In this document: piece after piece, positions 1-53,707 of the stretch
How positions within the stretch are numbered: the stretch's first letter is position 1
Layout of the letters: each line of letters opens with the position of its first letter
Virus record (IMG/VR): IMGVR_UViG_3300031999_007842
Location: 1-53,707 of that record
Direction: 5' to 3' (one strand)
DNA: 53,707 nt
Source: a virus
Lineage: Duplodnaviria; Heunggongvirae; Uroviricota; Caudoviricetes
Notes under the pieces: model-generated
The model's input: only the letters and a program-made list of their open reading frames with translations
The model's database searches: none
Told to the model about the DNA's origin: nothing
Translations under genes and position numbers: made by a program

Positions 1-474
1 TTATAATCCCCACACAAATGTGAATCTAATCGTGATAGTCTTTCTATGGAGCATATGTTCCTCATCAAGAGGGACAGAAGTTATATTCAAGAACTCCACA
101 TCAAGAATTCCATAAGTAGTTTTCAGACCTTCCTTCATATTGTCAAGGTAATCAACTATTAAGTCAGAATATTTATCACGTAACTTGGTTCCCACATAAA
201 TGGTTCCAGCTGGGATTTCAGTTCTATCTTCTACCTTCACCCAAACATCTATATCATAGTCAACAGTGCAAAGCATACCCTTAACTCCTTCTCCTGTCCA
301 TTCTCCGATACCGATCTCAGTTAGAGAGCCAGCTATATTTGTAATGGAGATACGTGGAAAGGTTGCATCCATTCGAGGGTAATCTGAGTATATCCAGTTT
401 CCTGAAGTATGTGGATTAGGAATTGTTCCTCGAAGTGAGTCTACTATGATTCCTGTAAGATCAACCAACTGCAA
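1..474 (-). CDS. Putative tail terminator / tail-completion protein
   Basis: 157 aa; YPRMDATFPRISI...YDIDVW...HRKTITIRF pattern and position after the neck genes fit SPP1 gp17 / lambda gpU-like proteins; stop codon at 1-3. Confidence 0.55.
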   Translation of the reverse strand: MQLVDLTGIIVDSLRGTIPNPHTSGNWIYSDYPRMDATFPRISITNIAGSLTEIGIGEWTGEGVKGMLCTVDYDIDVWVKVEDRTEIPAGTIYVGTKLRDKYSDLIVDYLDNMKEGLKTTYGILDVEFLNITSVPLDEEHMLHRKTITIRFTFVWGL

Positions 475-1078
475 TTCTCTTTTCCCTCTTCTTTCTTGAA
501 GTTGCTAGAAATTCTTGTCTAAGGATTCTTGTTAGCATTCCTTTGTTACTATCAAAGATCTTTCCTATCCAGGGATTAGTTCTACCCCACTTAGTTTGAG
601 TAACCTTCTTGGTAACTACCCAATTCTTAGGTCCTCTAGTCCTTCCTGGACCATGACTAGCTGTTTTAGGATTCCTAAAGGTTTGGCCTCGCTTCAGAGG
701 AAATGTCAAGACCGATCCTGGTTTGGCAGTAAAGGATAATGGTCTGCCACTGGCACCATGATAAGCGTAAATAGCACTTAGAGCATGATAGGCTGGGTTT
801 CCTTTTATAGTTCCTCCTGGCACACTGATAGTTTTGTATTTGTAGCCTTTCTCACCAACTGAAGTTACTAGTTTGATGTGTCTTCTAATGAAGCCTCTTG
901 GATGCCTTTCATCTAGACTTTGACTTACTGGTGTCTGGGCTATGACTTGAGGATAAAGCGCTTCTTGCCAGCGAGAATAAGAATGAAAGACCACGTTCAT
1001 TGTCATTCTGCTTAAATTCTTGGGATACCGTAAAATTAACCTTGGTTTGAGTAGAGGTTTCCTAATAGTGGCTGGCAT
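461..1078 (-). CDS. Putative neck/tail-completion protein (HK97 gp10-like position)
   Basis: Basic 205-aa ORF between head-closure and terminator genes; assignment mainly by synteny. Confidence 0.4.
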   Translation of the reverse strand: MPATIRKPLLKPRLILRYPKNLSRMTMNVVFHSYSRWQEALYPQVIAQTPVSQSLDERHPRGFIRRHIKLVTSVGEKGYKYKTISVPGGTIKGNPAYHALSAIYAYHGASGRPLSFTAKPGSVLTFPLKRGQTFRNPKTASHGPGRTRGPKNWVVTKKVTQTKWGRTNPWIGKIFDSNKGMLTRILRQEFLATSRKKREKRIAVG

Positions 1079-1079
1079 T

Positions 1080-1457
1080 CTAAAGCACCCTCTTCATGAG
1101 AGCTTTCTTGTACCAGACTGACTCTCCATATGTGTAGTCTTCAATAGTGTCAATCCGCCAAGTCTTGCCACTCCAAGTTACTTCATCTTCCGAGGCAATA
1201 GTTATAGTCTGTCCCTTGATAGGGTAATCTGGAAGGAACCATCCATAGGCATCTCCTAGATTAACTGTTCCCTGGACAAAGAATGCTAGATCCTCTGATG
1301 TGATCTCTTGAATCTCAGCATTGAGTATGTAGGAAGTTCCAGAGTCTCGTTCCCTTTGGCCGTAGGCATCATCTCCATTTGACAATGTATACTTAGTTAG
1401 GGTTACCTTCTTCATTAGAAGTTTACCTAACTTGCGCCTTGGAGGGGTTTTCAGCAT
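1080..1457 (-). CDS. Putative head-closure protein
   Basis: 125 aa beta-rich ORF (VTLTKY...GDAYG...DEVTWSGKTWRIDTI) typical of SPP1 gp16-like proteins; synteny. Confidence 0.55.
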   Translation of the reverse strand: MLKTPPRRKLGKLLMKKVTLTKYTLSNGDDAYGQRERDSGTSYILNAEIQEITSEDLAFFVQGTVNLGDAYGWFLPDYPIKGQTITIASEDEVTWSGKTWRIDTIEDYTYGESVWYKKALMKRVL

Positions 1458-2050
1458 TGTAATCTCAGCCTCTCTTTCTCATGACAGTTAGCACAGAGAA
1501 GAGAATATTTCTTTTTCTGTGTTTTTATACTGGTTAAGACTTTGAGATAGTATGCTTCCTGAGTACGAGATTGTTTGCGATCTTGAGTGCCTCTTCCTTC
1601 TAGATGGTGAATGTGCCAACATTCTTTCTGAGAGTTAGAGCATTTCTCACAATGATTCCCCAAAAGACCCAAAATTTCTTCTCTTAGTTGAATACAATTC
1701 TTACTGGGTGGATTTTTAATCTCATTCTTTGCATGTCTCTTCTTCCAATTACAGTTAGGACATAGAAGTTGATAAAGTGATGATTGCTCTTTTACTTTCC
1801 TTAATCGAAAGAGAGAACCAAAAATCCTTCTTTCTGAATATCCACCTCCATACTTATGATCAATATGAAGAATACTTGTCTCTGCTTCTTGACAATGAGC
1901 ACATTTATTACCTAGCATTTCAAGCACTTCCTTTCTGAGCTTCAGATAAATTTCTTTCCGAACTTGACTTATTCTGGTTTTATTTCTTTCGTAATATACT
2001 TTGGAAAGATGCTTGACTCTAGTCTGATGCTGCAAATAATAATCTTTCAT
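1451..2050 (-). CDS. HNH endonuclease with two tandem HNH/Zn modules
   Basis: CAHC..HIDH..LCPNCN and CEKC..HIHH..LCANCH; ATG at 2050 preferred over the 2080 ORF start; overlaps its neighbours. Confidence 0.75.
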   Translation of the reverse strand: MKDYYLQHQTRVKHLSKVYYERNKTRISQVRKEIYLKLRKEVLEMLGNKCAHCQEAETSILHIDHKYGGGYSERRIFGSLFRLRKVKEQSSLYQLLCPNCNWKKRHAKNEIKNPPSKNCIQLREEILGLLGNHCEKCSNSQKECWHIHHLEGRGTQDRKQSRTQEAYYLKVLTSIKTQKKKYSLLCANCHEKERLRLQC

Positions 2051-2060
2051 ATAGGATTTT

Positions 2061-2756
2061 CTAGACTGTGTCTTTAACATTCTCTCCAGCCCCTTGATCT
2101 TCTATATCAAGAACTGTTCCAGGGCCCCTGAATCTAACAGAACTTCTAGCGGATATCATTATCTTCCTGTAGTTCACCAAGTCCATTGGAATCTCTATCA
2201 AGTGGAAGATCATTCGATTGAATTCAACTCTGAGTTTATCCCAAGGCTGCTTTTGTCTTACTTTAACATTTCCAATAGTTAGTTCTTCGGGGACTAGAAA
2301 TTCTTCCCTTGCGACCCAGAGCATGCCAGCATAATAGGCAGTAGCCATAGCTACTAAGTTCCAATCGATAGCACAAGTGTAATAGGAGTATGAAACAGTG
2401 ACCTTCTCATAGGCAGAAGCATCAGCACTTAATCTAATGATACCATTCTCTGGCCAAAGAGTTGATACTGTCAATGTAGTTCTAGTTGATATTGATTCAT
2501 CATCAACATAGCCATAAACAGTGATGTCAGAAGCATTGACTACTTTGTCAAAGTTCCTGTCTGCCAAATAAGGATTAACAAGTGAGATAGTGGTCCCGGT
2601 AACATCTAGACCAATCTCTTCCTCTTGAACTCTGACCTGGATATAATGAAGAATGATATTCTGAGATTTAGTTATGAACTCTTCCAGTATGTCATCGTGG
2701 GCATCATCAATCGTTAACCCAAGCAGATCTCTAATATCCTGAGGTGTTGTATACAC
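2061..2756 (-). CDS. Putative head-tail adaptor (connector) protein
   Basis: YTTPQDIRDLLG..DDILEEFITKS N-terminus like SPP1 gp15 / HK97 gp6; directly downstream of the capsid gene. Confidence 0.6.
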   Translation of the reverse strand: MYTTPQDIRDLLGLTIDDAHDDILEEFITKSQNIILHYIQVRVQEEEIGLDVTGTTISLVNPYLADRNFDKVVNASDITVYGYVDDESISTRTTLTVSTLWPENGIIRLSADASAYEKVTVSYSYYTCAIDWNLVAMATAYYAGMLWVAREEFLVPEELTIGNVKVRQKQPWDKLRVEFNRMIFHLIEIPMDLVNYRKIMISARSSVRFRGPGTVLDIEDQGAGENVKDTV

Positions 2757-2830
2757 GCTTTCTCAGTCCTCTTTCACTTTTTCACTTCTACATATATAGA
2801 GTTCGCTGAGAATATTTAAAGTTTGTTAAA

Positions 2831-2880
2831 GAAAAAAACATAGGGAACGAGATCCACAAAGGGATCCGTGCCCGGATCAT
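2831..2880 (-). terminator. T-tract terminator with GATCC/GGATC hairpins after the capsid gene
   Basis: Minus strand GATCCgggcacGGATC / GATCCctttgtGGATC followed by TTTTTTTC. Confidence 0.5.
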
Positions 2881-2908
2881 TCAGGTAAAGGCTAGCTTAA
2901 GGTTAAAC

Positions 2909-3940
2909 TTAGTCTACTGATCCAGCAGTTATGTTCACAATGACAGCCAACGCATCTTCGTCAGTAACTGCCATACCGTACTCCACATAGAAGTAGAGTT
3001 CGATAGAATCAGTTTGTGGGTTATCCCATCTCTTCATGTCTAAGTTGCGTCTAACGGCCATCCATGCGGCTCTGCTAGGATCTATTACCAGCGCTGCTCC
3101 ATTTGGCATCTGAGTTGTTACTAGAACTTTGAGACCAGATATCTTGCCGATCTCTCCATTTAGTATCGCCTCATTGCTACCATACTTAGAAGCATCTATG
3201 AACATCGTGCTCTTCAGTAATCCGCCCAGGACATCTGGGTGTATTACCAAGAACTTAGGTGCCCACTTGTTACCTCTAATTTTGATAACACCGGAAGCAA
3301 TGCTCTTGTATCCATCTACTGACCAGGTGTTTCCTTCAGCTAATGAATCAACAAAGCAAGCAGCTGACAATGCTGAACTATAGTAGGCGATTGTTGAACC
3401 ACCTGAGGCAATTATAATGCCATCTTTATAGTCTGCACTTGTGAAGTTAGTTGCTGTTTCATCCACATAGACCAATGGGCTGCCAATTGCAAATGTTTGT
3501 GCAACATTTGTGCTTGCCGTGCCTTCTGTGTATGACAGTAACGCCTTCATGATATCAGCATCTTCCTTATCTGCCAATGCAATACCTGCCTCTACCACCG
3601 AGTCTCTAATCAGGTTGAGTTCGCATCCCTCAATTGCTTCTTGAGTTATGTGGACAGCTGCACCTTTCTTAGTTGGCAGGATGGTATTAGCTACATAGGT
3701 TATACCTTCAAGAGTAAGGGTTGCCCCTTCGTTGACATCAGTAGCGGTTACAGTGCCTCTACGGCCTATAACTATAGAGCGTCCTTTGGTCCTAACAAGA
3801 TCTTCATTTATTTTGATCAATGCACGACCAAATCTGCGAGCTCTCGCTGCTTCCTCAACCTCATCTAGTATAACTCTAGGTACTAGGTCTGCAATGCTGG
3901 TTGTGTTCAATGTACTAGCCAGTTCTTCTATACTCTTCAT
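2909..3940 (-). CDS. Major capsid protein (HK97 fold)
   Basis: LVPRVILDEVEEAA, GRSIVI, ADKED.DI, FLVIHPD, EIGKISGLKVLVTTQMP, YGMAVTDEDALAVI; ATG at 3940 follows a GGTGA SD (ORF-track start 3976 is TTG). Confidence 0.85.
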   Translation of the reverse strand: MKSIEELASTLNTTSIADLVPRVILDEVEEAARARRFGRALIKINEDLVRTKGRSIVIGRRGTVTATDVNEGATLTLEGITYVANTILPTKKGAAVHITQEAIEGCELNLIRDSVVEAGIALADKEDADIMKALLSYTEGTASTNVAQTFAIGSPLVYVDETATNFTSADYKDGIIIASGGSTIAYYSSALSAACFVDSLAEGNTWSVDGYKSIASGVIKIRGNKWAPKFLVIHPDVLGGLLKSTMFIDASKYGSNEAILNGEIGKISGLKVLVTTQMPNGAALVIDPSRAAWMAVRRNLDMKRWDNPQTDSIELYFYVEYGMAVTDEDALAVIVNITAGSVD

Positions 3941-4005
3941 TTTCTCTTTCACCCTTATTGGTGTTCTAATATACAACGGAGTAATATTATATTTAAGACT
4001 TGTTC

Positions 4006-4278
4006 TTAGTCTTCATCGTTTTTAGAAGCAGTCTTTCTCTTGATAAGATTGTGATCTAGTGCATAGATGACCAATTCACCAAGATGAACTTCCTTGAGAT
4101 CCTCCTTAAGAGCTTCCTTGTCAATAGCTTCCTCTTGTGGCACAGGTTCTTTAGACATCTGAGCTTGGGACTTAGCTATTTCAAGTTTAGTCTTAGCTGT
4201 CTCTAATTCGATTAGAGCTTCTACAGCCTTCTGGAGATCCTTCACCTTATCTTCTAACGTCTTCTCTTCAGTTGACAT
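4006..4278 (-). CDS. Small acidic coiled-coil protein, possible scaffold
   Basis: 90 aa, heptad-rich, between protease and MCP; GAGG SD. Confidence 0.4.
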   Translation of the reverse strand: MSTEEKTLEDKVKDLQKAVEALIELETAKTKLEIAKSQAQMSKEPVPQEEAIDKEALKEDLKEVHLGELVIYALDHNLIKRKTASKNDED

Positions 4279-4339
4279 TCTAATCTACCTACCTCATTGA
4301 AATGGGGATTGTACTAATAAATGGGGAAATAGAGGGTAT

Positions 4340-6463
4340 TTATGGGAACTTCTTTTCTTTGTGCAGCTTGATCATCAGTTCTTCCCAATGGCCTTTGACG
4401 TACGCTTTGACTTCAGCCTCAGTTGGTTCTTTCTTCTCTTCGGGAGCCTCTTCCTTCACTGGTTCCTCAGGCTTTACTTCTGCTGGCTTTTCAACCGGCT
4501 TCTCTTCAACCTTTGGAATTTCTACCTTAGGAGTCTCAACCTTTGGTTCCTCTTTTGGAGGTTCGACCTTAGGTGGTTCTACTTTAGGCTCTTCCTTGGG
4601 CTTCTCTGGTTCCTTAGGAACTTCAACCTTAGGCTCTTCTGCCTTAGGAGGTTCAACTGGTTTCACTTCTTCAACCTTAGGTATAACCGGAACCGTTGGC
4701 ACGACTGCAGGTTCTGGTGCCTTAGGTATAGAAGCTTCCTCTTTCTTTGGACAATCCTTACATGGTTCTTCTGTCACTGGACTTTCCACCTTAGGAATAG
4801 TTGGTACTTCCTCCTTTTTAACTGTTTCAGCACTAAGTTTCACGAGTTTCTTTGCTTGTTCGTCGAAGCCTGCTGGAGGTGTTTCCATTGGACCAGGTTC
4901 CATATCAGTGAATTCGGTTGAACTCTTCTGCTCAGGAGCAGGATAGTTCTCCTTCTTCTCTATAGGGATGCATTTCTTCTCTTTCTCATCCCACATCTGG
5001 CCTTCAGGGCACTTGTATTCTTCCTTGGCTTTCTCTTCTGGCTTCTCTGCTTTCCACGCTTTTGCACATGCTTTCATCCTCTTGATCACTGGCATTGTCT
5101 TGCTTTCTTTCATGCATTTCTTCATAAAAGCTAGATAGTCTTTGGGTATAGCTAAGTCTTCAAGTAGCTCCTCTGCATCACTCATCTCTTCTTTGGCCTC
5201 TACACATTTCTTTTCTTTTTCATCCCAAACTTGTCCTTCGGGGCACTTATATTCTTCTGTCTTGGCCATTTCTTCTTTGGGAGCTTCTATGCATTTGCTT
5301 GTCTTTTCATCCCAGACTTGACCCTCCGGGCACTTATACTCTTTCTTAGCCAACTCTTCTATACACTTGCCTGACTTCTCATCCCACACTTGCCCTTCTG
5401 GGCATTTGTATTCCTCACTTTTCTTCTCTTTGTAAGGATAGCCTTTGTGGGGATAACCATAGTAGCCATAATATACTGCCTTAACTTTCTTACCCTGTGC
5501 TTTCAGGGTTTCAATCTCTTCTGGAGATTCTAGTTCTAGCAAGGCCCATAGGGATTTCTTCTCTGGTTTCTTGTATGGATAGTATTCATAGTACTTCTTG
5601 TCTTTGGCTTGATTCGCTGGGTAATACGGATAATAGGGATAACCTGGGTAAGGATATTTGCCTTTATAGCCGTATGGATAGTTGTAGCCATAGTAGTATG
5701 AGATCATTTTCTTCGATAATGTCTCATCGAAGTCTGTTAATGCATTCACTTCAACAACAGCGTACAGCTTTGGTTTTTCCATCTCTGAAAGATCCGTGTC
5801 TTCCTCTAGTTCCTCGATGACTTCTTCCTTTTCTTCTTCTTTCATCTTATTCACTTCTGTCTCAGTTATCTGAGTACTTTGATTTAAGGATTGCTTCTCT
5901 TGGCTCACTTTCTTACTAAGTTCCTCCACTGCGAAGATGAAACATTTCTCACACGCTGGAGTCCTCACCAAGGATAGTTCGTTGAAGTTAAAGTTGAAAC
6001 CTATACTCTGATCAGGATTGACCGGGAACTTGTCTACCCAAGTAGAGCAAGATACAGCAGGGAAGGTTCCATCCTTGACCAATACGATGGCAGTAGGATC
6101 AGTAACCTCTGCCTGGAAAACTATTGACTTGAGAGCTTTATCATAGTAAGCTAGTTTGACTTTGCCCACTGCAGTTCTTTCAAACTTCTCATCAAGACCA
6201 TGCTCAATCAATAGTGGTTTGCCAATTAAGTTGGTAGCAGATTTCTCTATCTCTTCTGCAGGATACAGGACATTCTTCCAAACTCCTTCAGCAAGAGCTA
6301 TTCCTGTTATAAGGAGTTTCCCTTCCTTCTCTTCCAATGAGAAGAATGGTGCAGATGAGAGAACTACTTCTTCCTTCATGATGTTCTTCGCTACCTTAAT
6401 CATACGTTCTAGTTCTTGACGTTCGGCACGAAGCTCTTCAAGTATTCCTGATGAATCGGACAT
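4340..6463 (-). CDS. Prohead maturation protease fused to a long repeat-containing scaffold-like tail
   Basis: N-terminal ITGIA..GKPLLIEH..PAVS..FNELSLVRTPAC protease domain; then Tyr-rich segments, four CPEGQxWDEK repeats and a P/E/V/K-rich linker; upstream of MCP. Confidence 0.75.
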   Translation of the reverse strand: MSDSSGILEELRAERQELERMIKVAKNIMKEEVVLSSAPFFSLEEKEGKLLITGIALAEGVWKNVLYPAEEIEKSATNLIGKPLLIEHGLDEKFERTAVGKVKLAYYDKALKSIVFQAEVTDPTAIVLVKDGTFPAVSCSTWVDKFPVNPDQSIGFNFNFNELSLVRTPACEKCFIFAVEELSKKVSQEKQSLNQSTQITETEVNKMKEEEKEEVIEELEEDTDLSEMEKPKLYAVVEVNALTDFDETLSKKMISYYYGYNYPYGYKGKYPYPGYPYYPYYPANQAKDKKYYEYYPYKKPEKKSLWALLELESPEEIETLKAQGKKVKAVYYGYYGYPHKGYPYKEKKSEEYKCPEGQVWDEKSGKCIEELAKKEYKCPEGQVWDEKTSKCIEAPKEEMAKTEEYKCPEGQVWDEKEKKCVEAKEEMSDAEELLEDLAIPKDYLAFMKKCMKESKTMPVIKRMKACAKAWKAEKPEEKAKEEYKCPEGQMWDEKEKKCIPIEKKENYPAPEQKSSTEFTDMEPGPMETPPAGFDEQAKKLVKLSAETVKKEEVPTIPKVESPVTEEPCKDCPKKEEASIPKAPEPAVVPTVPVIPKVEEVKPVEPPKAEEPKVEVPKEPEKPKEEPKVEPPKVEPPKEEPKVETPKVEIPKVEEKPVEKPAEVKPEEPVKEEAPEEKKEPTEAEVKAYVKGHWEELMIKLHKEKKFP
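4968..5416 (-). repeat. Four coding repeats EYKCPEGQ(V/M)WDEKxxKC
   Basis: Copies at about 5361-5416, 5289-5340, 5200-5257 and 4968-5024, with synonymous codon differences. Confidence 0.95.
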
Positions 6464-6465
6464 CC

Positions 6466-6825
6466 TTAATGGTCCTCCTTTTTCTTAAATCTTTTTTCCC
6501 AATTACAATTGGCACAGAGCAATTGATAATCTCGAGAACCTGATTGTAGTTTCTGAAAGATGAATTTCAAATAGGAATATCGAGAGCCTTTGAATCGTAA
6601 CCATTCTCTCTTTCCACCCCCATTGACATGATCAATTTGTAAAGCTAGACCAAAGTATCCGCATTTAGAACACTTATTGCCTAGAAACTGATGTACTTGT
6701 TCCTTTATTTTATCTTTTGATCTCTTACTATAGATTCTGCGTTGTTCCCTATGTTGAATATTATATTCTCTATTATGTTCCAAGACTTTAGATCGATTAG
6801 CGAGATACCATTCATGTTGGTTCAT
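6466..6825 (-). CDS. HNH endonuclease
   Basis: LGNKCSKCG..LQIDHVNGGG..YQLLCANCNWEKR; paralogue of the first module in 1451..2050. Confidence 0.75.
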   Translation of the reverse strand: MNQHEWYLANRSKVLEHNREYNIQHREQRRIYSKRSKDKIKEQVHQFLGNKCSKCGYFGLALQIDHVNGGGKREWLRFKGSRYSYLKFIFQKLQSGSRDYQLLCANCNWEKRFKKKEDH

Positions 6826-6867
6826 TAAACATCACTACCTTATTGAGGTTCATTTTCATATTTAAAG

Positions 6868-7344
6868 TTACTCTTCACCGTTCTCATCTTCAAGTATTTC
6901 CCAGAGCATCTTGGTGAAGTCTTTCTCTCCTCTGCACGAAAGCTGGAGTTCAAACCTCGAGCTTGAAGTTCCTAGGATTTCAAGTTTAGAAGATACAGAT
7001 TCACTCAAGTCTCCAGTTAGACTAACTAGTTCCTGCATATGATGAAGAGGAAATCCTTGTATTGGCTCTAAGATCTGAAAAGGTACAGCAACATTCCCCA
7101 GGACAGGTAATTGCAAGTCCCTAATTTCAAAGGGATTACCTGCAACTATAACAGGGATTTCTATTGGAATAGCTGGGTTCCCATCTACCGGAATTCTTCT
7201 AGTGAATTTCCTTCGTTCTCGTGGGATTAGTCTTCTAACTATCTCAACAATTTTCTCCTTGATCTCTTCGAGAATCTTTCTCCACCAAGGAGCAGCATAG
7301 AAGGTTTCATTCTTCATTGCACGGAAGAGAGGCCCACCTGCCAT
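6868..7344 (-). CDS. Hypothetical virion protein with periodic hydrophobic-x-Gly repeats
   Basis: IPVDGNP, IVAGNP, PVLGNV, PIQGFP, SLTGD, EILGT repeats; within the late operon. Confidence 0.4.
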   Translation of the reverse strand: MAGGPLFRAMKNETFYAAPWWRKILEEIKEKIVEIVRRLIPRERRKFTRRIPVDGNPAIPIEIPVIVAGNPFEIRDLQLPVLGNVAVPFQILEPIQGFPLHHMQELVSLTGDLSESVSSKLEILGTSSSRFELQLSCRGEKDFTKMLWEILEDENGEE

Positions 7345-8534
7345 TAAACTTCCTCTCTTTCATACACATCTGTTTCTGTTGGGAGACCTGCCTTGTCTTT
7401 CAAGTTAAAGATCTTGAGTGGAGTAAAACCATTGTCTTCATAGATAATCAACTGATTACTAGTTACTTTGAAACTATTTTCTTGGATCTTCCTGACTAGG
7501 TTTACTCTATCTCCAAGAGTAGCTGCAGTTGTATGGTTCCAGACATAGGAGGCAATCTCTTCCTTATCTGTTTCTGAAAGGCCAGAAGTCAAAACTACAG
7601 TAGCAAAAGATGAAGTGACAAACTCAGTATCAACTCTTCCTAGCTCAGGTGATACTACTCTAGGAGAGCCATCGTCAGTGATTGTAGTTCCCTTGAATGT
7701 CAGAGCATAGATACCAGTCCAAGGCTTAAGTTTCCACCCATCTTGAAGAATAAAGATCTTATCAGTAAAAACGCCTCCTCCTAGTTCAGCCTTTCCGACT
7801 GCTGCAAGAGGAACCGAATCATCGATAGCATTCTGTTCATCTGCCCAATCCATGGTTTCATTATATAATTCTTGCATTTCAATACTCTCGAAGGCTATAG
7901 AGACAGGAAAGTCACTTGTATAAGTCATTGTAAGTGTCCCTGAAATTACAAAAGTGGATCCAGACCAACTTACATAATCATAAATATCAGACGATCCTAG
8001 ATCCTCGAAACTTTCAGGAAGCATGAAATGGTACATTGCATCCTCAAGATCTTCATCAGAATCAGGATGGCCATATTGATAGACTGACTCCATTCGTAGT
8101 CCACATCTAAGACTAGCATGTAGACAGGCAAACACAATGTGTATTTCATCAAAAGGATCTTCTATACACTGCATCCACGTTGTATGATCATGAAAAGCAG
8201 AAGCTAGCTTTTCATTTATGTGATTGACAACTTCAGTTCGGTCAAGACAATTAGCATCAAGCTCGATGACATCTGGTCCACCGGCTGTAGTCTTGATTTT
8301 AAAGTGTTTAGGATTAGCTAAATAATCAAAGCCACTTGAAAAATCTCTGAAGCAATGGATCCGGGAGGTTGTTATCCCTAACCACAATTTCCCTGTCTGA
8401 GGAGCATCAGTAGGAATGGCTTCGTTTATAACTACTATGTTAGTGCCTTCGTCAGCAGTCTGAATTGATAAGTCCCAGGGTTTTATGAGTATCCATTTAT
8501 TGGTTGCATCAAACTCAATTGGCATTGATTTCAC
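7344..8534 (-). CDS. Hypothetical virion protein
   Basis: 396 aa ORF translationally coupled within the structural cluster. Confidence 0.45.
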   Translation of the reverse strand: MKSMPIEFDATNKWILIKPWDLSIQTADEGTNIVVINEAIPTDAPQTGKLWLGITTSRIHCFRDFSSGFDYLANPKHFKIKTTAGGPDVIELDANCLDRTEVVNHINEKLASAFHDHTTWMQCIEDPFDEIHIVFACLHASLRCGLRMESVYQYGHPDSDEDLEDAMYHFMLPESFEDLGSSDIYDYVSWSGSTFVISGTLTMTYTSDFPVSIAFESIEMQELYNETMDWADEQNAIDDSVPLAAVGKAELGGGVFTDKIFILQDGWKLKPWTGIYALTFKGTTITDDGSPRVVSPELGRVDTEFVTSSFATVVLTSGLSETDKEEIASYVWNHTTAATLGDRVNLVRKIQENSFKVTSNQLIIYEDNGFTPLKIFNLKDKAGLPTETDVYEREEV

Positions 8535-8746
8535 TTTTGCCCATTCTTGTTTGCCTTGATTATCTCAATATATCTAGAGAGCAAGGCAATCTGTTCTTTA
8601 GACTTGTCTATTTCAGCACCGAAGATCTTGATGTTCTCTCTATGCCTGACAATATCTTTTTCTAAAGCTTCTACATCAAAAGAGAGAATTTGCTCTAGAG
8701 GATGCTGGAGAGGGACTATTTTGCCGTCCTTTTCGTCCTTCACCAT
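8531..8746 (-). CDS. Small coiled-coil hypothetical protein
   Basis: 71 aa, overlaps the next gene by 4 nt (coupled); GAGG SD. Confidence 0.45.
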   Translation of the reverse strand: MVKDEKDGKIVPLQHPLEQILSFDVEALEKDIVRHRENIKIFGAEIDKSKEQIALLSRYIEIIKANKNGQK

Positions 8747-8762
8747 CTAATTCCTCTGAGAG

Positions 8763-10925
8763 TTATGGAAGAGCCACTATTGAATCCGCGGTTCTAATTG
8801 CACCCTGAGTATATCCTGTGGTCTTGAATTCACCTTTTGTCTGGAATGGAATTATGCCTTTCTTTCTGACACGTAGCATGACATATCTGTCTGCTTGATA
8901 GATCACTGTCACTGTAATTATTCCAGTACCACCTGCTGCCTGATCTACATAAGGTACATATGCCTTCTCAGTGCCATCATATATTCTCGCTGTAACAGGA
9001 GATATTGAAAAGCGCTTAGCTGTTTTATCGACTGCAGAGTAAGCGTAGATATCCTCCCCCTCATCTGGATCTCCGATGTTATATCTAACCCGTAATACTC
9101 CAGCAGGTGTGCCGGAAGGCAGGTCTTTCCAGAGAGTTGCCAAGTCCTCTGTAACATCGACATAAGCCAAACCTATTGTTCCAGCCACAACAGAGAATTG
9201 ATCTTTATCTATTGTATAGTTATCTCCAGTTGTCTTAGCAACCAGGACTCTGTCACCAGATTGTAGTGATGAGATAACGAAGTTAGCTTGAATTGGTGGA
9301 TCTTGAGTTGTATTGAGAGCATCAATCAGAGAGTAATTCATGATATCGTCACTATGCATGTCTTGAATCCAGACACCTCTAGCGCCAAAGAGCTTACCAC
9401 CTGCGAATGTTGCGAATGGAGAACCTTTCTTCATCTGGGTATAGCTTGTATCAGCCACAATGTATCTCTCACCATTGTAAGAGTAGATTGTGCTAGTTCC
9501 GTTAGTTGGGTAAGTTTGAATAGTTGAAGTCCTTCTACAGTAAGCTTTGAGAACCTCATATAGGTCGTCTACATGCAAACCATTGAGGTCCACGATAACA
9601 TTCCAAGTTGGAACTATTGTAGCTCCATTGTTTAAGTCTTTCTCAATTGTATCCTCGAATCCATTGGCTCCTTTAGCTGCTGCATCGAATGTATTTGAGG
9701 TGATGATTGTTCCACTAACAATGGCAAAGGTGCTTCCTCCAACTAGCAACTCATCATTGTCATCAAAAGTTCCCGTGACACCAGTAACAAAGATAACACC
9801 TTTTGTTCCTACTCCTTCAGGATCTTGTGTAATCTTCCTTATTACGGCTGTACCGGAATCTGTGCTAACTGTGCTTCCGTCTGTGAAGAGTGCTAGCTGT
9901 CCATCGAACTTGATTTCTCTACAAAGCTCTAGGTTTTCTGTATCTGCAAAGGTGCCTTCTATATTGCCAAGTGTAAAAGTACCTGGATCAGTAGTCGGTG
10001 CATTTAGAATAAAAGCAGTAGCATGTGAAGTTTCTCCATGAAGTACCATATGAATAACTGGATCCTCGCCGACACTGGTTTCAAAGCCTATAGTTCCATT
10101 GACAAACATTATTCTGACAGTATCCAAGTTATTGAGAACTGTTCCGATCGCTGTCGGGTTATCCAGATCATTTGAAGTAGCCAGAGGCACAGCGTTGCGA
10201 CCACCAGAAGATAGATCAATTGGGAAGTGGTCATACAAGTCTGTCCAGACACGGGCAAACACTGTAATGTCAGCTCCGTCTATTTCTGCACCAGCTTCTT
10301 TCACTTTGACCAGAAGATCAACATGCCCTGATGGCCAGTAAGAGGTAATCTTGCTACCTGCTTGATAGATGAAAATGTCTGTTCCTGTTTCAATGCTACC
10401 TAGAGTGTAGATGTTTGCCCAGAGTTTCTCGCCAAAGGTTCCACCATTTGCATCTAAAGTTCCAGCGCCTGTTCCACCATCTAGAGTAAGAGTATTGCTT
10501 GGGGCAAATGTCGAAGATTCTCGTACCCACCATTCTCTCTCTGTATTATTATAATCGAGCAGAACACCGAACGTAGAACCTCCACTCAAAACATGTAATC
10601 CTATATCTGCTGTTCCTGCTTCTATATAGTTTGAAGCTGCGAACTGCATATATTCCACAGCCCCAACAAAGCCATCTGACTTGATAGCTCCAGTCTTCAC
10701 AAAACGCATGCTCAAGTCATCAATGAACCAGCCATTTATGAAGGAATATTCTGTAGGGGTCTGAGCAGACATGGGGACCTCGTCGTCCATAGCCCCTTGC
10801 TCATCAAAGGTATCCATTAGCCAGGAATACAAAGCATTAGCCGTATAGACCTGAGTTCCCGAATTATGATAGACTCTCTTCATGTCATAATCTATTGCAA
10901 AGTCTACCGAAATTGTACCTGCCAT
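8763..10925 (-). CDS. Large virion structural protein
   Basis: ~720 aa G/T/D-rich beta protein preceded by a CTTAAATAT promoter. Confidence 0.55.
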   Translation of the reverse strand: MAGTISVDFAIDYDMKRVYHNSGTQVYTANALYSWLMDTFDEQGAMDDEVPMSAQTPTEYSFINGWFIDDLSMRFVKTGAIKSDGFVGAVEYMQFAASNYIEAGTADIGLHVLSGGSTFGVLLDYNNTEREWWVRESSTFAPSNTLTLDGGTGAGTLDANGGTFGEKLWANIYTLGSIETGTDIFIYQAGSKITSYWPSGHVDLLVKVKEAGAEIDGADITVFARVWTDLYDHFPIDLSSGGRNAVPLATSNDLDNPTAIGTVLNNLDTVRIMFVNGTIGFETSVGEDPVIHMVLHGETSHATAFILNAPTTDPGTFTLGNIEGTFADTENLELCREIKFDGQLALFTDGSTVSTDSGTAVIRKITQDPEGVGTKGVIFVTGVTGTFDDNDELLVGGSTFAIVSGTIITSNTFDAAAKGANGFEDTIEKDLNNGATIVPTWNVIVDLNGLHVDDLYEVLKAYCRRTSTIQTYPTNGTSTIYSYNGERYIVADTSYTQMKKGSPFATFAGGKLFGARGVWIQDMHSDDIMNYSLIDALNTTQDPPIQANFVISSLQSGDRVLVAKTTGDNYTIDKDQFSVVAGTIGLAYVDVTEDLATLWKDLPSGTPAGVLRVRYNIGDPDEGEDIYAYSAVDKTAKRFSISPVTARIYDGTEKAYVPYVDQAAGGTGIITVTVIYQADRYVMLRVRKKGIIPFQTKGEFKTTGYTQGAIRTADSIVALP

Positions 10926-10974
10926 ATTCAATCACTATCCTTTAATTACCCTTTTGCATATTTAAGAGTTCTGC

Positions 10975-12573
10975 CTAAGTTGGTGCTGCTACAGTATCTC
11001 TTGCCAGGGTGATATATAAGGTAAGACCAGTTAGACCTATTGTGGCATATTGCCTTACTGAGACATATCTGGTCTCCACCCCAGGAGTAGATTTTCTAAC
11101 CCTCACAACTATATCTGCACCTGCGGAGCCTGTGTAACCCTCTGAGGCTTTACCGGTTCCATCAGTATCTTCATTCATCAATTGTGTGTAGGGAGAATTA
11201 CGGAGAAAGATAGCAGTTTGAGCGTCTTGGATAGGGCCACCATCCTCATCTGATACATATACTATTAAGGGAAGAGAGGTTTGGATATCCACGGTTCCTG
11301 AACCTGTAGCACTCCAGGTCGTGGCATCAGAATTTGTGTTCTTAACTACCAGGACTCCAGAGCCAGCAGAGAAATAGATGTCGTATGTATTCCCTATGAA
11401 TGTAACATTGACAAGATCTATTGTTCCAGCCGAGGCCACTTCTATTGCTTTAGGATTGTTGATGAATGAACAGTAGGAGAGATTGTGAACCAGAGGCAGT
11501 TTACAGGCAATATCATCTGCTGAAATGAAATTGCAATATGAGATCTGAGTGAGTTGAGCATCCACCTTTGCTCCAGCTTCAAAGTTTGTATTCTTGGCTC
11601 TACTGTCTGCCACATTAGGGAAAGTAATTGTGGAAGCATCAAAGAAGTTTGTTCCAAAGAGTCCAAATGTATTAAGGTAGTCACTTGGATCTGGAGCCAC
11701 AACATTGAACTTGGGAGCTCCTGAAGTTCTGAAAGCACATCCTGATACTTCAGTCGTTGGATCCCCGAAGTAGACTTCAGTGATTGTACTAGAGTTCCCT
11801 TGCACGGTTAATGTATAAAATTGGGCAGGAAAGTCTGTAGTCTCAGGTGTTCTATATACAAGCACTTCAGAAGTGTCTTTGAAGTAGGTAGGCCATGTGG
11901 AACTATTCCCTATCGTCACGTTTCCTTTACTAATTAGGATACCATTTTCTCTAGACATTAAGCCATATTTGTTGGCAACCAAGTCTTCTGCAGTAATGAA
12001 ATCATCGAAGGTAGCAGGAGCACCTGAGGTCCCACCACGAATTGAAAGTCCAGTCCCCCAGCGTACTGCATCCCAGAAACAGTTGGGAGTTACTTTTGCT
12101 AGAGCTTTTACTGCCCAAATTATTCCAATCTTAGAAACTGCAGTTAGATCAAGAGTTCCAGCTGAAGCATTGGCCGTAGCACCAGTGTGAATAGCAAAAG
12201 GTGTCCAGGCTCCTCCCCATGTATTATTTCCTGCTAAATACCAATCTTTATAGTTACCTGCAGAACTCTCTATTCTAATTCCGAGTCCTCCTTCCGATTT
12301 TAATCTCAAAATTGAAGGTTGGACTGTCATTGCCCAGAAGACAACGAGTTTGTTAGTAAGATTTGGCAAAGTTGCCTTGATAGAAAAGTAAGTAATTATG
12401 ACAGTTCCTGGGGATGCCTTACTTACTTTAACTGAGTTGGAAGTAGATCCTTGGATAAAATCAACAGTGTCAGCCGTTGGCGCTGGAGACCAATCTGTGA
12501 TTGTTTCACAATCACTATATGTAGTGGAAGCTCCTATAAAGAATGCCAGGTCTGTTTCAACTGTTCCTGCCAT
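10975..12573 (-). CDS. Virion protein with probable beta-helix and Ig-like parts
   Basis: 532 aa, S/T/G/A-rich, repeated 'YCNFIS/YCSFINN/VTFIGN' strands, C-terminal transthyretin/Ig-like segment. Confidence 0.5.
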   Translation of the reverse strand: MAGTVETDLAFFIGASTTYSDCETITDWSPAPTADTVDFIQGSTSNSVKVSKASPGTVIITYFSIKATLPNLTNKLVVFWAMTVQPSILRLKSEGGLGIRIESSAGNYKDWYLAGNNTWGGAWTPFAIHTGATANASAGTLDLTAVSKIGIIWAVKALAKVTPNCFWDAVRWGTGLSIRGGTSGAPATFDDFITAEDLVANKYGLMSRENGILISKGNVTIGNSSTWPTYFKDTSEVLVYRTPETTDFPAQFYTLTVQGNSSTITEVYFGDPTTEVSGCAFRTSGAPKFNVVAPDPSDYLNTFGLFGTNFFDASTITFPNVADSRAKNTNFEAGAKVDAQLTQISYCNFISADDIACKLPLVHNLSYCSFINNPKAIEVASAGTIDLVNVTFIGNTYDIYFSAGSGVLVVKNTNSDATTWSATGSGTVDIQTSLPLIVYVSDEDGGPIQDAQTAIFLRNSPYTQLMNEDTDGTGKASEGYTGSAGADIVVRVRKSTPGVETRYVSVRQYATIGLTGLTLYITLARDTVAAPT

Positions 12574-13825
12574 TCATCTTTTTCCTCCTTTGTTCTATTC
12601 TCCACTTCTTCGCACGTCTCCTAGCAAAACTAGCGATCTCCGGGCGTGTATCCTCTCTACAATCATAACTTTTACATGACATAGGGAGATTAGGCCAGAG
12701 CTTGCATCTTCTGTTCTTTTCATCGAAGAACTGGCACTTATCATCTTTGATATCTAGAACTGCAAGGTACTTAGCTTTTATTCCTTGTGCTTTCAGCCAG
12801 TCTGGTAATGGGTCATATGTGACTGGAAACTTGTTGGTTAGAAATTCCTCTGCGTTAAGAACAGGTCTAAGAGATCCTCTGCAACTGCATGGAGCAGGAC
12901 ATCCATCACACATCGATGGTTTCTGCAGACCTTGCTCTATAGTAGCCACCTTAAGCATTTCACCATCTTTTGGAATATTCCAAGTTCTTACCTGGATTTT
13001 TCCTTTAACATTTCTTGTCGTAATATCATCTTTCACCCATTTTCTTATCTTCTCTTTTGCTTCTTCTTTAGTAGCCAGTCTAGCTCCATGAAGAACAGCA
13101 AAAGATGGATCAAGAGTAGGAACATAACCTAATTTCTTTGCTCGTACTGCGAACCAAGTTTGTTCCCAAGAATGGAATTCAGGCATCATTTCGCCCTTAT
13201 GAGGAGGTTCAAACTTGGCTCCTTTGTGGATTACTTCAGATTTGATTAGGACTGCAGTGGTGGAGACATCTTCAAGTTTATAGAGAGTTGTTCTAACATC
13301 TTTTGGATATGATTCAAATAAAGCCATCACCTCAAAAGGACTACCTCGCAGTGCCTCTCCATTAAAGATTCTAAGCTTTTTTTCCTTGTCATAAATCAGA
13401 GGAATTAAGCAAAGGATAGGAAGATCTTTCGAAACCATAGCAGGAAGATTATTAGATAGATTAGTTATGTCTGAATCTAGCATCAAGACAAAGTCTTCAT
13501 CGCTCAAAGGTTTTAAAACCAGGTCCCTTGCAAACCCAATTTTGGTACATCTTTCTCTCGCTTTTCCAGGAGAATGACGATCTTCCCATGATAGTTTGTA
13601 CTTGAAGTCATGCTTTCGTATGAAGACTTTAGAGAAATCCTTGCCTTCCCATTCCTTCCACTTCTGGATAGCTTCCCAGGTTCCATCATCAGAGTCTGAC
13701 TCAAGAACAGATAGTGATAACTTATCTCTCGGGTAATCAAGATGCAGGAGAATATGCTCTAATGGCTCCAAAAACCTCTTCGAGTTCTTCATGGGGATAG
13801 CCACTAGAATCTTTGGGAGATCCAT
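12557..13825 (-). CDS. GT-A (GT2/Anp1-like) glycosyltransferase fused to a Cys-rich YkgJ-like domain
   Basis: ILVAIPMKN, ESDSDDGT, FVLMLDSDI (DxD); C-terminal CDGC..CSC..CQFFD..RCKLW..PMSCKSYDC. Confidence 0.7.
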   Translation of the reverse strand: MDLPKILVAIPMKNSKRFLEPLEHILLHLDYPRDKLSLSVLESDSDDGTWEAIQKWKEWEGKDFSKVFIRKHDFKYKLSWEDRHSPGKARERCTKIGFARDLVLKPLSDEDFVLMLDSDITNLSNNLPAMVSKDLPILCLIPLIYDKEKKLRIFNGEALRGSPFEVMALFESYPKDVRTTLYKLEDVSTTAVLIKSEVIHKGAKFEPPHKGEMMPEFHSWEQTWFAVRAKKLGYVPTLDPSFAVLHGARLATKEEAKEKIRKWVKDDITTRNVKGKIQVRTWNIPKDGEMLKVATIEQGLQKPSMCDGCPAPCSCRGSLRPVLNAEEFLTNKFPVTYDPLPDWLKAQGIKAKYLAVLDIKDDKCQFFDEKNRRCKLWPNLPMSCKSYDCREDTRPEIASFARRRAKKWRIEQRRKKMNGRNS

Positions 13826-13826
13826 G

Positions 13827-14162
13827 TTAACCCGCCTTTTCCCTTCCAACATGTTCCTCAGCTAAGTAGATTTCTTCTCCCTTGATCTGAAGGTCAACTA
13901 TCAAAGCTTTCTTGAACTTGGGTGAAGGTTTCCATTTAAGCACTAGAGGTTCCATCTTCCCAGGTTGGATTGTAGTTGGGCCATGTACTTCAAGAATTTC
14001 TGTAGGAGGCAAATGAGGAAATACAAACTCAAGGTTAGATAAGACTGCCTTTGAATCATTCTCTAAGTATACAGTGAGGGTCTTTTCATTCCCCACTTCT
14101 ACCTTTCCGAAGTGTATTTTCTGGAGAGGTATCTTCTTCTCAGCATCTGCCCAGATTTTCAT
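13827..14162 (-). CDS. Stand-alone Ig-like (ASH/PapD-like) domain protein
   Basis: IHFGKVEVGNEKTLTVYLEN..IQPG..LVLKWKP pattern. Confidence 0.55.
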   Translation of the reverse strand: MKIWADAEKKIPLQKIHFGKVEVGNEKTLTVYLENDSKAVLSNLEFVFPHLPPTEILEVHGPTTIQPGKMEPLVLKWKPSPKFKKALIVDLQIKGEEIYLAEEHVGREKAG

Positions 14163-16402
14163 TCTTTCTGCGCCTCAAGCCATTTCTCGATGAGTTCTAG
14201 TTTCTTCTTCTTGAGCTCTAGCTCTATTTTTCTTTCTTCAGGAGTCTTTTCTCTCCTTCTAAGTTCCTCATCTATTATTCTAGCTAGAGCTTCATCTTCA
14301 ACACTCTTATGTTCCTCCCTTATTAGTTCTCCGGCCCATGTGTGAAGCTCATTGCTTTTGATCCAATCACTTGCTTGAGTAATTGTCCATTTATCTGAGA
14401 ACTTGATTCTCGAGACTCTAGCTCCATGAATGGTTCCAGGTCTAGGATAGAGGCATATTAAGACTTCCTGAACCTCTGCAGGAACATCTTTCAAAGCAGG
14501 AACATACTTCTCTGGATTGTCTACACATCTGGAGAATTCTCGTTGGTCATAGATCTCCAACCAGAAATAGTCCCACCCTGCTTTCCTTATTTCTTTGAAG
14601 GGTGCGAAATAGTCTCCTTTACTTGGGTCGCCTGCACTTAGAGGATGGGGAACTTTTGCTCTCTCAAAAAAGCCCACACCCTCTCGTTCTAGGTAGACAA
14701 AGTAGCCCTTCAACTTCTCACCTTCAAACTCCATTGAATAGAACCTAGGAGGATTTTGGTCAATTAGTACAACCTTTCCTTTGTCAATTGGCGTAACATA
14801 AGTCTTGAGATCTCCAACTTTCATCTCAGTCTTTGGTTTGTCTATCTTCATCCAGGGTTCCGGATTCTTGCATATCTTATACATTGACTTATAGCCAATA
14901 CCTTCACCTTTAATATCTAAAGGATTACCCCAGATATTGAATTCAAAGCTCTTGCTTATTCTTACATCCCAATGCTTCTTAAGACCTACTGAAGTTTCTA
15001 TCTCATGAAGTTGTAATACAAAGGTAGCTCCTTCAAGATCCTCCGAAAGTCCCTCGATAGTATAAATTGAGCTTCCTTTCTCTTCCTGAGCAATACGTCT
15101 TTTGCCAGCCAAATCCTTACCATGGAATGTGACTAAAAGAACTTCTGCTCCTTCAACTATCTCAGTATCTACTGAGCAAGATCCTTTGTCTATGATAGTC
15201 ATCTTGCCAGTCAAAGACTTCGATGGATTATATTTGCTATTAGGAGGGATATCTCCTTCGAATGAAATCCACTTCTTGTCAACTATGCCTTCATAAGTCA
15301 AAGGAACTGGGGAGAATCTAGTGAAATCTGTCTCTGCTTTCCAGGAATGAACCTTATCTCCTTCTTCAATCCTTAAGAACCATTTTTGATTAGGAATGCC
15401 TCTGACAACCACTTGTCCCATATAAGATAGATAATGGACTACGAACTTGGAACTTGTTCCCTCCACTTGATGTTTGATTGCACCACAATAGGCTTCTGGA
15501 TTACCTTTGTCCTGGTTCTTTCTGACACAATCAGCGAAGTCCTTATAACCAGCAAATGGTAGCTGTTCAAGCGACCTTGCTTTCTCTTCCTTCTCTTTTC
15601 CTGCAGGGGCTGCATTTCCTCTACCAGCCCAAGCATCTTTAACCCATGTTTCCCAAGCTTCATATTTTTCACCCTTTCTCCAGTCTGGTGGTACAGGAAT
15701 GTATCCCTTAGGAGGCTTCCATTTCTTCTTAAAACCTCTGTCTATAGCGTAAGGGACTTGATCTCCAGGGATCAGAACTCTCCACATCATTTCTGTGCCT
15801 TCCTTAGGTTTCTTTGTCTCTGGATCTATTACGCTAACATTGACTGCTCTCACCACTATTCTAGTCCAGTCTCCTGAACTGAAAGGTCCATCCCTCCTAT
15901 TACTCTTAATGAAGTACTCATGGAAATAGGGTTTCTGAGTACCAAAGTAAACCTTGCCTGTATCTATTATTATTATGACTCCTGGATGTTCTTTGGTAGC
16001 TCCTACCTCTCCAGGTTTAAGTATTCCTTCAACGGTCAACCATACCTTAGGTTGTCTGGCTTTCGTTTCTCCTCTAAATCCTTGGTTCTTATTCTCACTC
16101 TTGAATTCGAATCCATTGCTTCTGATAGCCTCTTTTCCTTCTTCCATAGTAGAGGCTGGTTTACTAATTCCACCTGGTGTCAAGACTGTCCACCCAACAA
16201 GATGGTCATCTATTTCCATTCTCCAGTCTGTGTGCACTGAACGACCTCTGATGTGCCATTGCATTACATAGCTAAGTTCCTGCTTAGTATCTGGATATTC
16301 CATATAAGGAGCAAGTAAAGCTCCACCTTCTCCTCCTTCTCCACCTTTTGGAGTTGATTTGAGGACTTCTAGCCAATTAATCATTGAAACTTTAATCTTC
16401 AT
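14159..16402 (-). CDS. Protein with three tandem LigD-type 3'-phosphoesterase (PE) domains
   Basis: YVMQWHIRGRSVHTDWRME..IIDTG; FVVHY..KWFLRIE..IIDKG..FHGKDLAG (degenerate); FVLQLHE..KHWDVRIS..PIDKG..FEGEKLKG. Confidence 0.7.
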   Translation of the reverse strand: MKIKVSMINWLEVLKSTPKGGEGGEGGALLAPYMEYPDTKQELSYVMQWHIRGRSVHTDWRMEIDDHLVGWTVLTPGGISKPASTMEEGKEAIRSNGFEFKSENKNQGFRGETKARQPKVWLTVEGILKPGEVGATKEHPGVIIIIDTGKVYFGTQKPYFHEYFIKSNRRDGPFSSGDWTRIVVRAVNVSVIDPETKKPKEGTEMMWRVLIPGDQVPYAIDRGFKKKWKPPKGYIPVPPDWRKGEKYEAWETWVKDAWAGRGNAAPAGKEKEEKARSLEQLPFAGYKDFADCVRKNQDKGNPEAYCGAIKHQVEGTSSKFVVHYLSYMGQVVVRGIPNQKWFLRIEEGDKVHSWKAETDFTRFSPVPLTYEGIVDKKWISFEGDIPPNSKYNPSKSLTGKMTIIDKGSCSVDTEIVEGAEVLLVTFHGKDLAGKRRIAQEEKGSSIYTIEGLSEDLEGATFVLQLHEIETSVGLKKHWDVRISKSFEFNIWGNPLDIKGEGIGYKSMYKICKNPEPWMKIDKPKTEMKVGDLKTYVTPIDKGKVVLIDQNPPRFYSMEFEGEKLKGYFVYLEREGVGFFERAKVPHPLSAGDPSKGDYFAPFKEIRKAGWDYFWLEIYDQREFSRCVDNPEKYVPALKDVPAEVQEVLICLYPRPGTIHGARVSRIKFSDKWTITQASDWIKSNELHTWAGELIREEHKSVEDEALARIIDEELRRREKTPEERKIELELKKKKLELIEKWLEAQKE

Positions 16403-16427
16403 TGTGAATCCTCTCTTTGATACTTTC

Positions 16428-16438
16428 TATAAAGTTCT
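16428..16438 (-). promoter_or_regulatory. BRE/TATA-like promoter of the PE gene
   Basis: AGAACTTTATA about 26 nt upstream of ATG 16402. Confidence 0.45.
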
Positions 16439-16476
16439 TTGTTTAGAAGGAGGCTGTTCTGATCTTCTAGCTGGCA

Positions 16477-19389
16477 TTAATCTTCCTCCCCTTTTATTGT
16501 TAAATCGTCCTCATCTGTTACCGAGTCTACTTCGAAGGTCTTGTATCCGTAATAATATTTTTTCACAAAGCGACACTTGTAATGGTTAGCAAACTTGCAG
16601 AGTATTGGGAACTTGAGATGTTCTACTTGCACTTTGGATAGTTCATCTCTTGGCTCCCGGAATCTTTCCTTAAGTGGACAGACTTTTTCATCTGCCCAGA
16701 AGGGACATTGTGATAAGTTGAATACCATCTTACCCAGACTTAGCTTTGTGGGACCAGTACTTGCAGCTACTAATTTCTTCACTACATCAAGACCATCTGG
16801 TTCTGTCTTTGAAGCATGCTTCCCACTATAGTATGGGAACATCCATGTATAATAGATCTTTCCTTTATTGTCTTCGTACTCCCCTATTCTGATAGGCCTA
16901 ACTACTATTATGGTTCCCGAACTCACCTTCTCACCTGTAGCATATGAACGTCCTATGAAAAGATAGCATTTCCCACCTTGCCTCACCACATCTTTCTCAC
17001 GATACTTCTCTATTCCAGCACAGGGTACTGAGAAGACACATTCATACAGATATTGGTCCAAAGCTTTTCCTTCTTTAGTCTTTTTCTGTATTACCTTGTC
17101 AACCATCACATCTATCTCTTTGAGGTTTTTGAGTTTAGCCCATTCCTCACTACGTGCTTCTCCAGAGAATTTAATCTTATAAGTAGAATCTGCAGCTTTA
17201 CAGACAACTCCTTCAGAACCTTTCATTGATCTATACTTCTTGACAAGTTTGAAGAATTCCCTCATGTCTTCAGCTTTCTCGCCAGGAACCTTCTTCCAGT
17301 GAGCAAGTCCTGAGAAGATCTTATCTATTGCAGCCCACCGTTCTTCATAGCCTTTTCCATTAATAACTTCTCCATTCAAGAATACACAATCATGGACATG
17401 GAACATTATGAACTCATCATCTAGTTTACTTTCACCTGCAGCTATCCACTTGATCATGCCTTCTCTTGGAAGAGGTTCACAGACTTCCTCGAAGTTCTTG
17501 GTTTCGATCTTGCCACAACCATACTCTACCATTTCAGCATCAATAATGAATGAGTTTGCTTTCTTCTTCTGGAGTATTTCCTCCACTGATTTCTTGAAGA
17601 CATTGGCTCTATCTCGTTGCCTATCTTCTGTGAATATCTTAATCTCTTTTCCTTTACAGTGTATCTGGAATCTCATGCCATCATATTTCTTCTGAACTAC
17701 AATTCCTCTATCTATAAACTTCTTGGCCCACTTGTCCCATAGTTCTTGTGGATCCCAGAATTCATACTTCTCAAATCCAGACCTTGGTTTGATTCCAATA
17801 TGAGGCTTGAATAATTGAGGTTGAGCTCCAGCTAGAAATTCAAACGGGGAACTTCTTTTCATTTCTTCTGCACCAACTCTAAGGAATGCTAACCTATAAA
17901 GGGGAACTGTGAATCCAATTTGAGGCCCTTCGACATCCCAGACAAAATGGAATTTCTTAGCTACCTCAGGATTATTACTTGCTACTTGCTCCAAGAAAGC
18001 TTTCATCGTTGGTTCATGAAGCCAGCCTTGCTTGAAGAGCAGATCTAAATCATGAGAGAGGGGAATAGTTTTCTCATTCACAACTCTTCCACATAGATAG
18101 ACATGGATTGGCTCTCCAACAGTGATAGTATCTGGGAATGCCGCTAGAACTTCCTCTAACTTAATCAGTTTCGCCATTTCCTCGTTAGATATCTGTTGAG
18201 GTAATCCTTCTTCCGGCATAGGATATTCTTCAACTTCAAGTGAAGATTTCCTTGTTAGTTCATCATCTATAGTGTGCTTTATGTTACGATGTCTCATCTC
18301 TGACCAAACGAAGATGTGAGCGTTCTCGAGAGGTTCTGTTACTTTCCCTATCTCTTTGAATATCTCATGTAGACGGCTGTCGAGTGCTACTAATTGATCA
18401 TCTGTGAGAGGCTTAATATACACAGGATCTATTTTCTCCAAGTCTTCCCTCTTGATCTCTGAGGGTACTAGTTTAGCCTTCTCTTCCTTTTCTTTGCCTT
18501 TGAAGGGAACATTCTTCTCTCCCACTTGAGAGATTATCCACTCATAAAGTTCTCTGGCATTCTTCTTGTAAGTCTCTGGCTTGTTGAAGGTGAATCCACG
18601 TTTAATCATTTCCTTGAAGATCTTGAGGCCTAGTTCCTTACAGTCTTCGAGAGTGATCTCCTTCTTCTCTTCACCCACCCGTTTGAAGAGTTTCTTTCCT
18701 TTCTTGATGGAAGAATACCAACCTAAGATAATTCTATAATCATCACCCAGTTGCTTATCGTTTGGCTTGTTAATATCATAATCAGAAATCCAGCCTCTTA
18801 TCAGTTCAAAGACTTGGCTCTTGAAGAAGTTTCTGTTGAACAATTCTTCCACTATCTCAGCATAGAGATCTTCTGATAAGATGTCAGCATAATCAAATAG
18901 ATCTAAGACTGTCAGAGTCTTCAAGTCAAGGAACTTGATATTCTTAGCGAATACAAAGACTTGTATTCCTTGAGGAATCTTGACTGGTTTAGGAGGATCA
19001 TATTTTTCTTGAACAGTGAACTCATAAGCATACAGAGGACCTTCCTTCTTCCAGCCCCAGTGTTCAAATGCATCCTCATCAGATATTTGATGTCTTTCCC
19101 GTGACTCTTCAAATTGTTTTGGAGTAATTTCAGTGGGTGCTTGGAGAACAATAATTCCATAGCATAGTTTACCCTCTAGTAAATAGAGTGGCTCATTGAT
19201 ATGAGAAGTGAATTTCTTTGACTTGACTATTAGAGTCTTCTCTCCAGAAACGATCATTTCCGCATGAGGCTTAACAAGATATAGACCTACTTTAGGTTCT
19301 ATGTCAACTATCCTCTTTGGAACCATAGGCTCTATCCCCTCTGTGGTAGTATTATCCAAGTCAAATCTTTCCTTTTTCACCCTATTCAT
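16477..19389 (-). CDS. lig: Multidomain ATP-dependent DNA ligase (ASCH-like, helical modules, Pol-beta-like NTase, ligase, OB, Cys-rich tail)
   Basis: Ligase motifs KKYDG (I), IDAEM (III), FHVHD (IIIa), EGVVCK (IV), WAKLK (V); YLCGRVV..HDLDLL NTase-like motif; N-terminal LYLVKPHAEMIVSGEKTLIVK ASCH-like motif. Confidence 0.85.
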   Translation of the reverse strand: MNRVKKERFDLDNTTTEGIEPMVPKRIVDIEPKVGLYLVKPHAEMIVSGEKTLIVKSKKFTSHINEPLYLLEGKLCYGIIVLQAPTEITPKQFEESRERHQISDEDAFEHWGWKKEGPLYAYEFTVQEKYDPPKPVKIPQGIQVFVFAKNIKFLDLKTLTVLDLFDYADILSEDLYAEIVEELFNRNFFKSQVFELIRGWISDYDINKPNDKQLGDDYRIILGWYSSIKKGKKLFKRVGEEKKEITLEDCKELGLKIFKEMIKRGFTFNKPETYKKNARELYEWIISQVGEKNVPFKGKEKEEKAKLVPSEIKREDLEKIDPVYIKPLTDDQLVALDSRLHEIFKEIGKVTEPLENAHIFVWSEMRHRNIKHTIDDELTRKSSLEVEEYPMPEEGLPQQISNEEMAKLIKLEEVLAAFPDTITVGEPIHVYLCGRVVNEKTIPLSHDLDLLFKQGWLHEPTMKAFLEQVASNNPEVAKKFHFVWDVEGPQIGFTVPLYRLAFLRVGAEEMKRSSPFEFLAGAQPQLFKPHIGIKPRSGFEKYEFWDPQELWDKWAKKFIDRGIVVQKKYDGMRFQIHCKGKEIKIFTEDRQRDRANVFKKSVEEILQKKKANSFIIDAEMVEYGCGKIETKNFEEVCEPLPREGMIKWIAAGESKLDDEFIMFHVHDCVFLNGEVINGKGYEERWAAIDKIFSGLAHWKKVPGEKAEDMREFFKLVKKYRSMKGSEGVVCKAADSTYKIKFSGEARSEEWAKLKNLKEIDVMVDKVIQKKTKEGKALDQYLYECVFSVPCAGIEKYREKDVVRQGGKCYLFIGRSYATGEKVSSGTIIVVRPIRIGEYEDNKGKIYYTWMFPYYSGKHASKTEPDGLDVVKKLVAASTGPTKLSLGKMVFNLSQCPFWADEKVCPLKERFREPRDELSKVQVEHLKFPILCKFANHYKCRFVKKYYYGYKTFEVDSVTDEDDLTIKGEED

Positions 19390-19760
19390 GTCACGTAAAC
19401 TGCCTTGATTTTAGCTTCTGTTTGTGCTTTCTCCTTTAGAACTTCAATCTTCTTAGCCTTTGCCTCAGCTCGTTGTTTCTTTATTATTGCTGTATATTTG
19501 AGATCTAGGTTAAGGAACTCGATAGCAAGTCTTTCGAATGTAGTAGAAAGATCTCTAAGTTCTTCCTCAGTTAACTTCTCCATAATCAATGGATTCATAA
19601 GCCAAGCATTCCAACCAGTCACAGATGCAGCTAAAGTCCCATTCATGAAAGATAGTTTTGAGACTAAAGAGAGACGATCAGTTAACTTCCAGTTCTTGAT
19701 CTTTTCTTTCTCTTCTTCTACTTCTGCAATCCAATCTCTTTCTTGGTCATTCATTTCCAT
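19386..19760 (-). CDS. Hypothetical helical protein
   Basis: 124 aa, coupled to the ligase start (4-nt overlap). Confidence 0.5.
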   Translation of the reverse strand: MEMNDQERDWIAEVEEEKEKIKNWKLTDRLSLVSKLSFMNGTLAASVTGWNAWLMNPLIMEKLTEEELRDLSTTFERLAIEFLNLDLKYTAIIKKQRAEAKAKKIEVLKEKAQTEAKIKAVYVT

Positions 19761-19765
19761 TCCAC

Positions 19766-20089
19766 CTATGCTATATCAGCTATGACCTTTATTGATATAT
19801 TGGGGGCAGTAATTATTTTCCCTGATTGAAAAGTAATTTCAATCTCAGCCTTGAATTCTCCTATAATACTCTTGAACGTTTCACCCACATTAAACTGAGC
19901 TTCTCCATCAGTGCCAGGAAGATTCACAATGGTACCACTAATAGATGTTACTGTTCCATCCTCATAGCTCTTAAACTTCAGAGTGATAGTGCTTGCTCCC
20001 GTCAGATCTACTATCTCATTATCTGCATCATAGATAGTGAAGTCGAGAATGAAGTTTACATCTCCCCGGACTATAGTTATTTCAGACAT
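19766..20089 (-). CDS. BppU N-terminal-like baseplate/fibre adaptor domain
   Basis: RGD..LDFTIYD..VDLTGA..G.F.AEIEIT..GKIIT pattern; own promoter at 20119-20127. Confidence 0.55.
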   Translation of the reverse strand: MSEITIVRGDVNFILDFTIYDADNEIVDLTGASTITLKFKSYEDGTVTSISGTIVNLPGTDGEAQFNVGETFKSIIGEFKAEIEITFQSGKIITAPNISIKVIADIA

Positions 20090-20122
20090 CTTCCATCACC
20101 TTGTATTGAGTTAAGTTTATAT

Positions 20123-22543
20123 TTAAGAATTCTCCTGCCTCTGTCCTCTCCTCTTGATTTTGGCTCCTAGCCTTTGAATAAGTGTATAAGCCTTCTTCCT
20201 ACCCAAGAGAATTCTTGCAAATGTGTGGATTGTAGGTATGAAGAAGTGAAAAATAATTTCAGACAAAATTAACTGATCAAAGATGTGTTTGAAGAAACTA
20301 TTGTAGGCTAACCCTGTAAGCACTAGTAGATCTTCTAAATACTTGCCAGCAATTTTAGAAAGTGCATCATGAAGAAGAAGAATCTCTTCAGAGAACTTCA
20401 TTACTTTGAGAGGTATAATTCCAAAGAGTGAGATTGACTGGTGCAAGGTTCTACTTACAGTCTTTAGAGGTTCTCCCAATAGTGTGAGAATATCAGATAA
20501 GAACTTGTTGCTTTCAAAAGTGATATTTCCTCTTGGCTTGATTACCTTGAAAAGCGCCCAAACTTGTAACTTTCCTCTCGAGACAAGCAACTCAGATATC
20601 TCTTTCCAATGCTCGAAGGTCATAGTAAATGTAGAACCACTGAGTATTATTGTTCTAACTGGATTCGTTGAACTATCTTCCCATTCCTTGAAACGCCATT
20701 GCCATGACCTGATTGGTTTAAGATACAGAAACTTGATCAGATGCCCACCACCAGAATTATTGATAGAGTATGCTAGACTAATTCTTTCATCTCTAACTAA
20801 CCTGTCAGCATTTATAAGTCCACCCCAGTCTGTAGAGTTTGTTCTAGTGGAGAGGCCAGTAGCACTCTCATTAACTAGGTCAATCATAGAGAACCATGCA
20901 TTCTGGGATCCACAATACTTGATTAAGCCAATGTGGTTATCAGAAGGAGCATGAGCTATGAATATGTATAGATCACCGGTACTTTCGTCCAGAACTATTC
21001 TAGTATCGTGGTCTAATCTAGAACCAGAGAAAAGAATCCTCTCTGCACTCCAAGATCCTGAAGGATCTCTTTTTAGATATCTAACTTGGTAACTGTTATT
21101 CAAGTAGACCAGATGAACATTTCCAGTTGTGTCTACAACCGCACTGTAAGCCCAGTTCTCTCCACCATCAGGATATTGATTGACTGTTCCTGTTCCTGTT
21201 ACTGTGGACTGTGAACCCCAAGAACCTGACCAGAGATAGCTTTTTATTGTTTCAGTTGTCTTCACTGCCAAAACTAAGAATTTGCTTTCAGGCAAAGCTA
21301 GTATGAGATTCCCTCGAAAATCATATGCAGCAATCGTTGAAGGAACACAAGCTCCTGCACTCCAGAGTCCATCTGAAGTTACATCATGGGGATCGTTTCT
21401 ATACCTCATCTGTATGCCAGAAATAGAACCAGTCTTGGAATAGTGCCAAACATTAAAAGCTCCTCCATCTGGTGAGAATTCATAAGAATGATCAGTCAGG
21501 GGTGAAGGTCCAGGTTGTCCTGAGCAGTATGCCTCGTGCATTAACTGCCAGGAGGGGCTAATCATTGTCAAACTTCCATTCGATTCTGGTCTAAAGATCC
21601 CAAGTTCCAGATGTAAACTCACCTTGACATGAATATGGAAGTAAGTTCCATCATATATAACTCCAGCAGTTTCTCCATATTTGTAATTTACTCCTCTCAC
21701 GGTAGTCTTGGTTCCCCAATTAATTCCATCTGGGCTGTTCTTATAGTACATGATAGAATCAGTATCTGTCCAGAATACCCAATGATATCCATTTGCATAG
21801 AATACTTTGTCTAGCCACCTAATAGCATAACTATGACTTGCAACAGCAACTGAATTAGGCCCTATCTCTTCAAAAAGATCATGAACATCTGAAACTGCAG
21901 GTCCAGTAAGAGTCAAAGTAGAGCCAGTTGGAAAGCTTGAAGAATAGGAAGTAGTCTTAGGATTAAGTATACCATAAAGAGAATTTCCTGTGATATCAAA
22001 AGCTACTTGCCCTGGTTGAGCTTGGACTGTCAAACCTGTTTCTGAGACAGTTTCATATGTAAGACACCAATAGGCTGGCTGAGATCCTGAGCTTTCAAAA
22101 CTTCCAATTGGAGAAGGAGGAATACTGCAATTAGAGGCTTTGTAACTTAAATTAAAACTGGTGCCTCCAGAAGCATTATTAATTGTCATCCCTCCCACAG
22201 AATAGTAGCTACAAATAAGAAGAACAAAATGGTAAGTCCCAGGAGACAATAAGATATTAAGAGGACAAGGCATTTCAAAAGCCCCGGCACCACTTCCCGA
22301 GTTGCTCTGCTCTGAAGATAGATAAATTAGAGTTTCTTTTGTTGAGTCAGACTCATAGAAATAAACTGCTATGCGCCAACTAACATTCCAAGAACCTGGA
22401 GCAAGAGCTGCTCTCCAGGAAAAGTTAGTTGCTAAAACCCAATTAGACAATGTAAAGTTTAATCCACCATGGAAAAGGCGAGAGTTCGCGAGCGCATTCC
22501 AACCTCCACCAGTAGGTACTCCACAATTACCCATAGTTGCCAT
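20123..22543 (-). CDS. Putative fibre/receptor-binding protein with beta-propeller and shaft repeats
   Basis: Asp-box-like YYKNSPDGINWG and YLKRDPSGSWS; C-terminal ~19-aa K-x-L-x-E-x-L-x-L-x-D repeats. Confidence 0.5.
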   Translation of the reverse strand: MATMGNCGVPTGGGWNALANSRLFHGGLNFTLSNWVLATNFSWRAALAPGSWNVSWRIAVYFYESDSTKETLIYLSSEQSNSGSGAGAFEMPCPLNILLSPGTYHFVLLICSYYSVGGMTINNASGGTSFNLSYKASNCSIPPSPIGSFESSGSQPAYWCLTYETVSETGLTVQAQPGQVAFDITGNSLYGILNPKTTSYSSSFPTGSTLTLTGPAVSDVHDLFEEIGPNSVAVASHSYAIRWLDKVFYANGYHWVFWTDTDSIMYYKNSPDGINWGTKTTVRGVNYKYGETAGVIYDGTYFHIHVKVSLHLELGIFRPESNGSLTMISPSWQLMHEAYCSGQPGPSPLTDHSYEFSPDGGAFNVWHYSKTGSISGIQMRYRNDPHDVTSDGLWSAGACVPSTIAAYDFRGNLILALPESKFLVLAVKTTETIKSYLWSGSWGSQSTVTGTGTVNQYPDGGENWAYSAVVDTTGNVHLVYLNNSYQVRYLKRDPSGSWSAERILFSGSRLDHDTRIVLDESTGDLYIFIAHAPSDNHIGLIKYCGSQNAWFSMIDLVNESATGLSTRTNSTDWGGLINADRLVRDERISLAYSINNSGGGHLIKFLYLKPIRSWQWRFKEWEDSSTNPVRTIILSGSTFTMTFEHWKEISELLVSRGKLQVWALFKVIKPRGNITFESNKFLSDILTLLGEPLKTVSRTLHQSISLFGIIPLKVMKFSEEILLLHDALSKIAGKYLEDLLVLTGLAYNSFFKHIFDQLILSEIIFHFFIPTIHTFARILLGRKKAYTLIQRLGAKIKRRGQRQENS

Positions 22544-25284
22544 TAGTCTTCAACCTCTCTAAGGAGAACCCATTCTTGCTCTTTAAGTACTTTCTTGGTT
22601 GAGAAAGATATTATGACATCGGAGAAATTAGAACTTGGGAATAGCCATTTAGTAAATCTATTGAGGCAGATCCCTGGGAGAGACAGAATCTGTGTGTAGA
22701 ACTTTTCTTGAGGAGCTGGTTCACCAGCCATGCCAATGTATTCATTGCTAGCAACTACACAGTCAAAGTAAAGATCTGGGCCATAGCCAGAAGAATGTCC
22801 TCTGGTCCCAAGTTCCATGTACTTTGGTTCTCCCTTGTCTGCGTTGTTGAGGCCAGTTAGATTGATCTTTAAAGTTCTATTTACCCATAACTTTACTTCT
22901 CCAGTCCCTGCTCCAGTAAGTACTCTTAACTCATATTGCCACCATTGCTCAATTGGCCAATCTAGATCTGTATCTAATGTAACATAGGAAGAATTATTTC
23001 TGTAATATACTCCCATTTTGCTAACAGTGGCAGCCTCCATACAAAATGAAGCAATTAGGGTTCCATCTTGGGAGCGAACTGTAATTGTGTAGGCCGGTTT
23101 ATAGAAGGACCACGAGTTGGCTTTGTAGATCCAAGCACTGACATGGACAGGATTGCTTGCGATCGCTTTCTGTGCCCAAGTATAAGTCCAATTTCCATAG
23201 ATATAGAGAGAGTAGGAACCATGATGATGCTGAGATGTGACAATAGAAGGAAGAGGATTTCCTCCAAATGTGTCAAGGCGTATTAAGTTTCCTGTTTCAA
23301 AACTTGTTGAGAAGAGAATAGGCACAATTCTGACATTTGGAGCAACAGGTCTTCCATAGACTTTAAAGGAAGTATCTCTGGAAGACCAGACTTGCCATAG
23401 ACTAGACAAATAGTAACATAGGTTACCAGAATGGACATCAGTACCAGAAATAGACACCCGCAAGAAATTAGTACTATCAAATGTTCCAGACTTTACTACT
23501 AAGACTATACAATAATGTTGATCCTGCAGAAGTATTTGGCTATCACCTGAAAAGATAAAATCTTTCCACGTAAAAGAGTTAGATACTTGAGAGACATCAA
23601 AAGGATCACTCTCTGCAAGAATTTGTGAATCAACTGGAACATCTTCTGGTATACCAGTCGAGCCATAAGTTCCTGTCATGGAATAAACTCTAGCAACTAT
23701 AGTTCCTGTAGGAGTACCAGTCTTTAGCAGTCTGAAAGTAGCTTTAGTAATAACTCTATAGCCTGGGTCTGGAACTGTGAAACATTGACCAATAGCTGAA
23801 AGCTTTGCTTCAGAAGTTGGATGTACTCTCTCAAGACGTTGCTCTGTCACAGCACCTGGATATTCATCTAGAAGTTCTTCTGGATCTTGTAAAGAAGAAG
23901 AACTTAGTCGTACTTTAAGAATGTCAAGTAACAAAGCTAATTTAGCAATGAAGAAAGACTCTACTAGCTGGATTGTCTGCCCTAGGGGTTTGTAAACTAT
24001 AGAAGTTGAATAATTATTGATATCAAGAGTTTGAGTGAGGGACTTATAGGCATTGTTCAGTAGATTTTTGGCAAGACTCAATCCTTCGATTAAAGGCTGA
24101 CACCAAGCTGGTGTGGAAAGATCTGATAGTTGAATCGTCTCTTCTTTTGAGGCAAGTTCTGCCCTTTTCTGTGAAGTAGGAATTAAATGAAGTAATTCCC
24201 AAATATTCTTTGGATACCATGGAAAGAAAAGTACTTCAAGAGTTAATAAGGCCTCAAATAGAAAAGTTTTCCTAAAACTAATTACTAATTCTAGAAAGGA
24301 AAGAGTCTCACTAGCAGAGAGAGTAAGAATTGGAGTTTCTTCTGATCCCCAAGTGCTGTGTTCTGGTTCGGGATTAACATACTTAGAAATAAATAGCCAA
24401 TCCAATACTGCTGAACCACTTGATATTGTAACGGTCACACCGTAAACAATATATGCTCCTGTTTCTGGTGTTGCATCAGTGCAAGTTTTTGTTGGAGAGT
24501 CATTTCTTGTTACAGAATAAAGTGAACCTACTTTTGTCAAGGTTACAAATTGTGGAGTGCTACTTTTAGCTATTGTAGTTGTTCCCGTGGAAATATTACT
24601 TACACTATAAAATCTGAAATTAAAGCTGGAATAATAATGGTCATATTCATGTACACATGGACTACCCAGGCCTATACAAGAAACATTTTCAACAGGCTGA
24701 ACTGAACCTCTAACTGCTAAGATTACCGCTGCATTATTAGTATCTGCATAATATGAATATCGTACTCTATAATCTGTTATTGGAGTCCATGTTCTATATC
24801 CGAATTGTCCCTTAGCTAGACCTGCTGGAGTAATTGTCAGTTTACTATTTGCTATGGTTGCTCTAGAAGAGAGAGTCCATCCAGAACTGCTATCTAGATG
24901 ATCAAACAATATGAAAGTATTGACCCCATTGCTCGTAGTAACGGCATCATCTTTTTTATAATAAACATAAATCGTTTGAGCCACAGATTCTAAACTGTCA
25001 GTCACTTCGACCCAAAATATTGCAGAAGTACCGGAAGTAAAAGTTTGCATCCAGCAATCAAGGACGGTAGTTCCATTGCTGCCAGTAAAACATATGTCTC
25101 CAAAGTCGTCCCTACAATTAGAGCCTACATAGACTTTCCCAGCAGTTACTCCGTTAATAGTTTCTGTTCCATTTTCTCCAGTAGTCTTGTAAACTTTAAT
25201 GCAGACTTGATAGTGATCTCCTGCACCAGCTGCCGCATTTATGACATGACTTCTACGTAAGTTCCAGCCAGTTAGCCAACCCAT
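22543..25284 (-). CDS. DUF2341-domain fibre/receptor-binding protein
   Basis: W..RRSHVI..DFGDICFT..LDCW..AIFWVEV..IYVYY DUF2341 motif; shaft repeats; lectin-like C-terminal domains. Confidence 0.6.
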   Translation of the reverse strand: MGWLTGWNLRRSHVINAAAGAGDHYQVCIKVYKTTGENGTETINGVTAGKVYVGSNCRDDFGDICFTGSNGTTVLDCWMQTFTSGTSAIFWVEVTDSLESVAQTIYVYYKKDDAVTTSNGVNTFILFDHLDSSSGWTLSSRATIANSKLTITPAGLAKGQFGYRTWTPITDYRVRYSYYADTNNAAVILAVRGSVQPVENVSCIGLGSPCVHEYDHYYSSFNFRFYSVSNISTGTTTIAKSSTPQFVTLTKVGSLYSVTRNDSPTKTCTDATPETGAYIVYGVTVTISSGSAVLDWLFISKYVNPEPEHSTWGSEETPILTLSASETLSFLELVISFRKTFLFEALLTLEVLFFPWYPKNIWELLHLIPTSQKRAELASKEETIQLSDLSTPAWCQPLIEGLSLAKNLLNNAYKSLTQTLDINNYSTSIVYKPLGQTIQLVESFFIAKLALLLDILKVRLSSSSLQDPEELLDEYPGAVTEQRLERVHPTSEAKLSAIGQCFTVPDPGYRVITKATFRLLKTGTPTGTIVARVYSMTGTYGSTGIPEDVPVDSQILAESDPFDVSQVSNSFTWKDFIFSGDSQILLQDQHYCIVLVVKSGTFDSTNFLRVSISGTDVHSGNLCYYLSSLWQVWSSRDTSFKVYGRPVAPNVRIVPILFSTSFETGNLIRLDTFGGNPLPSIVTSQHHHGSYSLYIYGNWTYTWAQKAIASNPVHVSAWIYKANSWSFYKPAYTITVRSQDGTLIASFCMEAATVSKMGVYYRNNSSYVTLDTDLDWPIEQWWQYELRVLTGAGTGEVKLWVNRTLKINLTGLNNADKGEPKYMELGTRGHSSGYGPDLYFDCVVASNEYIGMAGEPAPQEKFYTQILSLPGICLNRFTKWLFPSSNFSDVIISFSTKKVLKEQEWVLLREVED

Positions 25285-27098
25285 TATTCATAACCCTCCA
25301 ATCTTTCACTAAGATAAACTCTCAACCTGTGATAGTATGTCTTAACATAGTTGATTCCCTGGAGTAGATGGGCAGTACAGAAATAAATGGTTGGAGAGAG
25401 ATTCCAGTTTATAATCTGTATAGTCAATAGTTCCAGTAAAGAGAGAAGAATCTTCTTAGACTCCATATCTTCAAAAAGCAATGCTTGGACAAGTGCTTTA
25501 GTTGCTTCCTTTCCCAAGATATCTTGGAGATGAACACTATCTTGTAGGGAAGTTTCAACTTCTGTGATAAAAGATATGAGTATTTGATAAGTTTCAAAAA
25601 CTTCCTTCGAAGCAGTCTTAGTTAGATTGTCGAAGAATTTACCTCCTCTAGTGTTGACAGCAGTTATTTTCCCTCTGAATCTGAAAGTCTCTCTGAGCGA
25701 AAGAGGACCTTCAACATATTCTAGGGATTCATCAAGGGCTTCTATGTATACTGAACTAGAAACACTATTCCAATCGGAAGCAAAAGTCACTTCATAGATC
25801 CCATCGCTTGAAAATTCAACATTAACTGGGGCGGATCCAAAGAGAAATCTGATTGTCCCTGTTTTAACTGGGAGTTTTAATATTCTATTCTGGTAATCAA
25901 ACATCCAGTATTTGTTAAAGGATTCTACTCCTTCGTATGTATGATCATAAACAGGCAAGAAGAGACCTTTCCCAGTCTGTGGAACAATCCCCATTAGGAG
26001 AAGATTCCAAATTCCTATAAGAGTTCCAGAATCTGAAACACTGTCATTTGAAGTTGTTTTCCACCGCTTGGAGGGAGAGTCATAAAGGCTAGAACTACTC
26101 ATTATGTATTCCCACCCTTTCTTTGTTCCATCCAACATGGACCGTAGATGAGATCTTGAAACTTCGTCAAGCGTTGTCCAAAATGCATGCAAAGTATACC
26201 AAGTTATGAGGTTGTTGTGAAGTCTCCTCTGGCTGTTAACAGTTTGATGGTGTACTGTGCAATAATATTTAGTAGCGCCATCACAGAATTGTGGAGAACT
26301 CCATTCGGAAGTGATATAGCGATTCTTCAAGTCAATCAAAATCCGATCCCAGTTATTTAATTGATAGCCATTCAAAGCTCGCATCTGGCCAATGATTGTA
26401 GCAAAGCTCGCACCAGAAACTTCCCAACCTGGCATTGAAGAACAGTAATTGAAGTAAGTCCCAGTCCAAAATAGGAAATTGATAGTAGGCCAGAGGAAGT
26501 CTCTTGCATATTCCAGAGAACCCAAGTTGTTTGTTTGGTCCACTTTGTAAAACATCAGAAAGCTTGCAACTGTCTCTGCATTCTCATCATAGAAGCGGGT
26601 TAAGTAATCCCAATAACTATTGTCTCTTGGATCTGCTCCAAGAATACCTTTATTACCTGCAGCCTGACAAACTCCTTTAAGTTCTTGCCACGCAAGAGAA
26701 GAATCCCATTTTGATGTCAGGTAGCCTAGGTCTCTAGCTCTCAAGTATAAAGCAGGAGTCCCCCATCTTTGGGCGCCATACCAGAGATGTCCAGAATCTG
26801 TATTAGTGCTCGGAAGGTGCTTGCTGCCTAGCATTTGAAGATTATTAAGTGTTGTTTGGATTGATGTCAGAAGTGCTGAAGAGGAGATTTCAAGAATCCT
26901 ACAATCCTCCTCTAATTGTGCAGCAAATCTATAGCCAGCCTGAGTTCCTATTCCATTTTGATAATTAATTTCAGCCACGAAGTCCGTGATAGTATAACGT
27001 TTGAGAAGATAGCCTAGATAGATCTTCAAAGCAGAATGTTCTGTATTAGAGAAGTTCACCGTAGCGATAGAATCTAGAATGGAACTAATGAGAGTCAT
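25284..27098 (-). CDS. Putative tailspike with an (alpha/alpha)-barrel-like domain and shaft repeats
   Basis: Helical aromatic-rich N-terminal ~430 aa incl. RFYDENAETVASFL; shaft-type repeats at the C-terminus. Confidence 0.4.
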   Translation of the reverse strand: MTLISSILDSIATVNFSNTEHSALKIYLGYLLKRYTITDFVAEINYQNGIGTQAGYRFAAQLEEDCRILEISSSALLTSIQTTLNNLQMLGSKHLPSTNTDSGHLWYGAQRWGTPALYLRARDLGYLTSKWDSSLAWQELKGVCQAAGNKGILGADPRDNSYWDYLTRFYDENAETVASFLMFYKVDQTNNLGSLEYARDFLWPTINFLFWTGTYFNYCSSMPGWEVSGASFATIIGQMRALNGYQLNNWDRILIDLKNRYITSEWSSPQFCDGATKYYCTVHHQTVNSQRRLHNNLITWYTLHAFWTTLDEVSRSHLRSMLDGTKKGWEYIMSSSSLYDSPSKRWKTTSNDSVSDSGTLIGIWNLLLMGIVPQTGKGLFLPVYDHTYEGVESFNKYWMFDYQNRILKLPVKTGTIRFLFGSAPVNVEFSSDGIYEVTFASDWNSVSSSVYIEALDESLEYVEGPLSLRETFRFRGKITAVNTRGGKFFDNLTKTASKEVFETYQILISFITEVETSLQDSVHLQDILGKEATKALVQALLFEDMESKKILLSLLELLTIQIINWNLSPTIYFCTAHLLQGINYVKTYYHRLRVYLSERLEGYE

Positions 27099-29398
27099 GC
27101 TGGATCCTCCACCACTCTTATGTCCAATTCTGGTTGTCGCAGGAATTTCTTGATTATGAAAACTATGTTTCCTAAAATGTTAATATTTTCCTTTAACCAC
27201 CAGGTTATCCATCTATAGTCTGAGAAATGAATTTCACCAGTGAGAATCTTGTATGAGGTACAATACAATCTGGGTCCTCCATCTTCTTCCGAACCCCAGT
27301 AGCCATGTACCGGCTCCGTTGAGGAATATTTAGCTATAGCATAATAGATCTTCCAATTACTAACTTTGCTGTTTGTGTTTGCCTGAGAAATAATATGATA
27401 AAGGGATCCCTTATAGACAAACTCTTGGATTGTTCTTGAAGTAGAGTCGAGAGTGTAAGAGGCAGCAACAGCCCCACTTGGAACATCATCGCCAATTGAG
27501 TATGTTGAATAGAAGAATAAAGTGGCCTGATTACCGGCATTAGAATAATCTAAGACCACAATATGCTTCTTGTCTATACTTGTGTCGGGAGGATACAGAT
27601 TTGAAGTCTTCCAGCCTGCTCCAGGATCTGATGTTCGGAATGCAAAGTTTACTCCACAAACACCATTGTTTCCCATATCTTGATATGCTTCTAGATATAA
27701 CAATGGTTCGACACTAAGAGACCATTTCTTTCCTCCATAACTCCTGAACCAAAGTCTAGGACAAATGTATTTGCCATCTACTTGCTGAGGTGTAATAAAG
27801 TAATCTCCAGGATCTTGGGGATTAGGAATAGTTGTCAATGGAACTACACCTAATGCAGCAGAAAAAGCTGACACAGCCTCATGGAAAACTTGGAAAGTGG
27901 CTAGCCCATTAGAAGTGGTCGTTGTTGCACTAGGATTCCCATAATAAATAAAGATTCCTTGACTCGAATCGAGGTTTGCTCCAACTTCAACCCAAAAGAT
28001 AGCATAAGAAGAATCAACCTTCATCTCTAGCCAATAGTCAAGAGGAGTCACACTATTGGAAGCAGAAAATCTTATGTCTGAAAAATCTGCATTAGAATGG
28101 GAATCAAGATATACATTCTCACCAGTGCTTGTTCCTGTACCATAATACACTTTTATTCTTATCTGATAGTTAGTTCCTGCTCCAGTTGCTCCATTGATGA
28201 GATGGTATTTACGTTTCCCCCATTCCTGGAAAGGAGACAGGAACTTGCCAGCGATGGTTTCTTGAAGGATTTTTCTTATCTCGAGCAAATATGATGAAGA
28301 AAGATTAAAGGTTTCAAACCCCCCAAGCCAAAGGAATAGAGGAGAATTGTAGGAGAAATCGGTTAAAGCGAGCACTTCGTCTTTCTGTTTACTTACAGAC
28401 TTGGATATATTGCCAATGAACAACAGTGATTCCAAGATATTCTTGCTAGTAGTCCCTTCCTCTTCTTCAACCCCCCAAGCCCCATGCGTGGGCTCAGCAT
28501 AGATGAATTTTCGTACAAGAACCCAATCAGTATATCCAGTGTGCTGATCTGCATTAGAAGAGCGTCCCACTTTAATACTTACTTTTTTGTTTGTATCATT
28601 TACGCCAGTGGTTAATTGGTCTTCATAGGTATTTTCATAGAAACATCTTGCGGACGCACTCCCATCACGACCAACTTCAATTAGTTTGTACTCTGTGCTT
28701 GTCATCGAACCTTTATCTATTGATTGTGTTGGGGTTCTCCAAAATCTATTGTGATAGTCATTTTTATAATACCCAATGAAATTTGTTGGATTCTCACCGG
28801 TTGAAGTGTCACCCCACTCTAAATAGTCATACTTATTGTAATCTGATGGGTCACTTGTTCTGAATCTAATTCTAAACGCATATCCCACACCAAAAGCAGT
28901 TTTTGATTGCACTCGTTCCCAACGGTCATACAAAGCGTGAGAAAGAACAAGCTCCGAGTCCACAACGCTATAGTTGCCAGTTCCATAAACATCCCATTTT
29001 GCTGTGTCCAAGGCTACCCCAGGAAAATGGTCAAAGAATGGAAATGTCGCTTCTCCCTGTGCACTGTCATTGGCAAGATAAGGATAAGTGGCATCAGCCT
29101 TATCATAATAGACATAGATAGTAGCGGGATCTGTACTTAAACTATCAGCAATTTCAACCCAGAATATTGCATAGTTGCTATCAACTTTACTTTCCATCCA
29201 ACAGTCAAGCAAAGTGTCTCCATCATCATCAGTGAATCTTATATCTCCAAAATCTGTTCTGCAGTGGCTGTTAAGGTAAACATCATCATCGCTGTCTACC
29301 CCCTCACCATAATGGACTGTTATTTGCTTCTGATAGAGGGTGCCGGCATCAGTAGCAAAATTGATAATGTGACTCTTGCGATAAGTCCAATCGGTCAA
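27095..29398 (-). CDS. Fibre protein with two DUF2341 domains
   Basis: Two copies of W..RK.H.I..DF.DIRF..LD.W.E.KVDS.YAIFWVE..I.(V/I)YY. Confidence 0.65.
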   Translation of the reverse strand: MTDWTYRKSHIINFATDAGTLYQKQITVHYGEGVDSDDDVYLNSHCRTDFGDIRFTDDDGDTLLDCWMESKVDSNYAIFWVEIADSLSTDPATIYVYYDKADATYPYLANDSAQGEATFPFFDHFPGVALDTAKWDVYGTGNYSVVDSELVLSHALYDRWERVQSKTAFGVGYAFRIRFRTSDPSDYNKYDYLEWGDTSTGENPTNFIGYYKNDYHNRFWRTPTQSIDKGSMTSTEYKLIEVGRDGSASARCFYENTYEDQLTTGVNDTNKKVSIKVGRSSNADQHTGYTDWVLVRKFIYAEPTHGAWGVEEEEGTTSKNILESLLFIGNISKSVSKQKDEVLALTDFSYNSPLFLWLGGFETFNLSSSYLLEIRKILQETIAGKFLSPFQEWGKRKYHLINGATGAGTNYQIRIKVYYGTGTSTGENVYLDSHSNADFSDIRFSASNSVTPLDYWLEMKVDSSYAIFWVEVGANLDSSQGIFIYYGNPSATTTTSNGLATFQVFHEAVSAFSAALGVVPLTTIPNPQDPGDYFITPQQVDGKYICPRLWFRSYGGKKWSLSVEPLLYLEAYQDMGNNGVCGVNFAFRTSDPGAGWKTSNLYPPDTSIDKKHIVVLDYSNAGNQATLFFYSTYSIGDDVPSGAVAASYTLDSTSRTIQEFVYKGSLYHIISQANTNSKVSNWKIYYAIAKYSSTEPVHGYWGSEEDGGPRLYCTSYKILTGEIHFSDYRWITWWLKENINILGNIVFIIKKFLRQPELDIRVVEDPA

Positions 29399-29472
29399 CC
29401 AGTTGATGGTCCATCCCTCAGATTAAGATTTATAAAAAGAGAAAAGAATCGGAAAAAGGAAAGGAGGGTAAC

Positions 29473-29916
29473 TTAACTCAGAGTATATTGCCAAGTCACT
29501 ACAAGTGTATCGCTGGCACCTTTGTTGATCACTGCAAAAGTCTGTCTGCATAGCAAAGTTCCACTAGAAGCAATGGTTGAATTGAACATCCCTGATTCAG
29601 TAATGGAACCAGTACCCACACCAGCACCGAAAGTGGCATCATTCTTCCATACGGTATCTGCAGTTCTTGTATATCCACCCAGAACCCTCGCTGCTTCCGT
29701 GGATAGAATTGTATCGGCTGCAGCTGGGGCTGTAGTTCCTGTTCCAATAGCACAAGACATGAAATGACTTGCTCCACCTTCACCCATCATATCACAGACT
29801 GCGTGGAAACCAGCACTCACTGTTAAGTTCTTGACATGCCTATAAGCCTTGAGTTTCTTGCTTGAGTCGTATAGAAAGACCTCAAATTCTCCCTTCAAAC
29901 CAGTTATCTCTATCAT
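29473..29916 (-). CDS. Tail/baseplate fibre-attachment protein
   Basis: NLTVSAG..AIGTGTTAPAAADT.L..E..R..ITESGMFN..GTLLCRQTFAVINK..L.VTW pattern typical of tail-fibre N-terminal modules. Confidence 0.6.
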   Translation of the reverse strand: MIEITGLKGEFEVFLYDSSKKLKAYRHVKNLTVSAGFHAVCDMMGEGGASHFMSCAIGTGTTAPAAADTILSTEAARVLGGYTRTADTVWKNDATFGAGVGTGSITESGMFNSTIASSGTLLCRQTFAVINKGASDTLVVTWQYTLS

Positions 29917-29936
29917 CCTAATTCACTACCTATACA

Positions 29937-31115
29937 CTATGACGCGACAATCTTATTTAAATCTTTATTAGAGAGCTTCTTGAGTAGAGGCAACCATTGC
30001 TTATTTACGATCTTTTCCCAATCAAATTGCTGTGAAAACTTAAGTGATTCCTGGGAATATATCTTACGTTGTTCTTTATTGAAATAGGCCTCTTCTATCT
30101 TCTTACCTAGATCCTCTCTATCCACCCTCTGACCTTTCCAGCCTTTAGGTGTGAATACTGTATCTCCCATCTTAACTAGCCAGCCATGGCCATTCACTAT
30201 CTCCGGGAGGGCAGAAGAATTAGAAGCTATTACAGGTATTCCACATGCTTGGGCTTCCATTACTGGGATGCAGAATCCTTCCCTTCTCGATGCATTGACT
30301 AGAATATCAAAGCATGAATATAGCTTGGCCATCTCAAAGTCAGGTATCCCAACTACTTGAGGTAAGTGCTCTGGAAATATAACATGCTTCCCGAGTTTAA
30401 GTTTCCTAACTACTTCAGGAAGATTGTATCCTCTAGGGTCAGAAGGCTTAGTGTAGGCGAAGATCATCCAATGCTTTGCTTCATTAGGAAACTTATCCTT
30501 GAATCTAGAGAAAGCGATGAACATATCGTCCCAACCTTTCCTTGGCTCCGGATCTGAATTGGCTGCTACTATACCAAACATGAACTTATCTCTTCTAATA
30601 TTGAAGATCTTCTTACATTCATCCTTGAAATAAGGTTTATAGATCTTAGTATCAACCCCATGAGGAATAACAGCTTCTGGTTTTCTCTTAGTTAGCTTGA
30701 GATAGACCTTTCCTCCAAACTCAGAACAAGGGATGAAGTGGGCATAGTTCCTCATGACAGCAACATCATCAGAACAGTAATCATATGAGTCTATTGGACC
30801 ATAGAACATTGAATTAGGAAGATTAGAGAACCAGGCAAAAGGCCAGAAGTCTGAAGCTAGGATAGGAAGATCTATCTTGAACTTCTTGACGTAGTGCTCT
30901 ACAGAACGCTGTCCATAATTCTCTTCTATAGTTGGGATGACTCTTACATTTGCTATTCGCAAAGAAGCTCCTGTGTGAAAGCCATAATAAGTAGAAATCA
31001 CTGTTGGATAGTGTTGACCTATACGAAGTGCCACATTCTTTGTTACAACACCATATCCTGAATAGACAAAGGGCCCAACAGAATGCCATAGTATATTCAA
31101 AGACTTCTCTACCAT
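29937..31115 (-). CDS. GT-B (GT4 family) glycosyltransferase
   Basis: VIPHGVD, RKG, LYSCFDILVNASRREGFCIPVMEAQACGIPVI. Confidence 0.85.
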   Translation of the reverse strand: MVEKSLNILWHSVGPFVYSGYGVVTKNVALRIGQHYPTVISTYYGFHTGASLRIANVRVIPTIEENYGQRSVEHYVKKFKIDLPILASDFWPFAWFSNLPNSMFYGPIDSYDYCSDDVAVMRNYAHFIPCSEFGGKVYLKLTKRKPEAVIPHGVDTKIYKPYFKDECKKIFNIRRDKFMFGIVAANSDPEPRKGWDDMFIAFSRFKDKFPNEAKHWMIFAYTKPSDPRGYNLPEVVRKLKLGKHVIFPEHLPQVVGIPDFEMAKLYSCFDILVNASRREGFCIPVMEAQACGIPVIASNSSALPEIVNGHGWLVKMGDTVFTPKGWKGQRVDREDLGKKIEEAYFNKEQRKIYSQESLKFSQQFDWEKIVNKQWLPLLKKLSNKDLNKIVAS

Positions 31116-31267
31116 TTCTCAAGTACCTTCCCTATAAACTTAAGCAGCAACTCCAATTTAGAGCTTTGTTTCCCCTTCTGTAAGACTGAGGTTTGCTTGA
31201 CCTTACCATTCTTATCGTAGAGGACAAGACTTACCTCGTCCTTAGTCTTCACCCCTTCATCTGCCAT
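31109..31267 (-). CDS. 52-aa ORF absent from the ORF track
   Basis: MADEGVKTKDEVSLVLYDKNGKVKQ...; overlaps both neighbours; resembles the N-terminus of 29473..29916. Confidence 0.45.
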   Translation of the reverse strand: MADEGVKTKDEVSLVLYDKNGKVKQTSVLQKGKQSSKLELLLKFIGKVLEKW

Positions 31268-31544
31268 GAATAACAACCGATGTTTTGAACTTCTTCTCTA
31301 CATGCCTCATATATTCTCTATGGGCCCAACGCTCTTTCCTATGATAAATCTCCAGCTTCAGTTTCATAAACTTCTTAAATTCCTCGTCCAATTCCTGCTT
31401 CTTACACTCTTTCTCTTCTCTCTTTCGTTCAATTGCTTCTGCTATTTCTTCCTTGGCTAGATCCCTTCTTGCTTCGTACAGATCCCAAGCTTCACGCTCT
31501 AGCTGGAGGTTTTTTCTGTACTGTCTCCAGTCTTGTCCCCACAT
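31257..31544 (-). CDS. Charged coiled-coil hypothetical protein
   Basis: 95 aa E/K/R-rich; overlaps the Lon 3' end. Confidence 0.45.
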   Translation of the reverse strand: MWGQDWRQYRKNLQLEREAWDLYEARRDLAKEEIAEAIERKREEKECKKQELDEEFKKFMKLKLEIYHRKERWAHREYMRHVEKKFKTSVVIHGR

Positions 31545-33673
31545 TCCTCAGCTAACACCTCTTTCAGATACTCGTCTAGTGTGCTTGCTCCAACCACTTT
31601 GATACTGTAATCTGATTCCTTAATAGAATGCTTGAAGTTCTTAAGTGGGATAACTACCTTCTTGAAGCCCCATGCCTCTGCAGCCTTAATCTTCTCATGT
31701 ACTCCACCAATAGCAGTAATGTCAATCTCGTCTGTGGAAGAGATATTGATCTCTCCAGTGACAGCTACATCTTGCCTAATAGGTCTTCCCTCTATTAGAG
31801 AGCAAAGGAGAAGTGCCATTGTTACTCCTGCTGAAGGACCATCGACACCAGATGCCTGTGAGAAGTCTAAGTGTGTAAAGTATTCCTGGGCGATGTCTAC
31901 ACCATACTTCTGGATAAGTGCTGAGCGTACTTTCTCTGCTGAATCGCCCATCCATTTTGCATCTTTAGCTACCCCAGTGACTTTGTAGTAACCACCCAGG
32001 TTCTTCTTTCTCTTCTTACACAGTTGTCCTTTCACTCTTAGAACACTACCAGTCATTTCCCCTGAAGCAGGATCGTTGAGAACAGCTAGACCATAGATAG
32101 TTCCCAGTTTAGTGCCCTTAGGTTCAATCTCTAGTATCTTACCTTGTTCCTCTACTTGGTGCTCCAATAGTTGTCTTTGGATAGTCTTGCAGTGATTCTC
32201 TATTGCATCTATGACATAGGAGACATCCACTACTTCTTTCTTGTCATTCCTAGCTAAAGTCCCTGCAGTCTTTATGACAGAGATCAGCGGTCTGAATTTG
32301 GTTGTCAGAGCTTCTCGCTTACCAGAGCGTCTCCTTCCTTCTTCTACTATTTCAATGCATGAGTCTCTGGTGAATGGAGGTAGATGGAAACGAGTTGCTT
32401 CCTGAGCTATGAACTGCACATACTTCTTTCTATTCTCTTCTGTATTAGGCATGTCATTATTCATACGGACTACTTTGCCATAACCTACAAGTCTGTCCAT
32501 CATGGCTGGGTGTATCTGGTTAATAGAATCAAAGTTCCCAGCAGCCAGTAGGAAGAATAATGCTGGAATCGGTTCTGTAGCTACAGCCATTGCTGCAGTA
32601 TCTGCTCCATGGAATTGACTTCGCATGGTAACTGGAAGACATCCATCTTCCATTACTGAAAGAAGTGTAATTGACTCCCCGACACTCAAGTTCTTGATCT
32701 CATCAATATACAGAATACCCAGGGAAGCTCTATGGACATCCCCCGCAGTAACTCGTTGATGCTCTGGTGTTCCTAGGCCTCCTGTTTGATAAGGATCCCA
32801 TGCTACTGATCCAAAGAGTTGAGATGATGTGTGACCAGTAGCGTCTATAAATGGAGCATGCTTGGTTGTATTATCAACCAATAACTTGGGAGCATTGGAA
32901 GAAGAGGCTCCACCTATGCCCTGGGTAGTACCACCACCTATATTTCCCAACATCTTGCCAAAGTAGTAAACCATGAAGCCCATTCCAGCCATACCACCAC
33001 CTGCAGCAAGCAGAGGTGAATTGTACATTATAGCAGTGCTGAACGAGTATCCTGATTGCATCATAGTAAAGCAACTAAACAAACCTACTCCAAGGATGAT
33101 TAGACCTAAGCCAGCAATAACACCAGTTAAGAGTTTAAGTCCCCATCTCTGTAGAAAGGTTTTACTTTTGATTTTATGAGTTTTTTGGAAGATAATGTTT
33201 CTGCCTTCACCTCCAGGATGAATGGAGATCTTCGGATTCCCTGGAATTACCCTATTTGGCCAACTAAGGACATCAAATCTCTTGATATTATGAATACGAT
33301 AAAGCATAGTTAGATGCTCAGACATTGCCCTACCAATCAAAGATTTACCTGTTCCTGGATCCCCTAAAAGTAGCAGATATGGACCAGGAGTCAAGACCTT
33401 GCTAAAAGGTTCTTTCTCGGTGGAAGGGTCTAGCCATGGCCTATACCACCGCTTCTTCTGTAGCCAAGTTAGTTTATAGAGCCATTCATCTAATGCTAGT
33501 CTGACTTCTTTCAGAACTCTATCCTGACCTACAACCCAGTCTAGAAGTGATTCTGAGACAGGAAAATCTTTAGTTGTTTCAAAGTCCTCCCAATTCCAGG
33601 TTTTACCTTTAAGTTCTTGGGTTCCTTTCCCAAAGAAGTTACGCTTTTGCTCCTGACTTACCATCCTGCTCAC
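31499..33673 (-). CDS. lonB: Archaeal-type membrane-anchored Lon protease (LonB)
   Basis: VVGQD, Walker A GDPGTGKS, two hydrophobic TM segments inside the AAA+ domain, Walker B LYIDE, catalytic VDGPSAG (Ser) and GGVHEKIKAA (Lys). Confidence 0.9.
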   Translation of the reverse strand: MSRMVSQEQKRNFFGKGTQELKGKTWNWEDFETTKDFPVSESLLDWVVGQDRVLKEVRLALDEWLYKLTWLQKKRWYRPWLDPSTEKEPFSKVLTPGPYLLLLGDPGTGKSLIGRAMSEHLTMLYRIHNIKRFDVLSWPNRVIPGNPKISIHPGGEGRNIIFQKTHKIKSKTFLQRWGLKLLTGVIAGLGLIILGVGLFSCFTMMQSGYSFSTAIMYNSPLLAAGGGMAGMGFMVYYFGKMLGNIGGGTTQGIGGASSSNAPKLLVDNTTKHAPFIDATGHTSSQLFGSVAWDPYQTGGLGTPEHQRVTAGDVHRASLGILYIDEIKNLSVGESITLLSVMEDGCLPVTMRSQFHGADTAAMAVATEPIPALFFLLAAGNFDSINQIHPAMMDRLVGYGKVVRMNNDMPNTEENRKKYVQFIAQEATRFHLPPFTRDSCIEIVEEGRRRSGKREALTTKFRPLISVIKTAGTLARNDKKEVVDVSYVIDAIENHCKTIQRQLLEHQVEEQGKILEIEPKGTKLGTIYGLAVLNDPASGEMTGSVLRVKGQLCKKRKKNLGGYYKVTGVAKDAKWMGDSAEKVRSALIQKYGVDIAQEYFTHLDFSQASGVDGPSAGVTMALLLCSLIEGRPIRQDVAVTGEINISSTDEIDITAIGGVHEKIKAAEAWGFKKVVIPLKNFKHSIKESDYSIKVVGASTLDEYLKEVLAEECGDKTGDSTEKTSS

Positions 33674-35042
33674 TACCCTTTATACTCTTCTCCTCTCTGA
33701 GTCTTTTGACACAGATATTGCAGAAGGAAGATAATTTATCTAGAGGCATCGCCTCTTCTTCCCTTACTGGGCATTTACCTAGTCCAAAGATGCATTTATC
33801 ATGATCTTCTTCTTTGACATTCTTCCTCTTCTTCTTTAAGGGGAATCCTTCAGCTTGACGCAATGAATTCTCGAGTTCATCTGTCCTTGTGATAAGACCA
33901 TGCCTGGCATAAGCAGAAAGTCTTCTCAACTTGATATTCTGAAGTTCTGGTGCATATTCTGTGAATGTCATTCTAGGTCTGGTAGTGAATTTAGCGGTCT
34001 TATAGTAAGGCCACACTAATTGTTCCTCTACTTGTCTTCGTAACTCTTCTTGGAAAGCAAGGATGGTCTTCTCGAAGTCTAGTTCCTCAACCGCTCTTCC
34101 ACCTAGACCTTTTGTCTCAACACCGAATCCCTTAGGGATTTCAAATGCTGTAAGGATCTCCATACCTAGCAATTCAATGAAAGCATGTATATTACCAAGT
34201 TCGCCACGTTTACTCATTTCCTCAGCTTCCATCCACCAAGGCAATACAAGTTCCGTTGCAGTGTCCAAGTTACCTATGATCTTCTTAGCAGCTTTGATTT
34301 TCTCTGGAGTAATCTCATGCCATGGCCCCTCTTCGCGGGTTCCTATCTTGAATTTGAGTATAGGAAATCCATGTCTGAAGATTGCTTCTCCAAGAGCCTC
34401 TTCCAGATTTAACTTGATCCAAGCTGATTTGAATGCTGCTTCCACCGGTGATACTCCTATACAGTATTCTCCAAGTGCAAAGAATCTAATAAGAAGAACT
34501 TCTGTTGGACTTAGATTTTCTTCTTCAGACTTTCTCTTCCAAACAAAGCCAACGATGTTTCCTTTCTTGTCTGTCTTGATTTCAGAAGCTTCTCTCTGAT
34601 AGTCGAATTCTTTAGGATCTATCTGAGTAATGGTTGTCTCTGCACCTGTATGGTTAATCTCTGCAGCACCAAAGCCGTAGATAAAGGCATCTTTGACTAG
34701 ATGAGGCAATAAGCCTAGAGCTCCAGAGTTCTCCAGGAAGTCCATTGCCTTTTGATTTTCTTCATCAGTACCTCCTGTAAAGTAAATCTTGGAACCTGTT
34801 ATCCTTCTAGTCAGTTTGTTGACACCAGCGAAGATCAATGGTTCCATTCTATAGAGTAGTTCACTTCTTCTCATGAGAGTTTCTGAAGGCTCTACTCTTT
34901 CGGAACCTTTTACCTTCCCTCGTCTCATAACAGCCATGAGCTGTTCTAACCTAAAATCCTTGAAAACTGGTTTCTTCCCACCCTGGAAAGTAGTTTGTAA
35001 AGCTTCCCTTATTCTTGCCCAACGCTTATCTGAACTTGACAT
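33639..35042 (-). CDS. Portal protein
   Basis: 467 aa directly downstream of terL; KDAFIYGFGAAE, IDPKEF, GVSPVEAA, RHGFP portal-like motifs. Confidence 0.8.
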   Translation of the reverse strand: MSSSDKRWARIREALQTTFQGGKKPVFKDFRLEQLMAVMRRGKVKGSERVEPSETLMRRSELLYRMEPLIFAGVNKLTRRITGSKIYFTGGTDEENQKAMDFLENSGALGLLPHLVKDAFIYGFGAAEINHTGAETTITQIDPKEFDYQREASEIKTDKKGNIVGFVWKRKSEEENLSPTEVLLIRFFALGEYCIGVSPVEAAFKSAWIKLNLEEALGEAIFRHGFPILKFKIGTREEGPWHEITPEKIKAAKKIIGNLDTATELVLPWWMEAEEMSKRGELGNIHAFIELLGMEILTAFEIPKGFGVETKGLGGRAVEELDFEKTILAFQEELRRQVEEQLVWPYYKTAKFTTRPRMTFTEYAPELQNIKLRRLSAYARHGLITRTDELENSLRQAEGFPLKKKRKNVKEEDHDKCIFGLGKCPVREEEAMPLDKLSSFCNICVKRLREEKSIKGSEQDGKSGAKA

Positions 35043-36482
35043 TTACATCCTCCCTATTTCTCTTAGTCTATTACCTATTTGTTTCTTTCTCTCCTTGTCC
35101 TCAGGTAATCCAGGACCTCTCTTTCTTTCAACTATCTCCCTCATCAAAGCTTCTAAATCAAATGTTGAAGAGGAAGTTATTGGGTTAGCCTTAACAGCTA
35201 ACATGAGAGCATCAACGAAGTCATCATTACGTTTAGAGTCATATACATAATCAAGCATCTGCCCAATCAATCTCTGCTGAGTGAGTGGATCAAACTGTAA
35301 CCTATGTTGCTCAACTAGCATCCGAAGATTAGAGATCATTGTGGCCTTTTCTCCCTTAAATGCAATTGGAGCAACTGGAAGACCTTCAGCAGATAACCGA
35401 AGATTCTCTCCCTTATCAGTTGAGTCAGTATAGATAGTGATAACATTATAGCTTAGACAAGTAGCTTTGATCTTCTTATGTACCTCTTCAAAGTTCTGTG
35501 CCAAGAATGCTTCTGAATAGAGTATTTTCCACTGTTCTCCAAGCTTCTTAACTATGATCAAGACTGTAGGTGCTGGATAGTAACCCCAGTCAACTCCAGC
35601 ATAAACCTCTCCAATCTCTTCCTTAGGCTCTTCATCGATCTCGGGTTTGGGCTTTACTTGACATTCCTTGAGATCTTCCAATCGAAAGACTTTCCCTTCT
35701 CTCTTGTAAGGTAGACCTTGGATCTCTACACAATATTCATTAGCTGGCAACATACGTTTGAGAAGTTCTACTTGATCGTGAGGTAGGAACGATTCTGCGT
35801 TCCAGTTAAAGAACTTCCAATCTGGATAAGGATACTCTATTTGATGTTCCCATTTGTTTTCTATCCAGGAGAATCCTTCCGAAGGCGTTGATGAAAAGAT
35901 CTGTCTAGCAAATGGTGAAGGTGCTGTCATGGGTAATGCTGAATAGATAATATCTTCATCTACCTCAGCAGCCTCATCTATGATTAAGAGATCTGGGTGA
36001 TGTCCTCTAATCGACTTCTCTGAAGCTGGCAACGGTCTAATCCAAGAACCATCCTTGAAGACTATCTCTCGTTGTGTAGGCTCCTTGCCCAGATGCTTCT
36101 GTAAGAAAGGGGAATTATTAATGAAGTCCATAACGTAAGTAAAGCAGATCTTGGCTTGATCTAATGATCCAGCTAGGATTACTACTTTGAAAGGTCTGTT
36201 CTCTGAGATTGACATAACTAGAACATACCACAAAGCAACAACAGCCAGAGCTAAAGTCTTTCCTATTCCTCGCCCAGCGACGATTACGATGTTCTTGCAG
36301 GTCAAGCCTTGCACTTCGAGGAAGAATTCTTTTTGGAAGGGTCTAGGTTCTAAGTTAGTAACATCCTTGAAGAAGAGACTGAGATCCTTTCTCCACAGGA
36401 TAACCTTCATTAGAAGATCAGTCAGATGGAATCCTTTAAAGGAAGGACTATTAGGAATACCGGAACTATTTAGAACTGCCAC
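35043..36482 (-). CDS. terL: Terminase large subunit
   Basis: Walker A AGRGIGKT, Walker B LLIIDEAA, STP motif, nuclease GVDWG and DDFVDAL. Confidence 0.92.
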   Translation of the reverse strand: MAVLNSSGIPNSPSFKGFHLTDLLMKVILWRKDLSLFFKDVTNLEPRPFQKEFFLEVQGLTCKNIVIVAGRGIGKTLALAVVALWYVLVMSISENRPFKVVILAGSLDQAKICFTYVMDFINNSPFLQKHLGKEPTQREIVFKDGSWIRPLPASEKSIRGHHPDLLIIDEAAEVDEDIIYSALPMTAPSPFARQIFSSTPSEGFSWIENKWEHQIEYPYPDWKFFNWNAESFLPHDQVELLKRMLPANEYCVEIQGLPYKREGKVFRLEDLKECQVKPKPEIDEEPKEEIGEVYAGVDWGYYPAPTVLIIVKKLGEQWKILYSEAFLAQNFEEVHKKIKATCLSYNVITIYTDSTDKGENLRLSAEGLPVAPIAFKGEKATMISNLRMLVEQHRLQFDPLTQQRLIGQMLDYVYDSKRNDDFVDALMLAVKANPITSSSTFDLEALMREIVERKRGPGLPEDKERKKQIGNRLREIGRM

Positions 36483-37038
36483 GTTCCTTACTCCTTAGAT
36501 AATCGTCTAGATTGACCTTGAACTTGGAAGTACAAACAGGGCAGAAGTCTTTGGCAAAAGTGTACAGTAACTTGAGAATCTCTGCTTCAGACATTGTAGT
36601 GCCTTCAGTCAATTTACCAGTGAGACGTTCACATGATTCTATGGATTGACGGTGTTCCCTATACAGGTCTGTCAAACCTCTAAGCATTTGGGGTGAGATA
36701 GGTTTTCCCTTGTAGGCATCCAGTGAAACTTGAAGCAAGGTCTTGAGACCATTCAGATTTCCTTTGATTTCCTCAACTATGTTAATGACTTCTTGCCTAG
36801 CTTCTTCGACAACTTCAGTGACTTGACCTTCCTTCTGAACCAGTTCTGCGACTCCTGCTGAATAATGTCTAGCAAAATGACGCTCAAAGGCTTTATATGA
36901 GATCTCTTCACCCAGAACCTTGGCTTGTTCCTCTAAGTCCTGCCAGGTAGGTTTGGGATCTGATGTAAGATAATTCTCTTCATAGATCTTCCTGTTCGAA
37001 GAAGTACAGACTTTACAACGAGGTTCAAATGCTACCAA
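36466..37038 (-). CDS. Putative terminase small subunit
   Basis: Directly upstream of terL; CKVC..HFARH Zn/HTH-like N-terminus, coiled coil, CPVC. Confidence 0.65.
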   Translation of the reverse strand: MVAFEPRCKVCTSSNRKIYEENYLTSDPKPTWQDLEEQAKVLGEEISYKAFERHFARHYSAGVAELVQKEGQVTEVVEEARQEVINIVEEIKGNLNGLKTLLQVSLDAYKGKPISPQMLRGLTDLYREHRQSIESCERLTGKLTEGTTMSEAEILKLLYTFAKDFCPVCTSKFKVNLDDYLRSKERGSSK

Positions 37039-37074
37039 AGCTTCTGCCCCAATACCAAGTATAGTCCATTCCCC

Positions 37075-37083
37075 TATTTAAAG
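37075..37083 (-). promoter_or_regulatory. Archaeal TATA box of the late operon
   Basis: CTTTAAATA; the same motif lies upstream of late genes at 2813-2821, 3989-3997, 6858-6867, 10958-10966, 20119-20127, 29954-29962. Confidence 0.65.
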
Positions 37084-37107
37084 TGTCCTGTTGTGTCCAC
37101 AAGTGTC
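37083..37107. repeat. Three GTGTC direct repeats at exact 10-bp spacing
   Basis: Starts at 37083, 37093, 37103, abutting the TATA box. Confidence 0.8.
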
Positions 37108-37266
37108 TGAGTAAAGGTCGGTAACTTCCAGTAAGATTCAAGTTAATTCAATTACGAGTTTGCTTCAGAGGTCCATCGAGATCAATATAACTTCATTAAT
37201 AAGGTTTACGTTACTATTCACAAGGCTTAAGTATTTGTCAGGACATGAGATTATTGGTGAAACTAA

Positions 37267-37503
37267 ATGCCAGGAACTCCAAGACAAACATTCAGAATAA
37301 GTGACTCTGTGTGGGTAGCTTTCCAGAAGAAGTGTGCTGCTAAGGGATATACGGCTTCTGATGTATTGAGAGCATTCATCATGGAGATAGTCAAAGGAAC
37401 TATAAGTCCCGACTCTGTACATCCATCTAGGGCCAAAAGAGGAGAAACCTTGGTCAATGATGACATGATACTCGACTGGCTCAAGACCAATTCCCATAAG
37501 TAG
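37267..37503 (+). CDS. Ribbon-helix-helix (CopG/Arc-like) regulator
   Basis: RQTFRISDSVWVAFQKKCAAKGYTASDVLRAFI; GGTGA SD; first gene of the divergent region. Confidence 0.75.
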   Translation: MPGTPRQTFRISDSVWVAFQKKCAAKGYTASDVLRAFIMEIVKGTISPDSVHPSRAKRGETLVNDDMILDWLKTNSHK

Positions 37504-37717
37504 GACACTTGTATTTCAACACTCTCCTACTATAGTACAATCACATCCATGTTTCCAGAGATTTCTGGATCTTTCTTCGAACCTTCTACACCCCACCCAA
37601 GGGCTTTTCCCATGCTTCGAAGTGTGGTCGAAGTGGGCAGACCTTCCAGCCAGATCAAACTATTAGTAATGCCTATATACCCTGCTACCATAGGGGTTGT
37701 AAGGAGGAAAAAATACC

Positions 37718-38089
37718 ATGCCATATGTCTATGACAACGTAAACGGACAATACTATGATGAAATGTGCCGAAGGTTGAACCGAGAGCATAACCTAGTGAT
37801 TCATGCTAGAACTAAAGAGATAATTGTCGGTTGCACTAGCGATGTGAAACTGAAAGTTCAACATACAAAACATCTGGGCGGTTTCCCAACAGTAGCCTAC
37901 CACCGTTCAACCAATAGTGTGCAAGCAAACGGTAAATTCATAGTTCAACCGAGAAGTTCACCTGAAGGTGTAAGCCCAATGGCAACCGAGTGGTTGAACT
38001 ATAAGTTAAAGGGCGAGTTAGTCCTAAAGGCTACCTCACAATACAAGACCGTATGGAACACAAAAGGACAACGGAGAAGTAAAGCATAA
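37718..38089 (+). CDS. Hypothetical protein carrying five of the repeat motifs
   Basis: AGGAGG SD upstream; 123 aa with no recognisable domain. Confidence 0.4.
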   Translation: MPYVYDNVNGQYYDEMCRRLNREHNLVIHARTKEIIVGCTSDVKLKVQHTKHLGGFPTVAYHRSTNSVQANGKFIVQPRSSPEGVSPMATEWLNYKLKGELVLKATSQYKTVWNTKGQRRSKA

Positions 38090-38369
38090 GGTGAACTGAC
38101 TATGAAACGACAAAACAAACAAGACTTTAAACTGATAGTAAAAGTCTTGATTCAAACAGAAGGACACCCAACAGTTAAACGAGTAATTCCACTATCGGCG
38201 GTAACTCTCAGAATACCACTAGAGTAAATAAGAAATTGAACCAGCACTTTAAGAGCTGAGTAAACGAGCAGTTGAACCAGAAAGCAGGCGAGGTTCAACC
38301 AATGGTTCAACGGGCAACCTAGAAAGTTGAACCAACAGTTAGACCGATGAGATAACTTATCGGTTGAAC
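37773..38369. repeat. Array of ten palindromic GTT(G/C)AAC sites (iteron/operator-like)
   Basis: Exact copies start at 37774, 37856, 37905, 37943, 37993, 38271, 38293, 38305, 38326, 38363; several extend to GGTT(G/C)AACC. Confidence 0.85.
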
Positions 38370-38444
38370 TAAGAAGGAAACTCAAAATTACACTATATGG
38401 ATAACGTTCCGTTCCTAGTCAGAATGTAAGTGGAGGTGAAAGCT

Positions 38445-38657
38445 ATGAGGTATGAGATAAGTTGCCCAAAATGTAGATGTGGAATAGTGCAGACCTACAA
38501 GAAAGTGAACCTAGTGCAGACAATGGTGATAACCCAATGTATGAATAGAAAGTGCAACTACCGAGTAGCACACCTGATTCCAACAGATATGATACGCAAC
38601 GAAGAACCCACAATTGCAACGAAGCTAGACTACTATGGTTGTGTGATAGCAACATAG
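38445..38657 (+). CDS. Small Zn-ribbon protein
   Basis: CPKCRC..CMNRKC; GGAGGTGA SD at 38432-38439. Confidence 0.6.
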   Translation: MRYEISCPKCRCGIVQTYKKVNLVQTMVITQCMNRKCNYRVAHLIPTDMIRNEEPTIATKLDYYGCVIAT

Positions 38658-38719
38658 ATGACCACAACCTACCACCACGGAATAACACTTATAAGTCAGC
38701 ATGTGGTAAGGATAGATAA

Positions 38720-39745
38720 CCGAATAAAGCATGTCATGACGGTAGCAAGAGGTTAGGGTAGGTGGCAAGTGATTAAGTTCACTCACCTATACCACCCATC
38801 ACAGTCATAACGAATATGACAAGCAAGACAACATAGCAAGAGTATTTGACTCTACTATGAAGTCAGAAGGAGTAGCAATACTCCTTTCCACTTACCAATA
38901 TCACAACATCACAAATCCTAGTAACATCAGCGTATGTTACGCAGTGCCGTGAGTCTTACGGACTTATGGCAGTGCGAGAGTCATAAGGGAATGAAGCCTT
39001 ATAAGTTCCCTTTTGGCGATGAAGCCTATAGGATTTAGGAGACCGTAATTGGAGAGAGGTCTCTCTAGCCTATGAACCAATTGAACTCTACGTCGTAGAG
39101 CTAGATTAAGATGATGCCTAGGTCTCCAAAAGATAAGGTCGTATCAGACCTAAGTAAACCTAGGATATTCATCGGGTGAGGTGAGAAGCAACTCTCATGG
39201 TCTGTTGACCTCAACGGCAAAAGGACGCAAGTCTGGGGAGAAATCCCAACCCATGAGGTGAACCGTAAGAATTCCCTCATATGGTAGAGTGCTGCAGTCT
39301 AAGCAAGGTAGCACCTACACGATATACCAGCCATGAGATAAATCCTTCTCGACTAAGTCTATAGGTGAAACAGCATAAATGTGCCTCGACATAAGGATTA
39401 GGGGTCTACGACTACCGCACACAAATTGCTCCTGCTGAACGACAGTGCTGAGGGAAACCTCAGAGGCTTACTAAAGCGGGAGACAACGTGTACACGAATA
39501 CATCGAGCCATATTAGATGGCGATGGGGTTCAGTATCACGACACATTGTTCTCTATTCCAGACCCGAAAACAAATGTGAACAGACAACCACGTCCCCTTA
39601 GAGGGAATGAAGGATTAGACCAATGTGCCCTTTTTTCTAAAGCCATCACAGGCAACTTGTCTGAGAGTCCTAGACAAGCCTCGTTAACTAAGCACTCAAT
39701 AACGAGTGGTGTGATCAATGTAAGGGTTGAGGTTGTGATGGAGGC
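38720..39745 (+). ncRNA. Candidate large structured ncRNA (~0.9-1.0 kb), family unassigned
   Basis: No ORF of 60 aa or more across 38689-39425; about 20 helices found by eye, several GNRA loops, nested long-range pairings; TATA-like CTTATAAG at 38688-38695; boundaries approximate. Confidence 0.65.
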
Positions 39746-39776
39746 ATGATGATTCTCAAGTGAAAGGAGATAGGAT

Positions 39777-39956
39777 ATGAAGGTAACAGTACGGGCATAC
39801 CAGATAGCCCGAAGAGCATTCCATCCCATCATCAGACGTACACCAAGATTCGTGCATCACTTCTTTGATATCCCATGTGAGAAGTGTAAGGATGTTCACA
39901 AGCACGACATTAAGATGGGAAATATCTACATCATCAAAAGGAACATGAGGAGGTGA
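39777..39956 (+). CDS. 59-aa CxxC protein absent from the ORF track
   Basis: AGGAG SD; MKVTVRAY..CEKC..H. Confidence 0.5.
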   Translation: MKVTVRAYQIARRAFHPIIRRTPRFVHHFFDIPCEKCKDVHKHDIKMGNIYIIKRNMRR

Positions 39957-39960
39957 GCTG

Positions 39961-40080
39961 ATGGAACAAGTAGCAGAGATCACAATCGACTCAGCACAGA
40001 TCATTATCTACCGTGACGCTAATGGTCGCATAGTTCTCGGTGGACACGGATGGATAGAGTATTATGAGGCAGAGGCGTAA
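39961..40080 (+). CDS. 39-aa hypothetical protein
   Basis: Perfect GGAGGTGA SD; MEQVAEITIDSAQIIIYRDANGRIVLGG. Confidence 0.5.
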   Translation: MEQVAEITIDSAQIIIYRDANGRIVLGGHGWIEYYEAEA

Positions 40081-40081
40081 G

Positions 40082-40250
40082 CCTACCACGTAACACGACT
40101 GAAAGCCCTAGAAGTTTTACCTAATGTTACCCATAGTCTTAGGACGAGGGAACGATAGGTTGTGGTAGGAGGCAACATCCTAGTAGCAAACGAGAAGGCT
40201 TCGATACATGGAAGAGGCAAGAGGTTCTCCTTTCCTCTTGTTCCCTTCCT
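40082..40250 (+). ncRNA. Candidate structured cis-element (possible pseudoknot plus hairpin)
   Basis: Helices 40082-89/40162-69, 40090-95/40125-30, 40218-24/40234-40. Confidence 0.35.
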
Positions 40251-40273
40251 TTCCAATAGTAGGAGACTATATT

Positions 40274-40402
40274 ATGAAGTGTAGAGAGTGTCAAAGTTTT
40301 GATCGAGGAAAAGGTTGCAAGACTGGCCTATGTAAGTGGGCTCTCTACATTAACAGTCAACTTCTCATGACTGATCCAGAGGATGAATGTCATTTCCATT
40401 GA
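40274..40402 (+). CDS. Small Cys-rich protein
   Basis: MKCREC..GC..LC..EC; AGGAG SD. Confidence 0.45.
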   Translation: MKCRECQSFDRGKGCKTGLCKWALYINSQLLMTDPEDECHFH

Positions 40403-40407
40403 GGTGA

Positions 40408-40644
40408 ATGAACATGATAGTCTATAGGATAGAGATTCTTGTCAGAGAAGCCTTTGTCACGATAGGATATGTGAGACGTGACTACTACTCTAACAGAGCC
40501 GCAATAGAGATGGCAGAGACTATCCCTGAGTTATGGCAACAGACTATCAACCACGGCATCAACACTCACTTAGTCACATGGAATGATGCTCACGAGAACG
40601 GTGATTCAATAACATCATGGACATGGAGGATTCATAGATGGTGA
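40408..40644 (+). CDS. Hypothetical protein
   Basis: GAGGTGA SD; coupled to the next gene. Confidence 0.5.
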   Translation: MNMIVYRIEILVREAFVTIGYVRRDYYSNRAAIEMAETIPELWQQTINHGINTHLVTWNDAHENGDSITSWTWRIHRW

Positions 40645-41159
40645 CGCTAGATAACTTCCTTAGGAACCTCACACGAGAGAACTTGGAACAAGCAAGTACT
40701 TGGGTACTTCTCAAGGTTGAAGACTACACCTTGAACATACATCTTGATCCACATAGAGAAAATCGTCGATCTATGATCTATAATGGTCTCAGAATCTCTA
40801 CCATTGAACTAGGAACACTAGGATCACAGCAAGAAATAATCTATTCCTTGATGCATGAGATAGGCCACTTCCTAAGTAACCAGACTCTCTCCTTCGAGGA
40901 AGCGCTGGAATTGAAACATTACATTGGCCTTGCTGCGAGTGGCACCGTCAAATCTTATATCCTTGAGAGAGAAGTGTTGGCTTGGGAAGCTGGTTATGAA
41001 TATTTCATCTCTCATGGTATTCCTGTCCCTAAGGGTTACTCTCGAACAATGATCAGGTCCCTGTCAACCTATGTTCTAGACACTGAAGAGAAAGAGTATT
41101 GGATTAACACAATCGGAAGGAGAGTAGCCATCATAGCATTCAAGGAGGAAAGACAATGA
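40638..41159 (+). CDS. HEXXH zinc metallopeptidase-like protein (ImmA/IrrE-like)
   Basis: LMHEIGHF and REVLAW third-ligand motif. Confidence 0.65.
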   Translation: MVTLDNFLRNLTRENLEQASTWVLLKVEDYTLNIHLDPHRENRRSMIYNGLRISTIELGTLGSQQEIIYSLMHEIGHFLSNQTLSFEEALELKHYIGLAASGTVKSYILEREVLAWEAGYEYFISHGIPVPKGYSRTMIRSLSTYVLDTEEKEYWINTIGRRVAIIAFKEERQ

Positions 41160-41698
41160 AAACTCCAATAGTAGCTGTGAGAATATCTGACCTAGCACGA
41201 GCATGGGTAGGATGGGGAACACTAGACAAGAGACCATATGTTCCACATACTGGTCCAGCAGAGACGATCCATGAGACTAGGAAGTACGAGATAGCATCTA
41301 CCCCTCAGTCAATTAGCCTACTTAAGGAGCTAGACAAATTCTTCTCGCGGTTCACAGGGAACATACTAGTCAAGGGAGTATTTGATGGTCTACGAGTGAT
41401 ACATGATGCAAGACTCTCAAGAGAAGTAGTCTCTCTTGTGGAGTTCAAGACAGTAGAGCAGCAAGCAAGTTGGACAACTATCGACATGGCAACATTCCAG
41501 CTTCAGCTATACATCTGGTTACTCAAGCCTTGTATAGCAAGGAAGGGATTGATATTGCACAAGAGGCACTATGTCGAGATAGTCAGAAGGACTGATGGCA
41601 AGTTCCTCGAGAGATTCCCAGTTGAAGAAGATCCTGACATTGAGGAGAAGATATGGCTCCTTCTAGCAGAACATGATGGGATCATAGTGAAGACTTGA
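41156..41698 (+). CDS. PD-(D/E)xK nuclease (Cas4/RecB-like, no Fe-S cysteines)
   Basis: KGVFDG..LVEFKT..QLQLY motifs. Confidence 0.7.
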   Translation: MKTPIVAVRISDLARAWVGWGTLDKRPYVPHTGPAETIHETRKYEIASTPQSISLLKELDKFFSRFTGNILVKGVFDGLRVIHDARLSREVVSLVEFKTVEQQASWTTIDMATFQLQLYIWLLKPCIARKGLILHKRHYVEIVRRTDGKFLERFPVEEDPDIEEKIWLLLAEHDGIIVKT

Positions 41699-41711
41699 AG
41701 GTGGGAGAAAT

Positions 41712-42349
41712 ATGAAGAGGAAGAAACGTCTCGATCCGATTGAAGTACTACATGAATCAATGAAGGAAAACAAGGAAGTGCTAGAAGCATTAGGAACAAA
41801 AAGAAGAATGAAAGCTAAACTCAAAACCACTGTCTTCTGCCCCAAGGTGCTCCTTCAGTCTTACCTAGATAGAGGATATGCTGTGGTGGAAGTGTTCACT
41901 GCGACTCGTGCAAGGTTCTCCGATGGGAAACCAGCTGAGTGGTATACACTCAAACAGAAGGTGGGAGAATGAAGTTCGGTACAGTCCTCTGTAACATAGA
42001 AGGCTTCCGGAAAGTTCTCTTCTATACTGATCGATTGCCAATCAACCTTTCTCATTTCCTCTTTTTCTTGACTGTGAAGAAAGTCCCTAGTTTTAATGTA
42101 GGGTTACTTGATGGCTTGGTCGTAGTAGCAAAAGATATAATCTTTGGGTTACTCTCTGGGATACCGAAATGCTGTGTGCTTGCCTTTGTAATGGATCAAG
42201 TTGATAAAGAGAGAACACCCTTCTGGGTACAATACTTCCCATGCAGGAAGTGTATTTCCAAGGGAAAGTATGCACACAGACCTTTCCCAAATTATATATC
42301 ATGCTCACCTGTTCACATAGATAATGATGAACAGTCTGAGGAGGTGTAA
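41712..42349 (+). other. Two coupled hypothetical ORFs (41712..41972, 41969..42349)
   Basis: GGGAG SDs and ATGA overlap. Confidence 0.5.
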
Positions 42350-42351
42350 CG

Positions 42352-42528
42352 ATGGAATGTCCAAAGTGTGGATACGCCAGAGCAGCCTATGTGGAATCAC
42401 GTAGAAGGTTCTGGAGTGGCAAGAAGGGCTTTACTGAGCCGAGTAAGGAGGCCAGAAAGAACTTCCATGCCAAGTGTAAGAAATGTGGATGGGAGGGTGA
42501 GATAGGTAATGAAACCACAAACACGTAG
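42352..42528 (+). CDS. 58-aa Zn-ribbon protein (TFS/RpoM C-terminal-like), absent from the ORF track
   Basis: GAGGAGGTG SD; MECPKCGYARAAY..KCKKCGWEG. Confidence 0.55.
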   Translation: MECPKCGYARAAYVESRRRFWSGKKGFTEPSKEARKNFHAKCKKCGWEGEIGNETTNT

Positions 42529-43458
42529 ATGTTCCAAGTGTGGAGAACTTCTGATCCAGACTGAGACCAAGTGGGTACATATCCTAAACAAGTTCGGCTG
42601 CCGCAATGAACCAGAGAGATTCATCAGGAAAGAGGATGCACCGTTATTCCTGAATGTGAAGGCTGACAAGGAAACAAAGAAGTTCCTTGAAGACATTATG
42701 CAAGAGACCCCTGCACCACTACCTCCAAGACGTTCATGGTACTTCGGTGGTCCAGACTTCAACTTAGTCTTCGTAAGGACTGAAGGCAAGAGATTCTTGG
42801 ATGTCTACAACAAAGATGAATGGGCTAAGATACTAGCCAAAGAGATCAAAGGTGACAAGGAATGATCTTCCACTTCGTGTGCCCTCGTTGCCATCAAGAA
42901 CATGCTATCCTAGACAAGGGTGTCTTTCTATCGCTAACTACTGAGAGGTCTGTTTCGTTTGAGTGCCCCTTCACTCACGAGACTCTACTGTTGTACTTCA
43001 CGTTGAAGATTGAACTCCAAAAGGAATACAGTCCTGAGGATCTGAGGGCAGCTGAGGAACAAGCTTCCTTGACAAACCATCAGTGGGAAATGGAAGAGGG
43101 TTCACTTGACAACAAAAATACTGGTAAGTGAGAACTCTGGATGGAAGATAGAACTGGTTATGGGAACTCATCCTTATCCAGTCCTATCCTACAACGATGA
43201 GCCGTACAGCATACTCTTCAACAGGAACATACCCATTGAAGTACAAGAGAAGTTCTGGAGGACAATCAAGGAGCACAATATATTCCTTGAAGCTGAAGTG
43301 GAGGAATGTGAATGACAGACTATGAAATCAAGTTCCCAGCATTTGCAATGCGCTTCAAAGCTAAGGACAAGAAAGATGCACTCAAGAAAGCTAAGCAAAA
43401 TATGAAGGCTCTCATGGATGCTTTCCTCATGAATCCTAAGTACTGGAAGGAGATATAA
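42509..43458 (+). other. Four coupled small ORFs (42509..42865, 42862..43131, 43106..43315, 43312..43458)
   Basis: ATGA-type overlaps; CxxC motifs in the first two. Confidence 0.55.
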
Positions 43459-43541
43459 GATGGCAATTAAAAGACCACAGAAATGCAAGAACGTTGAAGG
43501 ATGTTCAGGACTCTGTGAAGTATGTGCAATCTATCTGAGGG

Positions 43542-44012
43542 ATGCTAATGGTCTCGAGACTAAGTAAGTACGAGAAGATAGGCATCATAGGAGCAGACTT
43601 GATTCTAGCTGCAATTACTACACCAATTGAACTCTCGATGCTTCCACCTGAACTACATGTGCCGTTCATATCCTTCAAACTATGGATGTTCGTTGCAGTG
43701 CCTATCATCTTCCTAGTCTTCCTTGGGAGGGAAAAGAATGCTCCTAATGATAATCGTAGCTCTAGTATTGACAGTCTCACTCTACGTAGTAGCTGACTTC
43801 ATAGCTGGACTGATAGTGGACGCCATTGAACTGATAGGGAGGCTATGGGAATGAGCATTCCAAACGATGCATTCGGAGACGCATTCCAGAAAGCCTTTGG
43901 AGCTGTCTGGAAAGAAGCCTCTGTGCTTATCATGTCTATCATGCTACTACTCTCATTCTGTGCAGTACTTGCAATCTGGATCGAGTGGAAGACTTATGGA
44001 CACAGAAACTGA
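43542..44012 (+). other. Three consecutive small membrane proteins (43542..43796, 43747..43854, 43851..44012)
   Basis: Hydrophobic helices in each; overlapping start/stop codons; two are absent from the ORF track. Confidence 0.5.
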
Positions 44013-44424
44013 GACTTGGCTACTTAAGATGGTAGATCAACTTGACCCGTTATCAGTCCACATCAACAAGAAAGATCCTATTATAGGATACCTCTGGAAC
44101 GGGAAGAGAAGGGAACTACATCTGATCTCTCAGAAGGAAGCAGACAAGTTGACACATAAAGGAGTAGTATGGAAACATCTCAAGGAGGATTGGAAACATG
44201 ACTGAATGTCCAACATGTGATGGTGGAAGGAAGAAAGCAAAAGCTCCTGTACTCAGTAAGGAACAACTCAAGGAAGAACTCAAGAAATACGTTGAGGACA
44301 GGGATAGGAAGGCCAAGACATATGTGGTCTAAGGAGGATCAAGATGCCACATTCTAGCAAATCAATGTTCAACATAAGGAACTTCATTCGCTGGCTGAAG
44401 CGAGTCTTTGGGAGGTGAAACAGC

Positions 44425-44643
44425 ATGTTAGGCAAACTACTAGGAACGTTAGCCTCATGGGCTGGAGCAGTTGTCTGTGGATATGGAGCATGGAAGATCA
44501 TCGAGATCATCCTCAATGGAGTCTCATCTGGTAACTGGCTGATGGTCATTGCAGGTGGGATAATAGGTTATCTCTTTGGTGCTCTTCTAATAGCAGGTGC
44601 AGCAGGCTTGGCAATCCTAGGTTTCATGATCTTGGCTGACTAG
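44425..44643 (+). CDS. Small two-TM membrane protein
   Basis: Two Gly/Ala-rich hydrophobic helices; GGAGGTGA SD. Confidence 0.6.
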   Translation: MLGKLLGTLASWAGAVVCGYGAWKIIEIILNGVSSGNWLMVIAGGIIGYLFGALLIAGAAGLAILGFMILAD

Positions 44644-44655
44644 GAGGTGTTGTGA

Positions 44656-45393
44656 ATGTTTGGAAGGACAAAGAAGATGCCTAATCCAGAAGTCAAGGAA
44701 TTCGAGGATGAAATCAAGGCAAGAGGAATCACTCTCTCTGATGGAATGATGGGTGAAGGTGACATGTCAATCGTGGACAGAAAGGTATTCCTTTCCTTCG
44801 CTGAGTACCATCATGCACCTATCTTCAGAGAACTCTACATGCATGAATACACCTACTTCTGCCTGATAGATGGAGCCATTGTTATGACCAAAAGGATAGA
44901 TGAGAAGGTCAAGGAGAGATAACATGAAGTGTAGACGACATGTAAGAGCTGTTCCTGCAGGCCCAGAACCTCCAACACCAGAGCCACGAAGATGCCAAGG
45001 TTGTAGGATAATGAGCAAACTATTGAGAACTTTATCACAGTTCTACAAGTTTCCTTTTGAGAAGTTTCTAGTGAACACAACCCACGAGGAATATATTGAA
45101 CTGAGCATTGAAGATGTAGTTGCTCTTGCAAGCATATCAGAGGCAAAATCAGCCAGTGACCTAAGTTGGATATTCATGAACATAGTTCTCTTGGAAGAAG
45201 AGGAGGGATAAAATTGGATCGATGGTTAATCTACAATATCTTTAAGAGAACCCTCGTAGTCACTTCAGTAAGTGGTCTAGGAGGACTCTACATCTTACGC
45301 TATGGTGCAGAAGCTTTCCTAGTAGGGCTTAGTCTCACTGCATTGATAGCATTAGCTATTGCCTATTGTCTGATGCTTTTTGCCTCGGACTAA
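44656..45393 (+). other. Run of small ORFs incl. 44656..44922, 45010..45211 and a two-TM protein ending at 45393
   Basis: GGAGGTG SD before 44656; coupled ORFs. Confidence 0.5.
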
Positions 45394-45404
45394 GGAGGAA
45401 TAAA

Positions 45405-45719
45405 ATGCCAACAGACAAAGAGATGTGGAAAAGGATCTTGCCTAGGCCGTTATCAACAGAGAAAATCAAGAATGCTCTGATTCTATGGATGGAAGAAAGG
45501 CAAGATGCTCTTAAAGTTAAAGGAGTGCTCTTTCCTCCTGCTGGACTATCTCAGAAGAACTTCATCAGACTCTCCAAGTACCAGATATGGAGGCACAGAG
45601 ATTTGTGGCTAAGAACCTTTGACTATCGACATATAGGAAAAGCTCCTTTCTATCTTGAAGTGCTCAGTAACGCTGAGGATTCAGAGATCGTGGAGATTAA
45701 TTGCCTCAAGGATGGATAA
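45405..45719 (+). CDS. Hypothetical protein with W-K-R-I-L leader
   Basis: AGGAGG SD; MPTDKEMWKRILP. Confidence 0.55.
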   Translation: MPTDKEMWKRILPRPLSTEKIKNALILWMEERQDALKVKGVLFPPAGLSQKNFIRLSKYQIWRHRDLWLRTFDYRHIGKAPFYLEVLSNAEDSEIVEINCLKDG

Positions 45720-45720
45720 A

Positions 45721-46922
45721 ATGCCAACAGAAGTACATAGCTTAGTCAAGTTTCTAGAGAAAGCACCTGATACTTGTCCTACCTGTGGTAAGTCCTTAGA
45801 TGAACATTCAGAAAGTCAGAAGTTCTATTGCTGGATGAATGGTGATTAGATGCCAACATATAAAGCACAGATAGAAAGGATAAAGGAAATCCTAGACACG
45901 AAGAAGATACCTGACGACGAGAAGATAATCTGCATAAGAGGAGTCATTCACTGGAGGAAGTAAGATGTGTCCCACTGAACATGATTGGGAAGACGAAGAA
46001 CCTATCACTGAAGAAGACGCTGTCAAGCGAATGCTCAAACGTACTGCAGAACTCAATGGCCCGGGAGTGCTAGGTGACCTGTGGCGAATGCACCAGAATT
46101 GTCACAAGGAAGTCTATGAGAATGGTAACATGGATCACATGCCTATGAACTTCGTCAGGTTCCAGAAGGGTGAAGATGAGAAGACACGAGAACTCTTCTA
46201 TGTATGCCAGAAGTGCATCTCAGACTACCTCATTGCACATCCTGAAGCTATGGATGATGTCCTCATCCTACGTGGTGAACCAACCAAGGAACTAAGGAAC
46301 TTCATGAGCAAACGTGCTGAGGAAGAATTCAGGAAGGAAGAGGCGGCACGTATGCAAGACCAGAAGCACATTGATGAAGTTCTCAAGTCAGATCAACCAT
46401 GCCCAGCATGTGGTAAGCCATTCAACAAGCACACTGCAGACGACTTGAAGAGTTGCTACAAGCAATATGCAGATGCAAGTCCACCTGATGAGAATGGAGG
46501 CACCAATAAACCATGACAATACCACCTGAAATCATAGCAGTCATTGCCTCTATTGCTATCTTAGGCATAACAATCTACATCTCTGCGAGGCTGGAACTTA
46601 GGCGCATGAAGAGAGGTGTATCACAAATGAACAAAGCACCAAAACAAGTGGCATTTAGAGACAATAAACATCAGCCAGACAAAGACGCCAGATATAAGCT
46701 CATGCGTTTCTAAATGGGATGAAACAAGGCATGAAGGAAATAAAGGAACTTATGTCCAAGTTGGAACCTTGCTTTGGTTCTCTGAACTGTTTCGAGGATG
46801 ACATCGAGAGATGGAGAGCCTGTCCTCTCGAACCAACATGTGCTAATGAATATTTGAAGAGACATCAAAAGACAAATCGACTCTCTCTTGTTCAAGACTT
46901 AACTTCTGGTGATAGCAAATGA
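45721..46922 (+). other. Small ORFs 45721..45849, 45850..45963, 45965..46516, 46513..46713, 46719..46922
   Basis: Dense coupled ORFs; CPxCGK..H..C motifs in 45721 and 45965; one TM in 46513. Confidence 0.55.
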
Positions 46923-47230
46923 ATACTGATCAACGTAGAGCACTGGCACAGCTTAAAGAGATGTACCCTAAAGCTCTACATGCCACGCTGGAGTCTGAAT
47001 TCAGAGCTTTCATCAAGGAAGAGGCTAGCAAGTATAACACACCAATAGACTTGGTTGAAGCATATATCAAATGGCTGGGAGGGAAGAAAGCATGAAGGAA
47101 GAAAGTTTCACTAAGATGGAACGACATTGCAAAGATCACCTACAGAGTGATCAGAAGGTATGCTATTGCGATGTCACTGGAGAGACTTGCAACTCCTATG
47201 GATGCCCAAAAAAGGTAAGGAGGGATAGGT

Positions 47231-48151
47231 TTGAGAATTAGTTTCAACAGGATCAAACTCAAGTTGTATAAAGCCTTCGCCCGCCATCCTAACATTAACT
47301 GGGTCTCACTCAAGATAGGCAACTTCCTATACACGATAGGCTTAGTCAATTACCTTCTGAGAGCATATCCATTTTGGAGTCTTGAAACATTGGCAGGAAT
47401 AGCTTTAGGCTATCCATTGTACAGTCTCTTGAGTGGGAAGATAGACAAACTATTTGGGAGGTAAGAACTTGAACATCAATGAGAAAGTCCACAGGAAGAA
47501 ATCACCTGAAGACATAGCCCACCAAGCTACGGAGGCACACTACTTCCTATTCTATGACAAGGATATGGATTATGTCCTGAAGCATGAAAAGACACAGGAT
47601 GATATCGAGAAGGAGCTAGCTGCTATAGCCATCATGAAGAAGTACGAAGAGGATGCAGTCAAGGCGACGAAGTCGTATGTCTACTAGAAGGGAAATCCTC
47701 AAGCGCTCTTGTCAAGAATGCCAGACAAACTTCACCTGTGAATATGGTTGCAAAGACGTTATCAGGAAGAGAAATCCTGACTACTGTTTCTGTCCAGACT
47801 GCTTCAAGAAGAATCTATTCCTACTCCGTGATGAAGTGCGGGCTAAGTGTGACCTGCTTCCTTTGGAAAGTGCAATCAAGATTATAGTGAGGCGAGAAGA
47901 TGAAAGTGCTAACAAAGTCACAAGCCATAAAGATACTCAATGAACTTTATGCCTTCGCTAAACTCACAGACTTGGGTGTTAATCACAGGACTGTAGATGA
48001 CTTCTTCAAGAAGAGAGGCTTTCTAGGGTTCGAAGACTTCATGAAGAAGACCAAGTGCTTTGATTATCGAGATCCCAAGTTCAGAAAGATTGACCAAAGA
48101 GCATGGAGTATCCTCACAGAGAATTGGATTGCTAGTAAGAAGGAATCCTGA
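47231..48151 (+). other. Small ORFs 47231..47464 (membrane), 47454..47687, ~47677..47943 (Cys-rich), 47900..48151
   Basis: Overlapping start/stop arrangement; SD-like purine tracts. Confidence 0.5.
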
Positions 48152-48396
48152 TGAAGGAAGAAGAGCTCTGGTTCAAGATTCTCCCTATCCAGAAAGGAGA
48201 CAGGATCAAGATCATTCGGGTGCCCAAGTGCTATAAAGAAACATTTGGCAGAGCAATAAGGCGAAAGAACGCTACTGTTCTAGATGTTCTCTCTGATGGA
48301 ACCTTATGGATCAAGTGTGATGTTTCTTGGAAGGGTGAGAACCAGTTCTATGTCTTCAGAGGAGACTACAAGGTGCTGAATGAACATGAAAGATGA
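48151..48396 (+). CDS. SH3/KOW-like small protein with WFKIL leader
   Basis: IQKGDRIKI..ATVLDV..GTLWIK. Confidence 0.5.
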   Translation: MKEEELWFKILPIQKGDRIKIIRVPKCYKETFGRAIRRKNATVLDVLSDGTLWIKCDVSWKGENQFYVFRGDYKVLNEHER

Positions 48397-48640
48397 AGAC
48401 ATCTGGAACAAGATACTCCTAGTAGTCCAAGAGGGAGATCGGGTTCGATTCAAGCATGGCAGAACTGTTTGGGACGTGATCCTTACAGGTAATGGCAAGA
48501 ATGGTCACTGGATTCTTGTAAAGAGAAATATCAAACATCGTGACAAGCATACTATCCCTTGGTGTGAGTATATTCAGGAAATAGTTCAACAAGGGACTCA
48601 AGAGTATAGGAATCTAAGGATAGTGGGACCATCTCAGTAA
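48386..48640 (+). CDS. SH3/KOW-like small protein with WNKIL leader
   Basis: VQEGDRVRF..WDVILT..WILVK. Confidence 0.5.
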   Translation: MKDEDIWNKILLVVQEGDRVRFKHGRTVWDVILTGNGKNGHWILVKRNIKHRDKHTIPWCEYIQEIVQQGTQEYRNLRIVGPSQ

Positions 48641-48880
48641 GAGGCTATCAGCTATTTTCCTGCTTAACCAAAACAGATGTAAGCACTTTTTGTTTTGCTC
48701 TCAATCCTTGGTTGAGAATCCTTGGATGTTCTTATGCCTTTATTCCATTTAGTATGAAGCCTCACATGACAGAGTTTCATAAAGGTGGAGGGGAAGTGCT
48801 TGGAACAGTTAAAGTGTATTCTCCTACTTGGGGAGTTTGTTTGCTTACAGTTGTTCAGATAACTTAAGGAAGGCAAGAAC

Positions 48881-49276
48881 ATGAAGTATAAGAGAAAGTT
48901 TCTAGTTCAAGGAGGCACTCCTAAGGGAAAGAGCTGGAATGAGAGACAATCTATCTGTGACGAACTCTGTGGCCCTATCTTCATCAATGGTCAGTACAAC
49001 AAGCAACGGGAAGGAAAGCCTTGTCATCATGGAGCTTTCTATTGGCAGAGACCAGACTATTCCAAATGCATTCACCCAGATGAGACCTTCCATCAGTACA
49101 TGGTGAGTGAGACTGAAGAAGGAGAATGGCAATGCAACTGCAAGGCATGGACTACTCATAAGCCACGTAAGGACTGTAAACATATCATCAAAGTCAAGGA
49201 TGATCCTAAGAAGTATGAGATTGATCCAGATTGGACAGGAAAGACAACTGACCTAATGAGGAAGGTATTGAGTTGA
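48881..49276 (+). CDS. SWIM zinc-finger protein
   Basis: WQCNCKAW..DCKHI. Confidence 0.7.
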   Translation: MKYKRKFLVQGGTPKGKSWNERQSICDELCGPIFINGQYNKQREGKPCHHGAFYWQRPDYSKCIHPDETFHQYMVSETEEGEWQCNCKAWTTHKPRKDCKHIIKVKDDPKKYEIDPDWTGKTTDLMRKVLS

Positions 49277-49485
49277 GAAAGAAAGAAACCACAAAGGAAG
49301 AAATGTGGGCCATGATACTGAGACAGTCACCTCCTTGCATGGGTGATTGGGATTGCCTCACTGCTCATGGAGTGCACAAAAAGAAATACTACATGGCAAT
49401 CTGTCAAGGCACCGATCTATCAGTTAGGTGTAGTGAACTCAGAAAGGGAAGAGATTGGAAGAGAAAGGTCAAGGAGAGAAAGTAG
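49273..49485 (+). CDS. Small 4-Cys protein (PCMGDWDC family)
   Basis: Paralogous to 46719..46922 and 49805..50032. Confidence 0.5.
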   Translation: MRKKETTKEEMWAMILRQSPPCMGDWDCLTAHGVHKKKYYMAICQGTDLSVRCSELRKGRDWKRKVKERK

Positions 49486-49794
49486 ATGGTATCGAGAGCA
49501 GTATTGACTGTATGGAAAAAGATCTTGGGCAACCAAGTAGAATCTTTCACTACCACAGGAGTCAACTACACGATCTTCTTTGGTAAGGATGGATGGGAAT
49601 GCGATTGCATGGACTACAGGATTAGGAAAGGATCGCACACCTTCGAAGTCACAGAAGAAGGTAACAAGAAAGTCAGGATACAAACATGTAAGCACGTAGG
49701 CCAGTTCCTAGCAGACAGTGGAGCAGAAGTCTATGAAACACACGGCTGGTACGGATCCAAGTCAAAGATCGAACCTAAAAAGAAGAGTTCTTAA
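49486..49794 (+). CDS. SWIM zinc-finger protein
   Basis: WECDCMDY..TCKHV. Confidence 0.7.
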   Translation: MVSRAVLTVWKKILGNQVESFTTTGVNYTIFFGKDGWECDCMDYRIRKGSHTFEVTEEGNKKVRIQTCKHVGQFLADSGAEVYETHGWYGSKSKIEPKKKSS

Positions 49795-49804
49795 GTGATG
49801 TACC

Positions 49805-50032
49805 TTGGACGCAAAAGAGAAGGAAATACTTTTCAGAATCCTTAGGCCTGCCTGCTTTGGTCAATGGGACTGTGTAATTTACCCTAACCGATCTAATCCT
49901 TTTCATCCCAAGACCCCAAACAAATCGGTTCTTAAGGATCTATTGAAGTCCTGTGTATGGGTCAGGGAATGCATGGAAGCATCAATGGGCAAGAAACGAG
50001 CTAAAGAAGTGTATGATGGATTGAACGGGTGA
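49805..50032 (+). CDS. Small 4-Cys protein (ACFGQWDC family)
   Basis: GTGA SD; paralogous motif. Confidence 0.5.
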   Translation: MDAKEKEILFRILRPACFGQWDCVIYPNRSNPFHPKTPNKSVLKDLLKSCVWVRECMEASMGKKRAKEVYDGLNG

Positions 50033-50220
50033 TCTCTATGAAGGAATTGTTCTACATGAATAGTCAAACCCAGAAGGGTAGACCCCAGCCTCAGAGGTTA
50101 GAGGCATAGTTTAAAAACAAGGAATTGATATGGAAAGATATCAAGGCCAAAAGAATAGAGACCGACATGGTACCTTAATAGTGACGTACCAAGAAATGAT
50201 AAGAAGGAGAGTGATGTAAT

Positions 50221-51345
50221 ATGGTAGGCAAAGCAGAAGCTGTAGCAGCAGCAGTTGAAGTCAACCATAATGAACTTAAGGCTCTAGTGAAGCTGTACTT
50301 CAAAGCGAGACGTGCACTTTTCTGCTGGGGAGCCACGGGCATCGGAAAATCTCAGACAGTCAAACAAGCTGGTCACGAGATAGCTGAAGCACTTAGCCTG
50401 AAATACACTGAAGAAATATCGAAGATCAACGATGACAAGCACTTCGTGGTCATAGACATTAGGCTAGCGCAGTGTGACCCTTCAGATCTCAGAGGCATAC
50501 CAATCTGGGACAAGGAAAAGATGGCAACTGTATGGTTACCACCAGAGATGTTCCCACGCTCAGGAAAAGGAATCATCTTCTTCGACGAATTAAACCTGTC
50601 GCCCCCACTCGTTCAAGCATCTGCATATCAACTGATCCTAGACCGTAGACTAGGAACTTATGTTGTACCGGAAGGATACCTACTGATAGCAGCAGGGAAC
50701 AGACTTGAAGACAGAGCTGGAGTTTTTGAGATGTCGGCCCCACTCAAAAATAGATTTGGTCACTGCCAGCTAAGAGAACCTTCCGTAGAGGCATGGACTC
50801 GTTGGGCAGTAGACAATGAGATAGACATGCGACTCATAGGCTTCCTGAACTTCAGACGCACAGCACTGTATACCTTCGATCCTAAGCTGAAAGAGAACGC
50901 ATTCGCAACTCCAAGAGCATGGCAACATCTCAGTGAGCTAATCAAGGACATTGGAAGCGATCAACTAGCATTGATTCAGCAGATAGCATCAACTCAAGTT
51001 GGTGTAGGAACTGCTGGAGAGTTTGCTACCTTCGTACGTGTCAAGGACAAACTGAGGGAGATGAAGTACTACCTAGACCATCCAGATGACTGTGAACTGC
51101 CAGATGAGAATACACAGCCAGACTTGATCTGGGCACTAATAACTTCATTCGCAGAACACTACAAGGCACATACTGATGCACCGACTCTAACTAAGATCAT
51201 TGGAGTACTACGCAGAATGAACGAGGAGTATGCTGTCTTCACCTTGAAACTTATGGTGACTGTAGACAGACAATTGACCCAGAAGATCATAAAGATACCA
51301 ACTGCAAGCAAGCTGGCACGAAAGCTGATCGACTTCTTCGAATAG
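50221..51345 (+). CDS. MoxR-type AAA+ ATPase
   Basis: Walker A GATGIGKS, DLRGIP, Walker B IIFFDELN, AAGN, PLKNRF, TPRAW. Confidence 0.88.
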   Translation: MVGKAEAVAAAVEVNHNELKALVKLYFKARRALFCWGATGIGKSQTVKQAGHEIAEALSLKYTEEISKINDDKHFVVIDIRLAQCDPSDLRGIPIWDKEKMATVWLPPEMFPRSGKGIIFFDELNLSPPLVQASAYQLILDRRLGTYVVPEGYLLIAAGNRLEDRAGVFEMSAPLKNRFGHCQLREPSVEAWTRWAVDNEIDMRLIGFLNFRRTALYTFDPKLKENAFATPRAWQHLSELIKDIGSDQLALIQQIASTQVGVGTAGEFATFVRVKDKLREMKYYLDHPDDCELPDENTQPDLIWALITSFAEHYKAHTDAPTLTKIIGVLRRMNEEYAVFTLKLMVTVDRQLTQKIIKIPTASKLARKLIDFFE

Positions 51346-51359
51346 TCTGAGGAATACAT

Positions 51360-52619
51360 ATGCCAAAGGAAAACTTGACTCCAAGAGAACGAATTGCTAA
51401 GGCAAGGATAAACCTCCTTACAGACTTTCCTTTTTATGGCTCAATTGCCATGAAGCTTGTACCTAGGGAGGTGAGTGACCAAGAGGCAGAAGCATTTGGA
51501 ATTCACACTATGGCAGTGGACCAATATGGAAACTTAATTTATAATCCACATTGGGTCCTAGCACAGACGGATACTGTCATGAAGGCAGGTGTATCTCACG
51601 AAGTAATGCACGTATGCATGAAGCATCTGGTCAGGATAGGAACAAGAGATCCCAAGATCTGGAACATAGCAGTAGATGCAGCAGTCAATGAAATCCTTAG
51701 CCACACCTTCAGAATACCAGATGAGTGGGTAAGGATAACTCAGATGGCACAGAAGTGTAGTGAAGAAATCTATGACTGGATTATCAAGAATGCAAAGACA
51801 TACAAGATGCCATCAAGTGGTGGATTCGACTCACACATCTTTGGACAAGATGAAGGTGAAACTACTGGAGATGGCAAGAATAAGAACAAACAAGGACCAG
51901 GAGGCAAAGGCAACCAGAACTCTCCATTCTTCCAGCCAGGCCAACAGTCATTCGATACGGCTAGAGCTGTGAAGGAAGCTTACAACTTTGCCAAGAGTCA
52001 AGGTAAGCTCCCAGCAGGCATTGACAGACTCTTCGCAGACATCCTCAATCCGCAACTAGACTGGAAGGACGTACTGAGGAAGTTCATCGTGCAGGTAATT
52101 CCGCATGACTTTAGCTATACCAGACCCTCAAAGAAATCATATAGTTGTGGCTACTATATGCCTATGGTCAAGAGGGAACACATCGAATTGGACATTGGTG
52201 TAGATTCTTCAGGGTCAATCTCTGAGGAAGAGTATGCGGAGTTCCTGTCAGAGATATACTTCATGTGCAGGCAATTCGAGTGCCTCAAAGCAACTGTGAT
52301 AGTCTGTGATGCAGCAGTACAGGAAGTGATGGAGATAGATGAGAACTTCGACCCAACATGTGTCAAGGGAAGAGGCTATGGAGGTACGGACTCAAGGCCT
52401 GTCTATGATTGGTTAGAAGAAAACAGGGGAGTGGACACAGTCAAACTCCTAGTTTATTTCTCGGATGGGTACATAAATATTCCCGATAAGGAGTATCCGT
52501 TCCCCACTCTGTGGATCATAACCAAGAATGGCAGGACTGATGAAGTGGACAAGATGCAGAATGCCACTGTGATACAGATACCCAAGAATGGTGCAGGAAG
52601 GGATGAGGATGGTAATTAA
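51360..52619 (+). CDS. DUF2201-type metallopeptidase plus VWA domain protein
   Basis: HEVMH (HEXXH); MIDAS DSSGS, VCDA, GGTD, YFSDG. Confidence 0.85.
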   Translation: MPKENLTPRERIAKARINLLTDFPFYGSIAMKLVPREVSDQEAEAFGIHTMAVDQYGNLIYNPHWVLAQTDTVMKAGVSHEVMHVCMKHLVRIGTRDPKIWNIAVDAAVNEILSHTFRIPDEWVRITQMAQKCSEEIYDWIIKNAKTYKMPSSGGFDSHIFGQDEGETTGDGKNKNKQGPGGKGNQNSPFFQPGQQSFDTARAVKEAYNFAKSQGKLPAGIDRLFADILNPQLDWKDVLRKFIVQVIPHDFSYTRPSKKSYSCGYYMPMVKREHIELDIGVDSSGSISEEEYAEFLSEIYFMCRQFECLKATVIVCDAAVQEVMEIDENFDPTCVKGRGYGGTDSRPVYDWLEENRGVDTVKLLVYFSDGYINIPDKEYPFPTLWIITKNGRTDEVDKMQNATVIQIPKNGAGRDEDGN

Positions 52620-52651
52620 AAGCATCCTCACTCGTCTCAAGAATATACCAC

Positions 52652-52969
52652 ATGTACCACATGTGTATCTGCCTGAGCCACCAGAACATATGCCAGAGGG
52701 ATATATCATTGAACGTCCACTTCCCTCTCCCAACTAAGGGAGACAAGAGAGCTCTAGTCAAACTTCTCATCAAGATGAAGCTTGTTGAGCCAATCCATTG
52801 CATCTATCTTTGTGAGTATGCAGGAGTAATGGAAGACTCCAATCTATGTTTCAACCCTAAGGTTTATTCCCCGAATCCTAAAGTGCAAATAACTTGTGAT
52901 CTTGTCATATCTTGTTCCTTGAAATGTAAAGCTTCGAATATGAGAAGGAGGGTTAACAATGCCACGTAA
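52652..52969 (+). CDS. Cys-rich hypothetical protein (true start uncertain)
   Basis: CIYLCEY..CFNP..CDLVISCSLKC. Confidence 0.4.
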   Translation: MYHMCICLSHQNICQRDISLNVHFPLPTKGDKRALVKLLIKMKLVEPIHCIYLCEYAGVMEDSNLCFNPKVYSPNPKVQITCDLVISCSLKCKASNMRRRVNNAT

Positions 52970-53252
52970 GAATATCAAAACCATTTGGACTAGGATCTTG
53001 CCATATCCGATAGGTACTAGGGTAAAGTACATGAGAGCACAGTGTCATTGTGAAAACTGTTCTGTCAGACCGTGGTTGGGGAAGGAAGGCACTATTGCCT
53101 CATATGTCAAAGAGTCCGACAAGAAAGCACTCAAGAAGATATGCTACCCTGACCTTTGCATTCATGAAGTAGTCTATCAAGTACGCTTTGATGATAAAAA
53201 TCACTCTTTCCCTCTACGCCACTTTGAACTGGAGGTTATTGAAGGTGTTTGA
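52959..53252 (+). CDS. SH3/KOW-like protein with WTRIL leader
   Basis: YPIGTRVKY..KEGTI..YQVRFD..FELEVI. Confidence 0.55.
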   Translation: MPRKNIKTIWTRILPYPIGTRVKYMRAQCHCENCSVRPWLGKEGTIASYVKESDKKALKKICYPDLCIHEVVYQVRFDDKNHSFPLRHFELEVIEGV

Positions 53253-53559
53253 TGCAGCTACATTCTGGAAGAGACTCTTGAATGACTGGAGACTCGGAGA
53301 TCCAGTTACCTTCTTCTCCAAAAATCCTAAGGGTAACCACAAGATAAAGTACTATGGATTCATTGTAGGTACTAGGGATGGCCAGTACGGTAGGAGACTT
53401 GAAGTGGGAGTTGTCTATCGCACTTACTGGAATGGTGAAAAATCATCTGCCAGAAATATCTATCTCATCTTGCCAGAGTGGCTAAGTGTTTGGAAGAATC
53501 CAATCCCTATACCAAAAGAAGTTAAGAATGTAATTCGACTCAATGGAGGAACTCTGTGA
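53245..53559 (+). CDS. SH3/KOW-like protein with WKRLL leader
   Basis: GTG start after GGAGG; WRLGDPVTF..YYGFIVG. Confidence 0.5.
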   Translation: MFDAATFWKRLLNDWRLGDPVTFFSKNPKGNHKIKYYGFIVGTRDGQYGRRLEVGVVYRTYWNGEKSSARNIYLILPEWLSVWKNPIPIPKEVKNVIRLNGGTL

Positions 53560-53707
53560 TGTATGACAAAGAATACATTGGAATGTGGAGATACGCTATA
53601 ACAAGGAAGCTACGCAAGAGAATCAATCGGGTTGCTACCTTGAGAATGTGTCTCAAGATTGACAAGGAATCTGAAGAAGAGCTTGTCGATTCCTACTGTG
53701 GAACTAG
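53559..53707 (+). CDS. Partial ORF running off the window
   Basis: ATG at 53559 overlapping the previous stop; no stop before the end. Confidence 0.4.
   Translation, partial: MYDKEYIGMWRYAITRKLRKRINRVATLRMCLKIDKESEEELVDSYCGT

Follow-up and report, generated by a model that had tools for sequence, protein, structure and literature searches.

A Lig1-type ligase and a triple phosphoesterase-like protein encoded within the head-gene operon of an uncultured tailed virus

Two neighbouring genes of an uncultured tailed virus, represented by a 156 kb record, encode a Lig1-type ligase chain (P0001) and a protein with three tandem domains resembling the 3'-phosphoesterase (PE) of LigD (P0002), and both lie within the capsid-assembly (head-gene) operon. 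We suggest that the two genes are halves of a single machine that heals and seals DNA ends independently of Ku, as an analogue of LigD, and that is probably loaded into the capsid; we give this reading an even chance of being correct. What is described below on domain identity, conservation of catalytic residues, linkage and fusion of the genes and their place in the genome was established computationally. The module is part of the head-gene block in a clade of uncultured tailed viruses that are probably archaeal.

Genomic setting of the gene pair

A preliminary description of the window (the whole stretch of DNA analysed, 53,707 nucleotides) had placed two co-oriented genes at 14159-19389 in a structural-gene setting, and both open reading frames are indeed found there on the minus strand. 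The structural setting stands because of the TerL, portal, scaffold/protease and capsid genes, and not because of the BppU-like and Ig-like labels given earlier, which fall below Pfam thresholds. The operon includes the following genes, where L001 and L002 are related loci.

2909-3976, minus strand: HK97-type major capsid protein (MCP; BLAST to L001/L002 genes annotated Phage_capsid_4)
4340-6463, minus strand: gpO-like scaffold/protease homologue (BLAST to the L001/L002 gene preceding the capsid gene)
14159..16402, minus strand: P0002 gene, 747 aa, open reading frame
16477..19389, minus strand: P0001 gene, 970 aa, open reading frame
19386..19760, minus strand: DUF2153 protein, 124 aa (Pfam PF09921, E 9.4e-11)
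31499-33673, minus strand: LonB-like protease (Pfam Lon_C and LonB_AAA-LID)
33639-35042, minus strand: portal (BLAST to the L001 portal, Pfam Phage_portal)
35043-36482, minus strand: TerL (Pfam Terminase_6N/6C); these last three genes lie at the operon's upstream end

The scaffold/protease and MCP genes are located downstream of the ligase-PE pair in the same operon, and the N-terminal part of the scaffold/protease homologue resembles HFTV1 gp17, as judged by eye from the sequences alone. The stop of the DUF2153 gene and the start of the ligase gene overlap by 4 nt. A DUF2153 homologue adjoins the pair in 14 of 61 loci as counted with a single-sequence HMM, including L001, L002, L008, L014, L020 and L026, and the protein is a conserved upstream companion of the pair. 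The Pfam matches of TerL make the terminase T4-like in type. Such terminases are usually associated with headful packaging and terminal redundancy, with circularisation through recombination and not through end joining.

The gene order is widely shared. In a synteny survey, proposed earlier as a check, 50 IMG/VR loci were informative, and in 38 of them the PE gene directly follows the ligase gene. The usual slot of the pair comes after the portal (or portal, LonB and DUF2153) and before the gpO-like scaffold/protease and capsid genes, and this placement between portal and capsid genes recurs in dozens of related viral contigs, including very divergent relatives. L001 has, in order, TerL, portal, LonB, DUF2153, a small open reading frame, ligase, PE, scaffold/protease, a second small open reading frame and MCP. 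L014 and L026 have the same or a similar order, as does L020 up to its contig end, which is reached without a capsid gene.

Domain composition of the two proteins

P0001 begins with an ASCH domain, followed by a helical domain, a putative minimal Pol-beta-type nucleotidyltransferase (NT) domain, a Lig1-type ligase (adenylation and OB domains) and a four-cysteine tail. Of these, ASCH, the helical domain and the tail go beyond what the preliminary description had recognized.

18934..19308, minus strand: ASCH (PUA-like) domain, residues 28-152 (family profile matching PDB 2dp9/1wk2, TTHA0113)
18205..18804, minus strand: conserved helical domain, residues 196-395, without a known family
17830..18192, minus strand: minimal Pol-beta-type nucleotidyltransferase-like domain, residues 400-520 (G434, D447-x-D449, D485)
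17119..17772, minus strand: ligase adenylation domain, residues 540-757 (Pfam PF01068, motifs I to V)
16795..17118, minus strand: ligase OB domain, residues 758-865 (structural alignment and a motif VI-like WMFP)
16540..16722, minus strand: C-terminal four-cysteine segment, residues ~890-950 (C895, C904, C931, C939)

The ligase belongs to the covalent nucleotidyltransferase superfamily. DNA_ligase_A_M (PF01068) covers residues 554-754 (E 2.3e-22, 80.2 bits against a cut-off of 26.2), while the RNA_ligase family reaches 7e-4 compared with 2e-22. All of the motifs I, III, IIIa, IV and V that had been read from the sequence were located: KKYDG (567-571), in which K568, read as the AMP-lysine, D570 and G571 are invariant in 23 sequences, FIIDAEMV (614-621), FHVHDC (663-668), EGVVCK (726-731) and WAKLKN (750-755). 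A motif VI-like WMFP (849-852, within WMFP..K..PD) in the OB domain is invariant among relatives. In an AF2 model of P0001 (pLDDT 75.8), residues 516-877 align to archaeal and human Lig1-type ligases and cover the adenylation and OB domains of 2cfm, 9bs3 and 6bkg (Z 21-24), and DNA ligases make up all of the top structural matches. The match to 2cfm has Z 24.2 over 308 aligned residues with an rmsd of 14.2, which is large because the domains are oriented differently, and 9bs3 gives Z 22.8 over 313 residues with an rmsd of 5.1. Across the 156-kb genome, this ligase is the only PF01068 match, and a search for an NAD-dependent ligase found none.

Lig1-type enzymes have an N-terminal helical DNA-binding domain, and the structural matches of P0001 to them start only at about residue 484-520. 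The helical domain lies upstream of this point and contains the invariant residues D216, R219, W224, E352, A357 and Y389-P390; a profile search of the PDB with this domain returned zero matches. The ASCH profile matches 2dp9/1wk2 at E 2.6e-5 over positions 3-124 of 125, and the single sequence does so at E 4e-4. The four cysteines of the tail are invariant in 23 sequences, and the segment is a probable zinc ribbon, although the AF2 model is of low confidence there.

A Pol-beta-like nucleotidyltransferase preceding the ligase in the same chain had been proposed, and further evidence agrees with this. YLCGR (431-435) and HDLDLL (446-451) contain G434, D447 and D449, which together with D485 are invariant in 22 relatives. 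The segment fits the signature hG[GS] x9-13 DxD with LCGR, 12 residues and D447-L-D449, and relatives carry GG or GS. D485 is the third acidic residue, on the next strand, and is invariant in the close family. The AF2 model has the topology strand-G-helix-strand(DxD)-helix-strand(D), with D447/D449 on strand 448-452 and D485 at the end of strand 480-484. Direct searches of the P0001 domain against known NTase families and structures gave zero significant matches. The homologue P0132 (E 8.5e-20 to the NT domain profile) scores 23.2 bits with PF01909, above the threshold of 21. A broad NT profile retrieved weak PDB matches, the best being 1ylq (E 0.014); all are Pol-beta-fold NTases down to E ~0.5, and further down all but one. 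The domain may thus be a minimal Pol-beta-type NTase, an assignment that is transitive via homologues and supported only indirectly. Among 62 proteins with the NT domain, 44 also contain a ligase domain.

P0002 consists of PE1, a linker with a mini-motif, PE2, PE3, a tail domain and a coiled coil.

15617..16291, minus strand: PE1, enlarged PE-like barrel, residues 38-262 (H50, H57, D59, R61)
15458..15562, minus strand: 34-aa mini-motif PFAGYKDFADCV..YCGAIK in the PE1-PE2 linker of P0002, common to 43 proteins
15041..15454, minus strand: PE2, residues 317-454, PE fold without the metal-binding histidines
14633..15037, minus strand: PE3, residues 456-590 (H466, H477, D479, R481; profile to 3p4h)
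14162..14632, minus strand: conserved tail domain (591-700) and C-terminal coiled coil (701-747), without a known family

The earlier proposal of three tandem LigD PE-like domains agrees with profile and structural matches to the archaeal PE structures 3p43 and 3p4h. The PE3 family profile matches 3p4h over the full domain (E 2.9e-8), the PE2 profile matches 3p4h (E 6e-4), and the PE1 profile matches 3p43 partially, in the N-terminal motif only (E 8e-4). In keeping with an eight-stranded PE barrel, the PE2 model (317-454) superimposes on 3p43 with Z 17.0 and an rmsd of 2.1 A over 120 of its 124 residues. Between the repeats, hhalign gave a probability of 97% for PE2-PE3, 81% for PE1-PE3 and a weak 50% for PE1-PE2. 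None of this reaches curated thresholds for P0002, with 17.7 against 31.1 bits for LigD_N (PF13298) and 21.7 against 144 for TIGR02777; many homologues carry a precomputed PF13298 match. A profile search of the PDB with the tail domain returned zero matches.

The metal ligands examined were those equivalent to His42, His48 and Asp50, plus Arg52, in P. aeruginosa LigD numbering. As described before, PE1 and PE3 keep the H..HxDxR pattern and PE2 has lost its histidines: H50/H57/D59/R61 and H466/H477/D479/R481 are kept in at least 90% of 31 homologues. The phosphate-contacting positions His84 and Tyr88 of the LigD PE are replaced in all three repeats, by Q117 and W121 in PE1, Val and W378 in PE2 (HMMER alignment), and K512 and W517 in PE3. 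Mutagenesis in the Shuman laboratory reportedly found both residues to be essential in P. aeruginosa LigD. Other positions are invariant, namely KPYFHEYF (157-164) in PE1, and E371, K377, N392-P393 and Q439-E441 in PE2. The PE domains of P0002 are thus non-canonical, and because the His84/Tyr88 positions are replaced throughout, we only infer a 3'-phosphoesterase activity.

Relatives and known end-joining systems

The domain architectures, which had seemed unfamiliar, are not unique to this virus. In ANMV-1 (GenBank KP703175), NT, ligase, PE1 and PE2 are fused in one chain, with the product annotated as 'ATP-dependent DNA ligase'. Ligase and PE are joined in P0060, and MBL and PE in P0062. Relatives of P0001 contain, besides the NT domain and the ATP-dependent ligase, an MBL hydrolase from the PhnP / RNase Z-like group; no MBL domain was found in P0001, unlike in these relatives. 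The relative P0105 (ASCH, NT and ligase) ends in an XkdF prohead protease (E 1.5e-37), and P0001 and P0002 themselves are without fusion to a procapsid component. Inteins occur in the ligase of relatives at motif I (two sites), motif V and motif VI (L013), at the NT GPxIG motif (L007 and L017), and in PE1 motifs within QP|xxW (L022) and before KPYF (L013). Their placement in ligase, NT and PE1 motifs may be a sign of selection on function. A zinc-finger-bearing 'ligD' ligase, possibly of the same family, has been reported from Nidhogg Asgard viruses (bioRxiv 10.1101/2021.07.29.454249). In the literature, we found no paper describing the ligase-PE pair or family.

The closest analogy is with bacterial LigD (POL, PE and LIG; P. 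aeruginosa, M. tuberculosis), which likewise combines an ATP-dependent ligase with 3'-phosphoesterase-fold and nucleotide-adding domains in one gene neighbourhood or one chain, and has the PE fold and the His-His-Asp-Arg metal site in common with the viral proteins. Unlike LigD, the virus has a minimal Pol-beta-fold NT domain in place of an archaeo-eukaryotic primase-type POL, of which Pfam and NCBIfam report none in P0001 or P0002; its ligase is Lig1-like, and its PE occurs three times, with Tyr88 replaced by Trp and His84 left without a counterpart. In contrast to Ku-dependent LigD end joining, the virus adds ASCH, helical and Cys4 domains, encodes them in a head-assembly operon and lacks Ku. 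The lack of Ku described for the window extends to the whole 156-kb record, with zero matches to Ku (PF02735) or Mu Gam (PF07352); a known end-binding partner is therefore not encoded.

The split NHEJ set of Methanocella paludicola (Ku, Lig, Pol, PE; PDB 5dmp) also has PE and ligase as separate proteins, and the stand-alone archaeal enzymes CkoPE (3p4h) and MbaPE (3p43) are the best structural and profile matches of the viral repeats. These cellular PE proteins are single domains with the full catalytic set, whereas the virus has three fused repeats with an altered site; Ku is absent from its record, and neither P0001 nor P0002 matches an AEP polymerase family. The eukaryotic NHEJ set (Artemis MBL, Pol X, PNKP, Lig4) offers the same list of chemistries as the MBL, NT and ligase domains of P0001 relatives with a neighbouring 3'-end cleaner, a resemblance of parts only: the relatives' MBL is without a detected beta-CASP, the NT domain spans ~110 residues without Pol X accessory domains, and P0001 has no MBL. 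Pitcher et al. are said to have shown in 2006 that the mycobacteriophages Corndog and Omega encode Ku and use the host LigD for genome circularisation. They would resemble our virus in relying on end joining of their own linear genome after entry, with circularisation here only proposed; Corndog and Omega bring Ku and borrow the host enzyme, whereas this virus brings the enzymes and no Ku.

Head association and competing explanations

Packaging into the virion had been proposed at the outset, and it is an association with the head that gains support. Capsid cargo and ejection proteins encoded beside the portal include MuF-domain polymorphic toxins, the T4 internal proteins and gp2, and the N4 virion RNA polymerase. 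The pair resembles these in its slot between portal and scaffold/capsid genes, and the prohead-protease fusion of the relative P0105 and the mini-motif that P0002 has in common with portal-MuF fusions may be further links; a search for MuF similarity detected none. Mini-motif carriers (43 proteins) include HFTV1 gp17 (a gpO-like scaffold/protease), portal-MuF fusions, an S78 protease protein and mycobacteriophage gp97, and the motif is missing from many orthologues. The support for head association is real but indirect. Among cargo proteins, neither a DNA ligase nor an end-repair set is known to us.

The pair might instead remain unpackaged and act inside the infected cell as the virus's only DNA ligase with end-cleaning helpers, sealing Okazaki fragments and repairing nicks, gaps and damaged ends in concatemers, with the packaging motor spared from stalling and the head-block position reflecting only late need. 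We consider this unlikely overall, yet late or replicative nick-sealing is a serious rival because P0001 is the genome's only DNA ligase, the sole PF01068 match with no NAD-dependent enzyme beside it. The ligases of Nidhogg viruses are filed under replication, the T4-like terminase packages concatemers, and 4-nt overlaps, as translational coupling to late genes, fit late expression as well as packaging. Such a role is harder to reconcile with the persistence of the portal-to-scaffold/MCP slot in very divergent relatives, the fusion of P0105 to a prohead protease and a mini-motif common to head-interior proteins. Moreover, a replicative ligase would need neither three PE barrels nor an NT or ASCH domain.

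Repair of RNA, such as tRNAs cut by host anticodon nucleases, is very unlikely in our assessment. In that case, PE domains, with MBL in relatives, would take off 2',3'-cyclic or 3'-phosphates, 3' ends would be restored by NT, and sealing would fall to the ligase. The PUA-like ASCH domain is of a type known from RNA-binding proteins, the LigD PE acts on 3'-ribonucleotides, and the relatives' MBL hydrolase belongs to the PhnP / RNase Z-like group, all of which favour RNA. The enzyme is nevertheless a Lig1-type DNA ligase with an OB domain, as the Pfam scores and the top structural matches, every one a DNA ligase, indicate, and a search for a polynucleotide kinase found none. Least probable is a mainly structural or DNA-binding role of P0002 in the head, with PE barrels that have lost catalysis and the ligase as the only enzyme. 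The replaced His84/Tyr88 equivalents, the missing PE2 metal ligands, the coiled-coil tail and the head-protein mini-motif would allow this. Against it, His-His-Asp-Arg is retained in both PE1 and PE3, inteins target PE1 motifs, and relatives have PE fusions to ligase or MBL enzymes.

The packaged end-healing machine also has observations against it, namely the replacement of His84/Tyr88 in all PE repeats with no repeat at the LigD_N threshold, the transitive NT assignment, the mini-motif missing from many orthologues, a 5'-OH kinase searched for and not found, the single DNA ligase of the genome and the T4-like terminase. Every activity of the pair, its use of DNA rather than RNA, its packaging into the capsid and its time of action are put forward here conditionally. 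In this proposal, blocked 3' ends would be cleaned of 3'-phosphate or 3'-ribonucleotides at the His-His-Asp plus Arg metal sites in PE1 and PE3. The DNA would be held by PE2, its site lost, jointly with ASCH, the helical domain and the Cys4 tail. The NT domain would add one or a few nucleotides onto the 3'-OH, standing in for the primase-type POL of LigD, and the Lig1-type ligase would seal the break via the AMP-lysine K568. The module would most likely be loaded into the procapsid and then released with the DNA. Once released, it could act on the linear genome as it enters, joining or mending ends and nicks in hosts that offer no end-joining.

Domain composition of the ligase chain

The 970-aa ligase chain P0001 (16477-19389, minus strand) contains an ATP-dependent DNA ligase adenylation domain at residues 554-754 (Pfam, E 2.3e-22). 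Motifs I (K568), III, IIIa, IV and V as well as a motif VI-like WMFP are present and conserved. In an AlphaFold model based on 23 relatives (pLDDT 75.8), residues 516-877 align to the adenylation and OB domains of archaeal, human and viral DNA ligases, with Z 24.2 against 2cfm and Z 22.8 against human Lig1 9bs3 (rmsd 5.1 A, 313 residues). The ligase was the sole domain reported by a structural search of the full-length model. The ligase with motifs I, III, IIIa, IV and V in the preliminary description is thus borne out by Pfam, conservation and model alignment.

Residues 28-152 form an ASCH domain (profile E 2.6e-5 to TTHA0113) and residues 196-395 a conserved helical domain; a profile search of the PDB with the latter found nothing, and it does not resemble portal-MuF fusion proteins. 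The C-terminus carries four invariant cysteines. P0001 has lost the MBL hydrolase part of its relatives and retains the conserved linker that follows it there; no MBL hydrolase was found in the window's genome.

The domain preceding the ligase (residues ~400-520; NT) had been described as nucleotidyltransferase-like. G434, D447, D449 and D485 do not vary within the close family, and in relatives the first strand is followed by the canonical GG or GS. The modelled order strand-G-helix-strand(DxD)-helix-strand(D) is that of minimal Pol-beta-fold nucleotidyltransferases. The NT profile recovered 102 clusters only among 1.84 billion representative proteins, including the stand-alone 168-aa protein P0132, which scores 23.2 bits with Pfam NTP_transf_2, above the cut-off of 21. 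A broad profile of 79 sequences gave weak PDB matches, nearly all to nucleotidyltransferases aligned on G..DxD (AF0614, CD-NTases, TUTase, TdT). The close-family profile found nothing among PDB sequences, and Pfam gave members of the close family only sub-threshold matches to families of the nucleotidyltransferase fold (LicD, aminoglycoside adenylyltransferase, NTP_transf_2). An ESM Atlas search with P0001 400-520 produced no usable match, and the Atlas's own model was poor. Support for the assignment from the invariant residues, the model topology, P0132 and the broad profile is indirect but consistent; the P0001 domain itself falls below every nucleotidyltransferase threshold. Among 62 NT-domain proteins, 44 contain a ligase domain and 13 an MBL hydrolase.

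Phosphoesterase-like repeats and inteins

The 747-aa protein P0002 (14159-16402, minus strand) is modelled from 31 homologues (pLDDT 80.5) as three beta-barrels, a further domain and a coiled coil. PE2 was the sole domain reported by a structural search of the full-length model, and the tail domain gave neither a profile match in the PDB nor any resemblance to portal-MuF fusion proteins.

LigD-type 3'-phosphoesterase-like (PE) repeats of P0002, with residues at the positions of the phosphate-contacting His84 and Tyr88 of P. aeruginosa LigD
PE1, residues 38-262: enlarged and with insertions; match to MbaPE 3p43 in the N-terminal motif (E 8e-4); hhalign to PE3 81%; H50, H57, D59 and R61 conserved at least 90%; Gln117 at His84, Trp121 at Tyr88
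PE2, residues 317-454: superposition with 3p43 over 120 residues at Z 17.0 and rmsd 2.1 A; 3p4h matched by profile (E 6e-4); H..HxDxR histidines lost; Val at His84, Trp378 at Tyr88
PE3, residues 456-590: full-length match to CkoPE 3p4h (E 2.9e-8); hhalign to PE2 97%; H466, H477, D479 and R481 conserved at least 90%; Lys512 at His84, Trp517 at Tyr88

Per-repeat conservation and alignments show that the residue pattern proposed earlier was right, with H..H-x-D-x-R retained in PE1 and PE3 and the histidines missing from PE2. The replacements of His84 and Tyr88 indicate that a rebuilt site was already present in the common ancestor of the three repeats, so the repeats miss a feature that defines membership of the LigD PE family. 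The PE domains might nevertheless act like a metal-dependent end phosphoesterase. PE2 keeps invariant residues of its own (E371, K377, N392-P393, Q439-E441) and is therefore constrained; most simply, it would be a binding module. The string GKEKEEKA common to the linkers of P0001 and P0002 is low-complexity and was not counted as evidence.

Inteins in the relatives were called from clear junctions (C1...N followed by C/S/T). In the ligase, they lie immediately on either side of motif I, within motif V and before the motif VI-like WMFP; in the NT domain, they interrupt the GPxIG motif; and in PE1, they separate QP from xxW and FG from ..KPYFHEYF. Inteins typically lodge in functionally constrained sites, and because of this preference we read their positions as support for the ligase, NT domain and PE1 all being working enzymes, and for KPYFHEYF belonging to the PE1 site. 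The intein load, with at least seven distinct sites in ligase, NT and PE1 motifs (L007, L009, L013, L017, L022, L028, L030, L036), is unusually dense for one two-gene module.

Gene linkage and position in the head operon

A pattern scan of IMG/VR yielded 60 related loci, in which every domain was then scored by HMM. In 38 of the 50 loci with enough upstream DNA, the PE gene is immediately preceded by the ligase gene on the same strand. Fusions also occur, joining ligase and PE in P0060 and MBL hydrolase and PE in P0062. The virus ANMV-1 (KP703175) encodes NT, ligase, PE1 and PE2 in one 866-aa protein annotated only as DNA ligase. At ANMV-1 (L005) 1913-5800, the fused gene comes after one for a MutT-like hydrolase, and the large terminase gene is a few kb away.

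The window makes up the initial 53.7 kb of the 156-kb record, which is labelled as a provirus in IMG/VR and is complete according to CheckV. The genes of P0001 and P0002 sit within a long minus-strand operon reaching from the terminase to the capsid gene:

35043-36482, minus strand: T4-like large terminase (TerL), start of the operon
33639-35042, minus strand: portal, after TerL
31499-33673, minus strand: LonB-like protease, after the portal
4340-6463, minus strand: gpO-like scaffold/protease homologue, near the end
2909-3976, minus strand: HK97-type capsid protein, operon end

The P0001 gene start is overlapped by 4 nt by the preceding DUF2153 gene (19386-19760), and the P0002 gene stop is overlapped by 4 nt by the next gene. 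The compact locus L001 has the order TerL, portal, LonB, DUF2153, small ORF, ligase, PE, scaffold/protease, small ORF and capsid protein. L014 and L026 are similar, and L020 matches up to the end of its contig, which carries no capsid gene. Portal, NT-ligase, PE and capsid are still in order in the distant L037 and L040, and L060 has the same portal-to-capsid order without a detected ligase domain. In tailed phages, the portal-to-capsid slot is the home of minor head and ejection proteins. The homologous protein P0105 shares the ASCH, helical, NT and ligase parts of P0001 and has at its end a prohead protease of XkdF type (E 1.5e-37), which is a procapsid component; no PE-like part was found in P0105 with the PE3 profile.

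The PE1-PE2 linker of P0002 contains a 34-aa motif, PFAGYKDFADCV..YCGAIK (window 15458-15562, minus strand), which recurs in other proteins at ~55-90% identity. The gpO-like scaffold/protease proteins (HFTV1 gp17) carry it N-terminally, portal-MuF fusions have it between their two domains, and it is also present in an S78 protease protein and a mycobacteriophage protein. The motif is missing from many orthologues. Its two-cysteine consensus is PFAGYKDFADCVxKNQDKxxPEAYCGxIKxQVEG, with further copies at L004 4001-4114 and L006 4001-4102. Identity is ~80% between the window virus and the mycobacteriophage protein and ~55% with the N-terminus of the haloarchaeal HFTV1 scaffold/protease. The motif occupies linkers or N-termini of head-interior proteins and has no Pfam model. 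It may be a general head-interior module and merits separate study.

Association of the ligase-PE module with the head is probable. The gene slot, the P0105 fusion and the mini-motif point in this direction without amounting to proof of packaging. The proteins may be carried in the capsid, as the preliminary description had suggested for virion-borne end-healing enzymes, an interpretation that receives partial support.

Other genes of the operon show features of their own. The DUF2153 protein (19386-19760, minus strand) is translationally coupled to the ligase gene and adjoins the pair in 14 of 61 loci surveyed; the existing annotation of its family is only 'conserved in archaea'. In the window (31499-33673, minus strand) and in four related long contigs (L001 4339-6369, L014 3906-6077, L020 2358-4556, L026 1466-3592), the gene right after the portal encodes a LonB-like AAA+ protease and is therefore an apparent conserved head-module gene of the clade. 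The scaffold/protease homologue (4340-6463, minus strand) carries a Tyr/Pro/Gly-rich low-complexity stretch and repeated Cys motifs matching chitin-binding Peritrophin-A (CBM_14, E 9e-14), which are odd in a head scaffold protein. A small ORF among the head genes (6466-6825, minus strand) has an HNH-like Cys/His pattern (CSKCG..DH..CANCN) and may encode a homing endonuclease. Glycosyltransferase genes lie inside the structural operon at 12557-13852 and 29937-31115, both minus strand (Anp1-like with a CxxCxxCC domain; GT4), adjoined by large DUF2341 proteins (22543-25284 and 27095-29398), a neighborhood that suggests glycosylated virion surface proteins. A host search in GTDB gave five matches, all Guaymas or Juan de Fuca MAG contigs binned to unrelated phyla, which are probably viral contigs and do not point to a host.

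Possible roles and implications

The module appears from its domains to be a LigD-type end-healing and sealing system in a new variant. In contrast to LigD, its nucleotide-adding domain has a different fold and its PE domain is triplicated and re-wired; presumably, the module does the same job. Its division over two genes, the triple PE protein, the intein map, the link through the mini-motif and the DUF2153 companion are what stands out in this window. Neither Ku, Gam nor a kinase (AAA_33-type) was found in the window's genome. We tentatively propose, as a possible but on the whole doubtful scenario, that the capsids of a whole clade of archaeal tailed viruses are loaded with an autonomous, Ku-independent end-joining machine of ligase, NT and triple PE, joined by MBL in relatives. 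On entry, this machine would leave the capsid along with the genome and circularize or repair that genome ahead of any viral gene expression, using a PE with a rebuilt site (Gln/Lys and Trp for His84/Tyr88, perhaps with H161 of the invariant KPYFHEYF). Against the favored reading, an end-healing system probably associated with the head, we count the non-canonical PE sites, the lack of a kinase, Ku and Gam, and the terminase type, which suggests headful packaging. P0001 is also the only DNA ligase of the 156-kb genome, which makes replicative or late nick sealing an alternative to be taken seriously. A role in RNA repair is less likely, given a ligase of DNA-ligase type.

No description of the module was found in literature searches on LigD or phosphoesterase in archaeal viruses, the ANMV-1 ligase, or LigD in phage head morphogenesis. 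An Asgard virus preprint reports a 'ligD' ligase with a zinc finger among Nidhogg virus replication genes (bioRxiv 10.1101/2021.07.29.454249), possibly of the same family.

Whether or not it is packaged, the module can be seen as nature's own experiment in how LigD may be rebuilt and could provide a compact, probably thermostable ligase along with end-polishing enzymes. A packaged module, if true, would mark the first known case of a DNA-repair enzyme set as virion cargo. Provided that the proteins are in the particle, the cargo repertoire of phages and archaeal viruses, so far toxins, polymerases and anti-restriction proteins, would gain a complete kit for DNA end repair. Packaging would also matter for the question of how viruses with linear genomes cope with entry into hosts that are mostly without end joining, and into hosts armed with nucleases.

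What the first reader, a model, noticed from the sequence alone, without database searches (positions are those of the whole stretch)
38688..39745. ~1-kb ORF-poor, densely helical region: candidate new large ncRNA in an archaeal virus
Seen in sequence: the genome is otherwise gene-dense with overlapping ORFs, but 38658-39776 has no credible ORF and is tiled with helices. Examples: AAGGAGTA-gcaa-TACTCCTT (38867-86); GTAACAT/ATGTTAC (38921-40); CTTATGGC/GTCATAAG (38963-87); AAATCCTA/TAGGATTT closing a multiloop (38913-20/39029-36); GGAGACC/GGTCTCC closing another (39038-44/39121-27) with inner AATTGG/CCAATT and CTCTAC/GTAGAG; GGAC-gcaa-GTCT (39223-34); GGGA-gaaa-TCCC (39236-47); TCTCATGG/CCATGAGA (39193-200/39331-38); AATCCTT/AAGGATT (39341-47/39393-99); CTCCTGCT/AGCGGGAG (39429-36/39475-82) enclosing CTGAGG-gaaa-CCTCAG; CACATT/AATGTG (39542-78), whose loop GACCC can pair with GGGTT at 39526-30 (pseudoknot). 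TGTGATGG (39734-41) can pair with CCATCACA at 39643 or at 38796, and the latter would close the whole molecule. A TATA-like CTTATAAG lies at 38688-95 and a T6 run at 39631-36. G-U pairs and GNRA loops favour a + strand RNA. Established: phage-associated GOLLD and ROOL RNAs are of similar size and ornateness and are described from bacteria and their phages. Inference: this may be an archaeal-virus counterpart or a new class.
Basis: partly seen in the sequence, partly recalled or inferred. Interest (0 to 1): 0.9.

Follow-up and report, generated by a model that had tools for sequence, protein, structure and literature searches.

The report
Large k-turn RNA of archaeal viruses
The gene-free kilobase is a real, previously undescribed structured non-coding RNA of about 0.9 kb, conserved in a group of large tailed viruses found in archaeal metagenome bins; it has its own promoter-like box and terminator and two kink-turn motifs of the kind archaeal L7Ae binds, and its function is unknown.

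Summary
Window 38688-39745 has no conserved reading frame and folds far better than shuffled controls (z -5.6).

Homologous non-coding sequence sits at the same place, 2-3.5 kb upstream of the terminase gene on the opposite strand. It is present in all 12 related viral lineages where that place is covered. Length ranges from about 480 to 1100 nt.

Covariation is strong. In two domains 76 modelled pairs are 89-92% paired, against 35-47% in slid controls, and 64 of them show double compensatory changes. G-U pairs outnumber A-C pairs 78 to 24, so the + strand is the RNA strand.

A conserved TATA-like box lies at 38688. The only sense-strand T6 run in the whole + strand gene block, at 39631, bounds a transcript of about 920 nt.

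Two k-turn motifs are conserved in every member: one canonical, one at a junction. This suggests an L7Ae-bound RNP.

There is no Rfam match, including GOLLD, ROOL, OLE, RNase P and introns.

Several are replaced by covariation-supported alternatives. 39640-39745 is a separate small structured element.

Function is unknown and expression could not be tested.

The parts
38680..38695 (+). A-rich stretch plus TATA-like box (..GGAATAAnnYTTATAAG) about 25-30 nt before the inferred RNA start
   Evidence: Conserved in 8 of 9 aligned homologues. Its role as a promoter is inferred, not shown.
38718..39637 (+). Main structured non-coding RNA, about 920 nt. The 5' end is inferred from the TATA spacing; the 3' end is at the T-run.
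   Evidence: Homologues at the syntenic place in 12 lineages. Stops in all frames. z -5.6. No Rfam hit.
38756..38886 (+). 5' domain: P1 (38756-97), P2 (38804-20), P3 (38827-64), P4 (38867-86, GCAA loop)
   Evidence: P1 has 16 pairs, 8 with compensatory changes. P3 and P4 fold into the same two-hairpin shape in most homologues (7 of 9) from different sequences.
38921..39068 (+). Central domain: P5 (38921-40), P6 (38941-75), P7 (38980-39017, with a conserved 14-nt loop at 38992-39005), P8 (39035-68, with a conserved 13-nt loop)
   Evidence: Model R2: 40 pairs, 92.2% paired against 35-42% slid; 33 pairs with changes on both sides; 0/500 shuffles reach the observed value.
38976..39025 (+). Candidate k-turn A / k-junction. 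Non-bulged strand N-A-G-A (38976-79) lies next to the P7 5' strand. Bulged strand is C-GAU-GA-AGC (39017-25) after the P7 3' strand.
   Evidence: The GA/GA pairs and the RAU bulge are invariant in all 11 true members, including the divergent L099 and L007. P7, as the C stem, covaries. The NC side is only inferred.
39086..39372 (+). Middle region: conserved hairpins P9 (39086-100) and P10 (39182-97) within a variable-length stretch
   Evidence: Compensatory changes were seen by eye on the alignment. The length differs greatly between homologues.
39383..39627 (+). 3' domain: P11 (39383-405), P12 (39429-82) enclosing P13 (39448-63, GAAA loop), P14 (39507-21), P15 terminal helix (39542-59 / 39612-27), P16 (39574-93)
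   Evidence: Model R1: 36 pairs, 88.9% paired against 42-47% slid; 31 pairs with changes on both sides; 0/500 shuffles. P16 was read by eye.
39560..39611 (+). Canonical k-turn B. Non-bulged strand: A-GA (39560-62) then C stem CCC (39563-65). Bulged strand: GGG (39603-05), bulge AAU, GA (39609-10), then A.
   Evidence: The C stem covaries in all 9 full-length homologues (GGG/CCC, GCA/UGC, GAAG/CUUC, GAGAG/CUCUC, GGU/ACC ...). The GA/GA pairs are invariant. The short members L096 and L099 carry a k-loop form.
39631..39636 (+). T6 run, a likely archaeal-type terminator directly after P15
   Evidence: Conserved as TTTTT(T/C) in all 12 homologues. It is the only T6 on the + strand in the + strand gene block, and T6 is four-fold depleted window-wide.
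39640..39745 (+). Separate structured element of about 100 nt: closing helix 39643-50/39734-41, a hairpin at 39660-82 with a conserved loop, and a following GGAGGC
   Evidence: Present in 6 of 12 homologues. 15 predicted pairs, 9 with compensatory changes.

Best explanation
The region encodes a stand-alone, trans-acting structured non-coding RNA of about 0.9 kb. It is a new family, confined as far as can be seen to one clade of 120-170 kb tailed viruses whose terminase homologues carry archaeal MAG labels.

It is read from the + strand, from a TATA-type promoter at about 38688 to an oligo-T terminator at 39631-36. It folds into three domains of at least 16 helices.

Two universally conserved kink-turns, one canonical in the 3' terminal arm and one at a junction beside P7, most likely recruit the host's L7Ae. 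The working form would then be a ribonucleoprotein in which L7Ae fixes the sharp bends that bring the domains together.

The conserved large loops (38992-39005, 39045-57) and unpaired blocks would then be the working surfaces, for tertiary contacts, partners or catalysis.

SHOWN: non-coding, conserved, covarying structure, strand, k-turn sequence pattern. INFERRED: transcription limits, L7Ae binding, action in trans. UNKNOWN: the biochemical role.
For: - Synteny and sequence homology in 12 lineages with TerL identity of 63-85%.
- No conserved ORF.
- Folding z -5.6, with a local extreme against the background.
- Covariation: 36 pairs in the 3' domain and 40 pairs in the central domain. Both are far above the shuffled and slid controls.
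- P1, P3 and P4 are supported.
- G-U/U-G against A-C/C-A: 37:13 and 41:11.
- k-turn B has a covarying C stem and invariant GA/GA pairs in all full-length members, and a k-loop form in the short ones. The k-turn A signature is invariant.
- Conserved TATA-like box, and a unique sense-strand T6 at the 3' end.
- Archaeal labels on TerL homologues (Haiyanarchaeum/Parvarchaeota, Jordarchaeales) and an archaeal-type LonB.
- L7Ae recognising k-turns in archaea is established knowledge (for example PMC5539422).
Against:
- Only about 11-12 distinct sequences, and the effective numbers are small (2.5-3.7 in the models), so the covariation statistics rest on few independent lineages.
- The count alignments were fitted to the model structure.
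- The NC side of k-turn A is not resolved.
- The virus encodes no L7Ae of its own, and the host is not identified.
- The TATA-like motif is not a recurring promoter motif in the window. In L099 a small ORF lies between that box and the RNA, so co-transcription with neighbours is possible.
Confidence: 0.75

Rival explanations
1. A long structured 5' leader or cis-regulatory RNA of the downstream early genes. An example would be a processive antitermination or attenuation device in which the terminal hairpin plus U-run is a regulated terminator, and the 39640-39745 element controls access to GGAGG.
For: It is on the same strand as, and directly upstream of, the + strand gene block. The U-run follows a strong hairpin. 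A second structured element ending in GGAGGC lies between the U-run and the next ORF. In L099 the RNA follows a small ORF without a TATA box of its own.
Against: The genes downstream differ between homologues while the RNA is kept. The downstream element is absent in half of the homologues. A length of 0.5-1.1 kb, three domains and two k-turns is far beyond known leaders.
Confidence: 0.1
2. A DNA-level element, such as a replication origin or packaging (pac/cos) region, whose hairpins form in single-stranded DNA.
For: It lies 2-3 kb from the terminase genes, near the strand switch, and next to a palindrome array at 37773-38369 (note e1-5436931; z -4.4 at 38100-38399). Both strands fold well.
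Against: - Wobble pairs are strongly strand-asymmetric, 78 against 24.
- RNA-specific motifs are present: k-turns with invariant sheared G-A positions, and GNRA loops.
- A promoter-like box and a unique T6 flank it.
- There are no iterated repeats or AT-rich unwinding block inside it.
- The antisense hit of the model scores 27 bits against 180 bits in sense.
Confidence: 0.05
3. A precursor that is cut into several small guide RNAs (box C/D-like or H/ACA-like) rather than one large functional RNA.
For: Two k-turns have RAUGA strands resembling the start of box C. AUCACA motifs recur after hairpins.
Against: The k-turns lack the box C/D consensus (AUGAAG and A-GA instead of RUGAUGA and CUGA). 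No conserved guide-like single strands lie between paired boxes. Long covarying helices link distant segments, such as P12 and P15. No Rfam snoRNA or sRNA match of note was found.
Confidence: 0.05
4. A region tiled by short protein-coding ORFs, or a degraded gene.
For: A 107-aa TTG ORF (39426-39749) lies in the window. Gene callers placed 131-136 aa ORFs on the same strand in L003 and L147.
Against: These ORFs are not in a shared frame and are absent in the other homologues. Every frame has 4-30 stops. Indels are not multiples of three. Substitutions follow base-pairing.
Confidence: 0.02

Closest known systems
GOLLD and ROOL RNAs (large ornate RNAs, often phage-encoded)
   Same: They are similar in being several hundred nucleotides long, multi-domain, virus-encoded, with own transcription signals, many covarying helices and unknown function.
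   Different: There is no sequence or structure match (Rfam cmscan). GOLLD and ROOL are bacterial or phage RNAs, often next to tRNA genes, and form protein-free cages (10.1101/2024.12.08.627333). This RNA is in archaeal-type viruses, 60 kb from the tRNA cluster, and carries k-turns that point to a protein partner.
OLE RNA (about 600 nt RNP with a functional k-turn bound by OapC)
   Same: It is a large structured RNA whose k-turn is a protein-recognition site (PMC9723947). It is an RNP rather than a bare RNA.
   Different: OLE is a chromosomal RNA of Gram-positive anaerobes with dedicated partner genes next to it. It gives no Rfam match here, and no dedicated RNA-binding gene was recognised beside this RNA.
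Archaeal RNase P RNA
   Same: It is a large archaeal RNA whose k-turns are bound by L7Ae as an architectural protein (PMC13462272 gives the background).
   Different: No match to any RNase P model even at E<=10. No P4-type conserved regions were recognised.
phi29 pRNA (packaging RNA)
   Same: It is a virus-encoded structured RNA. The present gene lies close to the terminase-portal module.
   Different: pRNA is 174 nt and has its own Rfam family, which did not match. No evidence links the present RNA to packaging, and it is read away from the structural genes, with the early block.
Archaeal box C/D sRNAs
   Same: They share a k-turn formed by an RUGA-type strand and a GA strand, and a k-loop variant appears in the short members.
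   Different: Box C/D sRNAs are 50-70 nt, have consensus boxes RUGAUGA/CUGA with a U-U pair, and carry guide sequences. None of these is met here.

Membership tests
GOLLD / ROOL / OLE / HEARO / raiA (Rfam families of large ornate RNAs) | Match to the family covariance model at or near the gathering score | tested here: not met
   No hit at gathering on the whole window. None at E<=10 on 38300-40100. None at E<=5 on five homologous loci.
RNase P RNA (archaeal, bacterial, type T) | Match to the covariance model; conserved P4 regions | tested here: not met
   No hit even at E<=10.
Group I / group II introns | Match to the intron models; insertion in a host gene with exon continuity | tested here: not met
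   The only hit is a 28-nt hairpin resembling domain V, at E 0.46 and 19 bits against a gathering score of 53. That hairpin is P10. The flanking ORFs are complete, and they differ between homologues.
Kink-turn (structural motif), k-turn B at 39560-65 / 39603-11 | Watson-Crick C stem, 3-nt bulge, tandem G-A / A-G, then an NC stem | tested here: met
   The C stem is 3-5 bp and covaries in 9 of 9 sequences. The bulge is AAU, GAU or UAU. The GA/GA pairs are invariant. The NC stem is 8 bp and covaries.
Kink-turn (structural motif), k-turn B | Binding by L7Ae, or a kinked fold | not testable with these tools
   This needs a gel shift, or FRET, or a structure.
Kink-turn / k-junction, k-turn A at 38976-80 / 39017-25 | Same pattern, with a defined NC helix | tested here: inconclusive
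   The C stem (P7) covaries, and the bulge and GA/GA are invariant in 11 of 11. The NC side abuts helix P6. Only one possible Watson-Crick pair (4b-4n, C-G or U-G) can be named.
Box C/D sRNA | Boxes RUGAUGA and CUGA, C'/D' boxes, 10-12 nt guides, 50-70 nt length | tested here: not met
   The strands read (G/A)AUGAAG and A-GA, there are no guide spacers, and the length is 480-1100 nt.
phi29-type pRNA | Match to the Rfam model; about 120-174 nt | tested here: not met
   No Rfam hit.

The most novel reading that the evidence does not exclude
This is the RNA core of a virus-specific ribonucleoprotein machine with an activity of its own. It could be a ribozyme, or a pRNA-like part of the DNA-packaging or replication apparatus, assembled on host L7Ae. 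If so it would be the first orphan 'ornate' large RNA class of archaea and their viruses.
Probability: 0.3. Interest if true: 0.92.

Novelty: new variant of a known kind. Interest (0 to 1): 0.8.

Why it matters
Large non-coding RNAs with elaborate, covarying structure are rare. Nearly all those understood so far are ribozymes or cores of essential RNPs. The orphan classes known to date (OLE, GOLLD, ROOL, HEARO, raiA) are bacterial or phage-borne.

A 0.5-1.1 kb family kept in every member of a clade of large archaeal-type tailed viruses extends this phenomenon to archaeal viruses. Its two invariant k-turns also give an immediate experimental handle:
- L7Ae binding and pull-down.
- Cryo-EM of the RNP.
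- Its size series, from a 480-nt minimal core to 1100 nt, defines which parts are dispensable.

Tried and rejected
2. The phage GenBank collection gave no DNA match.
3. A single-protein TerL scan of IMG/VR gave nothing. The alignment-based scans worked.
4. A conserved 18-mer scanned in IMG/VR and in GTDB genomes gave only chance hits: nhmmer was negative on all 18 loci. A second gapped pattern gave 34 loci, of which only the known relative (L164, the genome of L003) matched the model. No member was found outside the TerL clade.
5. The weak model hit in a Nanoarchaeia MAG (L154, 18 bits) lacks the k-turn GA and was rejected as chance.
6. L143 at first looked like a close relative without the RNA. 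Its 1-kb gap is a different intergenic region, and the RNA's place lies beyond the contig end.
7. RNAalifold on the gappy 5' alignment gave 0 pairs. The domain was re-done in pieces.
8. The AlphaFold model of the conserved upstream protein was too poor (pLDDT 62.6, pTM 0.27) to search with.
9. A possible loop-loop contact between the P7 loop (GCCU) and the P12/P13 internal loop (AGGC; GUCU/AGAC in L092) was examined by eye. The register shifts between homologues, so it is left as a lead only.
10. No L7Ae gene and no reverse transcriptase gene in the 156-kb genome.

Full report
WHAT THE WINDOW IS

The window is the first 53.7 kb of a 156-kb virus record.
- It carries a minus-strand structural block from 1 to 37 kb: large terminase 35043-36482, portal, a LonB-type protease and glycosyltransferases.
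- From about 37.2 kb it carries a + strand block of mostly small genes.
- The rest of the record encodes family-B DNA polymerase, ribonucleotide reductase, a eukaryote-type topoisomerase IB and six tRNAs. The whole record looks viral.
- Terminase relatives carry only archaeal labels where any are given: Candidatus Haiyanarchaeum/Parvarchaeota and Jordarchaeales.

THE OBSERVATION

Region 38658-39776 has no credible ORF. Across the element every frame has 15-25 stops.

The 1058 nt of the finding fold to -344 kcal/mol, against -283 +/- 11 for 48 dinucleotide-preserving shuffles (z -5.6). The reverse strand gives z -6.2.

For 300-nt windows the background over the whole window is mean z -0.13, sd 1.2. 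Windows at 38700-39150 reach -5.4 to -5.7. The region is therefore exceptional.

HOMOLOGUES

I fetched contigs that encode terminase relatives. Each has a gene-free gap of 0.6-1.6 kb at the same place: 2-3.5 kb upstream of the terminase, on the opposite strand.

nhmmer and two covariance models find the window's sequence there in 12 lineages:
- Full-size forms: L002, L003, L005, L007, L091, L092, L103 (3' end cut), L107 and L147.
- Shorter, divergent forms: L145 (about 600 nt), L099 (about 740 nt) and L096 (about 480 nt).

L143 at first looked like an exception. Its gap is a different intergenic region, and the RNA's place lies beyond the contig end.

Scans of IMG/VR and of GTDB genomes with conserved patterns found no member outside this virus clade.

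No homologue has a conserved ORF. Occasional 100-167 aa ORFs are in different frames and on different strands.

STRUCTURE

3' domain (window 39373-39629, model R1). 36 consensus pairs are 88.9% paired over 13 distinct sequences, against 42-47% when the 3' partners are slid by 1-3 columns. 31 pairs show changes on both sides. The covariation score is 0.49 against about 0.1. No shuffle in 500 reaches the observed value on any measure.

Central domain (38913-39114, model R2). 40 pairs are 92.2% paired against 35-42% slid. 33 pairs have double changes, and the score is 0.66 against about 0.1.

5' domain. P1 has 16 pairs, 8 with compensatory changes. In most homologues (7 of 9) P3 and P4 fold independently into the same two-hairpin shape from different sequences.

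Forcing all 137 supported pairs costs only 12 kcal/mol relative to the unconstrained minimum.

These alignments were fitted to the models, and the effective number of sequences is small. The slid controls and the sheer number of double changes nevertheless leave little doubt.

STRAND AND LIMITS

G-U/U-G cells outnumber A-C/C-A cells 37:13 in the 3' domain and 41:11 in the central domain. The + strand is therefore the folded strand. The antisense hit of model R2 scores 27 bits, against 180 in sense.

Upstream, a TATA-like box preceded by an A-rich stretch is conserved in 8 of 9 aligned homologues. With archaeal spacing it places the start near 38718. This is inferred.

The terminal helix P15 is followed in all 12 homologues by TTTTT(T/C).

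T6 runs are four-fold depleted in the window. The one at 39631 is the only T6 on the sense strand of the whole + strand gene block. This fits oligo-T termination by archaeal RNA polymerase, which is established knowledge.

KINK-TURNS

k-turn B lies in the terminal arm.
- On one strand, the 8-bp helix 39552-59/39612-19 is followed by A-GA-CCC (39560-65).
- On the other strand it is preceded by GGG-AAU-GA-A (39603-11).
- This is the canonical k-turn pattern: C stem, 3-nt bulge, tandem G-A/A-G, NC stem.
- The C stem covaries in all nine full-length sequences: GGG/CCC, GCA/UGC, GAAG/CUUC, GAGAG/CUCUC, GGU/ACC, GGC/GCU and so on. The GA/GA positions never change.
- In the short members L096 and L099 the C stem is reduced to a loop, giving a k-loop.

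k-turn A is a second motif that is invariant in all 11 true members, including L099 and L007.
- It reads N-A-GA, then G of P7 ... C of P7, then (G/A)AU-GA-AGC.
- Its C stem is the covarying helix P7.
- Its NC side abuts helix P6, so it may be a k-junction. This part is unresolved.

In archaea k-turns are the binding sites of L7Ae (PMC5539422). The virus has no L7Ae gene of its own. L7Ae binding here is an inference.

Confirmed:
- 38867-86.
- 38921-40.
- CTCTAC/GTAGAG.
- 39429-36/39475-82 with its inner GAAA hairpin.
- 39734-41 with 39643-50.
- The TATA-like box and the T6 run.

Replaced by covariation-supported alternatives:
- 38963/38987, now part of the 15-bp P6.
- GGAGACC with 39121-27. It pairs with 39058-64, as shown by L091, where GGCAACC pairs with GGUUGCC.
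- 39193/39331, replaced by the local hairpin P10.
- 39542/39578 with its pseudoknot, replaced by P15 and P16.
- Closure with 38796.

Window-only or not assessable: 38913/39029, 39341/39393 and the small GNRA hairpins at 39223-47.

THE TAIL, 39640-39745

After the T-run, six of the twelve homologues carry a separate element of about 100 nt. It has a covarying closing helix (CCAUCAC/GUGAUGG, CCUACCAC/GUGGUAGG, CCAUCUC/GAGAUGG, CCAUCCA/UGGAUGG), a hairpin with a conserved loop, and a following GGAGGC.

It is absent in the closest relative, L091, and in five others. I therefore treat it as a separate module, perhaps a leader of the next genes, and not as part of the main RNA.

WHAT IT IS NOT

No Rfam 15 family matches: not at gathering thresholds on the window, not at E<=10 on the region, and not at E<=5 on five homologous loci. 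The only hit is a 28-nt hairpin resembling group II domain V, at E 0.46.

So it is not GOLLD, ROOL, OLE, HEARO, RNase P, SRP, tmRNA, pRNA or an intron. There is no reverse transcriptase in the genome. Literature searches found no description of a large structured RNA in archaeal viruses.

FUNCTION

Function remains open. My best reading is a trans-acting RNP scaffold or catalyst assembled on host L7Ae, made from its own transcription unit at the head of the early-side gene block. It is kept in every member of the clade, with a minimal core of about 480 nt.

Rivals are a giant cis-acting leader, a DNA-level origin or pac element, a precursor of small guide RNAs, and coding sequence. Coding sequence is refuted.

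A conserved protein of unknown fold (window 37718-38089, alignment A9) lies upstream in all loci. It has no Pfam match, and its model was too poor to use.

Noticed in passing
window 37718-38089 (+): A conserved protein family (123-224 aa, with a basic C-terminal motif QYKTVWNTRxQRR) lies upstream of the RNA in every related locus, including L143. It has no Pfam match, and its AlphaFold model has low confidence (pLDDT 62.6).
   Followed up: partly
window 39640-39745 (+): A separate covarying structured element of about 100 nt follows the T-run. Its closing helix is followed by a conserved GGAGGC. It is present in 6 of 12 homologues and may be a leader or translational control of the next genes.
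   Followed up: partly
window 38733-38740; also L005 and L003 just after their TATA-like boxes: The palindrome GTCATGAC sits near the inferred transcription start and is duplicated in L005. It could be an operator for a regulator of the RNA gene. It is not palindromic in L003, L107 or L103.
   Followed up: no
window, whole: T6/A6 runs are about four-fold depleted (9 and 5 observed against 36 and 30 expected). Sense-strand T6 is almost absent inside transcription units, which fits oligo-T termination.
   Followed up: partly
window 38100-38399: This stretch is a second strongly folding region (z -4.4). Related loci (L143, L145) carry GTTGCAC/GTGCAAC repeats in the corresponding upstream spacer.
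   Followed up: no
L007/L008/L009 (10001-12322 and 13669-16740): In this relative the terminase and the LonB protease are both enlarged (773 and 1023 aa) and carry faint LAGLIDADG_3 hits, which suggests inteins.
   Followed up: no
G000 112-153 kb (L151, L152): The rest of the 156-kb 'provirus' record encodes eukaryote-type topoisomerase IB, class I/II ribonucleotide reductase, family-B DNA polymerase and several GT4 glycosyltransferases. No host flank was seen in the parts examined.
   Followed up: partly
L164 / L010 (IMGVR_UViG_3300009503_000020, 120717 bp): In this relative the RNA lies at one end of the contig and the terminase at the other. This is as expected for a circular or circularly permuted genome.
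   Followed up: no
window 38992-39005 and 38688-38695: The conserved 14-nt loop of P7 (UGAAGCCUUAUAAG) contains the same palindrome, CTTATAAG, as the promoter-like box. The loop consensus in homologues is GAAGYCYYAUAAGU. The meaning is unknown.
   Followed up: partly

What the first reader, a model, noticed from the sequence alone, without database searches (positions are those of the whole stretch)
38688..39745. ~1-kb ORF-poor, densely helical region: candidate new large ncRNA in an archaeal virus
Seen in sequence: the genome is otherwise gene-dense with overlapping ORFs, but 38658-39776 has no credible ORF and is tiled with helices. Examples: AAGGAGTA-gcaa-TACTCCTT (38867-86); GTAACAT/ATGTTAC (38921-40); CTTATGGC/GTCATAAG (38963-87); AAATCCTA/TAGGATTT closing a multiloop (38913-20/39029-36); GGAGACC/GGTCTCC closing another (39038-44/39121-27) with inner AATTGG/CCAATT and CTCTAC/GTAGAG; GGAC-gcaa-GTCT (39223-34); GGGA-gaaa-TCCC (39236-47); TCTCATGG/CCATGAGA (39193-200/39331-38); AATCCTT/AAGGATT (39341-47/39393-99); CTCCTGCT/AGCGGGAG (39429-36/39475-82) enclosing CTGAGG-gaaa-CCTCAG; CACATT/AATGTG (39542-78), whose loop GACCC can pair with GGGTT at 39526-30 (pseudoknot). 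TGTGATGG (39734-41) can pair with CCATCACA at 39643 or at 38796, and the latter would close the whole molecule. A TATA-like CTTATAAG lies at 38688-95 and a T6 run at 39631-36. G-U pairs and GNRA loops favour a + strand RNA. Established: phage-associated GOLLD and ROOL RNAs are of similar size and ornateness and are described from bacteria and their phages. Inference: this may be an archaeal-virus counterpart or a new class.
Basis: partly seen in the sequence, partly recalled or inferred. Interest (0 to 1): 0.9.

Follow-up and report, generated by a model that had tools for sequence, protein, structure and literature searches.

The report
Large structured RNA in archaeal viruses
A roughly 0.9-kb stretch of this archaeal tailed-virus genome is a non-coding RNA gene whose many-helix fold is conserved in at least nine related virus lineages, matches no described RNA family, and is the first large ornate RNA I could find for a virus of archaea.

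Summary
The finding holds. Window about 38722-39636 (+) is a conserved, highly structured, non-coding RNA.

- **Folding:** it folds far better than dinucleotide shuffles (z -6.5; coding controls -0.95 and +1.1).
- **Homologues:** they lie at the same position, upstream of the Arc-repressor/terminase divergent region, in at least 9 virus lineages that are 48-79% identical.
- **Covariation:** in covariance-model alignments, 92-98% of cells pair, against 38-47% for slid partners. 39/45 and 28/45 pairs show compensatory double changes.
- **Not coding:** substitutions show no codon periodicity and most indels break frame.
- **Strand:** 95 G.U cells against 15 A.C cells point to the + strand.
- **Ends:** a conserved BRE/TATA-like motif (38679-96) precedes it. 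A helix plus T6 run (39631-36) ends it.
- **Motifs:** it has two kink-turn-like motifs with invariant GA/AUGA.
- **Known families:** no Rfam 15 family matches, even at E<=10.
several were wrong partners, and I give the corrected pairings.

Function is unknown. My best guess is an early, independently transcribed, trans-acting RNA that is probably bound by L7Ae. A giant cis-acting leader and an origin transcript remain rivals.

The parts
38445..38657 (+). Small four-cysteine zinc-ribbon protein gene (70 aa) directly upstream. It is the RNA's most constant neighbour.
   Evidence: Homologues lie directly upstream of the RNA in L002, L006, L011, L014, L018, L023 and L025 (blastp E 1e-7 to 5e-21). 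A comparable zinc-ribbon ORF sits inside the locus in L003 (alignment). The AF2 model has pLDDT 90 but no significant PDB match.
38679..38696 (+). BRE/TATA-like motif GGAATAACACTTATAAGT. Inferred promoter of the RNA.
   Evidence: Conserved as GGAATAAnnyTTATAAGT in the window, L002, L011 and L014 and also in L023 and L025. It is the only exact copy in the window. It lies 26-60 nt upstream of the first conserved hairpin. The TSS is not mapped, so this is an inference.
38722..39636 (+). The RNA itself, about 915 nt. The 5' end is inferred from the TATA position and the 3' end from the T-run.
   Evidence: z -6.5 against shuffles. nhmmer and CM homologues in at least 9 lineages. Covariation. No Rfam match.
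38759..38789 (+). P1 hairpin: UAGGUG/CACCUA with inner AGUGA/UCACU.
   Evidence: Read from the alignments. GGUG/CACC changes to AUGAG/CUCAU in L011, AGAGU/ACUCU in L014 and AAGAAUG/CAUUCUU in L023. Read by eye, not scored by a tool.
38804..38820 (+). P2 hairpin GUCAU/AUGAC. It carries lineage-specific insertions in its loop.
   Evidence: Pairs (columns 159-163 with 190-202; CG changes to UA in 2 rows).
38827..38864 (+). P3 long hairpin: GAC/GUC, CAUAG/CUAUG, AGAGU/ACUCU.
   Evidence: 76% of cells pair, against 34-38% for slid partners. 6 of 13 pairs have double changes, and 0 of 500 shuffles reach this, on a rough MAFFT alignment.
38867..38886 (+). P4 GNRA-capped hairpin AAGGAGUA-GCAA-UACUCCUU.
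   Evidence: Helix 1 of A10: 95.7% paired, 5 of 6 pairs with double changes.
38887..38920 (+). Conserved unpaired linker containing ACUUACCAAUAUCAC.
   Evidence: Conserved with 0-3 changes in L002 (two copies), L011 and L014. No conserved partner was found.
38921..38975 (+). P5 (38921-27/38934-40) and P6 (38941-54/38962-75) hairpins.
   Evidence: Helices 2 and 3 of A10: 100% and 97.6% paired, with 4 of 7 and 8 of 13 pairs showing double changes.
38976..39026 (+). Kink-turn-like junction 1. Strand AGAG (38977-80) faces GGC-GAU-GA-AGC (39015-25), around hairpin P7/P8 whose loop UGAAGCCUUAUAAG is conserved.
   Evidence: The A-GA and RAUGAAGC strands are unchanged in all 12 rows, and the C-stem covaries. 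Identification as a K-turn is by sequence pattern only.
39038..39064 (+). P9 hairpin GGAGACC/GGUCUCU with conserved 13-nt loop GUAAUUGGAGAGA.
Evidence: Helix 7 of A10: 100% paired, 4 of 7 pairs with double changes.
39086..39100 (+). P10 hairpin CUCUAC/GUAGAG.
   Evidence: The homologous hairpins differ in sequence: CCCUAC/GUAGGG in L011, CCACAC/GUGUGG in L006, CCACGU/ACGUGG in L026 and CCAC/GUGG in L003 (independent folds).
39193..39338 (+). Lineage-variable multi-hairpin domain closed by UCUCAUGG/CCAUGAGA. In the window it holds the GCAA (39223-34) and GAAA (39236-47) hairpins.
   Evidence: Independent MFE folds of 10 lineages put a closing helix at the same place in 9 of them, all but L003, where the arms UCACACAAUU/AAUUGUGUGA are complementary by eye. 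The arms covary: CAUGG/CCAUG, CAAC/GUUG, CAUAGU/ACUAUG, CAACCA/UGGUUG.
39340..39541 (+). Conserved core of the 3' half. Contains hairpin 39383-87/39401-05, helix 39430-36/39475-81 with GAAA hairpin 39448-63, hairpin 39507-11/39517-21, and invariant unpaired blocks such as GCGACGACUAA and GGGGUUCAG.
   Evidence: Helices 1-4 of A8: 78-100% paired, 17 of 23 pairs with double changes. Conserved blocks are listed.
39542..39627 (+). 3' terminal domain. Contains helices 39542-48/39621-27 and 39552-59/39612-19, kink-turn-like motif 2 (A-GA at 39560-62 facing GGG-AAU-GA-A at 39603-11), and inner hairpin 39575-78/39589-92.
   Evidence: Helices 5-8 of A8: all 22 pairs show double changes, 77-97% paired. 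GA and AUGA are invariant in 10 lineages while both flanking stems covary.
39631..39636 (+). T6 run directly after the terminal helix. Inferred archaeal terminator or attenuator.
   Evidence: A T5-T7 run at the same place in all full-length homologues. Runs of T6-T7 lie near the 3' end of the RNA-like part of the syntenic gaps of L018, L029, L036 and L037; in L036 and L037 a helix directly precedes the run. An insertion in L011/L024 lies exactly behind it.
39641..39746 (+). Element X1, a separate ~100-nt structured element downstream of the RNA.
   Evidence: A second copy lies at 40079-40174 (nhmmer E 5.5e-21 and 1.8e-22; these are the only two hits in the 156-kb record). The closing helix covaries between copies and relatives.

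Best explanation
**What it is.** Window about 38722-39636 (+) is the gene for a roughly 0.9-kb non-coding RNA. It belongs to a previously undescribed family carried by a clade of 120-160-kb tailed viruses of archaea.

**Fold (shown).** The RNA forms at least 20 conserved helices in four blocks:
- a 5' hairpin series;
- a three-hairpin junction with a kink-turn-like motif;
- a lineage-variable multi-hairpin domain closed by a conserved long-range helix;
- a strongly conserved 3' half that ends in a second kink-turn-like motif, a closing helix and an oligo-U run.

**How it is made (inferred).** It is made early, from its own BRE/TATA-like promoter, as the first transcript of the rightward early region. 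Most transcripts stop at the U-run.

**How it works (hypothesis).** It acts in trans as a folded RNA. It is most likely the scaffold of a ribonucleoprotein whose two kink-turns are clamped by the host's L7Ae. Its invariant single-stranded blocks would then be presented to a still unknown partner, either a host or viral protein or another RNA.
For: **Structure above chance.** z -6.5 for the whole RNA, against -0.95 and +1.1 for coding controls.

**Homology and synteny.**
- nhmmer and CM hits on the same strand and at the same place in L002, L003, L006, L008, L011, L014, L023, L025 and their variants.
- Lineages are 48-79% identical to each other.
- The conserved gene order is Arc repressor, p123, zinc-ribbon gene, RNA, p180.

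**Covariation.**
- A8: 92.2% paired against 38-47% for slid partners, 39/45 pairs with double changes, 0/500 shuffles reach this.
- A10: 97.9% against 39-44%, 28/45 pairs.
- A1: 95.8% against 31-42%, 19/32 pairs.
- P3 and the closing helix of the variable domain are also supported.

**Non-coding.** No codon periodicity, and indels break frame.

**Strand.** 95 G.U cells against 15 A.C cells. Pairing would drop to 86.5% and 88.7% on the other strand.

**Separate unit.**
- A conserved promoter-like motif.
- A conserved helix plus T-run.
- An opposite-strand endonuclease-like ORF inserted exactly after the T-run in L011/L024.

**Kink-turns.** GA and AUGA are invariant, with 3-nt bulges and covarying flanking stems.

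**New family.** No Rfam hit at E<=10 except five sub-threshold chance-level rows. No paper was found.
Against: - There are no expression data, so the 5' end, the promoter and termination at the T-run are all inferred.
- There is no room for a promoter between the T-run and element X1 or the next gene. The downstream early genes may therefore depend on read-through, which fits a cis-acting leader.
- The promoter-like motif resembles a hairpin loop inside the RNA and is flanked by short complementary arms. The transcript may therefore start further upstream.
- In L003 a small ORF sits between the 5' hairpin and the rest.
- The kink-turn assignment rests on sequence pattern only, and L7Ae binding is untested.
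- The family is rare: 8 loci in the one metagenome motif scan, none in viral contigs or the GTDB representatives.
- More distant relatives (L018, L029, L036, L037) have structured syntenic gaps but no detectable homology.
Confidence: 0.6

Rival explanations
1. A giant structured 5' leader, or a processed part of a polycistronic early transcript. In this reading the fold acts in cis. The T-run is an attenuator, and the structure, or a protein bound to it such as the upstream zinc-ribbon protein, sets how many polymerases read through into the early genes from 39777 on.
For: - Only about 5 nt separate the T-run from element X1. No TATA-like sequence lies between the RNA and the next gene.
- Element X recurs between genes further down, as expected for one long transcript.
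- In L003 an ORF with a Shine-Dalgarno sequence lies inside the locus.
- In L008 the RNA abuts the conserved p180 gene.
Against: - 0.9 kb with at least 20 covarying helices, two kink-turns and a lineage-variable peripheral domain is far more than any known attenuator or antiterminator needs.
- The genes downstream differ between lineages while the RNA stays.
- L011/L024 tolerate a 640-nt insertion with an opposite-strand ORF between the RNA and the downstream genes.
Confidence: 0.2
2. An origin-associated transcript. The RNA is made next to the replication origin and primes or activates replication, as ColE1 RNA II or the T4 origin transcripts do.
For: - 11 of the window's 14 GTTSAACC sites cluster at 37773-38369, about 300-900 bp upstream. 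They lie partly inside a gene conserved in all relatives.
- That region also folds unusually well.
Against: - Transcription runs away from the repeat cluster.
- The conserved features are those of a compact folded RNA (GNRA loops, kink-turns, covarying long-range helices). They are not those of an RNA-DNA hybrid.
- No origin has been shown here.
- GC skew changes sign near 23 kb and again near 38 kb, so it does not point to one origin.
Confidence: 0.08
3. A catalytic RNA, such as an unrecognised self-splicing or self-cleaving element or another ribozyme, rather than a scaffold.
For: The size, the invariant unpaired blocks inside a covarying scaffold and the peripheral variable domain are typical of large ribozymes.
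Against: - No group I, group II or RNase P signal. The only hit is a 19-bit partial match to a plastid domain-5 model (gathering score 53, E 0.46) at 39178-39205, inside the variable domain.
- The flanking ORFs are complete genes, not exons of one gene.
- The element has one copy per genome and a fixed location, so it does not look mobile.
Confidence: 0.07
4. Not an RNA at all. The region would be a run of short or degenerate protein-coding ORFs, or a DNA-level structure such as a packaging or recombination site.
For: - A 107-aa ORF (39426-39749) and longer uninterrupted frames in L014 and L006 exist.
- The locus lies 1.7 kb from the small and large terminase genes.
Against: - No periodicity, frame-breaking indels, and ORFs at different places in different lineages.
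- 95 G.U cells against 15 A.C cells, including an invariant U.G pair, argue for RNA on the + strand and against duplex or single-stranded DNA.
Confidence: 0.03

Closest known systems
GOLLD RNA (Rfam family; large ornate RNA of Lactobacillales and lake metagenomes, often in prophages)
   Same: A large (over 0.8 kb), multi-domain, covarying, non-coding RNA carried by a tailed virus of a prokaryote. Its function is unknown.
   Different: - No match to the Rfam model, even at E<=10.
- The host is archaeal, not bacterial.
- It is not next to tRNA genes; the record's tRNA cluster is about 60 kb away.
- It has kink-turn-like motifs.
- Multimer formation is untested.
ROOL RNA (Rfam family; rumen and Firmicutes phage-associated large RNA that forms cage-like homo-oligomers, PMC12286853)
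   Same: Size class, ornate secondary structure, association with viruses of prokaryotes, and unknown function.
   Different: No sequence or structure match. It comes from a different domain of life. There is no evidence here for or against oligomerisation.
OLE RNA (about 600 nt, an RNP with OapA/B/C in extremophilic Firmicutes)
   Same: A large structured RNA that probably works as a protein-bound scaffold. It is always found next to a small conserved gene, here the zinc-ribbon gene.
   Different: No match to the Rfam model. It is viral rather than cellular. Its neighbours are unrelated, and no membrane-protein partner is present.
Archaeal kink-turn RNPs (box C/D and H/ACA sRNAs, RNase P RNA, SRP RNA, rRNA bound by L7Ae)
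   Same: There are two motifs with a 3-nt bulge followed by tandem G.A/A.G. They are flanked by covarying helices and have invariant GA and AUGA.
   Different: It is not a member of any of these RNA families by Rfam. There is no box C/D architecture and no guide regions. L7Ae binding is inferred, not shown.
ColE1 RNA II and phage T4 origin transcripts
   Same: A structured transcript of several hundred nucleotides made beside a putative origin with repeated protein-binding sites.
   Different: The fold is far more elaborate and covarying. It is transcribed away from the repeats. There is no evidence of hybrid formation.

Membership tests
GOLLD / ROOL / OLE / HEARO (Rfam large-RNA families) | A match to the family's covariance model at or near its gathering score. 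| tested here: not met
   cmscan of the whole window at gathering thresholds gave 0 hits. The region at E<=10 gave none of these families. Seven homologous loci at E<=5 gave 0 hits.
GOLLD | Frequent adjacency to tRNA genes in prophages. | tested here: not met
   No tRNA in the window. The six tRNAs of the record lie at 99.9-100.8 kb.
Group I / group II introns, RNase P RNA, SRP RNA | A match to the Rfam models (catalytic core, domain 5, conserved regions). For introns, also an interrupted host gene. | tested here: not met
   Only a 19.1-bit partial hit to a plastid domain-5 model (gathering score 53, E 0.46) at 39178-39205. The flanking ORFs are separate complete genes with homologues.
Large ornate structured ncRNA (descriptive class) | Over 500 nt, many conserved helices supported by compensatory changes, and no coding potential. 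| tested here: met
   About 915 nt. 122 scored pairs in A8, A10 and A1 have 92-98% pairing and 86 pairs with double changes (A1 and A10 overlap). No periodicity and frame-breaking indels.
Kink-turn motif | A canonical helix, a 3-nt bulge, tandem sheared G.A/A.G, then a non-canonical helix. The G and A are invariant. | tested here: met
   - Motif 2 is CC-A-GA-CCC facing GGG-AAU-GA-AGG. GA and AUGA are invariant in 10 lineages, and both stems covary.
- Motif 1 is A-GA-GUC facing GGC-GAU-GA-AGC in 12 rows, in a three-way junction (helices).
- This is the sequence pattern only. The sheared geometry is not testable here.
Kink-turn motif | Binding by L7Ae-family protein. | not testable with these tools
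   No RNA-protein docking or assay is available. The host is unknown.
Independent archaeal transcription unit | A BRE/TATA element about 25 nt upstream of a mapped start, and termination at an oligo-T tract. | tested here: inconclusive
   The motif GGAATAAnnyTTATAAGT is conserved in 6 lineages. The T5-T7 run is conserved in all. No transcript ends are available. The motif is also similar to an internal hairpin loop.
Tailed virus of archaea (context of the claim) | Hallmark genes whose nearest relatives are archaeal or from archaeal viruses. | tested here: met
   - The best phage-database match of TerL is Halogranum tailed virus 1 (24%).
- Named close TerL relatives come from Parvarchaeota and Jordarchaeales MAGs.
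- The nearest cellular relatives of PolB are haloarchaea, Baldrarchaeia, Aenigmarchaeota and Theionarchaea.
- A LonB-type protease is present in the structural module of the relatives; the window's own syntenic ORF was not scanned.
- MAG labels may reflect binning errors: one relative is labelled Chloroflexi.

The most novel reading that the evidence does not exclude
This would be the founding member of a new class of large ornate RNAs specific to viruses of archaea. In this reading it is an abundant early RNA that assembles, with host L7Ae at its two kink-turns and perhaps the co-conserved viral zinc-ribbon protein, into a defined particle. That particle could be a homo-oligomer, as ROOL and GOLLD are. 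It would carry out a take-over or anti-defence function, or a catalytic one, with no counterpart among known RNAs. The equally structured but unalignable ~1-kb gaps at the same locus in more distant relatives would then be fast-evolving members of the same class. That would make the RNA a hallmark of the whole virus clade.
Probability: 0.3. Interest if true: 0.92.

Novelty: new variant of a known kind. Interest (0 to 1): 0.8.

Why it matters
- **Rarity.** Structured RNAs above about 500 nt are very rare outside rRNA, RNase P and self-splicing introns. The few known ones (OLE, GOLLD, ROOL, HEARO, raiA) are all bacterial or from bacteriophages. Several of them turned out to build unprecedented RNA-only assemblies.
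- **What this adds.** This is a 0.9-kb RNA with more than 100 covariation-supported base pairs, kink-turns and a conserved genomic setting, in viruses of archaea. It extends the phenomenon to the third domain and to an L7Ae-containing host background.
- **What it offers experimentally.** It gives a well-defined target for cryo-EM and for RNA-protein work. It also provides a marker locus for an uncultivated clade of large archaeal viruses.
- **A practical lesson.** Gene-free kilobase gaps in viral metagenome contigs can be RNA genes rather than annotation failures.

Tried and rejected
- **Rfam.** The whole window, the region at E<=10 and seven homologous loci gave nothing usable.
- **blastn against the phage collection.** No match.
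- **The search for related loci with single proteins in viral contigs.** Nothing.
- **Motif scan of viral contigs.** 0 hits.
- **Motif scan of GTDB genome contigs.** 0 hits.
- **CM R1 over the MAG holding L029 and 151 genomes of its phylum.** Only one 21-bit, 70-nt hit at E 0.003, taken as chance.
- **MAFFT plus RNAalifold on the 5' leader and the P3/P4 segment.** No consensus pairs because of misalignment. P3 was then scored with a hand-given structure.
- **Naive enumeration of stacked column pairs.** It mostly returned G-run/U-run noise and was dropped.
- **Distant relatives.** nhmmer and filter-off cmsearch did not detect L018, L029, L036 or L037. blastn finds no similarity among those gaps. 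Their homology is therefore not claimed.
- **Whole-molecule closure (38796 with 39734) and a bulge-helix-bulge circularisation idea.** Not supported. The 3' arm pairs locally inside element X, with covariation.
- **'Ribosomal L21e' genes in relatives as a host marker.** They are small SH3-like proteins with weak similarity and are not informative.
- **MCM.** Absent from the record.
- **Zinc-ribbon neighbour.** Atlas look-alikes are generic zinc ribbons, and Foldseek against the PDB gives no hit with E<=0.001.
- **Complex prediction.** Not used, because no protein-protein claim is made.
Full report
**Setting.** The window is the first 53.7 kb of a 156-kb IMG/VR virus record. Structural genes run leftwards: terminase large subunit at 35043-36482 and glycosyltransferase from this window's Pfam scan, and portal and LonB-type protease by synteny with the relatives' gene tables. 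An early region runs rightwards from an Arc-like repressor at 37267.

The virus looks archaeal.
- TerL's only near-full-length match in the phage collection is Halogranum tailed virus 1 (24% identity).
- Its close metagenomic relatives that carry names come from Parvarchaeota and Jordarchaeales MAGs.
- The record's family-B DNA polymerase has archaeal nearest cellular relatives.

The host lineage is not known, and MAG labels may be binning errors.

**The observation.** The region holds only chance ORFs. The 915 nt at 38722-39636 fold with MFE -294.8 kcal/mol, against -238.7 +/- 8.6 for dinucleotide shuffles (z -6.5). Two coding stretches of the same length give z -0.95 and +1.1. 300-nt windows reach z -6.1 and -6.4 in the 5' half. 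The reverse strand folds about as well (z -6.0), so energy does not decide the strand.

**Homologues.** TerL relatives of 64-85% identity were traced to contigs. Almost all show an uncalled gap at the same place: 0.64-1.6 kb, and 2.4 kb in L011, which carries an insertion. The gap lies 2-3 kb from TerL on the opposite strand.
- blastn and nhmmer show that these gaps are homologous to the window's region over nearly its whole length.
- One exact-motif scan of JGI metagenomes added eight loci, one of them 99% identical to the window.
- Nine lineages result, 48-79% identical to each other.
- Gene order around the region is conserved: Arc repressor, a 123-aa protein, a small zinc-ribbon protein, the RNA, variable small genes, then a conserved 180-aa protein.

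**Conserved structure.**
- A MAFFT alignment of 38910-39040 gives 32 pairs that are 95.8% paired, against 31-42% when the partners are slid. 19 pairs show double changes.
- Covariance model R2 (38863-39066) aligns 13 distinct sequences: 97.9% paired against 39-44%, 28 of 45 pairs with double changes, 0 of 500 shuffles as high.
- Model R1 (39340-39639) aligns 13 distinct sequences, including the distant L008: 92.2% against 38-47%, 39 of 45 pairs with double changes.
- The long hairpin 38827-38864 is supported on a rough alignment.
- The helix that closes the variable middle domain (39193-200/39331-38) appears in independent folds of nine of the ten lineages, all but L003, where the arms are complementary by eye. 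Its arms covary.

Alignments fitted to a model lean towards that model. However, the plain MAFFT alignments give the same picture.

**Not coding, and which strand.** Variable columns are spread evenly over the three phases, and nearly all indels break frame. Open frames lie at different places in different lineages. 95 pair cells are G.U and only 15 are A.C. On the other strand pairing would fall from 92.1% to 86.5% and from 97.9% to 88.7%. One U.G pair is invariant in all 13 sequences. This is a + strand RNA.

Comparison replaces several pairings.
- GGAGACC (39038-44) pairs with 39058-64 and closes a conserved 13-nt loop. It does not pair with 39121-27.
- CACAUUG (39542-48) pairs with 39621-27, not 39573-78. 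This removes the proposed pseudoknot.
- CTTATGGC and GTCATAAG each belong to other helices.
- AAATCCTA/TAGGATTT and AATCCTT/AAGGATT are not kept in relatives.
- TGTGATGG (39734-41) pairs with 39643-50, not with 38796.

That last helix closes a separate ~100-nt element X, which lies after the T-run. Element X is repeated at 40079-40174 and covaries between copies and relatives.

**Ends.** GGAATAAnnyTTATAAGT is conserved 26-60 nt upstream of the first conserved hairpin in six lineages. It is unique in the window. It reads as an archaeal BRE/TATA element, which is established knowledge of archaeal promoters applied by inference.

All homologues end with the terminal helix followed within a few nucleotides by T5-T7. 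In L011/L024 a 640-nt insertion sits exactly behind that run and carries an opposite-strand ORF with weak HNH/endonuclease VII similarity.

Two caveats apply. No room for a promoter exists between the T-run and the next gene. The promoter motif resembles a hairpin loop inside the RNA and has short complementary flanks. The transcript's true ends therefore need mapping.

**Motifs.** Two places have the kink-turn pattern: a helix, a three-nucleotide bulge, tandem G.A/A.G, then another helix.
- A-GA-GUC facing GGC-GAU-GA-AGC, at a three-way junction (38977-83 and 39015-25).
- CC-A-GA-CCC facing GGG-AAU-GA-AGG (39558-65 and 39603-13).

GA and AUGA are invariant while the flanking stems covary. In archaea such motifs are bound by L7Ae. 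That is established for rRNA, box C/D and H/ACA sRNAs and RNase P RNA, but is only an inference here. Several hairpins carry GNRA loops. Invariant unpaired blocks are listed.

**What it is not.**
- No Rfam 15 family matches the window at gathering scores.
The best row is a 19-bit partial hit to a plastid domain-5 model.
- Seven homologous loci give nothing at E<=5.
- The RNA has a single copy in the record.
- It was not found in 151 genomes of the phylum of one MAG that carries a related virus contig.
- Literature searches found no large structured RNA reported for archaeal viruses.
- The IMG/VR-wide screen for structured RNAs reports elements averaging 67 nt (PMC10690425). Single hairpins of this RNA could be among its unnamed candidates, which I could not check.

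**Wider clade.** The syntenic gaps of more distant relatives fold with z -8.8 (L018), -5.6 (L029), -6.1 (L037) and -6.0 (L036). T6-T7 runs lie near the 3' end of their RNA-like part, and in L036 and L037 a helix directly precedes the run. L029 also keeps the leader motif, a CGACGAC block and element X. Neither the models, nhmmer nor blastn link them significantly. I regard them as probable fast-evolving counterparts, but this is not shown.

**Mechanism.**
- Shown: a conserved, + strand, non-coding, multi-domain fold.
- Inferred: its own early promoter and a terminator.
- Hypothesis: a trans-acting scaffold held by L7Ae at two kink-turns, perhaps with the co-conserved zinc-ribbon protein. That protein's model is confident but matches nothing informative.

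Rivals are a giant cis-acting leader or attenuator, an origin transcript linked to the GTTSAACC repeat cluster at 37773-38369, and an unrecognised ribozyme.

My odds are about 0.95 that it is a real structured RNA, about 0.6 that it is a separate transcription unit, and about 0.35 for the L7Ae-scaffold reading.

Noticed in passing
window 37773-38369: There is a cluster of GTTSAACC / GGTTSAAC repeats here: 11 of the 14 sites in the whole window, against 2.9 expected by chance. They lie partly inside the conserved gene 37718-38089 and partly in the intergenic 38220-38380. 300-nt windows in this region fold with z -5.8 and -4.4. This is a candidate replication origin or regulator-binding array.
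   Followed up: partly
window 39641-39746 and 40079-40174: Element X is a ~100-nt structured element with two copies in the 156-kb record. Its closing helix covaries, its loop CUGARAGYCCUAG is conserved, and its 3' arm runs into a GGAGG (Shine-Dalgarno-like). It sits between early genes and is also present in L002, L014 (twice) and L029. It may be a cis-regulatory leader. It has no Rfam match.
   Followed up: partly
L011 6050-6690 (same in L024): A 640-nt insertion lies exactly between the RNA's T-run and element X. It carries an opposite-strand 105-aa ORF with sub-threshold Endonuclease_7/HNH hits and looks like a free-standing homing endonuclease.
   Followed up: partly
L003 / L004 7495-7704: A 69-aa zinc-ribbon ORF with a strong Shine-Dalgarno sequence is inserted between the RNA's 5' hairpin and the rest of the RNA. 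In the window the comparable zinc-ribbon gene lies upstream of the promoter motif.
   Followed up: partly
window 38679-38696 and 38988-39006: The promoter-like motif GGAAUAACACUUAUAAGU and the conserved hairpin loop GGAAUGAAGCCUUAUAAGU inside the RNA are near-copies (3 mismatches). The upstream copy has short complementary flanks in several lineages. The meaning is unknown: it could be an operator palindrome or an extra RNA module.
   Followed up: partly
L008 10001-12322 and 13669-16740; also P0013, P0027, P0041, P0061: The terminase, Lon protease and DNA polymerase of several relatives are enlarged and carry LAGLIDADG hits, so inteins are common in this virus clade.
   Followed up: no
L018 6022-6963; L029 3150-4239; L036 1-1074; L037 3618-4567: The gene-free gaps at the syntenic locus of more distant relatives fold with z -5.6 to -8.8 and hold T6-T7 runs near the 3' end of the RNA-like part (directly after a helix in L036 and L037). 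They show no detectable similarity to the window's RNA or to each other.
   Followed up: partly
G000 99875-100766 and 143940-144863 (outside the window): The record carries six tRNA genes in one cluster and a family-B DNA polymerase. No MCM was found.
   Followed up: no
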